A stretch of 63,990 nt of DNA, counting the filler, from Reclinomonas americana ATCC 50394 (Eukaryota): NCBI GenBank assembly GCA_048213135.1. It is 16 parts of 16 records of this genome, joined end to end, with 100 filler letters (N's around TTAATTAATTAA, not from the genome) between each part and the next. Parts side by side here need not be neighbours in the genome. Positions count along the whole stretch, not along the records: positions 22,734 to 26,558 come from AFZH01021709.1; positions 26,659 to 28,682 come from AFZH01021711.1; positions 28,783 to 35,168 come from AFZH01021713.1; 13 more parts are not named here. One strand, given 5' to 3'. The translations under genes were made by a program, and so were the position numbers. Below the pieces are notes generated by a model. That model saw only the letters and a list, made by a program, of their open reading frames with translations, ran no database searches and had not been told where the DNA came from. Positions 1-63,990 of this stretch are shown piece after piece (position 1 is the stretch's first letter; each line of letters starts with the position of its first letter).

Positions 1-2
1 CG

Positions 3-131
3 CCACCAGCGATGCCGTCGCAGGGTCGGGCGCGCAAGCTGGATCCGCCGGGATCGATGGTGCCGCGCCAGGTGGCGTGGGGTCTCTCTGGTGGCGATGG
101 GGCGAGCAGCAGCGGTGTGGCTGGCAAGTGA
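3..131 (+). CDS. Probable 3' end of an upstream gene (partial, unidentified)
   Basis: GC-rich open frame PPAMPSQGRARKLDPPGSMVPRQVAWGLSGGDGASSSGVAGK ends TGA at 129-131, followed by an AT-richer gap convergent with the next gene. No family recognised. Confidence 0.3.
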   Translation, partial: PPAMPSQGRARKLDPPGSMVPRQVAWGLSGGDGASSSGVAGK

Positions 132-184
132 TTGTTTGATGTGTGTGTAAAATCGAATGTGTGCTATTATTATGTTAATGGCGT

Positions 185-2211
185 TCACCACGAGAAGAAC
201 TCGAAGCGCACGCGTGAGGGAGGCACGCCGAAATCCTCACGCAGCAGCTTGGAGACGCCCTGCGTCATGATGGGCGGTCCGCACACGTAGAATCCGGTGT
301 GCGGCAGCTCGTCGGACGCGGGCATCACCTGCTGCAGCACGCCCTTGCTGACAAAGCCTTCGGCGAGGGTGGCCAGCGGAGGTGGCGTCGGGCAAGTGGA
401 CGACACTTGAGCGGTGTCCGTGAGGGCTCCCTTGGTGGAGAACAACAGGAGCAGGCGCAGCCAGCCGGCCTGGGTGCACTCGTCGAGAAGCTCAAACTGC
501 ATCAGATCGCGTCGGTCCTTGATGCCCCACACCAGGCGCACTGAGGGCGGGCGGAAACCCGGCTCGTGCCTCACTCGGTGGCGAATGTCGCGGAGAAGGG
601 CCAAGAATGGAGTGATGCCGACACCTGGCACAGAGAGGGCGAATGAGGAAACGCGGAAGAAAGTGGGGAAGGAGAAGCACACGAACCGCCAGCAATCATG
701 AGCACGTGTCGCTCGCGGTCGAGGTCGGGCACAAACACACCAAAGGGGCCTTCGACCAGCACCTCCATGCCCGGTCGCCAGTTTCGCACTCCCGGTGTGA
801 ACGAGCCGCCAGGCATCGATTTGATGGTGAACGAGAGATGCGCGCCGTCGCGAGGCGACGACGACACGGTGAAAGGATGCGGCTCGCTCCACTTGGGTCG
901 CATCCACCAGCGCCCCGGTGCCGTGTTGCGTGTGCGTACGATGCAGAACTGACCGGCCTGCCGTTGCAGCATGGGTGGTGGCGGTGTGCCAGTGGCGTGA
1001 TGCACCGTCTACTCTCCGCGTGCGATGAGGATCGACCAAAAAGCATGGAACGATGGAGACGCACGCAACTACGGTGGTGACATCGTACGTGTCGTGCTCT
1101 ACCTTGGACACCGACCATGTGGAGGCCGAGTCGCGACGCCAGCGGTCCAACAGACGCCATACGGTCGCTCCTCCAAACACGAGCGCCGTCGTCACCCACG
1201 CGACACGGCCGTACGCCTTGCGCTCCAAGCCCATGCCACGCGCATGTGCCAGTGCGCCAATGGCCACCGCGTAAAACGCGTAATGCGTGGGCTTCCACAC
1301 GTTCCACGGAATGAACCCCTGTGCGACACGATTGAGTTTGCTGCCCGGCACGTCTTGCCAGCTCACCCCCCTCACCACACACACCTGTTTTTGCGGCTTG
1401 CGCTGGTAGTAGGCCACCAGCGGCAGCAACATCATGCCGTACCAGGCGAGTCGGCCCCACTTGAGAGCCCGCAGACCGGGACCTCGCAAGCGAAACAGGT
1501 AATCCACCGGCTTGCCCCACGCCTTGTGAGCCACGTGCGCCATGACCAGCCCCACCGACCAGTACGCCATCTAATACCAAGCACGGGTGTGTCAGCAGTT
1601 GCAACTCGCGAGGAGAGACAGCACGCGCGATCGTCACCTGTCGATGCAACACCATGGTCCTATCGAAGCCAAACACGCGCTCCACGGCCGGAAACCGCGT
1701 TCCCAGCAGCGTTTGTGCGGCCATGAGCTGCGCAAGACAAGATCATATGAGTGACGGGCAGACATGAAGCAACCCGCGGCCAGACCAGCGCGCACCTCCA
1801 GAGACAAGAGGCCAGCCACATCGGCCACCACGCGCGGCCACGTATGTCGCGGCTGTCGTTTCCAAACTGCCATGACCACCGTGGCCACCAGTGGTGTGAC
1901 ACCCGCAGTCAGCAGCGTCGATCGGAGCAACGATCTGCATGCGAGTGAGTGAGACAAGCGAACAGAGTCACACAGTCACACACACACACAAACCGAAGGC
2001 GCGGTGACACAGGCAGCGAGTCGATCACTGGTATCCACATGTGCTCCGACGAGGAGGGCGAGGGTGGTGGCGCACACATGTCATATGGCGATCGGCGTTT
2101 CTTCGATGAGGCCGCCACAGATGCACACTGCAACGCGCATGTGTCATCATCATCATCAGCAGCAGGTGGATGCAGGTGCTGCTGCAGCACACGCGTGCGT
2201 TGCTGCCACAT
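185..2211 (-). CDS. Ferric reductase-like transmembrane + FAD/NAD(P)-binding oxidoreductase (FRD/NOX superfamily), multi-exon
   Basis: Joining short GT-AG introns gives TM segments with candidate heme His residues (VERVFGFDRTMVLHR, MAHVAHK, WKPTHY, LAHARG). These are followed by AGQF and HPFTVSS (FAD), VEGPFG and IAGG|VGITPF (NAD(P)), YVCGP and a C-terminal RFEFFSW. Start codon uncertain (2211 or ~2079). Confidence 0.85.
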
Positions 2212-2265
2212 GACAAGAGAGACACGACAACAAACAGGACGACGACAATGATCTAAGTGCGTGGT

Positions 2266-3470
2266 TCATTCGTGCTCCTGACGCTCACGCTCGCGCCACC
2301 GCAGCGTGCTCTCTCGCTGTCGCAGGTGGAACGGCAAAAAGTCGACAGCACCCGGCGTGAGATACGTCGGTTTGAGGTGCTCGGGCCGATTATCCTTGCG
2401 AATGTTCTTTTGCCGACTGCGCGTCTTGTGCTTCTTGCGCTTCTTCAGCAGCGGCTCGCCATTCTCCCCGCGCTCCTCGTCTGCACTGCTCGTCTTGCCG
2501 GCATCCGTGACCGTTGTTGTGGGAGGTGCCGGCGACGTGGCCTCCAGAAACACGCTGCTGTTGGCATACTCGTCGTGCGAGGTGTCGACGTCGGTGTTGC
2601 GGTGGCGATTGCGCTTGCGTTGCCGACGGCCCTCGACACCTCCAGCAGCAGCTGCGGCAATGTGCAATCGTGAGCCAAGTACATGCATGCATGCATGACG
2701 CAACGACGCAAACCACTATCGCCATTCGTCTCCGTCTTGACTGCTGCGGCGGGCGGTGGTGGTGGCGGTGGTGGCGCAGCTGCATCGTGCCCTGTCAGTC
2801 GCCACTCATCGCGCACACAACGCCACGCACGCAACTGTCGGCGACCGGAGCTGCAGGCGGCTTCATGCTCGCCGGCACCTTCATCGCCGCCGGCTTCATA
2901 TTCCCCGGCACCTTCATCGGCTTCGGTACTGCAGCAGCAGCCACCACCACCGGCGCACTCTCCACCACAGCAGCCGTCTTTGCCTTCTTCTTCTTCTTCT
3001 TCTTGGCCTCCTGAATGAGCGACTCACTCGCACCCCCGCCCTTCTTGATCATCGCAATCAGCTCGGAATACGAAGGCGTCGCCGACGACACTGCAGTCTT
3101 GCTGCGACTCTCCTCCGCCTCAAACACCTCACGTTGACGCCTCTACACACACGCACACAGTAAGCACCATGAGTGGCAACAACAACAACAGGAGCAACGT
3201 CACCTCCATCTGCTTCTCCTCCTCCTCGCGCTCCGCCCTGCGCTTCAACTTGGACGACAGACGCTGTGTGGCAGTCGCCACTGCCGAGTTCATCTGCGCC
3301 GTGTGCGGCACGTACTTTGCGCCGAGGCCGAGTCGCGGTGCACGCTGCTCGGCCACCGCCACAAACGCCTCTGCGGCCTCCTCCTCATCGCGAGTGGCAC
3401 TGGTGAGGCCGAGCGCTTGCTCCACGATGCTGCGTGCCTTGCCTGAGGCGAACACGCGCGCCTCTTCCAT
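2266..3470 (-). CDS. Basic/low-complexity, likely nuclear protein (DUF3245-like PRLGLGA motif), ~4 exons
   Basis: ATG at 3470 (MEEARVF...APRLGLGAKYVPH). Spliced exons give EESRSK, a poly-Lys tract and C-terminal KTRSRQKNIRKDNRPEHLKP. Head-to-head with the V-ATPase d gene (138 bp between ATGs). Family call from motif memory only. Confidence 0.6.
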
Positions 3471-3608
3471 CTTGTTGACAGTGATGCAGTGGTGTGCGAA
3501 ATTACACACAATCGCAATCACACAGAGTGAGCAGAGAGCGCGTCTGTGTGTTGCATCACCTATTCTTGTCTTTTTGTTGTTGACTTGTTTGTGTGTGTGT
3601 GAGTAGGC

Positions 3609-5806
3609 ATGTCGTGGGGTGAGTTGACGCTGTGGAACGCGCAAGACGCGTACTGTGATGGCATTGTGCGTGGCTACAAGGGCGGGCTGCTGTTTGAGCG
3701 TGACTATGAGAACCTGACGCAGGCGCCCAACCTCGAAGGTGCTGTATGTGTGTGTGTGAGAGAGAGAAGATGGGAGAGAGGGAGGAGGGAGGGAGGGAGC
3801 AGGAGAAGAGTGTATGTCTCTCTCTCTCTCTGCCTCTGTTCGTTCTCTCTCACTCAGCTCAAGAGCGTGTGTGTGTGCGTGTATGAGAGAGAGAGAGAGA
3901 GCACAGGAGGGAGCAGGAGAGAGCAGGAGAGAGAGCGTGCGCAACGGAATGCATGCATTCCTCTCTCTCCTCGTCCCTTCTGCCCTCCTCTCTCTCTCTC
4001 CTCGTCCCTTCTCGCCCTCGTCTCTCTCTATCTCCTCTCCCTCCTCTCTCTCTCCTCCTCTCTCTCTCTCTCTCTCGCGTGCTGTGTTGCAGTTGGATCC
4101 GTGTTGCACTGGCATGTTTGATCATCTCCTCTGCGCTCTCTCGTGCGCCTCGTGTCTCTATGTGTGTGTGTCTCGCGCGCGCTTAGTGCCGTGCTTGTGC
4201 AAGGCGCCTGTGCAGTGTATGGCAAGAGAGCAAGAGAGGCTTGGGCATGGGCATGGCCATGTCACTCACACACTCGCACGCACGCACGCAGACGTGCGCA
4301 TTCACTTGTCTGGCACCGACTATGGCACATTCTTGCAAGCGGAAGGCATGCTGGCGCCGTCCATTATTCGCGATCGCGCCATTGACACAATGGTCTTGTG
4401 TCATTTCTCTGATTGCTGTTGTCTCCTCCCTGGAGAGTGTCGCTCACTCGGCGGTGCTCAGGTCAAGGAGTTCAACTACCTGCGCGGCAATGCGGGGCAG
4501 ACACTGGATGCGTTCCTTGACTACATCCAGCACGGCTACATGATTGACAATGTGATTTTGATCCTCACCGGCACCATTCACGATCGGCGACTGGAGGAGT
4601 TGCTGACCAAGTGCCACCCGCTCGGTCTGTTCGAGTCGCTTGGCGCTGCCTCGCTGGCGCAGTCACCAGAGGAGCTGTATCACACTGTGCTCATCGACAC
4701 TCCTGTCGGCAAGTACTTCTCCAAGAAGTGCTTTGAGTTTGCCAGCTTGGCCGAGAGCAATCTGGAAGTTGCGCACACCGCCACTGCTCCCCGCGATGAG
4801 AAGGCGGGACGTGTTGTGGTGACAGTTTTTTGTGCGTGTGTTTGGCAGGTCATTCGCCAGCAGCTGTACAAGCACTACCTCGAGGACTTCTTCGATTTCT
4901 GCATGGACATTGGCGGCACCACTGCCGAGGTGATGCGCAAGATTCTCGAGTTCGAGGCCGACCGACGATCCATCAACATTACGGTGAGAGAGAGGGGGGA
5001 AGGGAGAAGGGCACACGTCATTGCTGCTTGCAACCTGAGAAAGACTCACACCTTGGTGAACAGTTGAATGCCTCCCAGACGGAGCTGCAAAAGGACGATC
5101 GGTGGGTGGCGCTCGAAATGTGCCGTTGTGCGAGATCATGAGCTGATCATACCGTGCTCCACGTGTGTGTTTGCGTGTGTGTGTGCAGGCAAGAGCTGTA
5201 CCCCACCATTGGTCTGCTGTACCCGTTCGGCCACCAGACGCTGTTGGACGATGTGCGTGACGAGGGCAGCTTGATGATTGCGCTGGACACGACGCTGGTG
5301 AGTGTGGGTGGGGAAGAGAGGAGCAAAGCAGAGCAGGGTGATACTGGGGGCGAGAGAGAGCCAAGAGGGTGTGTGAATGACTGGGGAGTGGTCGCAGAAG
5401 GTCGAGAGAATAGTCCAATAAGCGCCCACGTGGTTACTGATACCTGTGCTCTGTTTCTCTCTTCGACCCGCGCAGAAGGACTACCAGCACGTGCTGGCCA
5501 GCACACATGGCGTGGAGGGCGCAATCGAGGATGCGTTCACCCGCTACGAAATCCAGCTGCTGCAGGAGGCATTCGACCAACAGTTCCACTACGGAGTCTT
5601 CTACAGCTACTTCCGCCTGAAGGAGCAGGAGATCCGCAACATCACCCTCATTTGCGAGGTTTGTGGCTCACTCAGGTATCCCTTCCTCTGATATTCGCTC
5701 TCTCACCATCGGATTTTTCGATCCACACACACAGTGCATCCAGCAAGGAAACCGCGCCCGCATCCACAACTACATCAAGACGCAGGAGTTGGCTGGCAAG
5801 AAGTGA
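3609..5806 (+). CDS. ATP6V0D: V-type proton ATPase V0 subunit d, 8 exons
   Basis: Exons ~3609-3738, 4292-4392, 4462-4767, 4849-4983, 5064-5101, 5189-5297, 5476-5658 and 5735-5806 join in frame. Motifs: [82 protein letters not shown]. Confidence 0.96.
3745..4080. repeat. GA/CT microsatellite tracts inside V-ATPase intron 1
   Basis: (GA)n-rich tracts followed by complementary (CT)n-rich tracts. Confidence 0.85.
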
Positions 5807-6028
5807 TGTGCTTGTGTGTGTTTTTGTTGGTGTGTTGTGTGTGTTGTTTTGCTGGACGGTTTTTCCTCCCCTCTTTGTCATTCATTGTCTTTTTCCATTC
5901 TCGTCACTGACGAGCATGCCGAATGAACATGTGGCGGTGGGTGTGTACGATGGCGTCTTCACATTAGGTGTTATGTACAACTTCATTAGGTGACTATGTA
6001 CAAGCGGATTCCGATTGGTTGTTGATGC

Positions 6029-6996
6029 TCACTGCGGAGGGCGGTACATGATGCTGGTGCCCTGGTGCGTCGTGAACCTCACGCCAGTGTTGTCCTCGAT
6101 GATGCGGCCCAGAGGGCGCGATGCCAGGTCACGCTCAAACTGCGTCAGCGATCCCGGCCACTCGTAGAAGAAGCGATCGCCGGCCTTCAGCATCGCAAAC
6201 TGCTGCACGAGGATCGCCCGGAACGTCTCGCCGACCATGCCACCGGCCACATGCGGCTCCGCCAGCCCGCCCACCCACAGATCCACCATCTCAATGTCGC
6301 CATTGTAGGCCGCCGCCAGCTGCGCCGCCACCACCACATCGCCGCCCGTAATGTCGGTGAAGAGTGCACGCGCAGGCAGGCCGAGGCGACGACGAGTCTG
6401 GTTGTAGGTGGTGAGGCCGTGGTCGCGACCGCGCTGAATGTTGAGGGCGGCCAGGTCGAGGCCACGCGCCAGGCCCGGCACGTGCTCAAACAGCATGTTG
6501 CGCACGCCGTCGGCAATGTGAATGTCGACCTCCTCGCTCGGGTAGTTGGCCAGGCCGCGCAGCACCGGATCCACGCCGTGCGTCAGGATCTCGGTGGCAT
6601 CGAAGAAGAAGTCGGCAAGCGACGGCTCACGCGGCTCCGGGTCCGCCTCGTCCATCAGCGGCAGCGCATCGCTCAGCATCGTGTGGCCGACGCGGTATGC
6701 CGCAGCCGCAAACTCGTTGCTGATGGTGGCATCGGCGTTGGAGTTGTATGCCTTGATCCTGTCGAACGGCGTGCAGTCGCCCAGCAGCACCGGCAGGAAC
6801 TCCTTGTAGGTGATGCGTTGCATCTCGGCGCCCACAATGCGACGAGCGCGCTGGTACACAATCTCGTCCTTTGTCACCGCGTCCGTCATGGCCGCCAGCT
6901 GCGCATCGTTACGCAAGATAATGTCGCACAGCTGGTTGTGTTCGCGCACAAACACCGTGTGCATGGCGGTGAGGCCGGACTGCTCGTTGACGCGAA
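6029..6996 (-). CDS. Heme peroxidase (peroxidase-cyclooxygenase / 'animal' heme peroxidase family), 5'-truncated by gap
   Basis: RVNE (distal Arg), MHTVFVREHN, EIVYQRARRIVGAEMQRITYKEFLP, NEFAAAAYRVGHT (proximal His), GLDLAALNIQRGRDHG, DLWVGGLAE, GDRFFYE. No introns over ~970 nt. Confidence 0.95.
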
Positions 6997-7096
6997 NNNN
7001 NNNNNNNNNNNNNNNNNNNNNNNNNNNNNNNNNNNNNNNNTTAATTAATTAANNNNNNNNNNNNNNNNNNNNNNNNNNNNNNNNNNNNNNNNNNNN
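6997..7096. other. Artificial contig linker (first of 15)
   Basis: N-run + TTAATTAATTAA (stops in all six frames) + N-run. Recurs starting at 8594, 11952, 14682, 17275, 20323, 22634, 26559, 28683, 35169, 43102, 50052, 52014, 56967 and 62797. Confidence 0.99.
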
Positions 7097-7124
7097 CCAC
7101 CTTTCAGATAATTGCAACCTGCAG

Positions 7125-10100
7125 ATGGGTGAACTCTGTGGCGTCGCTCTGGTGGATGCTGTTGAGAGACCACTGATTGTCGTGGACGAACGCGGGTATT
7201 CGGAGGTGAATTTCGTTGCACATTGTTTGTACGCTTTTTGCTGCTGTGGTCGATGCTCACTCGGTTTGTGTGTGACAGGAATCGTGGGGAAAACTGCCAC
7301 TCCATAGCAAGACAAGAGCAATCAACATCTGGCGCTTGTCACGCAAGCCATGACTGCGCTCCGTGAGTGTCGTGGTCTCATGGTTGCACTGCTTCGAGAC
7401 AAGTGTCTCTCAGAGACCGAGGTATCACGCGCCATCACGTGGTGTCAGTCGAAAGGTCTGTATTCTGCTGAGACTGGTGCCGTTACACAAGTCACACGAC
7501 GCAGTGACAGGTATTGCAGAATCTGCAGGGACGATGACGATGGACGATGGGAGGGAGGAAGGCGATGGAGGTGAGGGCGACGACGAAGATGAAGGCGATG
7601 ATGCAGACATGGTACGCAGAGGACAGATGATGATTGCGTCGCACCCAGTCAGACATTGATGCCTCGCGTTCACAGGTGGATATGAGCAGCAACGATGAGG
7701 AAGAATCAAAGCCGAGTAAGGTTTGGATTGTTCACGGTGGCACGTCGGCGGCGAAGGAGGCAGACTTGTTGATTGTGGATGATGTGTGGTGTATGCGATT
7801 GCAGCGCGGCAAGTGTGGCCGTCGTGCACTCACTGAAGACTTGAGCGAGGGCGAGCAATCGATACTGAACAGACTCCTAGTTGCGTGTACATGTCCGCAA
7901 CATCGAAGTATGGCTTCTTGGCATTGTCATATCTAGTGCACGTGCTCATGGCACCGGTCGTACTGCGTGCAGCGATGTAACAGGAAGATGTTACTGGTGA
8001 AGGCATTCGGTTTCATGGCTCCTTTCGTAATGAGATCCACGGTTCTTCATCATCGGCGCGTTCTCGTTGACCTCGCATGCAAGAAGTGTGTAATTCCGTC
8101 ATCGGGAGCGGGCAGCCCATCGTCGACGGTCTTGGATCTTTTGAGCAGGAGTCTGTGGTACACTGTCCAGAACGCACGCAGCAAGACGCCCAAATCAGTT
8201 GAAGGAGCTCTCCAGTGCATGAGCAAGTTCATCGAGGTGAGCATGATCATGAGTCAGTGCCGTTTCAGTTCACACGACTGAAACGTGCATGTGTGACGTG
8301 CAGAAGAGTGATCTGCATGGCGATGCTCTGGTGGATGCCATTGAGAGGCCTCTGGTGTTGGTGGACATTCGCGGTTACTCCGAGGTGTGATATCCCTCTG
8401 TCATGTATGCCACTGTTCAATGTGCATTTGCATACTTACTTTCCGTGCGTTCTTTGGATAGGAATCGTCGCAGCTTCCGAGAATGCAACACAACAAGCAG
8501 AGTCCTCTCGTGCCGTTTGTCACGCAGGCAGTGGAGGCACTCCACAACTGCCCTTCGCTGCTTGCCACTCTGCTTGGAGACGGCTGTCTCTCCNNNNNNN
8601 NNNNNNNNNNNNNNNNNNNNNNNNNNNNNNNNNNNNNTTAATTAATTAANNNNNNNNNNNNNNNNNNNNNNNNNNNNNNNNNNNNNNNNNNNNGTGGCGG
8701 ACATTGCACATGCCACCGAGTGGTACACAAAATCTGAACGAGGTTTGATGGCGTCGATTGCGTTTACTGCGTCTGAATCAATGTTGAAGTGCAAGATGCA
8801 GCTGTGATGGCGGTGACAGTGGTGAAAAAAGAAGAAATGAAGGTGGAGGAGGAGAGTGAGGATGATTCGGAGGACGGCAGCGAAGATGGGGACATTGACA
8901 AGAAGAGAAGCAAGGTATTCGTGTGGATGGTGAGGTGAGGTGCATGCTGCATACAGCACTTATTCGTGTGTCTGTCACAGCGACGCGGGAATGGTCCGGT
9001 GATCCTGAGCGTGGACGAGCAACTGGTGCTGGCAAGACTGCTTGTTGCGTGTGTTGGTGAATGATTCATTCTATGCTTTCCTGTGGGTCATTGCGCCACT
9101 TTCGTCTCCCATGTAGAGTTGCAACAAGAAGAAGCTGCTGGTGCAGACATTCGGCATCATGGCCATTTGTGCAGTGCCTTCCACAGTGGCACACCATCAA
9201 CGCGTCCTTGTTGACCTCGCATGCAAGGAGTGCGGGATTCCATCAGCGGGAGCCGGCAGCCCGTCATCTGCAGTCATGGATTCATTCGGCAAGAGCCTTG
9301 GCCGTGTTGCTGAGAAGGCACGCAGCAAGACCCCCAAGTCGGTTGACGGAGTTCTCCAGTGCATGAGCAAGTTCATCGAGGTGTGCATGTGTCAGTTGTC
9401 CATGTCATATTTCATCTGAACTGAAAACCATTATCCCTGCATGTGTGTGTGGAATCTGCAGAAGAGTGAACTGCTTGGCGATGATCGGGCGGAAGCCGTT
9501 GAGAGGCCTCTGGTGTTGGTGGACGTACGTGGGTATTCGGAGGTGTGTCGTCTCTCCATCGTGTGTTATGCAGTCTGCACATTCCTCATGTTTCGTGGGA
9601 TTCGAATGACAGGAATCGTGGAACCTGCCGACTACAAGGCCCCACGTACAGAGACCTCTGCTACCGTTCGTCTCGCAGGCAGTGAAGGCCCTCCACAACT
9701 GCCCTTCTCTGCTGGCCACTCTGTTTCGAGACGGCTGTCTCTCCGAGGCGGACGTTGCACGTGCCGTCGAGTGGTGCGAGGAAAGAGGTTGAATACGTGA
9801 CTTTCTTCTCTAATGTTGTGCATGTAAGTGCTGACAAGCAAGCGACAGCTGAGCAAGACAATGGTAAAGGCGATGACAGCGAGCAGGAAGATGAAGACAT
9901 GGAAGGAAATGGGAGAAGCAAGGTATGCTGGTCACTGCAGTTGGTTCGCATGTCATTCGAGGCAGGCGAGTTTCTCTTCTCTGTTTCATTCATTGTGTTC
10001 ACAGCGCCGCAAGAGTAGCACGGTGAAGCTGAGCGATGACGAACATCTAGTGCTGACGAGACTGCTTGTTGCGTGATGCTGCACGATGCTGAGTGTGGTC

Positions 10101-11138
10101 AACAACTGATCACTGCCCACCCACCCATCACACTTGCAAGCAGAGCTGCAACAGGAAGAAGATACTGGTTAAAGCGTTTGGTGTCATGGCGCCCGCGGTT
10201 ATGCCATCCGCTATTCAACATCATCGGCGCATTCTCTGTCAACTTGCCTGCGACGACTGTGGAATACCGTCGGAGGGACCGGGCTGCCCATCATCTGCTG
10301 TCATTTCTGCATTCGGCAAGAAGCTTAGGATGTCTACTGAGAAGGCACGTAGTGCCACACGCAAGTCAGTCGAGGGCATGCTCGAGCGCATGAGCAACTA
10401 CATCGAGGTGAGAGCTTGAATGAGTTTTGGGTCCGAATAATGGCGAGCCTGGTGACTGACCCCAAGTCGACTTCCACCGATCACCAGAAAAGCGGTCTTC
10501 TTGGAGCCGTGCTAGCAGATGCTGTCGAGAGACCACTGATTGTGATTGACGAAAATGGTCACTCCGAGGCATGTGAACAGTGGCTACTTAGTGTGCGCTG
10601 CTGTACATGTGCACCTATGATTGGCTGACTTGTGGTGGCATATGAGGAATCCGCAATGTTGCCGAACGTCAGCGGCAAGCCCAACGTTTTGTTGCCGTTT
10701 GTCACACAGGCCGCGCAAGCCCTCCGCACTTGCTCCGGTCTGTTGGCTGCCCTGTTGCGCAATGGTTGTCTCGCGTGGGAGGAGATTGAGCATGCAGGTG
10801 CGTGAGAAGGAAGAAGGCCTGCTGTTGTTGCATGTTGTTTTTGTATCAGCACTGACGAGCATGCGCATGATGCAGTGCTGTGTGTTGAGGAGAAGATGAA
10901 GATGACAGTGGACAAGGAAGAGCAGGATGAGAGTGATGGCGATGACGAGAAGGGTGACATGCGGAGCAAGCGATTCAAGGTGAAGAAGGAGGCGGTGGAG
11001 GACGGGGAAGACAAGGTCATGCGGAGCGAGCGAATGATGGTGAAGGAGGAAGACGAAATGGAAGCGCGGACACTGCCGTGGGTGGGCGATGATATGCCAG
11101 CACCGGTGCGTGATGAGGGAGAGGGGCTGAGTGGCTGA
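7125..11138 (+). CDS. Orphan multi-exon gene of ~3.5 tandem ~190-aa modules with acidic linkers (partly degenerate)
   Basis: Recurring exon set LSxxEQxxLxRLLVA | CN(R/K)KxxLVKAFGxMAP...HHRRVLVDLAC..C.IPS.G.GSPSS...ARSKTPKSVEG.LQCMSKFIE | ...AVERPLxxVDxRGYSE | ES..LP...LPFVTQA..AL..C..LLA.L.RDGCLS. Copies at ~7125-7455 (partial, frameshifted), ~7800-8742, ~8980-9788 and ~10003-10797, with the same intron positions. Confidence 0.7.
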
Positions 11139-11444
11139 GAGAGAATGAGAGTTGTCCCGTGGTCAACGCAGTGAGATTGATGGTATTGTGTAGAAGAAGA
11201 AGAGGTGGATGGGGTACAAAGGCGAAATGCGCAGTTGTTGAAGTGCTGCAGGGGAATGTGCGTTGCAAATGGAATACTTGTCACGTAGCTGATTGATGTG
11301 CATGTTCTTGCAGAGGGTTGGACTGCAACGTGCAAACGAGTGAAGAATGACAAGGTTGATGCCAGCGAGAAATGAATTGGTGGGAGGACACTAATTACAA
11401 ACACTTCATACGCCACACTGCAATAATGCGACAAATGTCCACAA

Positions 11445-11570
11445 ATCAACAACACAGCTGCATGATGATCACCATCTTGAGTGAGCACCAGCAACTCAGA
11501 CATCACGGAAAAAGTCGAGATGGCTCTTGCTGGCGTTTCTGTAAGAGAAACCACGGCGCGCTCATGACAG
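11445..11570 (+). repeat. Dispersed repeat segment A (direct copy at ~22765-22900)
   Basis: CAACACAGCTGCATGATGATCACC...AACTCAGACATCACG.AAAA...GTCGAGATGGCT...CGTTTCTG.AAGAGAAACCACGG...CTCATGACA is shared by both loci. Confidence 0.85.
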
Positions 11571-11642
11571 GCACGGATCCTACGTAGAAACTTCCGGATC
11601 CCTCGAGCTCCCTTCGGACTGTTTAGATTTATAATCGCATGA

Positions 11643-11798
11643 AAGAGCATGGGACTGTAAGTGTTCTGATATCCCAGGGTCGAGGGTTGGCAGGCATCAA
11701 AAAAATAAAATAAAATAAAAAACAAAAAAGAAGGTCCGAAGGGAGGGAATTGAACCCTCGACCCTGGGATATCAGAACACTTACAGTCCCATGCTCTT
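11643..11798. repeat. Perfect 46-bp inverted repeat derived from intron-containing tRNA-Tyr (arms 11643-11688 and 11753-11798)
   Basis: AAGAGCATGGGACTGTAAGTGTTCTGATATCCCAGGGTCGAGGGTT and its exact reverse complement, separated by a 64-nt A-rich spacer. Confidence 0.95.
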
Positions 11799-11805
11799 CC
11801 ATTGA
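11735..11805 (-). pseudogene. 5'-truncated tRNA-Tyr(GTA) with intron
   Basis: Minus strand reads TCAATGGAAGAGC-A-TGGGA-CTGTAA-[GTGTTCTGAT]-A-TCCCA-GGGTC-GAGGG-TTCAATT-CCCTC-CCTTCGG-A, then T-runs. The first ~11 nt (5' acceptor strand and start of A-box) are replaced by AT-rich sequence. Confidence 0.85.
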
Positions 11806-12423
11806 TGAGACAGTAACAACAAATACTGGAAATTACATGACATAAATCACAACAAACAAGACAAAAGATGATCGAACAAAAAACGAACTAACTTCAAAAA
11901 ACAAACAAATTAGCAAGCTACGCTCCGTCGCTGGCGCTTCCTCGCGGGTTTNNNNNNNNNNNNNNNNNNNNNNNNNNNNNNNNNNNNNNNNNNNNTTAAT
12001 TAATTAANNNNNNNNNNNNNNNNNNNNNNNNNNNNNNNNNNNNNNNNNNNNCAATGCGCATGCCGTGAATAACTTGTCCCGGCACCGCCTCACTTCGCGA
12101 ACCCACTTAGTTGTTTCAACACCGCCACGGTGGTCGCCAGAAAAAGCAAAGAAAATGACGGTCCGCCACGGGCCGCGAGAATCGGTGTGATGCGGCACCG
12201 CTACAAAGCCGTGGCGGGCTAGCCGGCTCGTTTTGGGTTCGAATTCGCGCGGCCCGCGCGCCGTACCGGCCCGCCTGCAGGCGGTACCCACCACTCTCCG
12301 CTCTACCTACCCCCTACTACCCCACCACCTCACTTTCCCCCACACAGGTTTCAACACGCAAGTTTCACTTACAACTCTGACTGTGCTCGCGCAAAGTCCG
12401 AGACACAATGCGCGCAGAGTACA

Positions 12424-12548
12424 AGTTCTCGACTTGTTCGGAGCTCCGAGAGCGAACACACACACACAAGGAACCTGCTGCTGCCTCAAGATTGGTGTCT
12501 GTGTTGATGTTTTGGATACGGTTGAACTTGGTCATCGCAGCCCAAGTC
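12424..12548 (-). repeat. Dispersed repeat segment B (inverted copy at 22914-23060)
   Basis: Reverse complement matches ATGACCAAGTTCAACCGTATCC.AAACATCAACACA.ACACCAATCTTGAGGCAGCAG...GTTCCTTGTGTG...CTCGGAGCTC.GAACAAGTCGAGAACT. Confidence 0.9.
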
Positions 12549-14274
12549 GCCAGACATTGCATCATGATCACAGCTCCACCACGGCACAATCAAGAGAGAC
12601 AAGCTTGCCGGCGCCAGCGCCTCGGCGTGAGTGGCAGTGAGGGACACCGTGACTTGCAAGAACAGAGGCCGCGAAAGCTTGACACAAGTCCATCAACAGA
12701 CACAGCCGCCAAGACATACAGCGAGGCCACCGCTAGCGCTGGCAGACAGAACGAAGGTGTGGAGAGGGAAAACGACAGCGTCACCAGATGCTGAAGTACA
12801 GCAGCGGCAGTGGGCGTGACAACTGCAACAACGAGTGCGTCAACGAGTCGAACACAGGGTTCGTAGTTCACGGATAGCGGATTCGTGCTGATGAGAAGCA
12901 CAGCATGGCCGTCGCGATCGCACAGCGAACACACAGCCAAGACGATCACAGACAGTCACCATCACACTCCAAGAAACCATCTGCATGGGTATACGTACGT
13001 CAGTGTCAACACACGGGCCAATGTGGTCGCCACAGAGAGAGGGCCTTGGCGAGTCGCGCAGAAGTGGGCGGGAAATTTAAAAGCTCAAACACACACACCC
13101 ATACAGAGACACACACGCACCATCTCAGAAGCGACACACCCGCGCAAGTTACCACACTGACTCTGTTGCGCTTGAAACCTGTGCAGACGCACACAGGCTG
13201 GTGAGAGCACAAGCGACAACAACACTTTTCCCGCGCGCGCGAAACGCTCACTCACCAACCACAAAGTCCTTGAGCTCACAGCAGTGATTAAGACGGCACA
13301 AACGACGCCACACAGTCAGACACGCACAGCATGAAGCAGAGAGAGACCACGTACTGCCGTCGCGCGCGCAGATCAAACGACTCGTTGAGGGCCCGCACTC
13401 GCGAGGGACAACTGTGTTGTGTTTGTCTCACTCGTGAACCAGCACGCACGGCAACGCACGCACATGCACAGATGGAAAGAAGACAGTCACACGGGGCGCT
13501 CCCCGTGCTTGATTCTTCACCACCACGGCAAAACAGCGTCGCCACCAGAACGCAAACGAGCACTGTGCGCCACTCAGATGCTTCACTGCATGCACGTCAC
13601 ACAAGTGTTGCCACGACACAGAATGTGTGGCCCGCGGGTCGTGGGGAGTTTATTGAGTGCGCACACGCACACGAGGCTCCAAAGACGGTGCAGGTGGTCA
13701 GTCTTCTTGCATCGGTGCCGCGCGGTGCAGTGCGGTGGAGACGGCGGCACTGGGCAGCATCGTGCGGTTGGCCAAAGCCGAGGCGGTGTGTGCACAGGCC
13801 GCGATGCCGGTGCCGGCACAGCCCGCGCTTATCTGAACAGACCCAACTGTCGACGCCGACGGTCAACTGTTTTTCTTCGCCCGCAACACACCGTGGCCGA
13901 GCAGATTTGCCCGGAATTCACCGTCACGGTGGTCTGCGGGTCCGCTTTGACCGGGACACACCGTCCCAAGGAAAGAGCCGGTGGGGGTGTAGTACGGGAG
14001 AAATTTAAAGAGAGAGGCCAAGGGAGAGCCCGAGACAGTGAGAAAGTGCGCAGCGTGTGTGAGTGTGTGCTGCACTTGCTGTGTGTTTGGGAATGCACCA
14101 CCTGTTGAGCATGACAGAGAGAGAATGAGAAAGAGAGAGAGAAAGAGAGAGAGCGCTTCGATTGGATTTTTTGGTTCACAAATTCCTTGTATTGCCGACA
14201 AAGCTCTGGAAGGACCTGCTGGTTGGTCGGGGCATCTTCGCCGTGCGTAACATAAACTTGTGTATTGTAGCAAG

Positions 14275-14357
14275 CCGGACGTAGCTTAGACGGAAGAGCG
14301 TGGGACTGTAAACGTTCTGATATCCCAAGGTCGAGGGTTCAACTCCCTCCGGCCGGA
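14275..14357 (+). tRNA. trnY-GTA: tRNA-Tyr(GTA) with 10-nt canonical 37/38 intron
   Basis: CCGGACG-TA-GCTT-AGACGGAA-GAGC-G-TGGGA-CTGTAA[ACGTTCTGAT]A-TCCCA-AGGTC-GAGGG-TTCAACT-CCCTC-CGGCCGG-A. C1:G72 and A73 are eukaryotic Tyr identity elements. One acceptor-stem mismatch (A5:G68). Confidence 0.93.
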
Positions 14358-14358
14358 C

Positions 14359-14376
14359 TTCTTTTTTTCTTTTTTT
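14359..14376 (+). terminator. Pol III oligo-T terminator
   Basis: TTCTTTTTTTCTTTTTTT immediately 3' of the tRNA. Confidence 0.8.
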
Positions 14377-14781
14377 CTAATAGGGGTGTTATACGGATTT
14401 ACTTGCAGGTGCGCCTGCTGGCCGCCTGCCGCGGTGCTGTCATACGAACAGGCTACGCTGCGTACCTGTATTGATCTGTCCAAGGACAAATCCGTTTTTC
14501 TTTTTCGTGCGAGAGATGAATGGTGTATGCTCGTGTGAAAAGGGAGCCGCAGCAGTGGCGGCCGGGAAAGACCCTCGTACCCGTGAAAGAATATACGGGT
14601 TGGAGAAAGGTGTTGCAACGCACTGCGCGCATTGTCGCAGCTACGAAATGCGAAGAGTCGTGCGCGCAGGGATTTGTCAGGNNNNNNNNNNNNNNNNNNN
14701 NNNNNNNNNNNNNNNNNNNNNNNNNTTAATTAATTAANNNNNNNNNNNNNNNNNNNNNNNNNNNNNNNNNNNNNNNNNNNN

Positions 14782-17700
14782 GGGACCCACCGAGTCGCTC
14801 TTGATCAACCACTCCGCCTCAAACGCGTCCAAGTGTTGTTCTGTACATGTACAAAGAGAAGTGAGTGAATGACGGAGCTAGCTACTGGAGATACATGTAC
14901 TCACCACAGAGAGATGCCGCAGCCGAAAATTGTTCAGAGGTGCCGGGCAACGCCACACCAGCGAAGTAAATAGCCGAGACCATCAGCTGACGCACGTCGT
15001 TGAGAACTGACAGGCGTGCGTCGGCATTGGCGCCACCGGGTGCACGTGCCACCAGCGTGTGCACAACAGCTGGAACAGTTTCCAACAGCGACAACAAGAG
15101 TCCCCTCAGCGACTGACTCGCCCTCGTCACACAAAACTCGTGATCCGTGAACGCCGTCAGTCTCTTGAGTGACTGTTCAACATCTGCAACCATGCCTCCG
15201 TCACCGTCACCGGGTGCCGCGCCTCCATCACGTGGACGGCCGTGGAACAGATGCGCGTTCACAAAACGACTGACAGACAGCGAGTGGGTCCACAACTCGT
15301 CAAGCACGCCAACAATTCGTTGGAAACGCCCAGCAACGCTGGCTCCACCGTAAACCACTGCAGGTGCGATAAATGGCCGCAGGAGATGTATCGCCTCACG
15401 TACAACCTCGCATGCCAGCTTGTCGACCAATTTTGAAGAGCGAGCAAATGTCGTCGACGCGACCACAGTCTCCTCCAACTTCATCAGAGTGTCGGCGCCG
15501 TCCAGGGCCGGAGGCCACAGTCGGCGCTCCTGCACCTCTCCTTCCTCCACCTCCAACACAGCACAGCGGATGAGGTGCGACACAATGTGCAGTTCACGTT
15601 TTCGTACGTGCGCAATGTCGTGTGGGTCAAGTGCGGCGGCAAGGCGAGCAGCAGTACCTAGAGAACAACACCGTCAGTGCGCTGAGAGGAGACGACATTC
15701 ATGACTTCCAAAGAAACGAAAACCAACATCGGGCGCGGTACCCTTCATCTCCCACACTCTCTCGCTGCACCACTGACACAACGAACAGACACACAACTCA
15801 CCTCGCACAAACGAGACAACAAGTGGTGCCAGGGCAGTGAGCTGTGCGTCCTGCAGTCGCACACCAGGTACGTACGAACGCAAGAACTCAGCGGCATCTG
15901 TCGACGACCTCCAGCGATGAATGTCTTCTCCACGCGATGTCCACGCGCTGCAGTCGATAACTGGCGACCGCATTGCGCACGTTGCAATTGGCCTCTGCTG
16001 CCCTTGTTCACGGCGTGCTCGAAGCAGGACAAGCCTGTTGTGGGCGACCAGCTTCTCCGAAGCTACGATGGCAGCAACGTCACGTTCATGCGACAAGGCC
16101 AAGAGCGTCTTGGCATCAGCACGCATGGACATGCACAAGTCATTCCGGCATCGTTCCAGGCAACGCCTCACGCACTTGCGACTGAAAAGAACAAATATGA
16201 AACGAAACTGTGAGACAACAAGGGCGATTGAGCAGCATGCACCGACGAGAACAACAACGACTCACAGTTCAGGTGTCAGCGTGTCGATCGCGACCGACTC
16301 GGCACCAAAGTCCACCGATGCCGCCCGCAGCAACTCCTCGATGTTGGAGTCCAGTTCGGGAGCACCAGATATAGACACCCGAGAACGTGCGCCACTGTGA
16401 ACCAGAAGCGTCCGCGCTGCGCGATTCAACTGGTGCGTGAGATCAGCGAGCAACGCCAGCGCCGAGACAACTGCGTCGAGCAACGAGAAGTAAGTGAATC
16501 GTGCAGCACGGAGTGCATCAATCGATCGTAATGAACGCACCAGCCGTGTCATCGCGCTTGACTGTCTTCTTCTTCGCCTGCGGTGCACTCCCTGCAGCAG
16601 CAGGAGCAGCAGGAGCAGCAGGTGGCGCTGCCTCCTCTCCTTCCTCGTCCACGTCTCCACTGCCGCCGTCGTCATTGTCGCCCAGCTCATCACCGTCGTC
16701 AATGTCGATTTCGGCGTGCCCTGTCGCAGCCACGTCGGCGCCTTCATCTACAGCGTCCGCCACACTGTCGGCAGCGGCAGTAAAGTCCAGTTCATCGGTG
16801 TCACTGTCGTCATGACCATCCTCCGCCGCCGTTGCCATTGCGATCGCCGCCGAGGCCGCCGCTTGTACGAGCACATCGTGTGGCAGGCGCAATTCTTGAA
16901 GAGTCGCGGAGAACACGTGAAGGTCGTCAAGAGTGTAGTCAACAGTTGGATGCATCACGCCACGCTCCGGAGCCAGTTGAAGTGGAAGTGCACGATCAGC
17001 GATGGTGGCCACCAGGCCTCGGAAGACCAACCGCCGTTTGCGCAGTGTCAGCCGCTTCGACTCTGACACATTCTCGCGGCTGTCGCATTGTGTCTTGACA
17101 AGTTGCTTCAGCCGACCAGCAATCGCCACCAAATCGTCCTCACAGCGGAATGAGTAGAGGGAGATTACATCACATTTGCAGTCGACAGCGTCTGCATGAC
17201 ACATTTCAACAACTCAGTCACGCAATCCAGGATGCAAGCACACGCGCGACAACGCACCCATCGCCTCCAGCGCANNNNNNNNNNNNNNNNNNNNNNNNNN
17301 NNNNNNNNNNNNNNNNNNTTAATTAATTAANNNNNNNNNNNNNNNNNNNNNNNNNNNNNNNNNNNNNNNNNNNNGGCCTAGGTGCAGCAGCAGTGACCGG
17401 TGCAGCAGGAATCGGCGGCGAGCTCGAGTAGTGGCGTTTTTGCGCTGCTGTGGCAACGTGGAGCACGGCCCTCCACGCTTTCCCTATTGTCACGATCGCG
17501 AGCAGAACGTGAGACACTGCTAGCTGGTGCAATATGTAACCAGCTTGACTTCGCACGGATTAACGCAACTCAATTGTCGACGCTGTTCCACAAACACAGC
17601 ACTGAGGTGACGGAGCGTCTCCTCGGCCACCGCAACGAATGCAGCGTCGACGGCCGGTCTTCGGTCAAAGTCTACTCCAAGTTCGGTGATAAGTGCAGGA

Positions 17701-18516
17701 AGAACAGCGAAATCGGCGCAGCTGGAGAGACACACGCACCACATTGGAGCAACGTGAGACGAGCAACGGATGCGAGCATGCTGCGCAGCACGCTGTTCGT
17801 GCCACGGAAGCCGTCATCCAGCTTCGCTTGCATCTCCGCATCGATGCCAATGATGTCGGACAGCACGGGCAGAGTGGCAAGCCATTCGTGTGTCTCTTGA
17901 TTGGCGTCGCGACCGGGCACAAACAGAGCGCACAGACACAGTGAGTTCCGGAACGCATTCCAATAGTTGTTCATCACGGCTGCACGTGTGTTAATTGTAA
18001 GACATCCATGCAAATGGCGCAACACCAACAAGTCGAACACGCAAAACGCACCTCGAGCCTCTGCGTCCGCCTCTCCCGCGACCGCGCCTGCTGCATCTGG
18101 GATTGCAGCGACCGCCAAGACCGAGAAGTACCCTTCAGCTGCACACAAAAGGTCAGCCAGTCACACCACCAACAAGTATTGCGCGCTTGCTTCATAACAC
18201 TCACCGTGTCCGCGAATGTCGGCAAAGGTGTGCTCCATGGCGCTCTGCGCAATGAGGCCGATCTGCTCATCGCGATCGGCATTCTCGCTCCCAAGAAGCT
18301 GCGCACTTCGCGCCTTGCATGCGCCCATGACGTGTTGCTCCATCCCACTTACAATCAACTTTGCGTGATCCCACGGACCGGGTTCCTTGACCGGCGCAGC
18401 AGGTGCAGGCTCCAACGGCGCAGCTGCGGTGGAGGCACTCGCCTCAGACCCAGTGCCGGCAGCACCTTCATCGGCGTTGACGTCGTGTACCGTCGCCACA
18501 GCGTCCGTCTCCATCT
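14782..18516 (-). pseudogene. Large orphan multi-exon gene, predicted helical with acidic insert, with frameshifts
   Basis: Coding-like exons (METDAVATVHDV..., AEGYFSVLAV..., CHADAVDCKC...AEDGHDDSDTDE..., IDALRAARFTYF..., RRCLERCRND..., SHLIRCAVLEV...) with GT-AG borders. Apparent frameshifts at ~17745 and ~16520. No family recognised. Confidence 0.5.
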
Positions 18517-18731
18517 GTAAGAAGCATGTAAGCACACGACAAGGCAGTGACAGCACAGTATGATCAAGAACAACATGTGTCCACCATGGCACGACACCAC
18601 CGGTGCACCGAGACACCGCAGTGCCAATGCGTGCATCGCTCAATCACGACAGTCACTCACTCACTCCCCTTCTCCCCCATTCAATCCCCCCACTCACTCA
18701 ATCTCTCCCCCATGCATGCATGCATCTAACT

Positions 18732-18785
18732 TCACACACACACACACACACACATGCACACACACATACACACACACACACACAC
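18732..18785. repeat. (CA)n microsatellite
   Basis: Direct observation. Confidence 0.9.
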
Positions 18786-19132
18786 AGTGTCATAAACAAA
18801 CATGCCCCAGAGCGGCGACAACGACACCTAAAAAGTGCTGCCCACCCCTCCTCCTCCCTCCACCACCATGCGATCGACTGCTGCTGCTGCTGCTGCTGGA
18901 GAGGGAACGGACACACCGCAAGAAAAAAAGGAGGAACGAGGAATACACAAACCACACCATCCCACATCCATGGAGATAAAAACGCACCGGTGCTGCCGGT
19001 TCTCCTGTGTTCGTGTTTTGCCTCTTCCGCGGTGGCTCCTGTGCGCCCGTGTCCTTCTCTTTGCCATAAACAAGTTTCGGCGGCACTTGCAACAACGCTC
19101 GATTTTTGTGCTTCAGGCAAACGGTTGCGGCC

Positions 19133-20322
19133 TCAACGAACGAGCAGACGGTCTGTCGCCCAATGTCGAGCGCAATATTCCGCAATAATGATTAGCGAGA
19201 CCGTGGCGTGCAAAGGTAGGACAGAGAGGCACACATAGAGACGCACCCTGAGAGACGCCAGCCAATCAGCCGCGACTTGCGAGTCAAAGAAGATGTGCAA
19301 CATGTCGTCGTCGCTGGGCACTGCCACAGTCGAGGCCTGCGCCGGTGCTAAAGGCCACGGCATGCCTTTTTTCTTGCCGCGACGATGGCGTGCCTTTTGA
19401 AAAGCCACGCGCAACTCTCGTCGACTCGCCGAGTTCCCGCTGTTGTGCCGAGTCGCCTCCACATGACCTCTGTACACGTGCAGTGCACGCAACAGATTGC
19501 AAGTCAGTGACGACGAAATCACGGAGAGACACATATATAAGAGTGCAAAGTAACCAAACTTAAGATCAACACAAGACGTCAAATCCACATTGCCAACGCG
19601 GAGTGCGTCCATTGTTGCAGCGTTGTCACCATCGAGGCGATAAATGTGCGCGACACGAGACGCGCAGAAACGGAGTTGCGCAACCATCCACCACTCGCTG
19701 TCAGCAACCGCCAGCAGCATCTGGCGATGCTGGTTTGGGACTGGTACATCAACGTAGCGAGGAAGCAAGAGCCTGGAGTGTGTGCGTTCGAGTGAGTGAC
19801 CACAAGAGGCAAGAAACAAAAGAGTGACGCCGAGCACGTAACAGCTCGCCGTCAACGGCGCACGCTGTCGTGCGTCTGTTGCACGGAATCCGAGCGCTGA
19901 GAATGATGTCCCCGTCCTCCATCAAAATGAATGGTGACGTGAAGGCAGAATGGCCGCATGGTCTACCGGTATACCAAGAGTGAGTGAGGCGCGGTGAGAG
20001 GAAGTCAGCTTCCGCACGCACAGAGAACATGTTAACATAAAAAAGGAACACAGACGCACCTCCGTGATGTTTTTGCAGCAGTTGCCGAAGCACATGTCTT
20101 GCGCTTGAGGTCGTCGAAGGACAGGTTGGTCCTTGTCAAATCCCAGGCCATGGGCCTTCCAACACGGAAGATAATAGTCGGCTTGCCTGACTCCGCAGTT
20201 GCTCTCAGAGCATGCAGGTGCTTGCCAAAATGTGCCGCAGATTGTGTCGACTGCATGACCTTCCAGAGGAAAGACTCCTCCACAAGCGGCGCTATCGTAC
20301 GGAATCCACGTGCCGGGCCTCG
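19133..20322 (-). pseudogene. Orphan ORF broken into three frames
   Basis: Consecutive coding-like segments ESFLWKVMQ...DDLKRKT, KHHGGASVFLFYVNMF...GDIILSARIP and RLLLPRYVDVP...WATDRLLVR, without clear intron borders. Confidence 0.35.
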
Positions 20323-20439
20323 NNNNNNNNNNNNNNNNNNNNNNNNNNNNNNNNNNNNNNNNNNNNTTAATTAATTAANNNNNNNNNNNNNNNNNNNNNN
20401 NNNNNNNNNNNNNNNNNNNNNNCCTGCGCACGCGCGCGC

Positions 20440-22633
20440 TTGATCACACACACACACACACACAAAAAACAAACACTATCAAAGTCATACCTGCGCCTCC
20501 GTCAGACACTGGTCATCATCAACGTAGGCAGCATGCGCATGTTGACGTGGTGGAACGGCGTCTGGCCCGCGCTCCGCTGCGCGCTCCTTCGCTACTATGG
20601 CGTACACACTCGTTTTCCCGTCACAAAGATTGAGCGCGCTCTCCGTCATCTGTGCAGTCGTTCCAACGCATTGCAGCTGGCTTGCAACCACGTGGGATAG
20701 TCGGCGCGTGCAGACGGCCTCGCTGGCATCCACAGCAGCAGCCATGAGCGCAGTGCGCTGTCAAACTAATATATATATGTCGGTTGCAAATTGCGCTCGC
20801 TCGCGCCCACGTCTCTCTGACACACTGACCACAAGCCGCGTGCGGGTCCCGCGCGGTGTTGACGATCACCAGTGAACTTGCTTCACTTACCACTCTGCCC
20901 TTGCCCAAGTGCGAATGAAGAGAGGGATATGAATACGAGCTCTATACTCATGATCTGGTCGAAGCTTATGGCCGATCGCCAACCCTCTGCTTGATGGCCT
21001 TGACCAACGAGGCAATGTCCGCCGCCGCGGGCAGCAAGTCGGCGTCGACGCGCTCGCGCACCAGCTGGCACGCCACACCGTTCACCTTGGGGTGCCGCAC
21101 CAGAGCCGCTTGAAGGACGTCGAGCACGTTGTCGTGGCGCGTCGTTCACAGGCCCTTCAGCTTTTCACAGCCGTTGAGCAAGTGGCCGAGCGACTCCGAC
21201 TCCTTGCCACAGAGTGGGCACAGCGAGGCAGGGCCACCCGGGTTGCCGTTGAAGACCGCCGCCTTGTTGTTAAGCATGACGGAGTTGGTCCGCATCTTGC
21301 ACAGGAAGCGCTGCTCCTTCTCGCTGATGCCGTTGCCCTGAGCCACCACGTGCACGTCATGGGTTCCAGCAGCAGCCTTCTGCAGAAAGTCGACAAAGGC
21401 ACCACACTTCCGCAAGCGCCTTCCAGCTCACAATGTGGCTCTTGGAGTAGAAGTGTGACATCGCAGGCAAAAAGCGAGAGGCAAAGGGAAACACAACACC
21501 ACCGTCAGCCAGCCGTCCGACCACCAGCGGAGGCTGACCAGCAGCAGCAGCAACAGCCGGATGCACCTCCACACTGACACCCAACTTCAGAGCGTGCCCG
21601 AGAGCAACACCCATCAGATTGGAGCGAACAGCGCGGCGAGGAGCATTCGGATCAGTGGCCACTTGGAAGCGAGCACCTGCACCAGGAGCAACCGCAACAG
21701 CACCAGCCGGAGGAGCAACAGAAGACAAACACACAGAGAAATACCGCTGATCATGAGGTGTGGCAACTGGCAGCTGTTGGCGATTGACGTCTGTGACCTC
21801 GTTCGTCTGTCGGTACTTGGCCACCAAACCAGCAGTCGGCAACGGCGAGAAGTCGTCAACACGACCACCGGCCGCCTTCACCGAGCAGTGGAGCATGTGC
21901 TCCGCCACACGGCGAATCAGCGGACGGCGGTGTGTCCAGCTTCACCGCCGAGTTGATCAACAGAGAGGCCGCTCGCTCCACCACAGAGTACAGGGCCAAG
22001 ACCTCGACAGCGGAGTATAGAGGAAGAGTGTGCCGGAGTCGTTGTCGAGGCCAAGGCAGCTGAGTCGGATGCTGTCGCGGATCTTGCGGTCGAATCTGCC
22101 GAGCACTTCCGGCTGAAGCTCCACGGCCGAAATGACAAAGGTGGCCTTGGTGAGGACGAAGCGGCGAACGGCATCCACCTTCTGGAGCGGCAACAGCGAC
22201 GACTTCTTGATGGCGTGAAGAGCTGCCACTTGCTTCTTCGCCTCACTTGTACGAGTCGGTGAGTAGAACGGGTAGCCAAGCCAACGATCGCACTCAGTGA
22301 CAGATGACATGGATCGCAACGCAGTGCCAGCCATCAGCAGCTCGGGATCAAACTCCTCCGCCGCGCAAAGTTCTGCACGTGCATTGGACCAGAGCCAACA
22401 CCAATGACTTCTGCGGGTTGTCGGCAATGCCAGACCACTCGGTCAAACGCTTGGACAGATCCAGGACCAGCTGCGCCTCACGAACGGAAGACACCACCAC
22501 GTGACGATCATCGGCAAATGCAGAAACACCCACACGAATGGCGGAATCACAGAAAGAGTAACCGGTACCAACACGAAGGGCGCGAATTCGAACGTCGCGA
22601 ATGAACACAGATGCGATGACACTGTAGACAAAA
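20440..22633 (-). mobile_element. Decayed non-LTR retrotransposon with C-terminal restriction-like endonuclease (R2/NeSL/R4-type), 5'-truncated at gap
   Basis: RT catalytic motif GVSAFADD, then WLGYPF and LLPLQKVDAVRRFVLTKATF (thumb), CCHC knuckle CPLCGKESESLGHLLNGC, TTRHDNVL and KLRPD. Multiple frameshifts and stops; the 3' end runs into (TG)n. Confidence 0.88.
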
Positions 22634-22764
22634 NNNNNNNNNNNNNNNNNNNNNNNNNNNNNNNNNNNNNNNNNNNNTTAATTAATTAANNNNNNNNNNN
22701 NNNNNNNNNNNNNNNNNNNNNNNNNNNNNNNNNTGATCACCAACAACAACAACAACAAGTTTAC

Positions 22765-22982
22765 TAATCCAAACAGCAACACAGCTGCATGATGATCACC
22801 AGAAACTCAGACATCACGAAAAAAAGCGAGAAAAAGTCGAGATGGCTACAATGCTGCAGCTGGCGCGCGTTTCTGCAAGAGAAACCACGGCTCATGACAA
22901 ACAAGCAACGGCTGACTTGATGACCAAGTTCAACCGTATCCGAAACATCAACACAAACACCAATCTTGAGGCAGCAGGTTCC

Positions 22983-23023
<41 letters not shown>

Positions 23024-23060
23024 CGCTCTCGATCTCGGAGCTCTGAACAAGTCGAGAACT
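22765..23060 (+). repeat. Composite dispersed repeat A+B containing (GT)n
   Basis: Matches 11445-11570 (direct) followed by 12424-12548 (inverted). Confidence 0.85.
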
Positions 23061-23350
23061 GCGATCTTCACCGCATAAGCGTGGTTGACCAGTGGATTTG
23101 ATGCACTTGCATAGACGCATAGCGCTTTCTGCGATGGTACACCGCAGCAAGCAAAGTCTCTCGTTACACTGGCGACAATCATCACAACATCAATCATCGA
23201 CAGGTGAAAAGAATCGCAAGGGCAAGAGAAAAAGAGTGGCAAGAAAGAACGAAAGACTTGGCGCTGGTTGTTGTCAAAAAAAGGAGAAGTGAGGCAAACC
23301 AATGAGTCAATAATAAAAGGGCATTGGAAGACCCCCCCGAGTGGACCTCG

Positions 23351-26300
23351 TCAAGCGCACTTGGCGTCTGTGGCCGCAACACAGCCGAGACGCTGTCCGT
23401 TGCTCCAATTGAATGCCTGGTACGGAGTCGCGCCCTTGTTCAGCAACTGGCACGGGCCCTCGATGCGGCACTGGCAGTGCGTTCCAATGGCACCGGTGCT
23501 GGCATACGGCGCATACGGGTAGGTGCAGGAGCACACACTGCATTCACACAAGGTCGTGTAAGCATCAAGTGAAGCGGCTGTTTCGTCGAGCTATTCACGC
23601 AACTTGTTCGCGCATCGCCCGCCGACAAACAGGCCACCATTGTCAGCATGACCCACACCGTATCCCATGCACTGCGAGTCGCTGGTGCACACTGGCGGCG
23701 GTGCCACGACCGCGCACGTCGGACCACTGAATCCGCTCTTGCACACACAGCCGGTGCCAGTGCGACCTGTGGAGCACGATTGCGTGCCGGCGGCGTTGCA
23801 TGTCGAGCAGCTCTTGCTGCAGTCCGAGCCCCTGCGCCCCACACGGATGGTGATGAGAAACGGTGACACAGTACAGCACAGAGAAGCACAGAGCAGCACA
23901 GAAGAGCACAGGAGAGCACAATGCAGCACAGAGGAGCTCAGAACAGCACAAAGCAGCACAGTACATCGCAGCACAGAGCAGCACAGAACAGCACAGAGCA
24001 GCACAGAACAGCACAGAGCAGCACAGAACAGCACAGAGCAGCACAGCACAGAAGAGCACATAGCAGCACAGAAGAGCGCAGAAGAGCACATAACAACAAA
24101 ACACAGCAGAGACTAGAAGAGTTAAGTACAGCGGCAGAGCAGCACAGTACATCGCAGCACAGAGCAGCACAGCAGAACAGCAAAGCACAGCACAGAAAAG
24201 TACAGCACAGCAAAGCACAGAAGAGCACAGCACAGAAGAGCACAGCGCAGCAGAGAACAGCACAGTACATCGCAGCACAGAGCAGCATACACAAACACAC
24301 ACACACACACACACTCTCTCTCTCTCACTCCCACACAAACCAGCGATCTGGCGCACAGCTGTCGCACAAAGCCCCAGCAAAACCGGCCTTGCACACTGCG
24401 AAGAAACAAGAGTCACTTGTCAGTCCTCCGCATCACACCTTCTCCACCGCGCACACTCACCGCAACCACTGGCACTCGCACAGCTCGCCGTTCCAGCCGC
24501 CAGACACGACGTGCATGTCAGGCTGCAGTTGGTGCCAAAGTGCTGCGCGTCACACTGCGCACAGGTCGAGCCGGCGAAGGGCACGTAGCACGAGCACGAT
24601 CCGTCGTCCAGGAAGCACGAACCGTGACCGGAGCAGTCCTCCACCGGGCGGCACTGTTTCGGAGGAGAAGCAGTGAGCGATCGCGAACGGTGATCCAGGG
24701 AAGATGGTAAGTGGAGACAAAATGGCAGTTGAAAGACACTCCCACCAAGAAACAAAGAGAGAAAGGCTGCGCAACACGCCAACTCTCCACTCAGGCGAAT
24801 ACCCGCACAGAACAAAAATAAATAGGATCAACGGCGCACAATTCAGCCTATGGCCTTCGCCACCATCGCTTTCTCTCTCTCCACTCACCTGGCAGTTCTT
24901 GCCACCAATGCCGGGCAAGCACACACACTTGCCAGACGACTGGCCACTCGTCAACACGCAGTATCCACTCAGACTCGACTTGTTGCCAATTGTCACTGGC
25001 TGAGTTTGGCCTGCGCGCAGACATCATGAGGAACAGGTCAACCCAATCAGGTTTCACCAGGTCGCACACTCGTACCCCATCATACCCTTCCACCGATCTC
25101 TGATTTTTCATTTCTCTTGCTCGTCTACTATTACATTCGACAGCTTCAACTCATCCTCTTCCTCCCAGCGTCTACTGTCACTCATTCCTTCTCACTTACT
25201 CTCTCACTCTTCACACAGACATTCTTCAACGATTGCAGTTCCTGGTCCCTCTCTCCACAGTCACCTACCTTGCTTGATTCAGCAGACTACTTCATCTCAT
25301 CTCCACCATTCTCTCACTTTCCATTCTCGCAATCTCCCGTCTCTCCCTCTTCTTCCTCTTCATCCCAGCGTCTATTATAACTCGTCCCATCTCTCATACT
25401 CTCACACCCTTCACACAGACCCTCTCCACAGTCACCTATTTGCTTAATTCAACAATTACTCCATCCCATCTCCCCCTCATTCTCACTCTTCTCGCCGCTC
25501 ATCGTTGCAGCTCTTGGTTCTATTCCCTGTTTTGCTTGATTCAAAGCATCTTCATACACATACCACACACCTACTCTTTCTCCCTCCCTCTCTCCCCCTC
25601 CCCATTACTCATGCGCTTCTTCGACAGTCTGTTCTCGCCGCCTCACTCTTTGACACTCCTCACTCTCACGATCGCACTTTCTTTCTCTGTCACCATTCTT
25701 CCCCACCCCACTCCTTTCCCCCCTCCTCCTTCTCCTTTCCCCCTCTCACCATTGATGCTCAGGTGATTCCAGTTGCAGTGCATGTCCGTCACACAGAACC
25801 CATCTGCACGCAGAGTCAGTCACAATCATCCACCCTCAACACCCTCCCTTGCGCAACTCGTCGGATTGACACACGCCCCGTCTGCGTCGCGGCACGTCTC
25901 TGTGTTCTTGCATCCCGAGCACACGCTGCACGTGGGACCCGTCCAGTGGCCGGCGCACGATCCGCAATCCACACCGGTCCAGTGCGAGTTGCACTTGCAT
26001 GTGTTCTCGGCCTGGCACGCACCATGCAGGCACGAGCAGGCACTGCATTTGGGCTGAATGCGTGCTCCGAACGGAGTATTGGTGATACCCGCAAAGGCAA
26101 TGTTGTCGATGAGCCAGCCTATATCCCCGGACGCCTCGTCGCTTCCAATGCGGAAGCGGATTGCCACCGTCTTGCCTGCGCGCACACGTTTGAGCAGATG
26201 GAAAAACACGATCACGCCAGCGCACGCGTATCACATACCAGCGAAAGCCTGACCAAAGTCGAGCGTCTCTTGCAACTCATCGGGGTAAACAATGCCACCG

Positions 26301-28826
26301 TACGCTTCCCGGTTCGACAGCGGGTTACTTGCACCGACGTAAATCACGCCATCGTACGAAGGCTGCGCAGTATTAACAAGTCATGAGCGATTTGTTGCCA
26401 AAATGGACTAGTCACACACGGCTGTGTAGCATCCACGCGGCCGCAATTTTCTTCTTCTCCCGCCCTCGCTCTGCATCTCTCCCGTCCTCGCTCTCTCTGC
26501 ATCTTCCATTCTTCCTCTCTTCCTCTCGCTGTTGCCCTTCTCAGCCGACGCACTCACCNNNNNNNNNNNNNNNNNNNNNNNNNNNNNNNNNNNNNNNNNN
26601 NNTTAATTAATTAANNNNNNNNNNNNNNNNNNNNNNNNNNNNNNNNNNNNNNNNNNNNAGGGAGAGGGAGAGTGAGAGAGGGAGGGAGAGAGAGGGAGGG
26701 AGAGAGGTAGAGGGAGGGAGAGAGAGAGACAGACAGATACAAAGACTGAGACAGTGACAGAGACAGACAGATACAAAGACTGAGACAGTGACAGAGACAG
26801 ACAGACAGAGACAGACAGACAGAGAAAGAGACAGAGACAGAGACAGACAGACATACTAGACTGACTAACGGAGAGAGAAGGAGAAAGCAAGAGAGACAGC
26901 AAGATACAAAGATTGGAAAAGACAGAGACAGACGAGAGACAAAAGAGTAAGAGAAGACCGAGAGAGGGAGAGCGGGACAGGGAGACAGGGAGACAGAGAA
27001 CAGTAATAAAAGAGAGAGAGACCGAGAGAGAGAGAGAGATAAACAGACAGATAGACAAAAATTAACAAGAGAAACAGAGAGGGCGAGCAAACAGAAGTGA
27101 AGGGAATGCGAGGAGAGGGGGAGAGGGGTGGAACGATTTCTATCTGCTTCGTCCTACTTCTCCCATCCCTTCCCCTCTCGTTCCTCGCAGCTCACCTCAA
27201 ACATGGCAGTTGCCCAGATCTCGCCCGCATTGTGGACCTCCGAATTCGATGCACCGTTGCTCGCAATGGGGCCAATGGGCACCGGCGGGGTGAACTGGAA
27301 CGGCACGTTGTCGGAGATATACTTGAAGGTCAGCGGGTTCTTGCTCTTGTCGACCGAGTATGGGAGACGTCGGATGCCAAAGTACGCGTCATTGAGGGCG
27401 TAGATGGCGGTGGCATAGGTGCCGTCCAAATTATCGCCCTCACGCAGCACCTGATGAAGCGACACAAAGTCTCCGATGCCCTCCGACATGGAGGCACACT
27501 GGTTGCTGCTGCACTGCGCAAGTCGGTGATGGAGATAGTGGCCCCACTCGTGCATGCAGATCGTATCCAGCGTTCCAGCGTGCCGTTTCGACGACACCAA
27601 AGCGCCAGTCACGGTTCCGTTGCTGCCAATGTTGGCAACAAGTGCATCGCCATCCGACTTGCCGATCGACGCCGTTGGGATGGTCACAGATCCAGCCGGA
27701 AGCGATGCGTCCTTGCCCATATTGTTCACAGTATCAGCGGTATTGATGATCAGCACGCCGACGGCACCCGCTTGCTGGGCACGGAGAGCCTTGCTCTGGA
27801 AAGTGCATCCGCCTCGCCGGATCAGCGCGATTGCTCCAGTCACATTCTCCACAATGGCCGTGCACGCCAGCGGGTCGGCTGCCACCACCACAATCGGCGC
27901 AGACACCTATGTAGCGCGTAGCGCGTGAGAGTGGCATCGACAGGGGAAAACATGCAACTACAACGAACCGAAAACAAAACAGGACCAAAGGCCGCCGAGC
28001 CAATCGCGTACGACACACCGGGCGGCGTCACCACCAAGCGGCCAATCTCACCAGAGTCCCACAGGTACATTTGCATGCGTGGGCGCATGCCGTCAGATGG
28101 AGTCGACATGTTGGCGTTGTCCAAACCGCCGAAGTCCTGCGCCTCCGCCTTCATCGAGTCACCACCCACGCCACCACGACCGTAATTGTTATCCTGCGCA
28201 TTGCCGGCCGCCTCGTCGAACCCAGAGTCGTACCAGTAGTCGTGCAGATAGTTGGTGGTGTAAAACAGCTGCGTCACCTCGGCCAAGGTCTGGCTCTGCG
28301 ACGCCTGCGCATCCTTCGTCACGTCGTAGACGTAGTCGAACGTGTTTGGCGAAGTGGTGGCAGCGCGCAAATCGCCCGCACTGAATCCGTCGGGTGACGC
28401 CAGGTCGGCGTACGCATCCACATTGTTACCGCGCGTCTCGGTGGCACCCGACGGCAGCCACGGGTCGTTAAACTTGTTGAACGAGTCCATTGACACCAGC
28501 GACGGCGGCACAAAAGCCGGGAACAGGCCGTCCGGCATGCCAGTGGGGTGCGGAGTCCAGTCCTCCGTGGGGCCGTCGGCCGGCACCTTGTCGCCGTCGG
28601 TGCGCGCCCACACGCGGTAGTCGAAAGTCTCATTGACGGTGAGGTTGGCCGACTCGAGCACGGTCCACGAGTCGCTAGCGATNNNNNNNNNNNNNNNNNN
28701 NNNNNNNNNNNNNNNNNNNNNNNNNNTTAATTAATTAANNNNNNNNNNNNNNNNNNNNNNNNNNNNNNNNNNNNNNNNNNNNTTTCAACAGACAACAGTG
28801 GATTGCTGGTCCACCGCTCGCTGAGC

Positions 28827-28864
<38 letters not shown>

Positions 28865-30469
28865 GAGCAGAGAGAGCGAGAGACAGAGCAAGGCACAGTC
28901 ACATAAGAGAGAGAAAACAGTGGATTGCTGACACGCCGATCATTGAGATCTTGAGCACAGAGAATATGTGAGAGAGAGTGAGAGAGTTAGAGGGAGAGAG
29001 GGAGAGTGAGGAGCAAGAAACGGTTACACGCGAGACAACAGTGGTCTGGAGAGGCACTGGTGAGTGAGTGAGTGAGAGATGGGAATGTGAGTGCGTACGG
29101 GAGGGAGGGTGGAGAGAGAGAGAGAGCGCGCGCGAGAGCGAGAGAGAGAGAGAGAGTGAGGGTGCAGAGCGAGTACACACAAGAGAACAGGGATTGGTGA
29201 AGCACCAGCGAAGGAGAGAGCAACAGGAGAGAGCAGGCTCAAGGAGTACCGGGGGAGAGACAGAGAGTGAGGAGCAAGGCAAGTACACACAAGAGAACAG
29301 GGATTGGTGAAGAGACGAGCACTTCCCCATCTGCACACCTTCCTCACGCGACTGCCGTGCGGGCTGCGCACAGAGACCGCCGCGCCCTCACTTGTGAACA
29401 ACCACACATCGCTGTGGAGGCCGTGACGCGTGAATTCCTCCACGTGCACGTCGTCGACGCTGACGGCATTGTCGGCGCCGAAGTGAGCGTTCAGCGCAGC
29501 GACCAGCGCCTGCTTGTACTGTCCGACGTCGGCGGGCACCGCGAAGGCGCCATCGACAGACGAGGAGGCGACGTGGTGCTCGGAGGCGGGCGTGAAGGAG
29601 GCAACGTCAACCAGCGACCCAGTGGCCGACAGCAACTGGAACGAGGTCGGGTGGAGCAACAAGCGAACTTCGCTGTTCAACACCTCCACTCCGTGGACCG
29701 ACTGGCGGACGTGTGCGGCCGCGACGCGCCCACCGTGCAGCGACGAGACTACACGAGCCACATGCAGGGAGACGGAGGCGGACTCGGCTGCGGGGAGGCG
29801 GGAAGGAGAAGAGAGAGTAAAGAGTGAGCATACATCGGACACGCATCGGAAAAACTGTGTGTGCCATGACCCTGATAGAAACCACGCAAGGCCGCACGCC
29901 GTGGTGGTATACCAGTGATCGTCATGGACAAGAAGAAAGAGCGAAGCGGAGAGAGCAGCAAGAAACAATGCAAGTCCGACATGCATGATTCGTGATGCTG
30001 AAAAAACAGGACACGGAAAAACGCTTCTCCCACTCTCTCGCTCTCTTGCTCTCTGCACCACTCACCAGCAGGTGTCGCTTGCACTCCAAAGCTGCGCTGA
30101 TGGCGAGTGCGAGTCGAAGACGCGGCGGACATTTCCGCACTCACAAGGCGACGCACGTGAAACAGCGCCGCATCCTCCACCGTGCGCACACTCGCAGGCA
30201 GCACGTCGTGGTGCGCCGACGAAGAATGAGAAGAGGAGGGAGTGGCGTGGAACGAGAGGTGAATGCGCGAGGAGGGTGTGCGGTTCCCCTGTGCGTCCCC
30301 AGCGGGACATACATGAGTCGTGATGCACGCTCATGTCAGGCAACAAACACACACGCACCGAGGGAGAGAAAGTGTCGCGGGAGAGGGCACTCGCAGCAGG
30401 CACAGTGAGTGCACCCACGGAGAGGACCAGCGCCACAAAGGCGGCGAAATGCAGGATGTTCGAGTGCAT
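23351..30469 (-). CDS. Secreted M36 (fungalysin) zinc metallopeptidase: signal peptide, FTP-like propeptide, PA insert, C-terminal beta-sandwich and EGF/laminin-EGF-like repeats; spans two gaps
   Basis: Signal peptide MHSNILHFAAFVALVLSVGALT; propeptide HVRQSVHGVEVLNSEV; DYRVWA...NDPWLPSGATETRGNNVDAYAD; LFYTTNYLHDYWYDSGFDEAAGNAQ; NANMSTPSDGMRPRMQMYLW; PA motif IALIRRGGCTF; HEWGH; SMSEGIGDF; GIRRLPYS; EVHNAGEIWA; RFRIGSDEASGDIGWLIDNIAFAGITNTPF. Cys-rich exons follow to TGA at 23351. Confidence 0.92.
23866..24290. repeat. Degenerate pentamer satellite (CACAG/AGCAG/AACAG) in an M36 intron
   Basis: Direct observation; it generates spurious long Cys/Leu ORFs. Confidence 0.9.
26659..27130. repeat. 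GA/GACA low-complexity intronic tract
   Basis: Direct observation. Similar tracts at 25100-25745 (pyrimidine-rich) and 28825-29320. Confidence 0.9.
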
Positions 30470-31331
30470 CGCGATTCCGCTGCACATATGCATTCGCGTG
30501 GCGAGCGAGTGAGCGAGTGATGGGAAGAGGGGAGAGTGAGACAGAGAGAGCGTGTGTGTTTGTCTGTGCTCACCGGGATGCAGAAATGACGAAGTGAAAG
30601 CGTGGATAAAGTTTTTCCGAAGAGCGCAGGTTGTTCGAATCGTCGCAGCGAGAGCACCAAGGTTGTGTCGATTCCCGATGGCGCTTTGCCAGTGCATGCC
30701 TGAGCTCGCATTGCCGTCACAGAAATGAACGCTTGTTGAATGCGCGTGGATTTTCGTCAGCAGCCTCGCCCTCTCGTCAACGCAGCAAGTGTATCACGTG
30801 TTCGATGTCTGAGTTTCTGGTGCCCAACTCACGATTATGTAGCTGTGTTGTTGTTTGCGTAAGCAAGTTTGTTGCTGCTGATGTTGAATCGGTGCTGCAG
30901 GGGTCTCGTCGGTGATTAGCATTCTGTCAGTTGCAGAGAGAGAGCGAGTCGTCGCCTGCCGAGCCTATGAGTGAGTGCTCACGCGGAAGCTCACCAGCTA
31001 CAATGATGCACGCGAAGACGAACGGTCCCGCGTTGTGTTGGCCACCCTTATCAGCCGTCAGCCAACACGCGGCTTGAAGACTGAATCGTGGAAGACGACA
31101 GTGAACAAACTGTCCCCGTGTTCTTGCTCACGCTCCTGATCTCTGTCGTGCACCTGGAGTTCATCGTCCTGTGCTTCACAAGAGGGATCGCTGACATTCT
31201 GTTTATCTACAGCACACAACGACAACAACGAAGGAGACGCAGCAGTGACAACCACCACAACACCGTATCGAAGTAAATAGAAAGAAAAAACGCTCACACA
31301 ACACTTTCTCACAAACTCACTCATGTCGAGC

Positions 31332-34300
31332 TCAAACCGAGCCAGTGGTCTCCACTCCATCATCACCTGCGTGTTAAACACGCGGTCAGACCGCGCCAGT
31401 CAACCGCGCATACATCACACGACTTGACAAAACGCAACTCTTGAACCACTGCTCCACGAACTGCACCAGCTCCTCATTCTCGCGGCTCCGCGCGAATTCG
31501 ATGACGTTGTCGCGATTCTGTCGTGCCACCTTGGCAGCGAACGCAGAGTGTGCCAGCACGACCTTGATACACGGAAGACTCGCCGCCTCCAGAGAAGCTC
31601 CGAGAATGGGATGCATCTTGGCCTCGGCATCGGCACGGTAGTCCAACACGGCCGCTCCACTTGGCGCCAGTCGCACCAGCAGCTCCAGCACCTCGGCACG
31701 ACCATGCTCGGCCGCCACATACGACGGCGGGTGCTCGTGGCCTTGTCGCACGGCTGGCATCTCCAGAACAGCTGCGCCGCTTGGGCAGTGCTTGGCCAGC
31801 ACCTCCAGTACGCCGACATGACCGTCCTTGGCAGCGTGGTGAACCACGTAGTATCCCTTTCGATCGCCGACGGGCAACTCGAGACTGCCCGCAACGGATG
31901 GGAATCGCTCGAGCACAAATTCCAGGGTCGCCACACCACCACCCATCGCCGCCGCGTGCGCTGGCGTCACTCCGTCCTCGACCGTAGCCGCCAGGATGGC
32001 CGCACCACGAGGCGCATGCTCCACTAAGTACTCGAGCAGCACCGCATGGTTACTGGCGGCAGCCACATGCGCCGGTGTCGACGACTCGTGCGCAGTCTGC
32101 AGCACTTCGGTTCCGGCATCGGCAACAATCGCCCGCACTGCGTCCAGGTCGCCAGATGCGCACGCCTCCATCACCTGGTGCACGAACAGAGGTGAGCGCG
32201 GAGTGACATCCTTTCTCGCACGTTGTGTGGTTCTCTCACCTTGCCCATGCTCTCCAGCACCTTCTCGTTGATGGGATTGGCCGCCAGCGCCTCCTCAATG
32301 TACTGGACCATGTCGTTCAACTTGTCATCCTTGGCCATCTTCAGAGCGTCAAAGTTGCTGGTCTTGAGGACGCTGGTACCACATTTCTCCACAATAAACG
32401 CCAGTTCTGGGGTGCTGCCGGTGGTGACAGCGCAGTACGCCGGCGAGCGGCCTTGCGGAGTCAGCGAGAGTAGGGCACCCGCTCCGGCCGGCGAGTGCTC
32501 CACAATGAACTCGAGAACTGCGACGCCACCCTCCGATGCCGCCGCATGAGCAGGAGTGAATCCCATGATGTTGCGCGAAGTGCTGAGATCCTTGAGGCAT
32601 TGCGGAGAAGTGTGCACCAGATACTCGAGTATGTCCACTCGCCCGTGCAGGCAAGCCAGGTAGGGGAGTGTGTAGCCGCTGTAGTCGCGCTTCTCCAACA
32701 GCGCTGCACCACTCGGCGAATGCGCCACGAGAAACTCCAGTGCGGGTAACTGGCCAAACTTGACCGCGGCAAACGCCGGCGTGCGGTCCGAGTATCCGAC
32801 CAGATCGAGTGCAGCCAGTCCCTCTCCATCCGGCATGTTCTCAACGAGGTACTCCAGTACTGCCACCTGGCCGCGAGCTACTGCAGCGAACACTGGGTGG
32901 CTGTGCTCATCGGAACTGTCGCCGCGACTGGCAAACGACAGAATCTCCGGTCCAAATTGACCCACGATCCGCTTGAGAGCGTGGAGCGCGCCATCGTTGC
33001 ACGCCCTCACAATCTGGGCGAGGAGCGCAGCAGTGAGCGATGAAAAGGCTTCAAACAGTGATTGCAAACTTCTGCTGCATGCATGCACACCATGTCACGA
33101 TAGGCGCGCAGAATATCGCCCCTGAGCTCCTCGTCAGGCGTTTCTGTGTGAAACACAAAAAGGGTTGCGAGGTGAGCATCCCATGCTCACGCCCGCATCG
33201 ATGGCACACGCAGACTCACCCTCTGGCACTGCAATATCAGCCGCCTTGAGCGCATCCTGGAGGTATGCCACCGCCGCCTCTTTCTTGCACAACCGAGCCA
33301 CCGCCAGCGCATCGCGGCCAGGGACATGCTTCATCGTCGATGCCACCGTAAAGGCCCGGGCACCAGAGGGAGCGGTGGCCGCCACAAACTTCAGCACGTT
33401 CACGTGGCCCCCCTGTGCAGCCCAATGCGCTGCCGTCCATCCGTCCGCGTCTTCGCATTCCAGGCTTGCCGCACCGAGTGACGACTTACTCACGAGCCAC
33501 TGCACAATGTCCAAGTGGCCGTTCGCACTGGCCGCGTGCATCGCCGTCGACTTGTCGCAGCTCGCAACATCCACGCCCATTGCTGGGCATTGGGCGAGGA
33601 CGAACTGCAGCACCGGCAAGTGGCCGTTCGCAGCAGCGACGTGCACAGTCCGAGTGCCGTTGAACGAGGGCACGGCCAGCACGGCAGCACTCGACTTGGC
33701 CACCAAGTACGACAGCACCTCCACGTGGCCATGAGCGGCAGCGGCGAGCGCTGGCGTCCACCCCATGTAGTCTTTGCAGACGAGGATCAGACTTCCCGCC
33801 TCCGCAACCAGTGCCTCCACGGCTGGCAGGTCGCCGGCGCTGCAGGCTTGCAGCATCTGCCGATTGTCACCACCGGCGTGAGCGACCAATCCGCTGCACA
33901 ACGCAATAGACGCATGCACGCACAGCACGCACCTTGCTCTTGTTATTCTTCCAGTTCTTCTGCGCTGGCGTCGCCACCGCCGTCATTTGCAGCCGCTCCA
34001 GCAACGCAACGGCCTCGGCCCGGCAGCACAGACGCGCAAGTCTCAATGGTGTGGTACCCGTCGAGTTCCTGGCTGCCAGTTGAGCGGCACCGGCCGGCCC
34101 ACGGGCCAGCAGGAACTCGATCATCGCCGTGTCGCCGCGTTCTGCAGCGTTGTGCAGTGCCATGGCTTCCGAGTACCTCTCCAGACTGACGACAGTGTCA
34201 AGCAGCGCCTCGTGACTGGGCGCCTTGTCGACAATGAGCTCCACCACCGGCAGCACACCTTTCTGCACCGCCTGCACAACGGCACGCGTGTCTTCGTACG

Positions 34301-36449
34301 GCACTTCAAACTGCACGGCACCGAGTGGCGATCGCGCCGCCAGCAACTCCATCACGGCCAGGTGACCCATGCGGACGGCCAGTCCCATGGCCGTGAGGCC
34401 CGACTCGGGATTCGCTGCTTCGAGTGCGGCGCCGCCGGCCTTGGATGCGATCACCTCGAGCACATCAACAAAGCCCTTCTCGGCGGCAATGTGCACGGGA
34501 CTGTTCAAGTATGCGTTGCGGACCTCGAGAAGGGCGCCGCGCGAAGGGGCATGCTCCACCAAGAAGGACAGTACGTCGGCCTTGCCCAGCTGGCACGCCA
34601 TAAACGCCGTGGTCACGCCCTCGGTGGTGCGAATCTCCAGCAGTGCACCTCCGCTCGGCGCATTGGCCACCAAGTACTCCAGCATAGGCAGACTGCTCTT
34701 GCGGGTGGCCATCATGGCCAGCGTGCTTCGCGTCTTGTCAAAGGCCTCCAGAACAGCAGGGCCGCGGGGAGCGTAGCGGACAATCGTCTGCAGAACCGAA
34801 AGCTGGTCGGCGGCGGCGGCGGTCAATGCGGGCGTCATGCGGTTGCGGTCCGGCACCTCCAGCGTGGCCGCAGCGGTGGGATACTCTTGCAACACTGCCT
34901 CCAGCAGGTGGCCGTGTCCTCTCTCGATCATGCGCAGGAGGAGAGTGCGACCGCACCCGTCGCAGATGGGGATCATGCGGTGGCCACCTTCTAGGTTGAG
35001 GATGGCGCGGGCGTCGTCCAGGTTGCCCGTGTCGAAGGCGGTCCACAGCTGAGGAGAATGTGAGGGAAAGGGTGAGGGAGAAGGTGCAGGGGAAGGGAAA
35101 GGGAAAGGGAGAGGGAGAGGGAGAGGGAGAGGGAGAGGGAGAGGAGAGGAGAGGAGAGGAGAGAGAGGNNNNNNNNNNNNNNNNNNNNNNNNNNNNNNNN
35201 NNNNNNNNNNNNTTAATTAATTAANNNNNNNNNNNNNNNNNNNNNNNNNNNNNNNNNNNNNNNNNNNNGGAGAGGAGAGGAGAGGAGAGGAGAGGAGAGG
35301 AGAGGAGAGGAGAAAAGAAGGGGAAGAGAAGTGGAAGAGAAAGGGAAGAGAACGGGAAGAGGGAAAGGAGGGAAAGGGGGGTGGGAAGGGAGAGGGAGAG
35401 GGAGAGGGAGAGGGAGAGGGAGAGGGAGAGGGAGAGGGAGAGGGAGAGGGAGAGGGAGAGGGAAAAGGAGAGGGAGAGGGGAGAGGGAGAGGAGGAGAAG
35501 AAAAAGCACAAAAGAAAGCAAGAAAGCAAGGAAGCAAGTGAGCAAGTGAGCAAGGAAGCAAGGAAGCAAGAAAGGAGGAAAGGAGGAAAGCAAGAAAGAA
35601 AGAGAGCAACAAATGAAAGAAGAGAGAAAGAGAGCAAGAAAGAAAGCAAGCAAGCATGCAAGCAAGCAAGCAGCAAGAAAGAAAGAAGAGAGAAAGAGAG
35701 AAAGAGAGAAAGAGAGAAAGAAGAGGGAAAGATAAAGCTCGCGAGAAAGGCAAATGAGAAGACAGAGAGAAAGACAGAGAGACAAAGAGAGAGTGAGAGA
35801 CAAAGAGCGCACCTTCGAAAAGTGCGTGGTAACAAACTCGATGTATTCGGCGGCAACATCGTGGTTGTTGGCCTTGGCCAAGGCGAGGCAGTCCAAATCG
35901 GCCATGCCCTTCTTCGTCAGCACACACCACCCATTGGGGGCGTGCGAGACAAGGTACTCCAACACATCCACACGGCCCGTCGCAGACGCCTTGTGCGCCG
36001 GCATGTCGCCATCACTGTGCACCGTGTTCAGCACGCCAGAGCCCGACGGCGAATTCTCCACCAGAAACTCGAGCACGTGCAGGTGGCCGTTGCCCGCTGC
36101 CAGGGCAGCAATGTTGGCGGGGTCGCGACGATTGGGGCGGAAAATCTCCTCCTCGAACGGATGGCGCTTCACCAGCACCTCCAGCACGTTGATGTGGCCG
36201 TGGAGGGCGGCCAGCGCCTGGCCCGTGTGGCCTCGCTCGTCGACGCTGAACACCAGCGTCTCGTCCACGTTGGTGAGCAACTCATTCAGCTGGTCCGTGT
36301 TGCCGCTGGCACAGGCGTGCAGGAATGCGGCCTGATAGATCAATGAGACGGGGGATGTGGCGGAGAGAGTGTCAGGGAGGGCGGTTCTGTCTCACCGACG
36401 GGGTTTCTTCGTGGCGGGGGGCGTCAGTGGGCGTGGATCCGGAGGACAT
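31332..36449 (-). CDS. Large ankyrin-repeat protein of five ankyrin modules (~1400 aa, 8 exons)
   Basis: Predicted exons 36449-36396, 36331-35813, 35048-33933, 33856-33220, ~33143-33091, ~33013-32240, 32174-~31440 and ~31366-31332 have compatible phases. Repeated TPAHxAAxxGxxxVLExLV motifs with SPSGAALLE-type linkers. Confidence 0.85.
35055..35805. repeat. GAGAG / GGGAGA / AAGC simple repeats in ankyrin intron
   Basis: Direct observation on both sides of the gap. Confidence 0.9.
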
Positions 36450-38631
36450 GCTGCGCACACGTAAAATTGAATGAGATCAATCAATCCAATGTAATTGACA
36501 TGTCTGTGTGCGCGCTTTCGGTGCTGCAAAGGGGACGTGCGAGAGGGAGAGGAGAGTGTGCAAGCAAGACGAAGCTTGATGGGGAGAGTGATCAGCGGAG
36601 AAATACACCGAAACACATGAATACGGAATCATCATTGAGGGGACACACATACAGAGTGCGCGCAGTAGTGGACAAACAAGCGATGCGTGTGTGTGCGTGT
36701 GTGAGAGGCAGATAGAAAGTGGCGTGCTCTCAACTTTGGTCACAGAGCGGGATAAATGTGAGAGCACGCAGCGGCTCGCGACCTTGATCACGACCGGCAG
36801 TCAAAGTCGCACTCGACGTGCTGATCTCCACGGCTGCACGAAATCACCCGCCTCTGTTTGGAGCTGGCGAGTCGTCAGTTCACGAAGAATGGAGGGGAAG
36901 ACGAATGAAAAGATGGGCGGATGGAAGATGATGAGCGAAGACAGCATTGATTGAGAAGTGAGAGGGAAGGAAAAACATGAAGAATGCATGCACATGAGAA
37001 ATGAGAGAGTAGCGATGCAGGACAGGGGAATCAGCAATGATGAGTGGGAGCAGCAGAGACGATGGAGAGACGGGAGCTGAGGGACAGGGGGAGAGGGAGA
37101 GAGGGAGAGACAGAGAGAGAGAGAGGGATTGCACGCACACACCGATCAAAGATTGAGGGGTGTAGGGAGACACTGATTGCACACTCACAGTCGGTCGGTA
37201 CATTGTCTCATGCATGCACTGTGAGGCACGGAACCACGCGTCACAACGCTGCACCAGTGGCCAATCACTTGCCAGTACGCCTGTGTTCAGATCCCACGCA
37301 CAGATTGGAGTCAGTCAATAGCCAAGTCTCACCAACTAGCTCCTCAGTGCAGAAGCAGAACACGCGCGCACCATGTGTTGCTGGCCTCGCACGTGTCTGC
37401 AGTCTTCCATGGCCATCATCTTTGTCACTCGGCAGAGACGGCGGCAGCCAAGGTGCGCACATCATCGATTCGCTCCGACTTGCCAGCCGGGATTCAAAAA
37501 CGATCCACCGACCAGGCCACCATCGCACAGCACGGCACGCATACGAACATCCACCCAGCCACGCTCTCCATGGCATGCACGACCTGCATGAATGATGTGA
37601 GTGGGAGGGAAGGAGGAAAGAGCGATCAAGACGAACAAGGCCACACACCTGCTTCGTGCATGGTGGGATCCAAGTGGAGAGCCGAGTGAGTGGGGTGACA
37701 GCCGGCAATGGGCGATGCACGATCTGCCTGCCATCGTCACGACCGACGAGCGAGGAGAACGTGTTTTCACGGTGTCTGCATATAGGTGTGCTGTGAACAA
37801 AGGAATGGAAGAAGGCGAGAGACACCAGGTCTGTCTCACTGACAAACACACCGATTAGCACCTGATACCAACACGCGTTTGGGCAAGAGGCAAGCCGAGG
37901 GACGGTTCTGCACACACATCCATCCTACAAGGGAGAGGGAGAGAGTCAGCATGTAGGCATGGCACCTCACACACTTCGGTATCGGGATGCTCACCATGAT
38001 GGACTCGCAGGAGGCAGTCGGAACACGGTGAGCGGACCAGCAGCTCGGCCTTGAGCGAGTGCGGGAAAGAGGGGTGGATGGCTGGGGAGGCAAATGAGCG
38101 CGCAAGGCAGGGAGATGGCGGAGAAAGAGAGAGACTCTGCAAGGGACAGAAAACGGGAACTGAATGACGTGCATTCTTCAGAGAAGGAAGGAGAATGTCC
38201 GCGGCGTGCGTGCACGATCGGACTCAGAGTGGTGGAGCAAACAAATGCAGCAAAACAACATCGGTGGCTCGCTCTCCCGAGGCACATACATGCACGACGA
38301 AAGAAGCACGCACAACAGACATCACAAAGAGACGAAAAATACGCAATAGATTCCCAAGCGTCATTGCACTTGCACACACGCATTGAGGTGAGGAAAACGC
38401 ACGCCTACAGAGGGAGACATGCTTCACGACCGCGCATTGTCATTCTCATGGCACGACACCATGCACGGGAGAACAATTCATCATCAACAACAACCTCTCT
38501 CTCCTCCTCCGTCATCCTCTCTTCCCCCACCTCCATCCCGCATGATCACCCGCACCCCCACACAAGACACGAAAAACAACTCACATTGTCCAGCAGCCAT
38601 CTCTCTCTCTCCCATCCTTTGGCTCACCTTC

Positions 38632-39784
38632 TCAGCACCGAAAAAGGACGACCTCGGCATCCTCGACGATAAAGCAGCGCAGAACCAGTTCGGGAAGGCA
38701 TCGAGAATCTACCTCTTCCTCCTGCATCTCCTGCACCGCTCGCAGGGCCGAGCGAGCGGCGTCGAGTTCGAGACGAGCGAGGCCACGCGGCGTGCACCAC
38801 ACTCGCACGGTCTCGTCGTGGCCACCGACGCTCACAATGTGCTGACCATCGGGAGAGACGGCCGCACACGACACCCATTCTGTGTGTCCCTCCAACCGTC
38901 GCTCTTCCTCGCCACTCGCCAGAGACCACATCCGCACTGTGTTGTCCCCGCTCCCGCTCACGATGTGCTGACTGTCGGGAGTGATGGCGACAGAATGTAC
39001 CGCATGGGCGTGTCCGTCCAACTGTCGCATTAGCTGTCCACTTGCCAGTGACCACACTCGCAGGGTGCGGTCCGCACTGCCACTAACAATGTGCTGACCG
39101 TCTGGAGTGACAGCGACAGAGTATACCGTGTCAGTGTGTCCCTCCAACCGTCTTACTTCTTCCCCGCTCGTCAGCAACCACACCCGCACTGTCTTGTCTT
39201 CACCCCCACTCACCACATGCTGACCATCGGGAGTGACTGTGACACAATACACCACTCCAGTGCCTCCTTCCAACCGTCGCACCTCCTTCCCACTCATCAA
39301 CGACCACACACGCACTGTCTCGTCGAAGCCGCCGCTGAAAATAAGCTGACAATCAGGGGTGACGGCGACAGAGTTCACCGTGCTGGTGTGTCCCTCCAGC
39401 CGTCGCACTTCTTCTCCACTCGCCAGCGACCACACACGTACGGTACAGTCTCCACCTCCACTCACGATGTGCTGACCATCGGGGGTGACGGCGACATAAT
39501 ACACAACGAAAGTGTGGCCTTCCAGTCGTCGCACTTCCTCCCCGCTCGCCAGAGACCACACTCGAATAATTCCGTCCACACACCCACCGACAATGTGCTT
39601 GCCGTCGGGAGTGACGGTGACGAATCGCACCATATCGAGACTCTGAATGATCTGTGCCACTCGCAGTGAGACGCACATGCACAAACACACAAACGACAAC
39701 CACACACATGCACAAGCACACGAATGCACGCACAGACACCAAACGCGCAAAAGCGCGCACACACATTCCCACCTTTGTTGTCAT
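38632..39784 (-). CDS. 7-blade WD40 protein, array unit 1 (intact)
   Basis: Exon 1 MTTK (39784-39773), exon 2 from 39651 IIQSLDMVRF..., seven ~42-aa repeats, tail TPRGLARLELDAA...LPELVLRCFIVEDAEVVLFRC. Confidence 0.92.
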
Positions 39785-40864
39785 TCTCCGTGTGTGTTGT
39801 GTGTGATTTGCTCGCTCGCTGCGGGCCCGGGATATCCGGATTGTCACTGTTTCCCGCCTTTCTTCTCCCGCCTTGCTCCGAGACATCGTTCATCCCTCGC
39901 CGGGCTGCGGCCCCACACAACAGACGGTAGTGTGAGCGACGTGGCTTCTTTGATGCGTGTGAGCTTTCGAAGACCGACATGGGACTTGTCGATGGGAAAT
40001 CGGCAGAATGCATATGGACAAGCAGGGTGGTGGCTCGAGGTGGCGCTCCACTGCATCGCGCTGCTGTCTAGCGACACTCTCTTTCGACTGACCTGCATTC
40101 TCTCTAAACGAGGACTGGCATGTCGGGCTGCTTGGATGTGCAGTTGTGGCCCTGTTGTGCTGATGCCCAGAATCTATTGCGAGTCATCGAAACCTCACAC
40201 CTCCTTGAACCAGCCCACAGCAAGGTTGATGATGGTACAAGGAAGAAAGAGAGCCACGAGGGACAGGAGAGGAGCGATCACCACAGCAGCTCAGCGATGG
40301 AAGAGGCAGCTGCGTCGTGTGACTTGCCTCCTCTCATCCACGTCACAATCAATGCCTCGTGCCTTCAATCACACTCACGGTCGGCCGGTGAATCGTCTCA
40401 CGCATGTACTGTGAAGCACGGAACCACGTGCCGTCATGCTGCATGCATGCCAGTGGCCAATCACTTGCCAGCACGCGCGCCTGTGACACAGAATGGAGTC
40501 AGTCAATCTTCATGAATTCAAGTCCCGCCAACTAGCTCGTCAACGCAGAAGCAGAACACGTACGCACCAGGCCACGTGCGCGTCTGCAGTCTCCCATGGC
40601 CACCACCATCGTCGCTCGATAGAGACAGCAGCAACCAAGAAGCGCACATCATCAATCCGCTCCGACTTGCAGGTCGGGCGTGAAAACGATCCACCGACCA
40701 GGCCACCATCGCACATCACGGCACGCGCGCATGTGTACACCCATGACCAACCACACTCTGCATGGCAAGCACGACCTGCGTAACTGAGGTGAGTGGAGGG
40801 AAAGAAGAAAGAGCGATCAAGACGAACAATGTCACACACCAGCTGAGTACACGGTGGGATGCGA

Positions 40865-42181
40865 GTATCAAACATGCACTGCAATGTACTGACCGAAAAG
40901 AGCGCTGTGCCAACAGCAAGCACCGCACCGCCACCTCGATAGCTGATCGAATTGGTAGTTGTGGTGCCGGTGGCCTCCACGTGTTGTTGAAAAATCTACA
41001 ACGCTGCAAAGACACGGTGGCCTTGGAGGCGAGACCCCACAGAGAAAGCGCGGCTCCGCTGGCATTCGCTCCGAGTTTTGCACAGGAAGTAAACGAAGAG
41101 TCCATCACCGTCACGTTGAGAAACTTGCCGTTCAACGAAATGGCGTAACCCGCCAAACCTCCGGCGGTGGATGTGATGCGAGAGAACACGCAGCCAGTGA
41201 CCAATAGCAGCGGTAGCGTGGTGGAGGGCGCAGCTGTCGAGTCGAGCGAGATGGCACCGGCCGTTGCATCGGTAAATGTGCAGCTGGAAAAGGTCAGTTG
41301 TGGCGAGACAACGGCCGCGGTGCCCAGCAGATGACTGGCGCCTTCGCGGAGCCTCCGCTGAACGAGAGGCCAGACAAAGTGACTTGCGCCGACTGCGTAA
41401 TGTTGAAGGCGCTGAAGGAGCCGGCGAGGATAGTGGGATTCATTGCGTTGTTAGAGGGGGAGACAGAGACGGAGCGGCCTGTGGGAAGAGAGTGGGGAGT
41501 CAAGGAGAGGGAAGAAATGGCGGACATCGAACTGGACAGTAAGCGCGCCCACTTGGATCAAACAAACTCACCAACGACGGTCAACTGAGTGCCGGCCTGC
41601 GTCACGTTGTAGAGACCGCCAAGCATCAGCACGGACAGTGACCACGCGGTCGACTGCGCGTCAAACGACTGCGCGGATGAGCACGACAGCACCGTCGCGG
41701 AGAGGGCACAGGCGTTGTCGGCCGTGAGGCCACAGGCTGCGGCATTCATTGAACCGGTCGGCGACACAAAGACTGCAAGAAGGCGTCAGCGAGACACGAG
41801 GGAGAGGGGACAGAACAGGCTCATCTAATGCAATCCCCGCTCTCCACACAACTCACCCGTGCACACAGTAGCCGCCGTCGCAACAGCGCTGGGCTCGTAC
41901 ACTCTTGCTGGCGCTGGCGCTGGCGCTGGCGGTGACGGTGACGCGCGGACACTGAAATCGTCTGCTGGACCAGCCGCAGCCGCCGACACGCGGTCTGTCT
42001 TGCGGTGGACTGCATGCGTTCGTATGCGAGTGTGGCGGGCAAGCAAGTCGCCAGAGTGCAACTCGAGGAGACGATCGCTCAGGCGCGGCGGTAACTTCTG
42101 CGCTTCACTCGAGGAGATGAGGAGGCAGCTGATGGTCACCAGGCCGAGAAGGAGAAGGAGAGGCGCAGAGAGGCGTGCCAT
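40865..42181 (-). pseudogene. Secreted beta-helix/adhesin-like gene fragment lying inside the array, frameshifted and 3'-truncated
   Basis: Signal peptide MARLSAPLLLLLGLVTISCLLISSSEA; VFVSPTG, FSSCTF, AGAISL, CRFFNN and GGGAV motifs. Frameshifts at ~41325 and ~40980; runs directly into array spacer at ~40865. Confidence 0.65.
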
Positions 42182-42796
42182 GCCGGGAGTGGCAGGCTTA
42201 CAGAAGAGGGCGCTGTTTTTGCGCGCGCTTCGTTGACGACGACAAGGTGGACACAAGGTGTGTGAGAAGCAGGACACGGACCGAACAACATCCGCGCGCG
42301 CTTCGCCACAGCATGCGGCTTGTTGGAAACCTCGGGTGTGTGCCACGCATGGCCGCTTGCAGGTGGTACGTCGATGTACGCGTCAACCTGGCTTGCAATT
42401 GTCGCGCAGCTGCAGCGACGTTGACAGCTGCAGGCTACAAACGAGTCGCATATTGCAGTGTGTGCGGTACTAGAGAATTTGTATCACGGACTAAACTGCA
42501 GTGGCAGTTCATGAAGCTCGTGAGCGCTCGAGCAGAATATTAATTGATATCGACGTCGCGAAGTGCAGTCGAAGTGATGCACGTTGATGAGGTTCGCCGA
42601 CACGGAGAGAAAGAGAGTGAGATCGCAATCATCTGAAATGGAGGAGCCCCGAGCAGCAAGCGACCCTGCGGAGGACAAGTGTTCGGAAAAACGAGATTCG
42701 CAAAATCGAACACGCACGCACCGCACCCACACACACACACACACGCAACAATCAAAGAAGCGCCATCACCCATCCACCCCCTTGCAGTGAACAACA

Positions 42797-43101
42797 ATGT
42801 CCACCAACCATGGTGAGTGGTGCCGTGCTGGCTTCAGCTTCATACTCTCCTTTGTTGTTTGTCTGATTGTTTCTCCGCCTCTCTGCGCAGTCGCCTCTCG
42901 TCTCCTGGTGCCACTGCTGTGCGTCATCATCCTGCTCGTCGCCGTCTCGCATGGTGAGTCGCACGACGTGCGTGGATGTACTCGCGGGTTGTGGGCGCGC
43001 TTGTGTGTGTGTGTGAAAATGGCGGACGGAGTCGCGCGCAGCGCACGTGCACCATGTCGAGCCCGATCTTAAACTGTTTCTGTATGACCAGGTGTGCCTT
43101 T
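42797..43101 (+). CDS. 5' part of a secreted protein gene (truncated by gap)
   Basis: Spliced MSTNH|VASRLLVPLLCVIILLVAVSHG with G|GTGAGT donors; signal-peptide-like. Confidence 0.55.
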
Positions 43102-45144
43102 NNNNNNNNNNNNNNNNNNNNNNNNNNNNNNNNNNNNNNNNNNNNTTAATTAATTAANNNNNNNNNNNNNNNNNNNNNNNNNNNNNNNNNNNNNNNNNNN
43201 NACCTGTCTCTGAGACGTCGTCCATCCCTCGCCAGGCTGCAGCCAGTACCCAACACAGCATGCGGTAGTGTGTGAACGATGTGGCTTCGTTGATGCGTGT
43301 GGGCTTTCGAAGACCGACATGGGACTCGTCGATGCGAAATCGACAGAATGGACATGCAAGGTGGTGGTGACACAATGGCGCTCCACTGCACCGTACATGT
43401 CCAGCGACACTCTCTTTCTACTGCCCTGCATTCTCTCTCAACGAGGACTGGCATGTCGGGCTGCTTGGATACGCAGCTGATGCCCTGCACCCGAGAATCC
43501 AATGAGCACCCGAGTCAGCGACCTCTCACCTCCTTGAATCGGCCCACAGCGAGGCTGATTAGGGGCACACGATGATGGTACAGTGAAGAAAGAGAGTCGC
43601 AGGGAACAGGAGAGGAGCGACCAGCACAGCAGCTCAGCGATGGAAGAGGCAGCTGCGTCGTGTGACTCGCCTCCTCTCACCCAAGTCACAATCAATGCCT
43701 CGCGCCTTCAATCACACTCACAGAGGTCGGTGAATCGTCTCACGCATGTACTGTGAGGCATGGAACCACGTGTCTTCGCATGCCAGTCACTTGCCAGCAC
43801 GCCTGTTCAGATCACACACTGAATTGAGTCAGTCAACCTCCAAGACTCGACACATTGCTTCTCAACGCAGGAGTAGAATACGCACGCACCATGTGCTATG
43901 GCGCCAGCCTCGCACGTGCCTGCAGTCCTCCATGGCCATCACCATGGTCGCTCGGCAGTGCCAGCAACAGCCAAGGTGCTCATATCATCGATCCGCTCCG
44001 ACTTGCCAGTCGAGATTGAAAACGATCCACCGACCAGGCCACCATCGCACAGCACGGCACGCGCGCATGTGTACATCCACCCACCCACGTCCTCCATGGC
44101 ATGCACGGCCTGCATGAATGAGGTGAGTGGGAGGAGAAGGAGAAAAGAGAGATCAGGACGATCAAGGCCACACACCTGCTGAGTTCACGGTGGGATGCGA
44201 GTGGGGAGCCGAGTGATTGAGGTGACAGCCGACAACAGGCGATGCACACCACGCCTGTCATCGTCACAACCAACGAGGGGGACCTGCCCCTAAGGTGCCT
44301 GCATGCCGGTGTGCAGTGAGAAAAAGGAATGGAGGAAGAGGAGAAGAATCTTCCCGTCTCAATAACAAACACACCAATCAGCATCCGATACCAGCACGCG
44401 TTTGATTAAGAGGCAAGCCGAGGTACGTTTCTGCATCCAGACGTCCAGCAAAGAGAGAGAGAGAGAGAGAGAGAAAGCAGAGTCAGCATGCAGGCACAAT
44501 ACCTCCTTCGAAGCTTCGGTGTCGGGATGCTCACCATGATGGGCTGGCAGGATGGCAGCCGGTGCATCTCGAGCAGACCAGCATGCTCGGCCTCAAACGT
44601 GCGTGTGGAATGAAGGGTGGACGACTGGGGAAGCAGATGAGCGCACAAGGAGAGAGATGGTGGAGAAAGAGACTCTGCAAGAGACAGGAAAAAGAGAGCT
44701 GAAAGACAGGCAATCTTCGCAGTCGGAAGGAGAATGTCCACGGCGTACAGGCACGATGGGACTGAGAGTAGTGGCGCCAAGGAGATGTGCAAAACAAGAC
44801 GCGCAAACATTGGTGACTCGCTCTCCTGAGGCGCAGACAAGCACGACAAAAGATGCATGCACAACAGACATCGCAAAGAGACGAGAAAGACACAACAGGC
44901 TCCCAAGTGATTCATCTCGCTCGCACACACAGATTGAGGTGAGAAAGAGACACGTAAACAGAGGGAGACATCCTTCACGCCCGCACACTCCCATTCACAT
45001 GACAGGGCAACAAACACGGGAGAACAATTCACCAACATCAACAACGACCTCTCACCCTTCCACTATCTTCATCGCATCCCGCACGACCACCCGCTCTTCC
45101 TCGCAAGACACAGCAGCCACCTTCCCTCCCTTATACTCACCAAC

Positions 45145-46315
45145 TCAGCACCGGAAAAGGACGACCTCGGTATCCTCGACGATGAAACAACGCAGAACCA
45201 GCTCGGGAAGGCATCGTGAATCTACTTGTTCCTCCTGCATCTCCTGCACGGCGTGCATGGCCCAGCGCGCGGCGTCGAGTTCGAAGCCAGCAAGGCCACG
45301 CGGAGACGACCGCACTCGTATCGTCTTGTCTTGGCCACCCGCGCTCACAGTGTGCTGACCGTCGGAAGAGACGGCGACACATTACACCCATCCGTCATGT
45401 CCCTCCAACCGTAACACTTCCTCTCCACTCTCCAGAGACCACACTCGCACTGTGCAGTCCCCACCCCCACTCACGACATGTTGGCCATCGGGAGTGACGG
45501 CGACAGACCACACATATCCTGTGTGTCCCTCCAATCGTCGCACTTCTTCTCCACTCGCCAGCATCCATACACGCACAGTCTTGTCTTCACCGCCACTCAC
45601 TATGTGCTTGCTGTCGGGAGTGACAGCGACAGAGAGCACCACTCCAATGTGCCCCTCCAACCGTCGCACCTCCTCCCCACTCGCCAGCAACCACACTCGC
45701 ACTGTGTTGTCTCCACCGCCGCTAACAATGTGCTGACCCTCAGGAGTGACGACGACAGACCAAATCTCGTCAGTATGTCCCTCCAGCCGTCGCACTTCCT
45801 CCCCACTCGCCAGAGACCACACTCGCACTGTGTTGTCGAAGCTGCCACTCACGATAAACTGACCATCGGGGGTGACGGCGACAGTAGCCACAGTGTCGGT
45901 GTGCCCCTCCAGCCGTCGCACCTCGTCGCCACTCGCCAGAGACCACACCCGTACAGTGCTTCCACTTCCGCTCACGATGTGCTCGCCATCGAGGGTGATG
46001 GCAACAGAGTAAACAGCATCAGCGTGTCCTTTCAACAGAAGCACTTCTTTTCCACTCACAAGAGACCACACTCGAACGGTACTGTCCTCACACCCACCAA
46101 CAATGTGCTTGCCATCGGGCGTGACGGCGACCGACTGCACCGCAGAAGCGAGATTCTGAATGATCTGTGTCGATCATTCGCGGTGAGACACACACACAGC
46201 AGCAACTCAAACAACAATCCACAAACGGCAACCGCACACGATACACAAGCACACGAATGAACGTACAGACACCAACCACGCAAAAGTGCGCATACATTCA
46301 CACCTTAGTTGTCAT
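45145..46315 (-). pseudogene. WD40 array unit 2 with an in-frame TAA in blade 7
   Basis: MTTK|IIQNLASAVQSV...; GGA TGG GTG TAA TGT GTC at ~45382-45384. The frame continues to the normal tail. Confidence 0.88.
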
Positions 46316-48290
46316 TCTCCGTGTGCGTGTGATTGTGTGTGATTTGCTCGCTCGGAATTGTCACCGTTTCCCGCCTTTCTTCTCCCGCCTTGCTCCGAGA
46401 CGCCGTCCATCCCTCGCCAGGCTGCAGCCAGCACCCCACACAACATACAGCAGTATGAGAGCAATGTGGCTTGTTTGATGTGTGTGGGCTTTCGAAGACC
46501 GACATGGAACTCGACGATGCGAAGTCGGCAGCATGGACATACTGGCGACACAAGGTGGCGCTCCACTGCATCGCGCTGCTGTCCAGCGACACTCTCTTTC
46601 GACTGACATGCAGTATCTCTCAACGAGGACTGGCATGTCGGGCTGCTTGGATACGCAGCTGTGGCCCTGCACCCGAGAATCCACTGAGCATCGAGTCTTC
46701 GAAACCTCACACCTCCTTGGATCGACCCACAGCGAGGTTGATGAGGGCACGATGATGGCACAAGGAATAGGGGAGGAGCGAACAGCACAGTAGCACAGCG
46801 ATGGACGAGGCAGCTGCGTCGTGAGACTCGCCTCCTCTCACCCAAGTCACAGTCAATGCCTCGCGCCTTCAATCACACTCACAGTAGACCGGCGAATCAT
46901 CTCATGCATGTACTGTGAGACACAGAACCACGTGTCTTCGCATGCCAGTGACGAGTCACTTGCCAGCACGCCTGTTCAGATCACACACAGCACTTAGTCA
47001 GTCAAATCTCCAAGTCTCACCAACTTGTTCCTCAACAAAAGTGTAGAATACGCACGCACCATGTGTTGCTGGCCGAGCACGCGTCTGCAGTCTCCCATGG
47101 CCACCACCAATATCACTCGGCAGGGACAGCAGCAACCAAGGAGCGCACATCATCGATTCGCCCCGACTTGTTAGTCGGGATTGAAAACGATCCACCGACC
47201 AGGCCATCCATCGCACATCACGACACACATGCGTACACCCACCCAGCCATGCACTCCTTGACGAGCACGGCCTGCATAATTGAGGTGAGTGGGAGGGAAG
47301 GAGGAAAAGAGAGATCAAGACGAACAAGGCCACACACCTGCATCGTGCATGGTGGGATGCGAGTGGGGAGCCGAGTGAGTGAGGTGACGGTCGACAACGG
47401 GTAATGCACATCACGCCTGTCATCGCCACGACATGCTTTCCATGGTGTCTGCATGTCGGTGTGCTGTGAGCAAAGATTGGAGGAATGAGAGAGAAATCTG
47501 CTCTGTCTCACTGAACAACACACCGATCAGCACCTGATATCAACATGCGTTTGTCAAGAAGCAAGCCAAGGGACGCTTCTGTACACACAACCATCCCGGC
47601 AAGGGAGAGAGAGAGCAGATCAGCATGCAGTCAGGCCATTTCACACACTTCGGCATCGGGATGCTCACCGTGATGGACTGGCAGGATAGCAGTCGGTGCA
47701 TCATGAGTAGGGAAGCATGCTCGGCCTCGAGCTTGTGCGGCAAGGAGGGGTGGATGACTGGGGAAGCAGATAAGCACACAAAGGAGAAAGACGGCGGAGT
47801 AAGAGATAGACTCTGCAGGAGGCAGGAAAAAGAGAGCGGATTGACATGCATTCTTCAGAGCCGGAAATAGAATGCCCACGGCGCACAGGCACAATGGAAA
47901 GCAGAGTAGTGGCGCCAAGGAAGTGTGCAAAGAAAACGCGAGGAAATAGACAACGGCGACTTGCTTTCCCGAGGCACATGCATGCACGACTAAGATGCAC
48001 GAACAACAGACATCACAACGAGACAAAAAGCGCAAGAGACTCCCAGGTGATTCATCGAGCTTGCACACAAAGTGGAGGTGAGAAAGAGGCACGCACACAG
48101 AGGGCGACATGCTTCACCCCCGCACAATCACATTCACATGAAAGGGCAACAAACACAGAGAACATGAACAACTCTTCATCAACGACCTCTCTCTCTTCCT
48201 CTGTCGTCCTCTCTTCCCCCACCCATTCTCCTTCGCAAGACACGAATTGCAACTCACAATCACCAGCAACCCTCCCTTCGACTCACCGAC

Positions 48291-49449
48291 TCAGCACCGA
48301 AAAAGGAAGACCTCGGCATCCTCGACGATAAAGCAGCGCAGAACCAGCTCGGGAAGACACAGTGAATCTACTTCATCCTCCTGCATCTCCTGCACAGCCT
48401 GCATGGCCAAGCGCGCGTCATCGAGCTCGACGCGAGCAAGGCCACGCGGTGTGGACCACACTCGCACGGTCTTATCCTTGCCACCCGCACTCACAATATG
48501 CTGACCATCGGAAGAGACGGCCACAGACGACACCCATCCCTCATGTCCCTCCAACCGTCGCACCTCCTTTCCACTCGCCAGAGACCATACCCGCACTGTC
48601 TTGTCCTCGCTCCCACTCACGACATGCTGGCCATCGGAGGTGACAGTGACAGACGACACCCAGTCAGTGTGTCCGTCCAGCCGTCGCACCTCCTCACCAC
48701 TTGCCAGTGACCACACCCACACTGCGTGCTCACAGCCACTCACGATGTGCTGACCATCGTAAGTGACGGCAACAGAGTACACCCATTCAGTATGTCCCTC
48801 CAACCGTCGCACCTCCTCCCCGCTCGCCAGCAACCACACCCGCACGGTGTTGTCGAAACTGCCGCTCACTACGTGCCGACCGTCGGGGGTGACGACGACA
48901 GACAACACCCTTCCAGTGTGTCCCACCATCCGTCGCACCTCCTCGCCACTCGCCAGTGACCACACTCTCACAGTGTTGTCGCTGCTGCCGCTCACGATGT
49001 GATGACCATCAGGCGTGACGGCGACAGATATCACCTCATCGGAGTGACCCTCCAGTCGTCGAACCTCTTCTCCACTCGCCAGCGACCACACACGCACGGT
49101 ACAGTCTCCACACCCACTCACGATGTGCTGATTATCAGGGGCGACAGCGACAGATTGCACCCATTCAGTGTGTCCATCCAGCCGTAGCACCTCCTTGCCA
49201 CTCGCCAGAGACCACATTCGAACGGTGCTGTCCATGCATCCACCAACAATGTGCTTGCTATCGGGCGTGACGGCGACGGATCGTACCACGGAAGTGAGAC
49301 TCTGAATGATCTGCGTCGATCACTCGCGGTGAGACGCACATGCACACACAAGCACAAACAACAACCGCACACAAGCACAAGCACACCAATGCATGCACAG
49401 ACACCAACCACGCAAAAAAGTGCGCACACATTCACACCTTTGTTGTCAT
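48291..49449 (-). CDS. 7-blade WD40 protein, array unit 3 (intact)
   Basis: MTTK|IIQSLTSVVRSV..., seven repeats, conserved tail. Confidence 0.92.
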
Positions 49450-51514
49450 TCTCCGTGCGTGTAGTGCGTGTGTGTGATTTGCTCGCTCAGGATTGTCACC
49501 GTTTCCCGCCTTTCTTCTCCCGCCTTGCTCTGAGACGTCGTTCATCCCTCGCCAGGCTACAGCCAGTACGCCACATAACATACAGCAGTATGAGAGCAAT
49601 GTGGCTCCGATGATGCGTGTGGGCTTTCGAAGACCGACATGGGACTTGTCGATGGGTAATCGGCAGAATGGACAAGCAGGGTGGTGGCTCGAGGTGGCGC
49701 TCCACCGCACCGTGCTGCTGTCCAGCGACACTCTCTTTCTACTGCCCTGCATTCTCTGTCAACGAGGACTGGCATGTCGGTCTGCTTAGACATGCAGCTG
49801 CGCCCCTGTTGTGCTGAAGCCACGGCACACACGAGAATCCAATGAGCAGCGGGTCAACGACACCTCACCTCCTCGGATCCGTCCACAGCGAGGTTGAGGT
49901 GAGACAATGAAGAAAAGGAGCCACAAGGGATATGAGAGGAGCGACCAGCACAGCCGCTCAGCGATGGAAGAGGCAGCTGTGTTGTTCGCCTCCTCTCACC
50001 CGGTCACAATCGATACCTCGCGCCTTCAATCACACTCACAGTCGGTCGGTGNNNNNNNNNNNNNNNNNNNNNNNNNNNNNNNNNNNNNNNNNNNNTTAAT
50101 TAATTAANNNNNNNNNNNNNNNNNNNNNNNNNNNNNNNNNNNNNNNNNNNNTCACATCATCGATCCGCTCCGACATGCCAGCCGGGATTGAGAACAATCC
50201 ACCGACCAGCTGCAGGCCACCCATCGGGAAACACGACACGCATGAGTCCACCCATGAGTAGATTGCCGAGCACGCGTCTGCAGTCTCACATGGCCATTAC
50301 CATCATTACTTGGCGGCGACAGCAGCAACCAAGAAGCGCACATCATCGATCCGCTCCGACTTGCCACCCGGGATTGAAAAACGATTCACCGACCAGGCCA
50401 CCATGTCGCACATCACGACACACATGTGTACATCCACCCAGCCACGTTCTCCATGACACGCACGGCCTGCATGGATGAGGTGAGTGGGAGGGAAGGAGGA
50501 GAGAGAGATCACGAAGAACAAGGCCACACACCTGCATCGTGCATTGGTGGGATGCGAGTGGGGAGCCGAGTGAGTGAGGTGACAGCCTGCAACAGGCGAG
50601 GCACAGCACGCCATTCATCGTCACGGCCGACGGCAAGAACGTGCCTCCAAGGTATCTGCATGTCGGTGTGCTGTGAGCAAAGGAATGGAAGAAGGCGAGA
50701 GACACCAGGTCTGTCTCACTGACAAACACACCGATTAGCACCTGATACCAACACGCGTTTGCGCAAGAGACAAGCCGAGGGACGGTTCTGTACACGCATC
50801 CATCCTACGAGAGAGAGAAGAGTCAGCATGCAGTCATGCCACTTCGACATCGACATGCTCACCATGATGGACTGCCTAACGCGATGGAAGGCGGCGCATC
50901 ATGAGCGGACCAGCACGTTCGGCCTCGCAAGTGTATGGGAAGGAGGGGCGTATTACTGGTGAAGATCATGAGCGCACAAGGGAGGGAGAAGGAGGAGAAA
51001 GAGAGAGACTCCGCAAGGGACAGAAAGGGAGAGCTGAAAGACAGGCATTCTTCAGAACTGGAATGATAATGTCCGCGGCGCACAGGCACAATGGGAAGCA
51101 GGGCGGTGATGCCAAGGAAGTGCGCAAAAGAAGACGCGAGGAAATAATTATCGGCGACTCGCCCTCCTGAGGCACATATATGCACGAATAAGATGCACAC
51201 ACAACAGACTTCACAAAGAGACGAGAAAGACACAACAGGCTCCCAAGTGATTCATCGCGCTGGCACACACAAATTGAGGTGAGAAAGAGACACGTAAACA
51301 GAGAGAGACTTGCTTCACGACCGCACACTCCCATTCACAAGACAGGGCAACAAGCACGGGAGAACAATTCATCAACCTCAACAATGATCTCTCTTTCCTC
51401 TGTCGTCCTCTTCCCCCGCCTGCATCCCGCATGATCACCCACTCTTCCTCGCAAGACACGAAAAACAACTCACAGTCACCAGCAGCCATCTCTCTCTCCC
51501 TCCGACTCACCAAC

Positions 51515-52302
51515 TCAGCACCGGAAAAGGACGACCTCGGTATCTTCGACGATGAAGCAGCGCAGAACCATCTCGGGAAGGCATCGTGAATCTACTTCCT
51601 CCACGTCCTCCTGCATCTCCTGCACAGCTTGCATGGCCAAGCGCGCGGCGTCGCGTTCGAGACGAGCGAGGCCACGCGGTGTGGACCACACTCTCACAGT
51701 ATTGTCTTGACCACCCGCACTCACAATGTGCAAACCATCGGCAGAGACGGCCACAGATATCACCAGGTGCGTGTGTCCCTCCAACCGTCGCTCTTCCTCG
51801 CCACTTGCCAGAGACCATACCCGCACGGTGCTGTCCTCGCTCCCACTCACGACATCCTGGCCATCGGAGGTGATGGTGACAGACGACACCCATCCAGTGT
51901 GTCCTTCTAGTCGTCGCACTTCTTCTCCACCTGCCAGTGACCACACCCGCACTGTGTTGTCCCTACTGCCACTCACGATGTGCTGACCGTCTGGAGTAAC
52001 AGCGACTGAAATCNNNNNNNNNNNNNNNNNNNNNNNNNNNNNNNNNNNNNNNNNNNNTTAATTAATTAANNNNNNNNNNNNNNNNNNNNNNNNNNNNNNN
52101 NNNNNNNNNNNNNGCTTGCCGTCGGGAGTGACGGCGACGGACCTCACCACATCGAGACTCTGAATGATCTGCGTCGATTACTCGCGTGAGACGCATGCAC
52201 ACACAAGCACAAACGGCAACCGCACACGATGCACAAGCACATGGATGCACACACAGACACCAACCACGCAAAGTGCGCACACATTCACACCTTTGTTGCC
52301 AT
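51515..52302 (-). CDS. WD40 protein, array unit 4 (middle lost in gap)
   Basis: MATK|IIQSLDVVRSV before the gap; the last blades and the tail after it. Confidence 0.88.
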
Positions 52303-54367
52303 TCTCCGTGCGTGCGCGTGTGTGTGACTTTGCTCGCTCGGGATTGTCACTGGTTCCCGCCTTTCTTCTCCCGCCTTGCTCTGAGACGTCGTCCATCCCT
52401 TGCCAGGCTGCAGTCAGTACCCCACACAGCATGCAGTAGTGTGAGAGCAATGTGGCTTCGATGATGCGTGTGGGCTTTTGAAGACCGACATGGGACTTGT
52501 CGATGGGAAATCGGCAGAATGGACAACCAGGGTGGTGGTGGCACAAGGTGGCGCTCCACCGCACCGTGCTGCTGTCCAGTGACACTCTCTTTCGACTGAC
52601 CTGCATTCTCTGTCAACGAGGACTGGCATGCCGTGCTGCATGCATATGCAGCTGTGCCCCTGGTGTGCTGATGCCAATCCATGGAGCACCGAGTCTTCGA
52701 AACCTCACCTCCTTGGATCGGGCCACAGCGAGGTTGAGGTGAGACAATGAAGAAAAGAGCCACAAGAGACAGGAGAGCAGCGACCAGCACAGCAGCACAG
52801 CGATGGACGAGGCAGCGCTGTCGTGAGACTCGCCTCCCCTCACCCAAGTCACAATCAATGCTTCGTGCCTTCAATCACACTCACAGTCGGTCGGTGAACC
52901 GTCTCGCGCATGTACTGTGAGGCACAGAACCACGTGTCTTCGCATGCCAGTGACGAGTCACTTGCCAGCACGCCTGTCACACAGAATTGAGACAGTCAAT
53001 CTCCAAGTCTCACCAACTTACTCCTCAACGCAGACGCAGAACACGCACGCACCATGTGTTGCTGGCCTTGCACGTGTCTGCAGTCTCCCATGGCCACCAG
53101 TATCATTACTTGGCGGCGACAGCAGCAACCAAGAAGCGCACATCATCGATCCGCTCCGACTTGCCAACCGGGATTGAAAACGATCCACCGACCAGGCCAC
53201 CATCGCACATCACGACACACATGTGTACATCCACCCAGCCACGCTCTCCATGACGTGCGCAGCCTGCACGAATGAGGTGAGTGGGGGGAAGGAGGAGAAA
53301 GAGAGATCACGAAGAACAAGTCCACACACCTGCATCGCGCATTGGTGGGATGCGAGTGGGGAGTCGAGTGAGTGAGGTGACAGCCGGCAGCGGGCGATGC
53401 ACAGCACGCCTGCAATCACTACGGAACAACGAGCAACGAGAATGGCCTGCCCCTAAGGTGCCTGCATGCCGGTGTGCTATGAGCGAAGAATGGAGGAAGG
53501 AGAGAGATATCTGCTCTGTCTCACTGACAAACACACCGATCAGCATCTGACACCAACACACGGGATTGGTCAAGAGGCAAGCCAAGGGATGCTTCTGCAC
53601 ACACATCCATCCTACGAGAGAGGGAAAGGGAGAGAAAGCTGTGCCAGCAGACAGGCATGCCACCTCACACACTTAAGCTTCGGCATCGGGAAGCTCACCA
53701 TGATGAACTGGCTGGATGGCAGTCGGTGCATCATGAGTAGGGAAGCATGCTCGGCCTTGAGCGAGTGCGGAAAAGAGGGGTGGATGGCTGGGGGAGCAGA
53801 TGAGCGCACAAAGGAGGGAGACATTGGAGAAAGAGAGAGAGACTCTGCAAGGAACAGAAAGGGAGCGAGATAGAGAGAGAGAGCTGCAAGACATGCATTC
53901 TTCAGAGTCGGAAGGAGAATGTCCACGGCGCACATGCACAATGGGAAGCAGAGCAGTGATGCCAAAGTGGTGTGCAAATGAAGACGCGAGGAAACAAACA
54001 TCGATGACTCGCTCTCCTGAGGCACATACATGCACGGCTCATGATGAACGCGCAACACAACAAGACAAGAAAGACACACCATTTCCCCATGTGATCCATC
54101 GCGCTGGTACACACACACAAGCATTGAGGTGAGAAAAGACACGCCTACAGAGGAAGACATCCTTCACGCCGCACAATCTCATCATTCATAAGACAAGGCA
54201 ACACGGATGATAATTCATCATCATCAACAACGACCTCACTCTCTTCCTCTGTCATTCTCTCTCCCCCCACCCGCGCCCACATGATCACCCACACTCCCTC
54301 GCAAGACACGAAAAAACAACTCACGATCGCCAGCAGCCACCGCTCTCCCTTCCTTCGACTCACCTTC

Positions 54368-55545
54368 TCAGCACCGGAAAAGGACGACCTCGGCATCCTC
54401 GGCGATGAAACAACGCAGAACCAGCTCGGGAAGGCATCGTGAATCTCGTTCCTCCTCCTGCATCTCCTGTACGGCGTGCATGGCCGAGCGCGCGGCGTCG
54501 AGTTCGAAGGCAGCAAGGCCACGCGGCGTGGACCACACTCGCACGGTCTCGTCTTGACCACCCGCACTCACAATATGCTGACCGTCAGGAGAGACGGCCA
54601 CAGACGACACCCATCCAGTGTGTCCCTCTAACCGCCGCACTTCCTCGCCACTCTCCAGAGACCACATCCGCACAGTCTTGTCTCCACTCCCACTCACAAT
54701 ATGCTGACTGTCGGGAGTGATGGCGACAGAATTTACTGCATGGGTGTGTCCGTCCAACTGTCGCATTAGCTGTCCACTTGCCAGTGACCACACTCTCACC
54801 ATTCTGTCCCTACAGCCACTCACGACGTGCTGACCGTCTGGAGTAACAGCGACAGAGTACACCCAGTCAGTGTGTCCATCCAACTGTCGAACCTCCTCCC
54901 CACTCGCCAGAGACCACAACCGCACTGTGTTGTCTCCACCGCCACTCACGACATGCTGGCCATCAGGGGTGACGGCGACACAATACACCCATCCAGTGTG
55001 TCCCACCAGCGGTCGCACCTCCATCCCACTCATCAACGACCACACCCGGATGATGCTGCCTCCACCGCCGCTCACGATGTGCTGGCCATCAGGCGAGATG
55101 GCGACAGACATTACAAAGCTAGTGTGTCCCTCCAACCGTCGCACCTCCTCCCTACTCACTAGCGACCACACACGCACTGTCTTGTCTCCACACGCACTGA
55201 GAATGCACTTACTATCGGGGGTGACGGCAACCGAGTACGCAATGTGAGTGTGTCCCTCCAGCCGTCGCACCTCTTTGCCACTCGCCAGTGACCACACTCG
55301 AACGGTGCCGTCCTCACACCCACCAACAATGTGCTTGCCATCGAGAGTGACGGCGACGGATCGCACTACTGCGAGACTCTGAATGATCTGTGCCGATCAT
55401 TCGCGGTGAGACGCACACGCTCAGCAACATTCGAAGACACGCACACAGAGCAACGCGAACATCAACCGCACATACACAAGCATAAGAATGCACGCACAGA
55501 CACCAGCCACGCAAAGTGCGCACACATTCCCACCTTTGTTGCCAT
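54368..55545 (-). CDS. 7-blade WD40 protein, array unit 5 (intact)
   Basis: MATK|IIQSLAVVRSV..., seven repeats, conserved tail. Confidence 0.92.
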
Positions 55546-56485
55546 TCTCCGTGCGTTGTGTGTGTGTGCGCGCGCGTGTGTTCGTGCGTGCGTGCGTGTG
55601 TGTATGTATGTATGTGTGTGTGCGTGCGTGTGTGTGTGTGTGTGTGTTTGTGTGCGTGTGTGTGTTATGTGTGAATAGAAGCACCAACTCTGATTCATCG
55701 GACGGAGCATCAACATCAACTCTCGCGCGTGCGCGTGCGCCTCGTGGTGCCGTCTGTGTCTCAGTGCCCCCTGTCTCTCTGCGTCCCCGTCGTGGTGCTC
55801 CCTTCTCAACCAGCAATGTGAGCGAGATGTTGCGGAATTGAATGTGCATGCATGCATGCCGAGCCTGTTCCACCTCGACACGCCACGAGCATCAACTCGC
55901 TCCGAGTCACGCATGTGAGTCGGGTGGAGAGCAACAACAAACAATTCAGAAAGAGAGCGGAGAAGCAGCGCAGTTCGTGAGTGGGGTGCGTCACACCGGC
56001 TGTCAAGGCACATACGCACGCGTGGGAAACGAGTGCGCAGGGCAAGTGCACCCCTCCCCGTGGCGTGTGTAACGAGAAGGGTGGCCCTCTGAATCGATGC
56101 TTGATGCACTCTCCATGTTCATGCGGTGCCAGTGTGAGAGGGGGAGGCGGGCAATGATTGCCACTGGCTGCTGCAGGCTGGCATCTCCACTGCGTTCGAA
56201 TGACAAAGCGACATGAGGGGTGGGTGGGTGAGAGAGCGAGGACTCGCCCAACGCCGAGCAGCGCGTGTCTATTCATCCATGGCCTCACCTCAACCACCCA
56301 CACACATCCACACACACCTCGCACCCGGCATTCTCTTCTTGCACTCCCACTGCACTGTGCTGTGTCTGCTTTCCGGCTGCCTGCACTTGGCAAGGCAGTG
56401 GAGAAGCACGTGTGAGGCGGTGTGGCTGTCAACATGACAGAGTTGCGCGCAATGACAGCCATCGGTATTCGTACATTCATTGAGC

Positions 56486-56966
56486 TCACTCCGTCCAGCA
56501 CCTTCCAGGCGCACGATGGTCAATCATCTCTGCATCCTCCAACACAAAACACCGCAGCACGACATCGATCAGGATCCAGTCACAATCGCTATCGTCATCC
56601 CCGCCGGCAAGCAGCTCGTTGACGGCCAGCACGGCCAGTCGTGCGGCCGCAATCTCTTGCCGCGCCAGCCCACTCGGCGAAGACCACACTCGGATCGTTT
56701 TATCCTGACTGCCACTCACGATGTGCTGGCCATCAGCAGAGACTGCAACAGACCACACCGAGCCAGTGTGCCCTTCCAACCGTCGCACTTGTTGCCCACT
56801 CACCAACGACCACACCCGCACCGTGTTGTCCACTCCACCACTCAAAACGTGCTGGCCGTCGGGAGTGACGGCAACAGACAGCACTGCACCGGTGTGCCCT
56901 TCCAACCTCTGTGCTACCTCTCCACTCACCAACGACCACACCCGCACCGTGTTGTCCACTCCACCA
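56486..56966 (-). CDS. Divergent WD40 paralogue, unit 6 (5' in gap)
   Basis: Same repeat type. Divergent tail SPSGLARQEIAAARLAVLAVNELL...IDVVLRCFVLEDAE; 3' flank not homologous to the spacer. Confidence 0.85.
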
Positions 56967-59111
56967 NNNNNNNNNNNNNNNNNNNNNNNNNNNNNNNNNN
57001 NNNNNNNNNNTTAATTAATTAANNNNNNNNNNNNNNNNNNNNNNNNNNNNNNNNNNNNNNNNNNNNGTCGATACTCTGCTGTGGTGGTCTCGAAGAGTCT
57101 GTTCTTTCTCCGTGTGTTTATATGTGTTTGCGTGCACGTGTGTGTTGCTCGCTCAGGATTGTCACCGTTTCCCGCCTTTCTTCTCCCGCCTTGCTCTAAG
57201 ACGTCGTTCATCCCTCGCCAGGCTACAGCCAGCACCCCACACAGCATGCGGTAGTGTGTGAGCGACGTGGCTTCGATGATGCGTGTGGGCTTTTGAAGAC
57301 CGACATGGGACTCGTCGATGCGAAATCGGCATGCGCAGAATGGACATGCAGGTGGTGGTGACACGAGGTTGTCGCTCCACTCCACCGTACATGTCCAGCG
57401 ACACTCTCTTTCTACTGCCCTGCATTCTCTCTCAACGAGGACTGGCATGTCGGGCTGCTTGGATGTGCAGCTGATGCCACGGCACACACAAGAGAATCAA
57501 TTGAGCAGCGAGTCATCGAAACAGCACACCTCATTGGATCGGCCCACAGCGAAGCTGACGAGGTGCACGTCATGATGGTACGGCGAAGAGGGAGAGTCAC
57601 AGGGAACAGGAGAGGAGCGACCAGTATGGACGAGGCAGCTGCGACGTGAGGCTCGCCTCCTCTCACCCAAGTCACAGTCAATGCCTCGCGCCTTCAATCA
57701 CACTCACAGTCGGTCGGTGCATTGTCTCATGCATGCACTGTGTGGCATGGAACCACGTGTCTTCGCATGCCAGAGACGAGTCACTTGCCAGCACGCCTGT
57801 TCAGATCACACACAGCACTTAGTCAGTCAAATCTCCAAGTCTCACCAACTTGTTCCTCAATGCAGATACAGAACACGCACGCACCTTGTGTTGCAGGCCA
57901 AGCACGTGCCTGCAGTCTCCTGTGGCCACCACCATGGTCACTCGGCAGTGAGAGCGACAACCAAGGAGCGCACATAATCGATTCGCTCCAACTTGCCAAC
58001 CGGGATCGAGAACGATCCACCGACCAGGCCACAATCGCACTACGCATACGTACACCCACCACGCCACGCCCTCCATGGCATGCACGGCCTGTATAAGTGA
58101 GGTGAGTGGGAGGGAAGGAGGAAAGAGAGATCACGACAAACAAGGCCACACACCTGCTGAGTGCATTGGTGGGATGCGAGTGGTGAGCCGAGTGAGCGAG
58201 GTGACGGTCGACAACGGGCAATGCACATCACGCCTGTCATCGCCACGACATGCTTTCCATGGCCTCTGCATGCCGGTGTGCTGTGAATAAAAGGAATAGA
58301 GGAAGAGGAGCGCTTGTCTCACGTGACAAACACACCAATCAGCACCTGATACCAACACGCGTTTGTCAAGAAGCAAGCCAAGGGACGCTCACACAACCAT
58401 CCTGCAAGGGAGTGAAGGAGCAGAGTCAGTATGCAGGTACGCCACCTCACACACTTCGGCATCGGGAAGCTCACCATGATGGACTGGCAGGATGGCAATC
58501 GTAACACGGTGAGCGGACCAGCAGCTCGACCTCGAGCGTGCGCAAGGAGGGGCGGATTACTGGGGAATCAGATGAGCGCACAAAGGCAGGGAGATGGCGG
58601 AGATAGACTCTGCTCTGCAGGAGGCAGGAAAAAGAGAGCTGAAAGACAGGCATTCTTCAGAACGAAAGGAGAATGCCCACGGCGCACGTGCACGATGGGA
58701 AGCAGAGTATGGCGGTGCCAAGAAAGTGTGCAAACAAGACGCGAGGGAAACAGACAACGGTGACTCGCCCTCCTGCGGCACATACATCAGCGACAAAAGA
58801 TGCACGCACAACAGACATCACAACGAGGGGAAATGAAATCACAGACTCCAATTGATTCATCTCGCTCGCACACACAAACGGAGGTGAGAAAGAGACACGC
58901 ATGCAGAGGGAAACGTGCTTCACTACCTCTCTCTCACTCACATGATAGGGCAACAAGCACAGAGAACAATTCTGCATCATCCACGTCGACTTCTCTTTCC
59001 CCTGTCGTCCTCTCTTCCCCCACCTGCACCCTGCACAACCACCCGCTCTCCCTCATAAGACACGAAAAAACAACTCACTATCACCAGCAACCCGCCCTTC
59101 GACTCACCACC

Positions 59112-60269
59112 TCAGCACCGGAAAAGGACGACCTCGGCATCCTCGACGATGAAGCAGCGCAGAACCAGCTCGGGCAGGCATCGTGAGTCTACCTCTTCCT
59201 CCTGCATCTCCTGCACGGCATGCATGGCCGACCGCGCGGAGTCGAGTTCGAAGTGAGCAAGCCCACGCGGTGTGGACCACACTCGCACGCTATTGTCTTG
59301 ACCACCGGCACTCACAATGTGCAGACCATCGGGAGAGACAGCCACGCACGACACCCATCCAGTGTGACCATCCAACCGCCGCACTTCCTCGCCACTTGCC
59401 AGAGACCATACCCTAATGGTGCTGTCTCCGCACCCGCTCACGATATGTTGGCCGTCGGGAGTGACGGTGACACAATATACCCATGAAGTGTGTCCCTCCA
59501 ATCGTCGCACTTGGTCACCACTCATCAGCGACCATACTCGCAGGGTGCGGTCTCCACCCCCGCTTACGATGTGCTGACCATCAGGGGTGACGGCAACAGA
59601 GTACACCAAGCCAGTGTGCCCCTCCAACCGCAGCACCTCCTCCCCACTCGCCAGCAACCATACCCGCATTGTGTTGTCTCCACCGCCGCTAACAATGTGG
59701 TCACTATCAGGGGTGACAGCGACAGACAACACACAGTCAGCGTGTCCTTCCATCCGTCGCACCTCCTTGCCACTCGCCAGCGACCACACTCGTACTGTGT
59801 AGTCCCAGCTCCCGCTAACAATGTGCTGGCCATCAGGGGTAACAGCGACAGACCACACCTCCCGCGAGTGACCCGTCAACCGTCGCACCTCCTCGCCACT
59901 CTCCAGCGACCACACACGCACGGTACAGTCTCCACACCCACTCACTATCTGCTGGCCTTCGGGGGTGACGGCGACAGACCACACCGGACCAGTGTCTCTC
60001 TCTAGTCGTCGCACTTCTTCTCCGCTCGCCAGAGACCACACGCGAATCGTGTTGTCCATGCACCCACCGACAATGTGCTTGCCGTCGGGAGTGACGGCGA
60101 CGGACCGCACCGAAAAAGCGAGACTCTGAATGATCTGTGCCGATCACTCGCAGTGAGACGCACGCAGCAGCAATCAAAGACAAACATAACAACACAAGAA
60201 CAAGCACACGAATGCATGCACAGACACCAAACACGCAAAGTGCGCATACATTCACACCTTGGTTGTCAT
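59112..60269 (-). CDS. 7-blade WD40 protein, array unit 7 (intact)
   Basis: MTTK|IIQSLAFSVRSV..., seven repeats, conserved tail. Confidence 0.92.
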
Positions 60270-62254
60270 TCTCCGTGTTATGTGTGCGTGCGTGTGTGTT
60301 TTGCTCGCTCGGGATTGTCACCGTTTCCCGCCTTTCTTCTCCCGCCTTGCTCTGAGACGTCGTCCGTCCCTCGCTGCGCTGCAGCCAGCACCCCACACAA
60401 CACACAGCAGTATGAGAGCAATGCGGCTCTTTGATGCGCGTGGGCTTTCGAAGATCGACATGGGACTTGTCGATGAGAAATCGGCAGAATGGACAACCAG
60501 GGTGGTGGCTCGAGGTGGCGCTCCACTGCACCGTGCTGCTGTCCAGCGACACTCCCTTTGACCGGCCAGCACTCTCTGCCAACGAGAACTTGAATGTCGG
60601 TCTGCTTGGATAGCTGTGGCCCTGGTGTGCTGATCATGACGCCACAGCACGACACACCCGCACAAACGAGTCATCGACTCCTTGGATCGGCCCACAGCGA
60701 AGTTGATGAGGGCACCATGATGGTACAAGGAACAGGGGAGGAGCGACCAGCACAGCAGCACAGCGATAGAAGAGGCAGCGCTGTCGTGTGACTCGCCCCC
60801 TCTCACCCAGTCACCATCAATGCCTCGCGCTTTCAATCACACTCACAGTCGGCCGGTGAATCGTCTCACGCAGGTACTGTGAGGCATGGAACCACGTGTT
60901 GCCCAGTGGCCAATCACTTGCCAGCACGCCTGTGTTCAGATTCCACGCACAGATTGGAGTCAGTCAATAGCCAAGTCTCACCAACTAGCTCCTCAGTGCA
61001 GATACAGAACACGCACGTGCACGCACCATGTGTTGCTGGCCTTGCACATGCCAGCAGTCTTCCATGGCCAACACCATCGTCACTCGACAGAGACGGCGGC
61101 AACGGCGCACACTCCACTCAGACTTGCAAGTCGGGATCTAATACGATCCACCGACCAGGCCATCCACAGCACGGCACGCGCGCATATGTACATCCACCCA
61201 GCCACGCCCTCCATGACATGCATGGCCTGCACGAACGAATTGAGTGGGAGGGAAAGAGGAAAGAGAAATCAAGACGAACAAGTCCACACACCTGCATCGT
61301 GCATGGTGGGATGCGAATGGGGAGCCGAGTGAGTGAGGTGACAGCCGGCAGCGGGCAATGTACAGCACGCCTGCAATCATTACGGAACAACGAGGGGGAC
61401 CTGCCCCTATGGTGTCTGCATGCCGGTGTGCTGTGAGCAAAAGAATGGAGGAAGAGGAGAGAAATCTGCTCTGTCACACGTGGCGAACACGCCAATCAGC
61501 ACCTGATACCAACACGCGGTTGGTCATGAGGCAAGCCAAGGGACGGTTCTCCAAACACAACCATCCTACAAGGGAGAGGGAGAGAGTCAGCACGCAGTCA
61601 TGTCACCTCACACACTTCGGTATCGGGATGCTCACCATGATAGACTGCCCAACACGATGGCTGAATCGCAGGCGCAACTTGAGCAGATAATCGTATCGAG
61701 CTTGTGCGGCAAGGAGGGGCACATGACTGGGGAACCAGATGAGCGCACAAAGGAGGAAGACGGTGGAGAAAGAGAGAAACTCTGTAAGGGAGAAAAAGGG
61801 GGAGAGCGGAATGACAGGCATTTTTCAGAACCGGAAGGAGAATGTCCGCGGCGCACATGCACAATGGGAAGCAGAGCAGTGATGCCAAAGTGGTGCGCAA
61901 AAGAAGACGCGGCAAAACAGACATCGGCGACGTGCTCTAGATCTCCTGAAGCACACACATGCACGAATAAGATGCACACACAACAGACTTCACAACAAGA
62001 CAAAAAGCGCAAGAGACTCCCAGGTGATTCATCGAGCTTGCACACAAAATGGAGGTGAGAAAGAGACACGCACACAGAGGGAGACATGCTTCACGACCGC
62101 AGACTATCATTCACATGAAAGGGGAACAAGCACAACAACGACCTCTCTCTCCTCCTCTGTCGTCCTCTCTTCCCCCACCCATTCTCCCGCGCAGGTCACG
62201 AAAAAACAACTCACGATCACCAGCAGCCACCTTCCCTCCCTTGGACTCACCGAC

Positions 62255-62796
62255 TCAGCACCGGAAGAGGACGACCTCGGCACCCTCGGCGATGAAGCAG
62301 CGCAGAACCAGCTCGGGAAGACACCGTGAATCTACTTCATCCTCGGTGGAACTCCTCTCCTCCAGCATCTCCTGCACAGCTCGCATGGCCGAGCGCGCGG
62401 CGTCGAGTTCGAGACGGGCAAGGCCACGCGGCGTGGACCGCACTCGCACGGTCTCGTCGTAGCCACCCGCGCTCACAATGTGCTGACCATCGGGAGAGAC
62501 GGCCACAGACGACACCCATCCACTGTGTTGCTCCAACTGTCGTACTTCCTCGCCACTCGCCAGAGACCACATCCGCACGGTGCTGTCCTCGCTCCCACTC
62601 ACAATATGCTGACCACTGGGAGTAACAGCGACGGCGCACACCCTTCCAGTGTGTCCCTCCAACCGTCGCACTTCCATCCCACTTACCAGTGACAATATTC
62701 GCACTGTCTCGTCCCCACCGCCACTCACAATGCGTCGACCATCGGGAGTGACAGAGAGCACCAAGCCAGTGTGCCCCTCCAACCGCAGCACCTCCT
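62255..62796 (-). CDS. WD40 protein, array unit 8 (5' in gap)
   Basis: Last three blades plus a tail with an in-frame insertion (MLEERSSTEDEV). Confidence 0.88.
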
Positions 62797-62896
62797 NNNN
62801 NNNNNNNNNNNNNNNNNNNNNNNNNNNNNNNNNNNNNNNNTTAATTAATTAANNNNNNNNNNNNNNNNNNNNNNNNNNNNNNNNNNNNNNNNNNNN

Positions 62897-63158
62897 CGAG
62901 ATACCGTCGAAGGGTATCGGCGGCGCGCGCCACTGACGGCGATCGGCGATATCCGACGGCGACGCCCGCACCGAACGCCAGCACTGTCCAGCCGGCCAAA
63001 TGCACCGCGGTGATGGTGGCGGGGCTGTAGGTGACCAGAACGGGCGGCGGATCCCGCACGGGTGTAGCCGCGGTGGGCTGATGTGGATCCGGTTGCTGCA
63101 TCATCGGGAGAACGGCGTTGACCTTTTCGGCGGTGGTGGTGGTCGTTGGTGCACTCAT
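62897..63158 (-). CDS. Small single-pass membrane protein (3' in gap)
   Basis: MSAPTTTTTAEKV...AVHLAGWTVLAFGAGVAVGYRR hydrophobic segment; divergent from the next gene. Confidence 0.4.
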
Positions 63159-63330
63159 ACTGGCGTGTGGTGAGGGGGCGCTCGCAGTCGTGTGCGAAGA
63201 ATTACTCTTCGTCTGTCGATCAGGCGATTCCCCCGTCGCTCGTCTTGTCACGCCGTAGTTCGTTTGACGAGCGTCTAAATCCAAAATCAACCAGACAACT
63301 GCTTGACCGATTTCAGATTTATTTTTCCAG

Positions 63331-63990
63331 ATGGAAGAGCAGGAGAACACACGAGATGGGGGTGAAAACAACAACGACCACAGACACGCAGCTCCGCCTG
63401 CTGCTGCTGCTGCTGCTGTCGCGCATCGCCAGCTGCAACACCGCAACATCTCGTTCGGGTTCGCGTTGCTGGCCGTCACACTCGTGGTCCTCCTCCTCCT
63501 CATGAGGCGAGTCGGTTGTGAGTGCTGGTGTCACCGATCACCCCTTCGCACTCACGCGCATCATCAGCGATGATCAGCATGCACAAGAGCGAGATTTGCT
63601 GGCCACCAACTCGTGGTCCGTCACAGACAAAGACGCGAGTCAGCCGATTGGCGACAACTCCACCACATTCACCGTGGCCGTGCACTCACCATCTCGAATC
63701 GCTGTCACCGGTGGCGCCGACGGCAGTGTGCGTGTGTGGTCCCTCGACACACTGAAGGAGGTGAGGCAAGCGCGGCAACAACGAGCGCCACTGGCAGCGA
63801 CGCTGGTGACGCACGACGGCCACTATGTCGTCACCCACGTGAACGACGACGACTCGGGCGTCATTCGCGTTCACCAGCTGCAGACCGACGGTCAGGTGTG
63901 TCACATGCGACGTCAGCGCCGACTGCTAGCTGTCCACCCCAGCGAGGCGCTCGTGGTGAGTTCGACAGTCGACCGCGACGGCGGCGACGC
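63331..63990 (+). CDS. Membrane-anchored WD40-like protein (runs off the window)
   Basis: TM ISFGFALLAVTLVVLLLLM, predicted intron 63507-63567, then an open frame ...AVTGGADGSVRVWSLDTLKEVR...VTHDGHYVV...GVIRVHQL to the end of the window. Confidence 0.7.

Follow-up and report, generated by a model that had tools for sequence, protein, structure and literature searches.

Myxosortase-dependent M36 peptidases of Myxococcota, described by NCBIfam model NF038112 and exemplified by Minicystis rosea P0011 and Polyangium mundeleinium P0080, combine a pro-region, an M36 domain with a PA domain before HEWGH, and a C-terminal domain that ends in ...GITNTPF. In three bacterial homologues, PKD and MYXO-CTERM segments lie at about residues 1181–1269 and 1281–1311, respectively. 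The rhombosortase-dependent (NF038111) and T9SS-dependent (NF038113) families share the overall M36 and PA layout. Fungal fungalysins (MEROPS M36; Aspergillus Mep; PDB 4k90, 7z6t and 7qfy) also carry PF02128, HExxH and the downstream Glu and His motifs, but have neither a PA insert nor a long C-terminal extension. Among the literature listings surveyed, none reports this family in eukaryotes other than fungi, and the main text of the myxosortase preprint does not mention M36. Transfers from bacteria to protists, with introns gained and domains shuffled afterwards, are well documented.

Here we describe an M36 gene from Reclinomonas americana ATCC 50394, found in a window of 63,990 nt, which is the whole stretch of joined contigs that was analysed. 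Alignment, profile and splice-site comparisons demonstrate that this gene is homologous to the Myxococcota proteins, contains introns, has intact active-site motifs and ends in a different C-terminus.

Structure of the M36 gene

On the minus strand of three contigs, exons bounded by GT..AG encode an M36 metallopeptidase with a PA domain before an intact HEWGH. The contigs are joined by 100-nt spacers (44 N, TTAATTAATTAA, 44 N). Listed from the 5′ end of the gene, the features are as follows.

30359..30469, minus strand: exon 1 (tentative); ATG and a hydrophobic, signal-peptide-like start read by eye; open, with a GT donor at its end
ATG at 29986, minus strand: alternative start to exon 1
30145..30288, minus strand: exon 2 (tentative); more upstream stretch of the pro-region, in phase, with AG and GT at its borders
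29392..29782, minus strand: exon 3; pro-region homologous to the N-terminal propeptide part of bacterial proteins; GTGAGG donor
29787, minus strand: alternative acceptor of exon 3
28783..29391, minus strand: CT-rich intron sequence, reaching the contig end
28683..28782: spacer; about 40 residues of the homologue absent (bacterial residues roughly 231–271)
27981..28682, minus strand: exon B; encodes the N-terminal half of the catalytic M36 domain; the contig begins within this exon
27907..27980, minus strand: intron B/C, 74 nt, GT..AG
27196..27906, minus strand: exon C; PA insert, then the M36 active-site motifs HEWGH, SEGIGDF and NSEVHNAGE
26659..27195, minus strand: intron sequence with CT and GTCT microsatellites, reaching the contig end
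26559..26658: spacer; about 330 residues absent (bacterial residues roughly 757–1087)
26363..26558, minus strand: remainder of an intron; the contig begins with GGTGAGT, which is donor-like
26239..26362, minus strand: exon D; covers part of the bacterial family's C-terminal domain, which is of beta-sandwich type
25843..26175, minus strand: exon E; bacterial-homologous end (to GITNTPF) and first EGF-like modules in one exon
25750..25803, minus strand: exon F (optional), after a 39-nt intron; the frame is also kept if it is skipped
24889..25010, minus strand: exon G; Cys-containing, without a Pfam match
24461..24653, minus strand: exon H; EGF-like modules, with DSL, EGF_2, EGF_Teneurin, EGF_laminin and EGF at E 0.002–0.02, all below cut-off
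24341..24395, minus strand: exon I; EGF-like
23591..23831, minus strand: exon J; ends at TAG 23593–23591; EGF_2 at E 0.04
23351..23577 and 23638..23831, minus strand: alternative to exon J, in which a 60-nt intron (23637–23578) is removed; ends at TGA 23353–23351

The original prediction had treated the three contigs as one gene, and the layout bears this out: the pieces correspond to bacterial residues of about 100–230, 272–756 and 1088–1168, colinear, non-overlapping and in a single orientation, and the window contains no second M36 copy. Altogether, about 370 residues are unassembled at the two joins. At the distal join, the donor-like GGTGAGT at the contig start suggests that an exon ends at the contig edge. 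The pro-region is represented by exon 3, which matches positions 102–230 of an HMM built from bacterial N-termini (E 3.4e-7) and NF038111 weakly (E 8.2e-4), and tentatively by exon 2, which aligns colinearly, though without significance (E about 0.5), with positions 76–96 of the same HMM. A guessed intron at 29912–29788 was dropped, as it breaks the frame. Both ends of the gene are tentative; 30469 (an ATG, followed by what looks like a signal peptide) and 23351 (a TGA) are each defensible, short of proof.

Spliceosomal introns had also been predicted, and on several lines of sequence evidence they are real features of this gene. All ten exon ends placed in contigs 1 and 2 show GT..AG. Exons B and C lie in different frames and can be joined only by removing the 74-nt intron, and the 63-nt D/E intron contains an in-frame stop, its removal restoring colinearity with the bacterial proteins. 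Joined, exons D to J form a single open frame of 373 codons with a terminal stop. The CT-rich introns are host-like, and the contig that carries the 5′ exons also carries ankyrin-repeat genes. Five public sequencing runs, none of them listed as RNA, shared 5–6% of the sequence words searched. Four of these runs yielded no exon matches, only the intron microsatellite at 26863–27066 and scattered low depth.

Family membership and active site

In Pfam, Peptidase_M36 (PF02128; cut-off 23.3) matched exon B at 134.2 bits (E 8.7e-39) and exon C at 62.8 bits (E 4.4e-17), and PA (PF02225; cut-off 23.9) matched residues 2–89 of the exon C open reading frame at 68.9 bits (E 4.2e-19). Because these scores lie far above the curated cut-offs, the match is not due to chance. 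The PA domain sits upstream of HExxH as it does in P0011, P0002 and P0080, which agrees with the insertion before HEWGH noted earlier. The motifs quoted at that time are all present on the minus strand, TPHPTGMPDG and NDPWLPSGATETRGNNVDAYADL in exon B and GKTVAIRFRIGSDE...GWLIDNIAFAGITNTPF straddling the junction of exons D and E (26362–26239 / 26175–25843). HEWGH, SEGIGDF and NSEVHNAGE align with the sequence of the Aspergillus Mep structure; from fungalysins, we take HExxH to be the zinc site, with the downstream Glu in ..EGxGDF and the His in ..VHxxGExWA. Of 83 columns with conservation of 95% or more across 81 bacterial rows, the window retains 78 (94%), and the lowest bacterial row retains 83.5%. 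The gene is likely to be functional.

Profile searches placed the gene where the original prediction had put it, with the myxosortase-dependent M36 peptidases. NF038112 was the best model for four of the five scanned pieces, matching exon B at 326.6 bits (profile positions 275–510), exon C at 193.4 bits (529–768), exon D at 17.8 bits (1093–1139) and exon E at 45.4 bits (1139–1187); the 5′ piece was matched only by NF038111, weakly. On its four pieces NF038112 outscored NF038111 and NF038113, which match the same pieces (244.4 and 149.6 bits, respectively, versus 326.6 bits for exon B). Sorting signals of the rhombosortase and T9SS types would not be expected in this gene. The total of about 583 bits, for an incompletely assembled gene, falls short of the whole-protein cut-off of 1500, as do three Polyangiaceae homologues (1300–1375 bits).

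Homology searches gave a similar picture. Of 5312 candidates, 3414 matched; the best 120 of these were 55–63% identical, a range also seen for exon B with the Myxococcota proteins, with which about 1170 bacterial residues are colinear. An NCBI organism name was attached to 17 of these 120, and 16 of those names belong to Myxococcota. In a representative library, the best 150 of 4840 matches were 49–63% identical, as were the best 80 of 258 metagenome loci, and by title the best 80 genome loci comprised 66 Myxococcota taxa, 6 'Deltaproteobacteria' and 8 others. Fungalysins, from which the gene had been set apart, matched at 72–78.5 bits, about a quarter of the roughly 290–300 bits obtained with Myxococcota proteins, and they lack the PA insert of the window gene. 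The window gene differs from the Myxococcota proteins in being encoded in a eukaryote and in having spliceosomal introns.

A cysteine-rich tail in place of the bacterial C-terminus

The bacterial homologues end in PKD and MYXO-CTERM, whereas the window gene has neither and carries a cysteine-rich, EGF-like tail in their place. Four tail pieces, including both candidate last exons, had no NCBIfam match of any kind at E up to 1, MYXO-CTERM (TIGR03901) included. The tail contains 45 cysteines in 297 residues with a recurrent spacing of the kind CxC..G[WF]xGxxCxxC. It resembles eukaryotic EGF, laminin-EGF and MEGF/PEAR1-type repeats in cysteine spacing, but differs from them in its sub-threshold Pfam scores: three exons match EGF-clan models, every match below the gathering cut-off, the best being EGF_PEAR1L in exon E (20.9 bits, E 4e-4, cut-off 37.5), with EGF_2 at 18.1 versus 22.1. 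The cysteine-rich exons that had been called EGF/laminin-EGF-like are present, and their assignment to EGF is tentative, drawing as it does on these sub-threshold matches. The loss of the bacterial anchor, also proposed earlier, agrees with the absence of PKD and MYXO-CTERM; a eukaryotic origin for what replaced it goes further than matches below cut-off can establish.

A search with the junction exon matched 10 of 66 candidates, all on the M36 part alone, and yielded neither a further M36–EGF fusion nor a homologue of the tail among those 66; the window holds no tail paralogues. Some myxobacterial M36 proteins carry unrelated cysteine-rich repeats at the same junction, and this, too, keeps a eukaryotic origin of the EGF-like modules from being established. 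When the tail was compared with cysteine-rich regions of M36 proteins from bacteria (a database of 268 sequences), the best match, at E 1.6e-5 and 25% identity, was cysteine-driven and was not accepted as homology.

Origin of the gene

Trees were built with no eukaryotic M36 rows, and so are compatible with a wider eukaryotic clade; the UFBoot and AU runs used LG+F+G4. In the maximum-likelihood tree of 85 rows, the window gene falls inside a Polyangia-dominated clade of 52 (SH-aLRT 100); with 50 rows, it falls inside a 30-row clade (SH-aLRT 100) and a 25-row clade (SH-aLRT 95), and UFBoot gives 100 for a clade of 32 of the 50 rows that holds it. The AU test did not reject a placement outside the Polyangia clade (p 0.61). 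Third-position GC content is 72–83% in the exons, near both host open reading frames (63–78%) and the nearest uncultured Polyangiaceae loci (76–80%), so composition does not discriminate between them. We consider it probable, from these sequence comparisons, that the M36 gene was acquired horizontally from a PA-type bacterial source, most likely a Polyangia-like myxobacterium, and later gained introns and a new tail. The horizontal transfer claimed in the original prediction accordingly fits the nesting within the Polyangia clade, while the donor is not established and the AU test leaves room for a placement just outside the sampled bacterial ingroup (p 0.12–0.19). A predatory donor and a role in prey digestion, also suggested there, are conjectural.

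An unlikely account, though one that deserves weight, is that the gene belongs to an older eukaryotic PA-type M36 clade spread over several lineages, which would go back to a single ancient transfer (or, with lower likelihood, to vertical inheritance) and not to a lineage-specific acquisition from Polyangia. It draws on P0122, a 273-residue open reading frame on a 2536-nt contig. Among 269 sequences, the best match of P0122 is exon B of the window, to which it is 56% identical; its identity to the top bacterial rows listed does not exceed 53%. The two are sisters with SH-aLRT 99 (LG+G4) and 97 (C20), a grouping in which mutual attraction of two long branches may play a part, and the maximum-likelihood trees set the pair within the bacterial clade. 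They share a rare A in a column that is P in 50 of the 53 remaining ingroup rows, but their shared rare residues number seven, against a control maximum of six. The P0122 frame stops 11 residues past the FGP at which the window has its intron. A window gene outside all sampled PA-type bacterial rows was not rejected by the AU test (p 0.12, delta lnL 25.8, in a constrained search that stopped early), nor was a placement outside the bacterial ingroup once P0122 was added and the searches finished (p 0.19, delta lnL 21.5), both of which accord with an older clade. So do the nearest look-alikes in a language-model Atlas, three eukaryote-labelled M36 fragment clusters (0.92–0.94, a similarity without alignment); against this, the best 120 of the 3414 matches include no eukaryote-labelled or EukProt entry.

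Two further explanations were weighed. That the three contigs stem from separate paralogues, or from a pseudogene in decay, so that no single functional gene exists, seems to us quite improbable: the two joins are unassembled and 5 of the 83 highly conserved columns differ in the window, one of them the W of SEGWGDF, which is I here, but the pieces are colinear, in the same orientation and without overlap, the window lacks a second copy, every exon is open with canonical splice sites and intact active-site motifs, and conserved-column retention is within the span seen among the bacterial rows. The bacterial affinity of the nearest relatives might speak for contamination by a bacterium or for a chimeric assembly, but this is scarcely credible given that GT..AG introns, one frame-shifting and one with a stop, interrupt bacterial-homologous coding sequence, that exon E joins the bacterial-type part to EGF-like sequence, and that no bacterial match exceeds 63% identity.

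Proposed history and meaning

Under horizontal acquisition from a Polyangia-like source, the ancestor would have been a bacterial PA-domain-containing M36 zinc metallopeptidase of family NF038112, and its descendant a single nuclear, intron-bearing gene of a GC-rich eukaryote. After transfer, the gene would have gained spliceosomal introns and lost the PKD and MYXO-CTERM surface-anchoring end, with about 300 residues of cysteine-rich, EGF-like modules taking its place. The product may be secreted as a pro-enzyme that has a signal peptide and is inhibited by its pro-region, and it may mature into an extracellular or lysosomal zinc endopeptidase, for which the disulfide-rich tail, not a lipid anchor, would set location or binding. 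Since P0122 groups as sister to the window gene and stops close to the position of its intron, a second eukaryote may have the gene as well. It is conceivable, if rather doubtful, that one old transfer, of a surface protease from a myxobacterium, gave rise to a small secreted M36–EGF family. Its members would occur in two or more eukaryotes separated by deep divergence, namely this genome and the putative source of P0122, and would share an intron position, exactly or nearly, with the lipid anchor exchanged for a disulfide-rich extracellular module.

The gene offers a clean case, open to checking, in which the gene for an extracellular protease of bacteria has probably become eukaryotic. In exon E, the bacterial part continues into EGF-like modules of eukaryotic style at the place of the former prokaryotic sorting signal, illustrating how a transferred secreted enzyme may be re-addressed when the recipient lacks the sorting machinery of the donor. 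It opens no new kind of biology and fits a fairly ordinary bacterium-to-eukaryote transfer.

Elsewhere in the window, Rfam and tRNA scans returned just a tRNA-Leu and one doubtful tRNA, and an exon for V-ATPase subunit d has its best match in a chytrid (60% identity), with fungi and Amoebozoa mixed below.

Probably one gene across three contigs

The window's 63,990 bases comprise 16 contigs separated by 15 identical 100-nt spacers, each made of 44 N, TTAATTAATTAA and another 44 N. Three of these contigs (22734–26558, contig 1; 26659–28682, contig 2; and 28783–35168) are covered by the M36 gene, an intron-bearing metallopeptidase gene on the minus strand, where all motifs quoted in the original prediction were found. 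Using tblastn, four bacterial homologues each gave three matches in the window; for the Minicystis rosea M36 protein (P0011), the matched residues were 272–524, 534–756 and 1088–1168. A 5' exon additionally matched positions 102–230 of a profile of 85 bacterial N-termini (E = 3.4e-7). The M36 pieces on the three contigs do not overlap, are correctly ordered and share one strand, with approximately 40 homologue residues absent at one contig join and approximately 330 at the other. Judged from sequence, a single M36 gene is the economical reading of the three contigs, short of proof.

Exon ends were placed by eye on the sequence and then checked by script.

Exons of the M36 gene in the 5' part and on contig 1
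30469, minus: tentative 5' start, ATG with a hydrophobic start
30288–30145, minus: tentative small 5' exon
29782–29392, minus: pro-region exon, tentative 5' part
26362–26239, minus: exon D
26175–25843, minus: exon E
25803–25750, minus: exon F, doubtful
25010–24889, minus: exon G
24653–24461, minus: exon H
24395–24341, minus: exon I
23831–23591, minus: exon J, ends in TAG

On contigs 2 and 1, every M36 exon end follows GT..AG, mostly as G/GTGAG and GCGCAG/G. Exons B and C, separated by a 74-nt intron, are read in different frames and yield 471 open codons when joined. Splicing of exons D to J produces a single frame of 373 codons with a TAG at its end, the introns measuring, in order, 63, 39, 739, 235, 65 and 509 nt. 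Within the 63-nt D/E intron is an in-frame TGA, and tblastn alignments with each of the four bacterial queries show this intron as 21 inserted codons. Together, the GT..AG ends, the B/C frame change and this TGA bear out the predicted spliceosomal-type introns. Skipping exon F also keeps the frame, which leaves this exon and the 39-nt intron in doubt. Contig 1 opens with GGTGAGT, so an exon apparently ends exactly at the gap. An alternative start, the ATG at 29986, belongs to the same long ORF. The 3' end had been predicted at 23351, and a TGA is indeed present there; reaching it requires a weak 60-nt intron, and the TAG at 23591 is the other candidate. The intron following the pro-region exon harbours two copies of a motif of approximately 30 nt, CTTCACCAATCCCTGTTCTCTTGTGTGTAC (29170–29310, minus), and related pieces, CAATCCACTGTT, recur near the contig end.

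A myxosortase-type M36 peptidase with intact active-site motifs

Pfam detected Peptidase_M36 in exon B (28682–27981; E = 8.7e-39, 134.2 bits), and the exon C ORF (27906–27196) has first a PA domain (E = 4.2e-19) and then Peptidase_M36 (E = 4.4e-17), the domain order that had been predicted. HEWGH, SEGIGDF and NSEVHNAGE are intact and align with the zinc-site region of Aspergillus Mep structures. Of 83 columns conserved to at least 95% across 81 bacterial rows, the window M36 retains 78 (bacterial rows themselves: median 98.8%, minimum 83.5%), and all of its exons are open; on sequence grounds, the gene is probably functional. Its product would be a zinc endopeptidase, synthesized as a pro-enzyme and secreted, for which prey digestion is a possible role.

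NF038112, the NCBIfam model of myxosortase-dependent M36, scored best on four pieces (326.6, 193.4, 45.4 and 17.8 bits), outscoring the rhombosortase-dependent and T9SS-dependent models every time. In sequence comparison, fungal M36 structures reached 72–78.5 bits at most, against about 290–300 bits for the Myxococcota proteins. When exon B was compared with a collection of 5.8 billion proteins, 3,414 of 5,312 candidates matched; the best 120 showed 55–63% identity, and none carried a eukaryote label. An NCBI organism name was attached to 17 of these, 16 of them Myxococcota (Minicystis, Polyangium, Sorangium, Byssovorax, Kofleriaceae, Myxococcaceae and others) and one a 'Nanopelagicales' MAG. 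The myxosortase-dependent rather than fungal likeness thus agrees with the original prediction. The HMMER search that it had proposed, run on 1.84 billion representatives, returned 4,840 matches, the best 150 at 49–63% identity, and no closer relatives were found on metagenome contigs (49–63%). Species-representative genomes yielded 564 stretches, 517 of them confirmed as matches; for the best 80, the title named a Myxococcota taxon in 66 cases, 'Deltaproteobacteria' in 6 and another group in 8 (Eisenbacteria, Acidobacteriota, Proteobacteria and unclassified).

Phylogenetic placement and candidate donor

For phylogeny, the counterpart of exons B and C was taken from 89 loci; removing two without a usable match pair and three duplicates left 84 rows plus the window, with three paralogues that lack PA, all from a single Acidobacteriota genome, as the outgroup. 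In a quick LG+C20 tree, the window fell within a clade of 52 rows comprising Polyangiaceae, Kofleriaceae, Nannocystaceae and allied groups (SH-aLRT 100, stem 0.24); four uncultured Polyangiaceae-like rows are the window's sister there, with weak support (84). A hand-picked 50-row subset gave the same picture (30-row clade at 100, 25-row clade at 95), and LG+F+G4 with 1,000 ultrafast bootstraps gave 100 for a 32-row clade including the window.

The predicted horizontal transfer is matched by nesting in a Polyangia-dominated clade, in trees composed of bacterial M36 plus the window; however, the AU test retains outside placements. A position outside all bacterial ingroup rows was not rejected (P = 0.12, delta lnL 25.8, constrained search stopped at 135 s), nor was it with P0122 added and searches finished (P = 0.19, delta lnL 21.5), nor was a position outside the Polyangia clade (P = 0.61). 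Given nesting in the trees and the alternatives left by the AU test, a bacterial, Myxococcota-type origin is well supported, with Polyangia as no more than the best estimate of the donor. The GC3 of the M36 exons (72–83%) agrees as well with the host's ORFs as with those donor-like loci that are nearest, and is thus silent on the age of transfer.

P0122, a 273-residue ORF on a 2,536-nt contig from the representative search, grouped with the window (SH-aLRT 99 with LG+G4, 97 with LG+C20). Its best match among 269 sequences was window exon B (56% identity; best bacterial rows listed, at most 53%), and within that set it is the only protein for which the window ranks in the top three. Because it is the window's sister in two trees and stops 11 residues past FGP, the B/C intron site, P0122 could represent one exon of an orthologous gene from a different eukaryote, a lead to an M36 gene in a second intron-bearing genome. 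Its residue make-up appears AT-richer. The two share seven rare residues (control maximum, six), one being an A at a column that is P in 50 of the 53 other ingroup rows.

A Cys-rich tail after the M36 part

In three Polyangiaceae homologues, the common ...GITNTPF is followed by a PKD-type domain (approximately 1181–1269) and MYXO-CTERM (approximately 1281–1311), whereas in window exon E it leads directly into Cys-rich sequence within one exon. The tail contains 45 Cys in 297 residues; neither MYXO-CTERM nor another NCBIfam model was found in it. EGF_PEAR1L, EGF_2, EGF_Teneurin, EGF_laminin, EGF and DSL matched three tail exons (E = 4e-4 to 0.05), all under Pfam cut-offs. At the same junction, different Cys-rich repeats are present in some myxobacterial M36 proteins, so the site is subject to shuffling in bacteria as well; a eukaryotic origin of the EGF-like modules is likely, short of proof. 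Of the predicted swap of a bacterial anchor for EGF modules, the loss of MYXO-CTERM and the presence of a Cys-rich tail stand; the EGF identity comes from matches under the Pfam cut-offs, and the eukaryotic origin is likely. The tail may stand in for lipid anchoring. A junction-exon search for this fusion elsewhere matched 10 of 66 candidates, on the M36 part only.

Overall, the M36 gene is real, probably functional and probably acquired horizontally, with introns gained and the tail swapped: a new architecture arising from a kind of event already known. Literature listings gave no report of M36 of this type in non-fungal eukaryotes, and the main text of the myxosortase preprint does not mention M36.

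Other features of the window

At least four ankyrin-repeat ORFs lie in a run (31386–36391, minus) immediately upstream of the M36 gene, on the contig that carries its 5' exons, with (CT)n-rich spacers that read through as Leu/Ser/Pro-rich pseudo-ORFs. V-ATPase subunit d exons (4450–4986, plus) have a chytrid sequence as best named relative (60% identity), followed by other fungi and Amoebozoa; with nothing named any closer, the host lineage is poorly sampled. Five long minus-strand WD40-repeat ORFs on several contigs (38632–39780, 45382–46173, 48291–49319, 54368–55396 and 59112–60143) resemble members of one gene family, dispersed or in tandem; in four of them the C-terminal stretch is nearly identical and ends in ...CLPELVLRCFI.EDAEV.LFRC. 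An ORF resembling animal-type haem peroxidase, its family judged by eye, is truncated by a contig end (6029–6996, minus). A further tRNA whose anticodon would have four bases, called by ARAGORN alone, is doubtful (12169–12257, plus), and both Rfam and ARAGORN called a tRNA-Leu(TAA) gene (14275–14358, plus).
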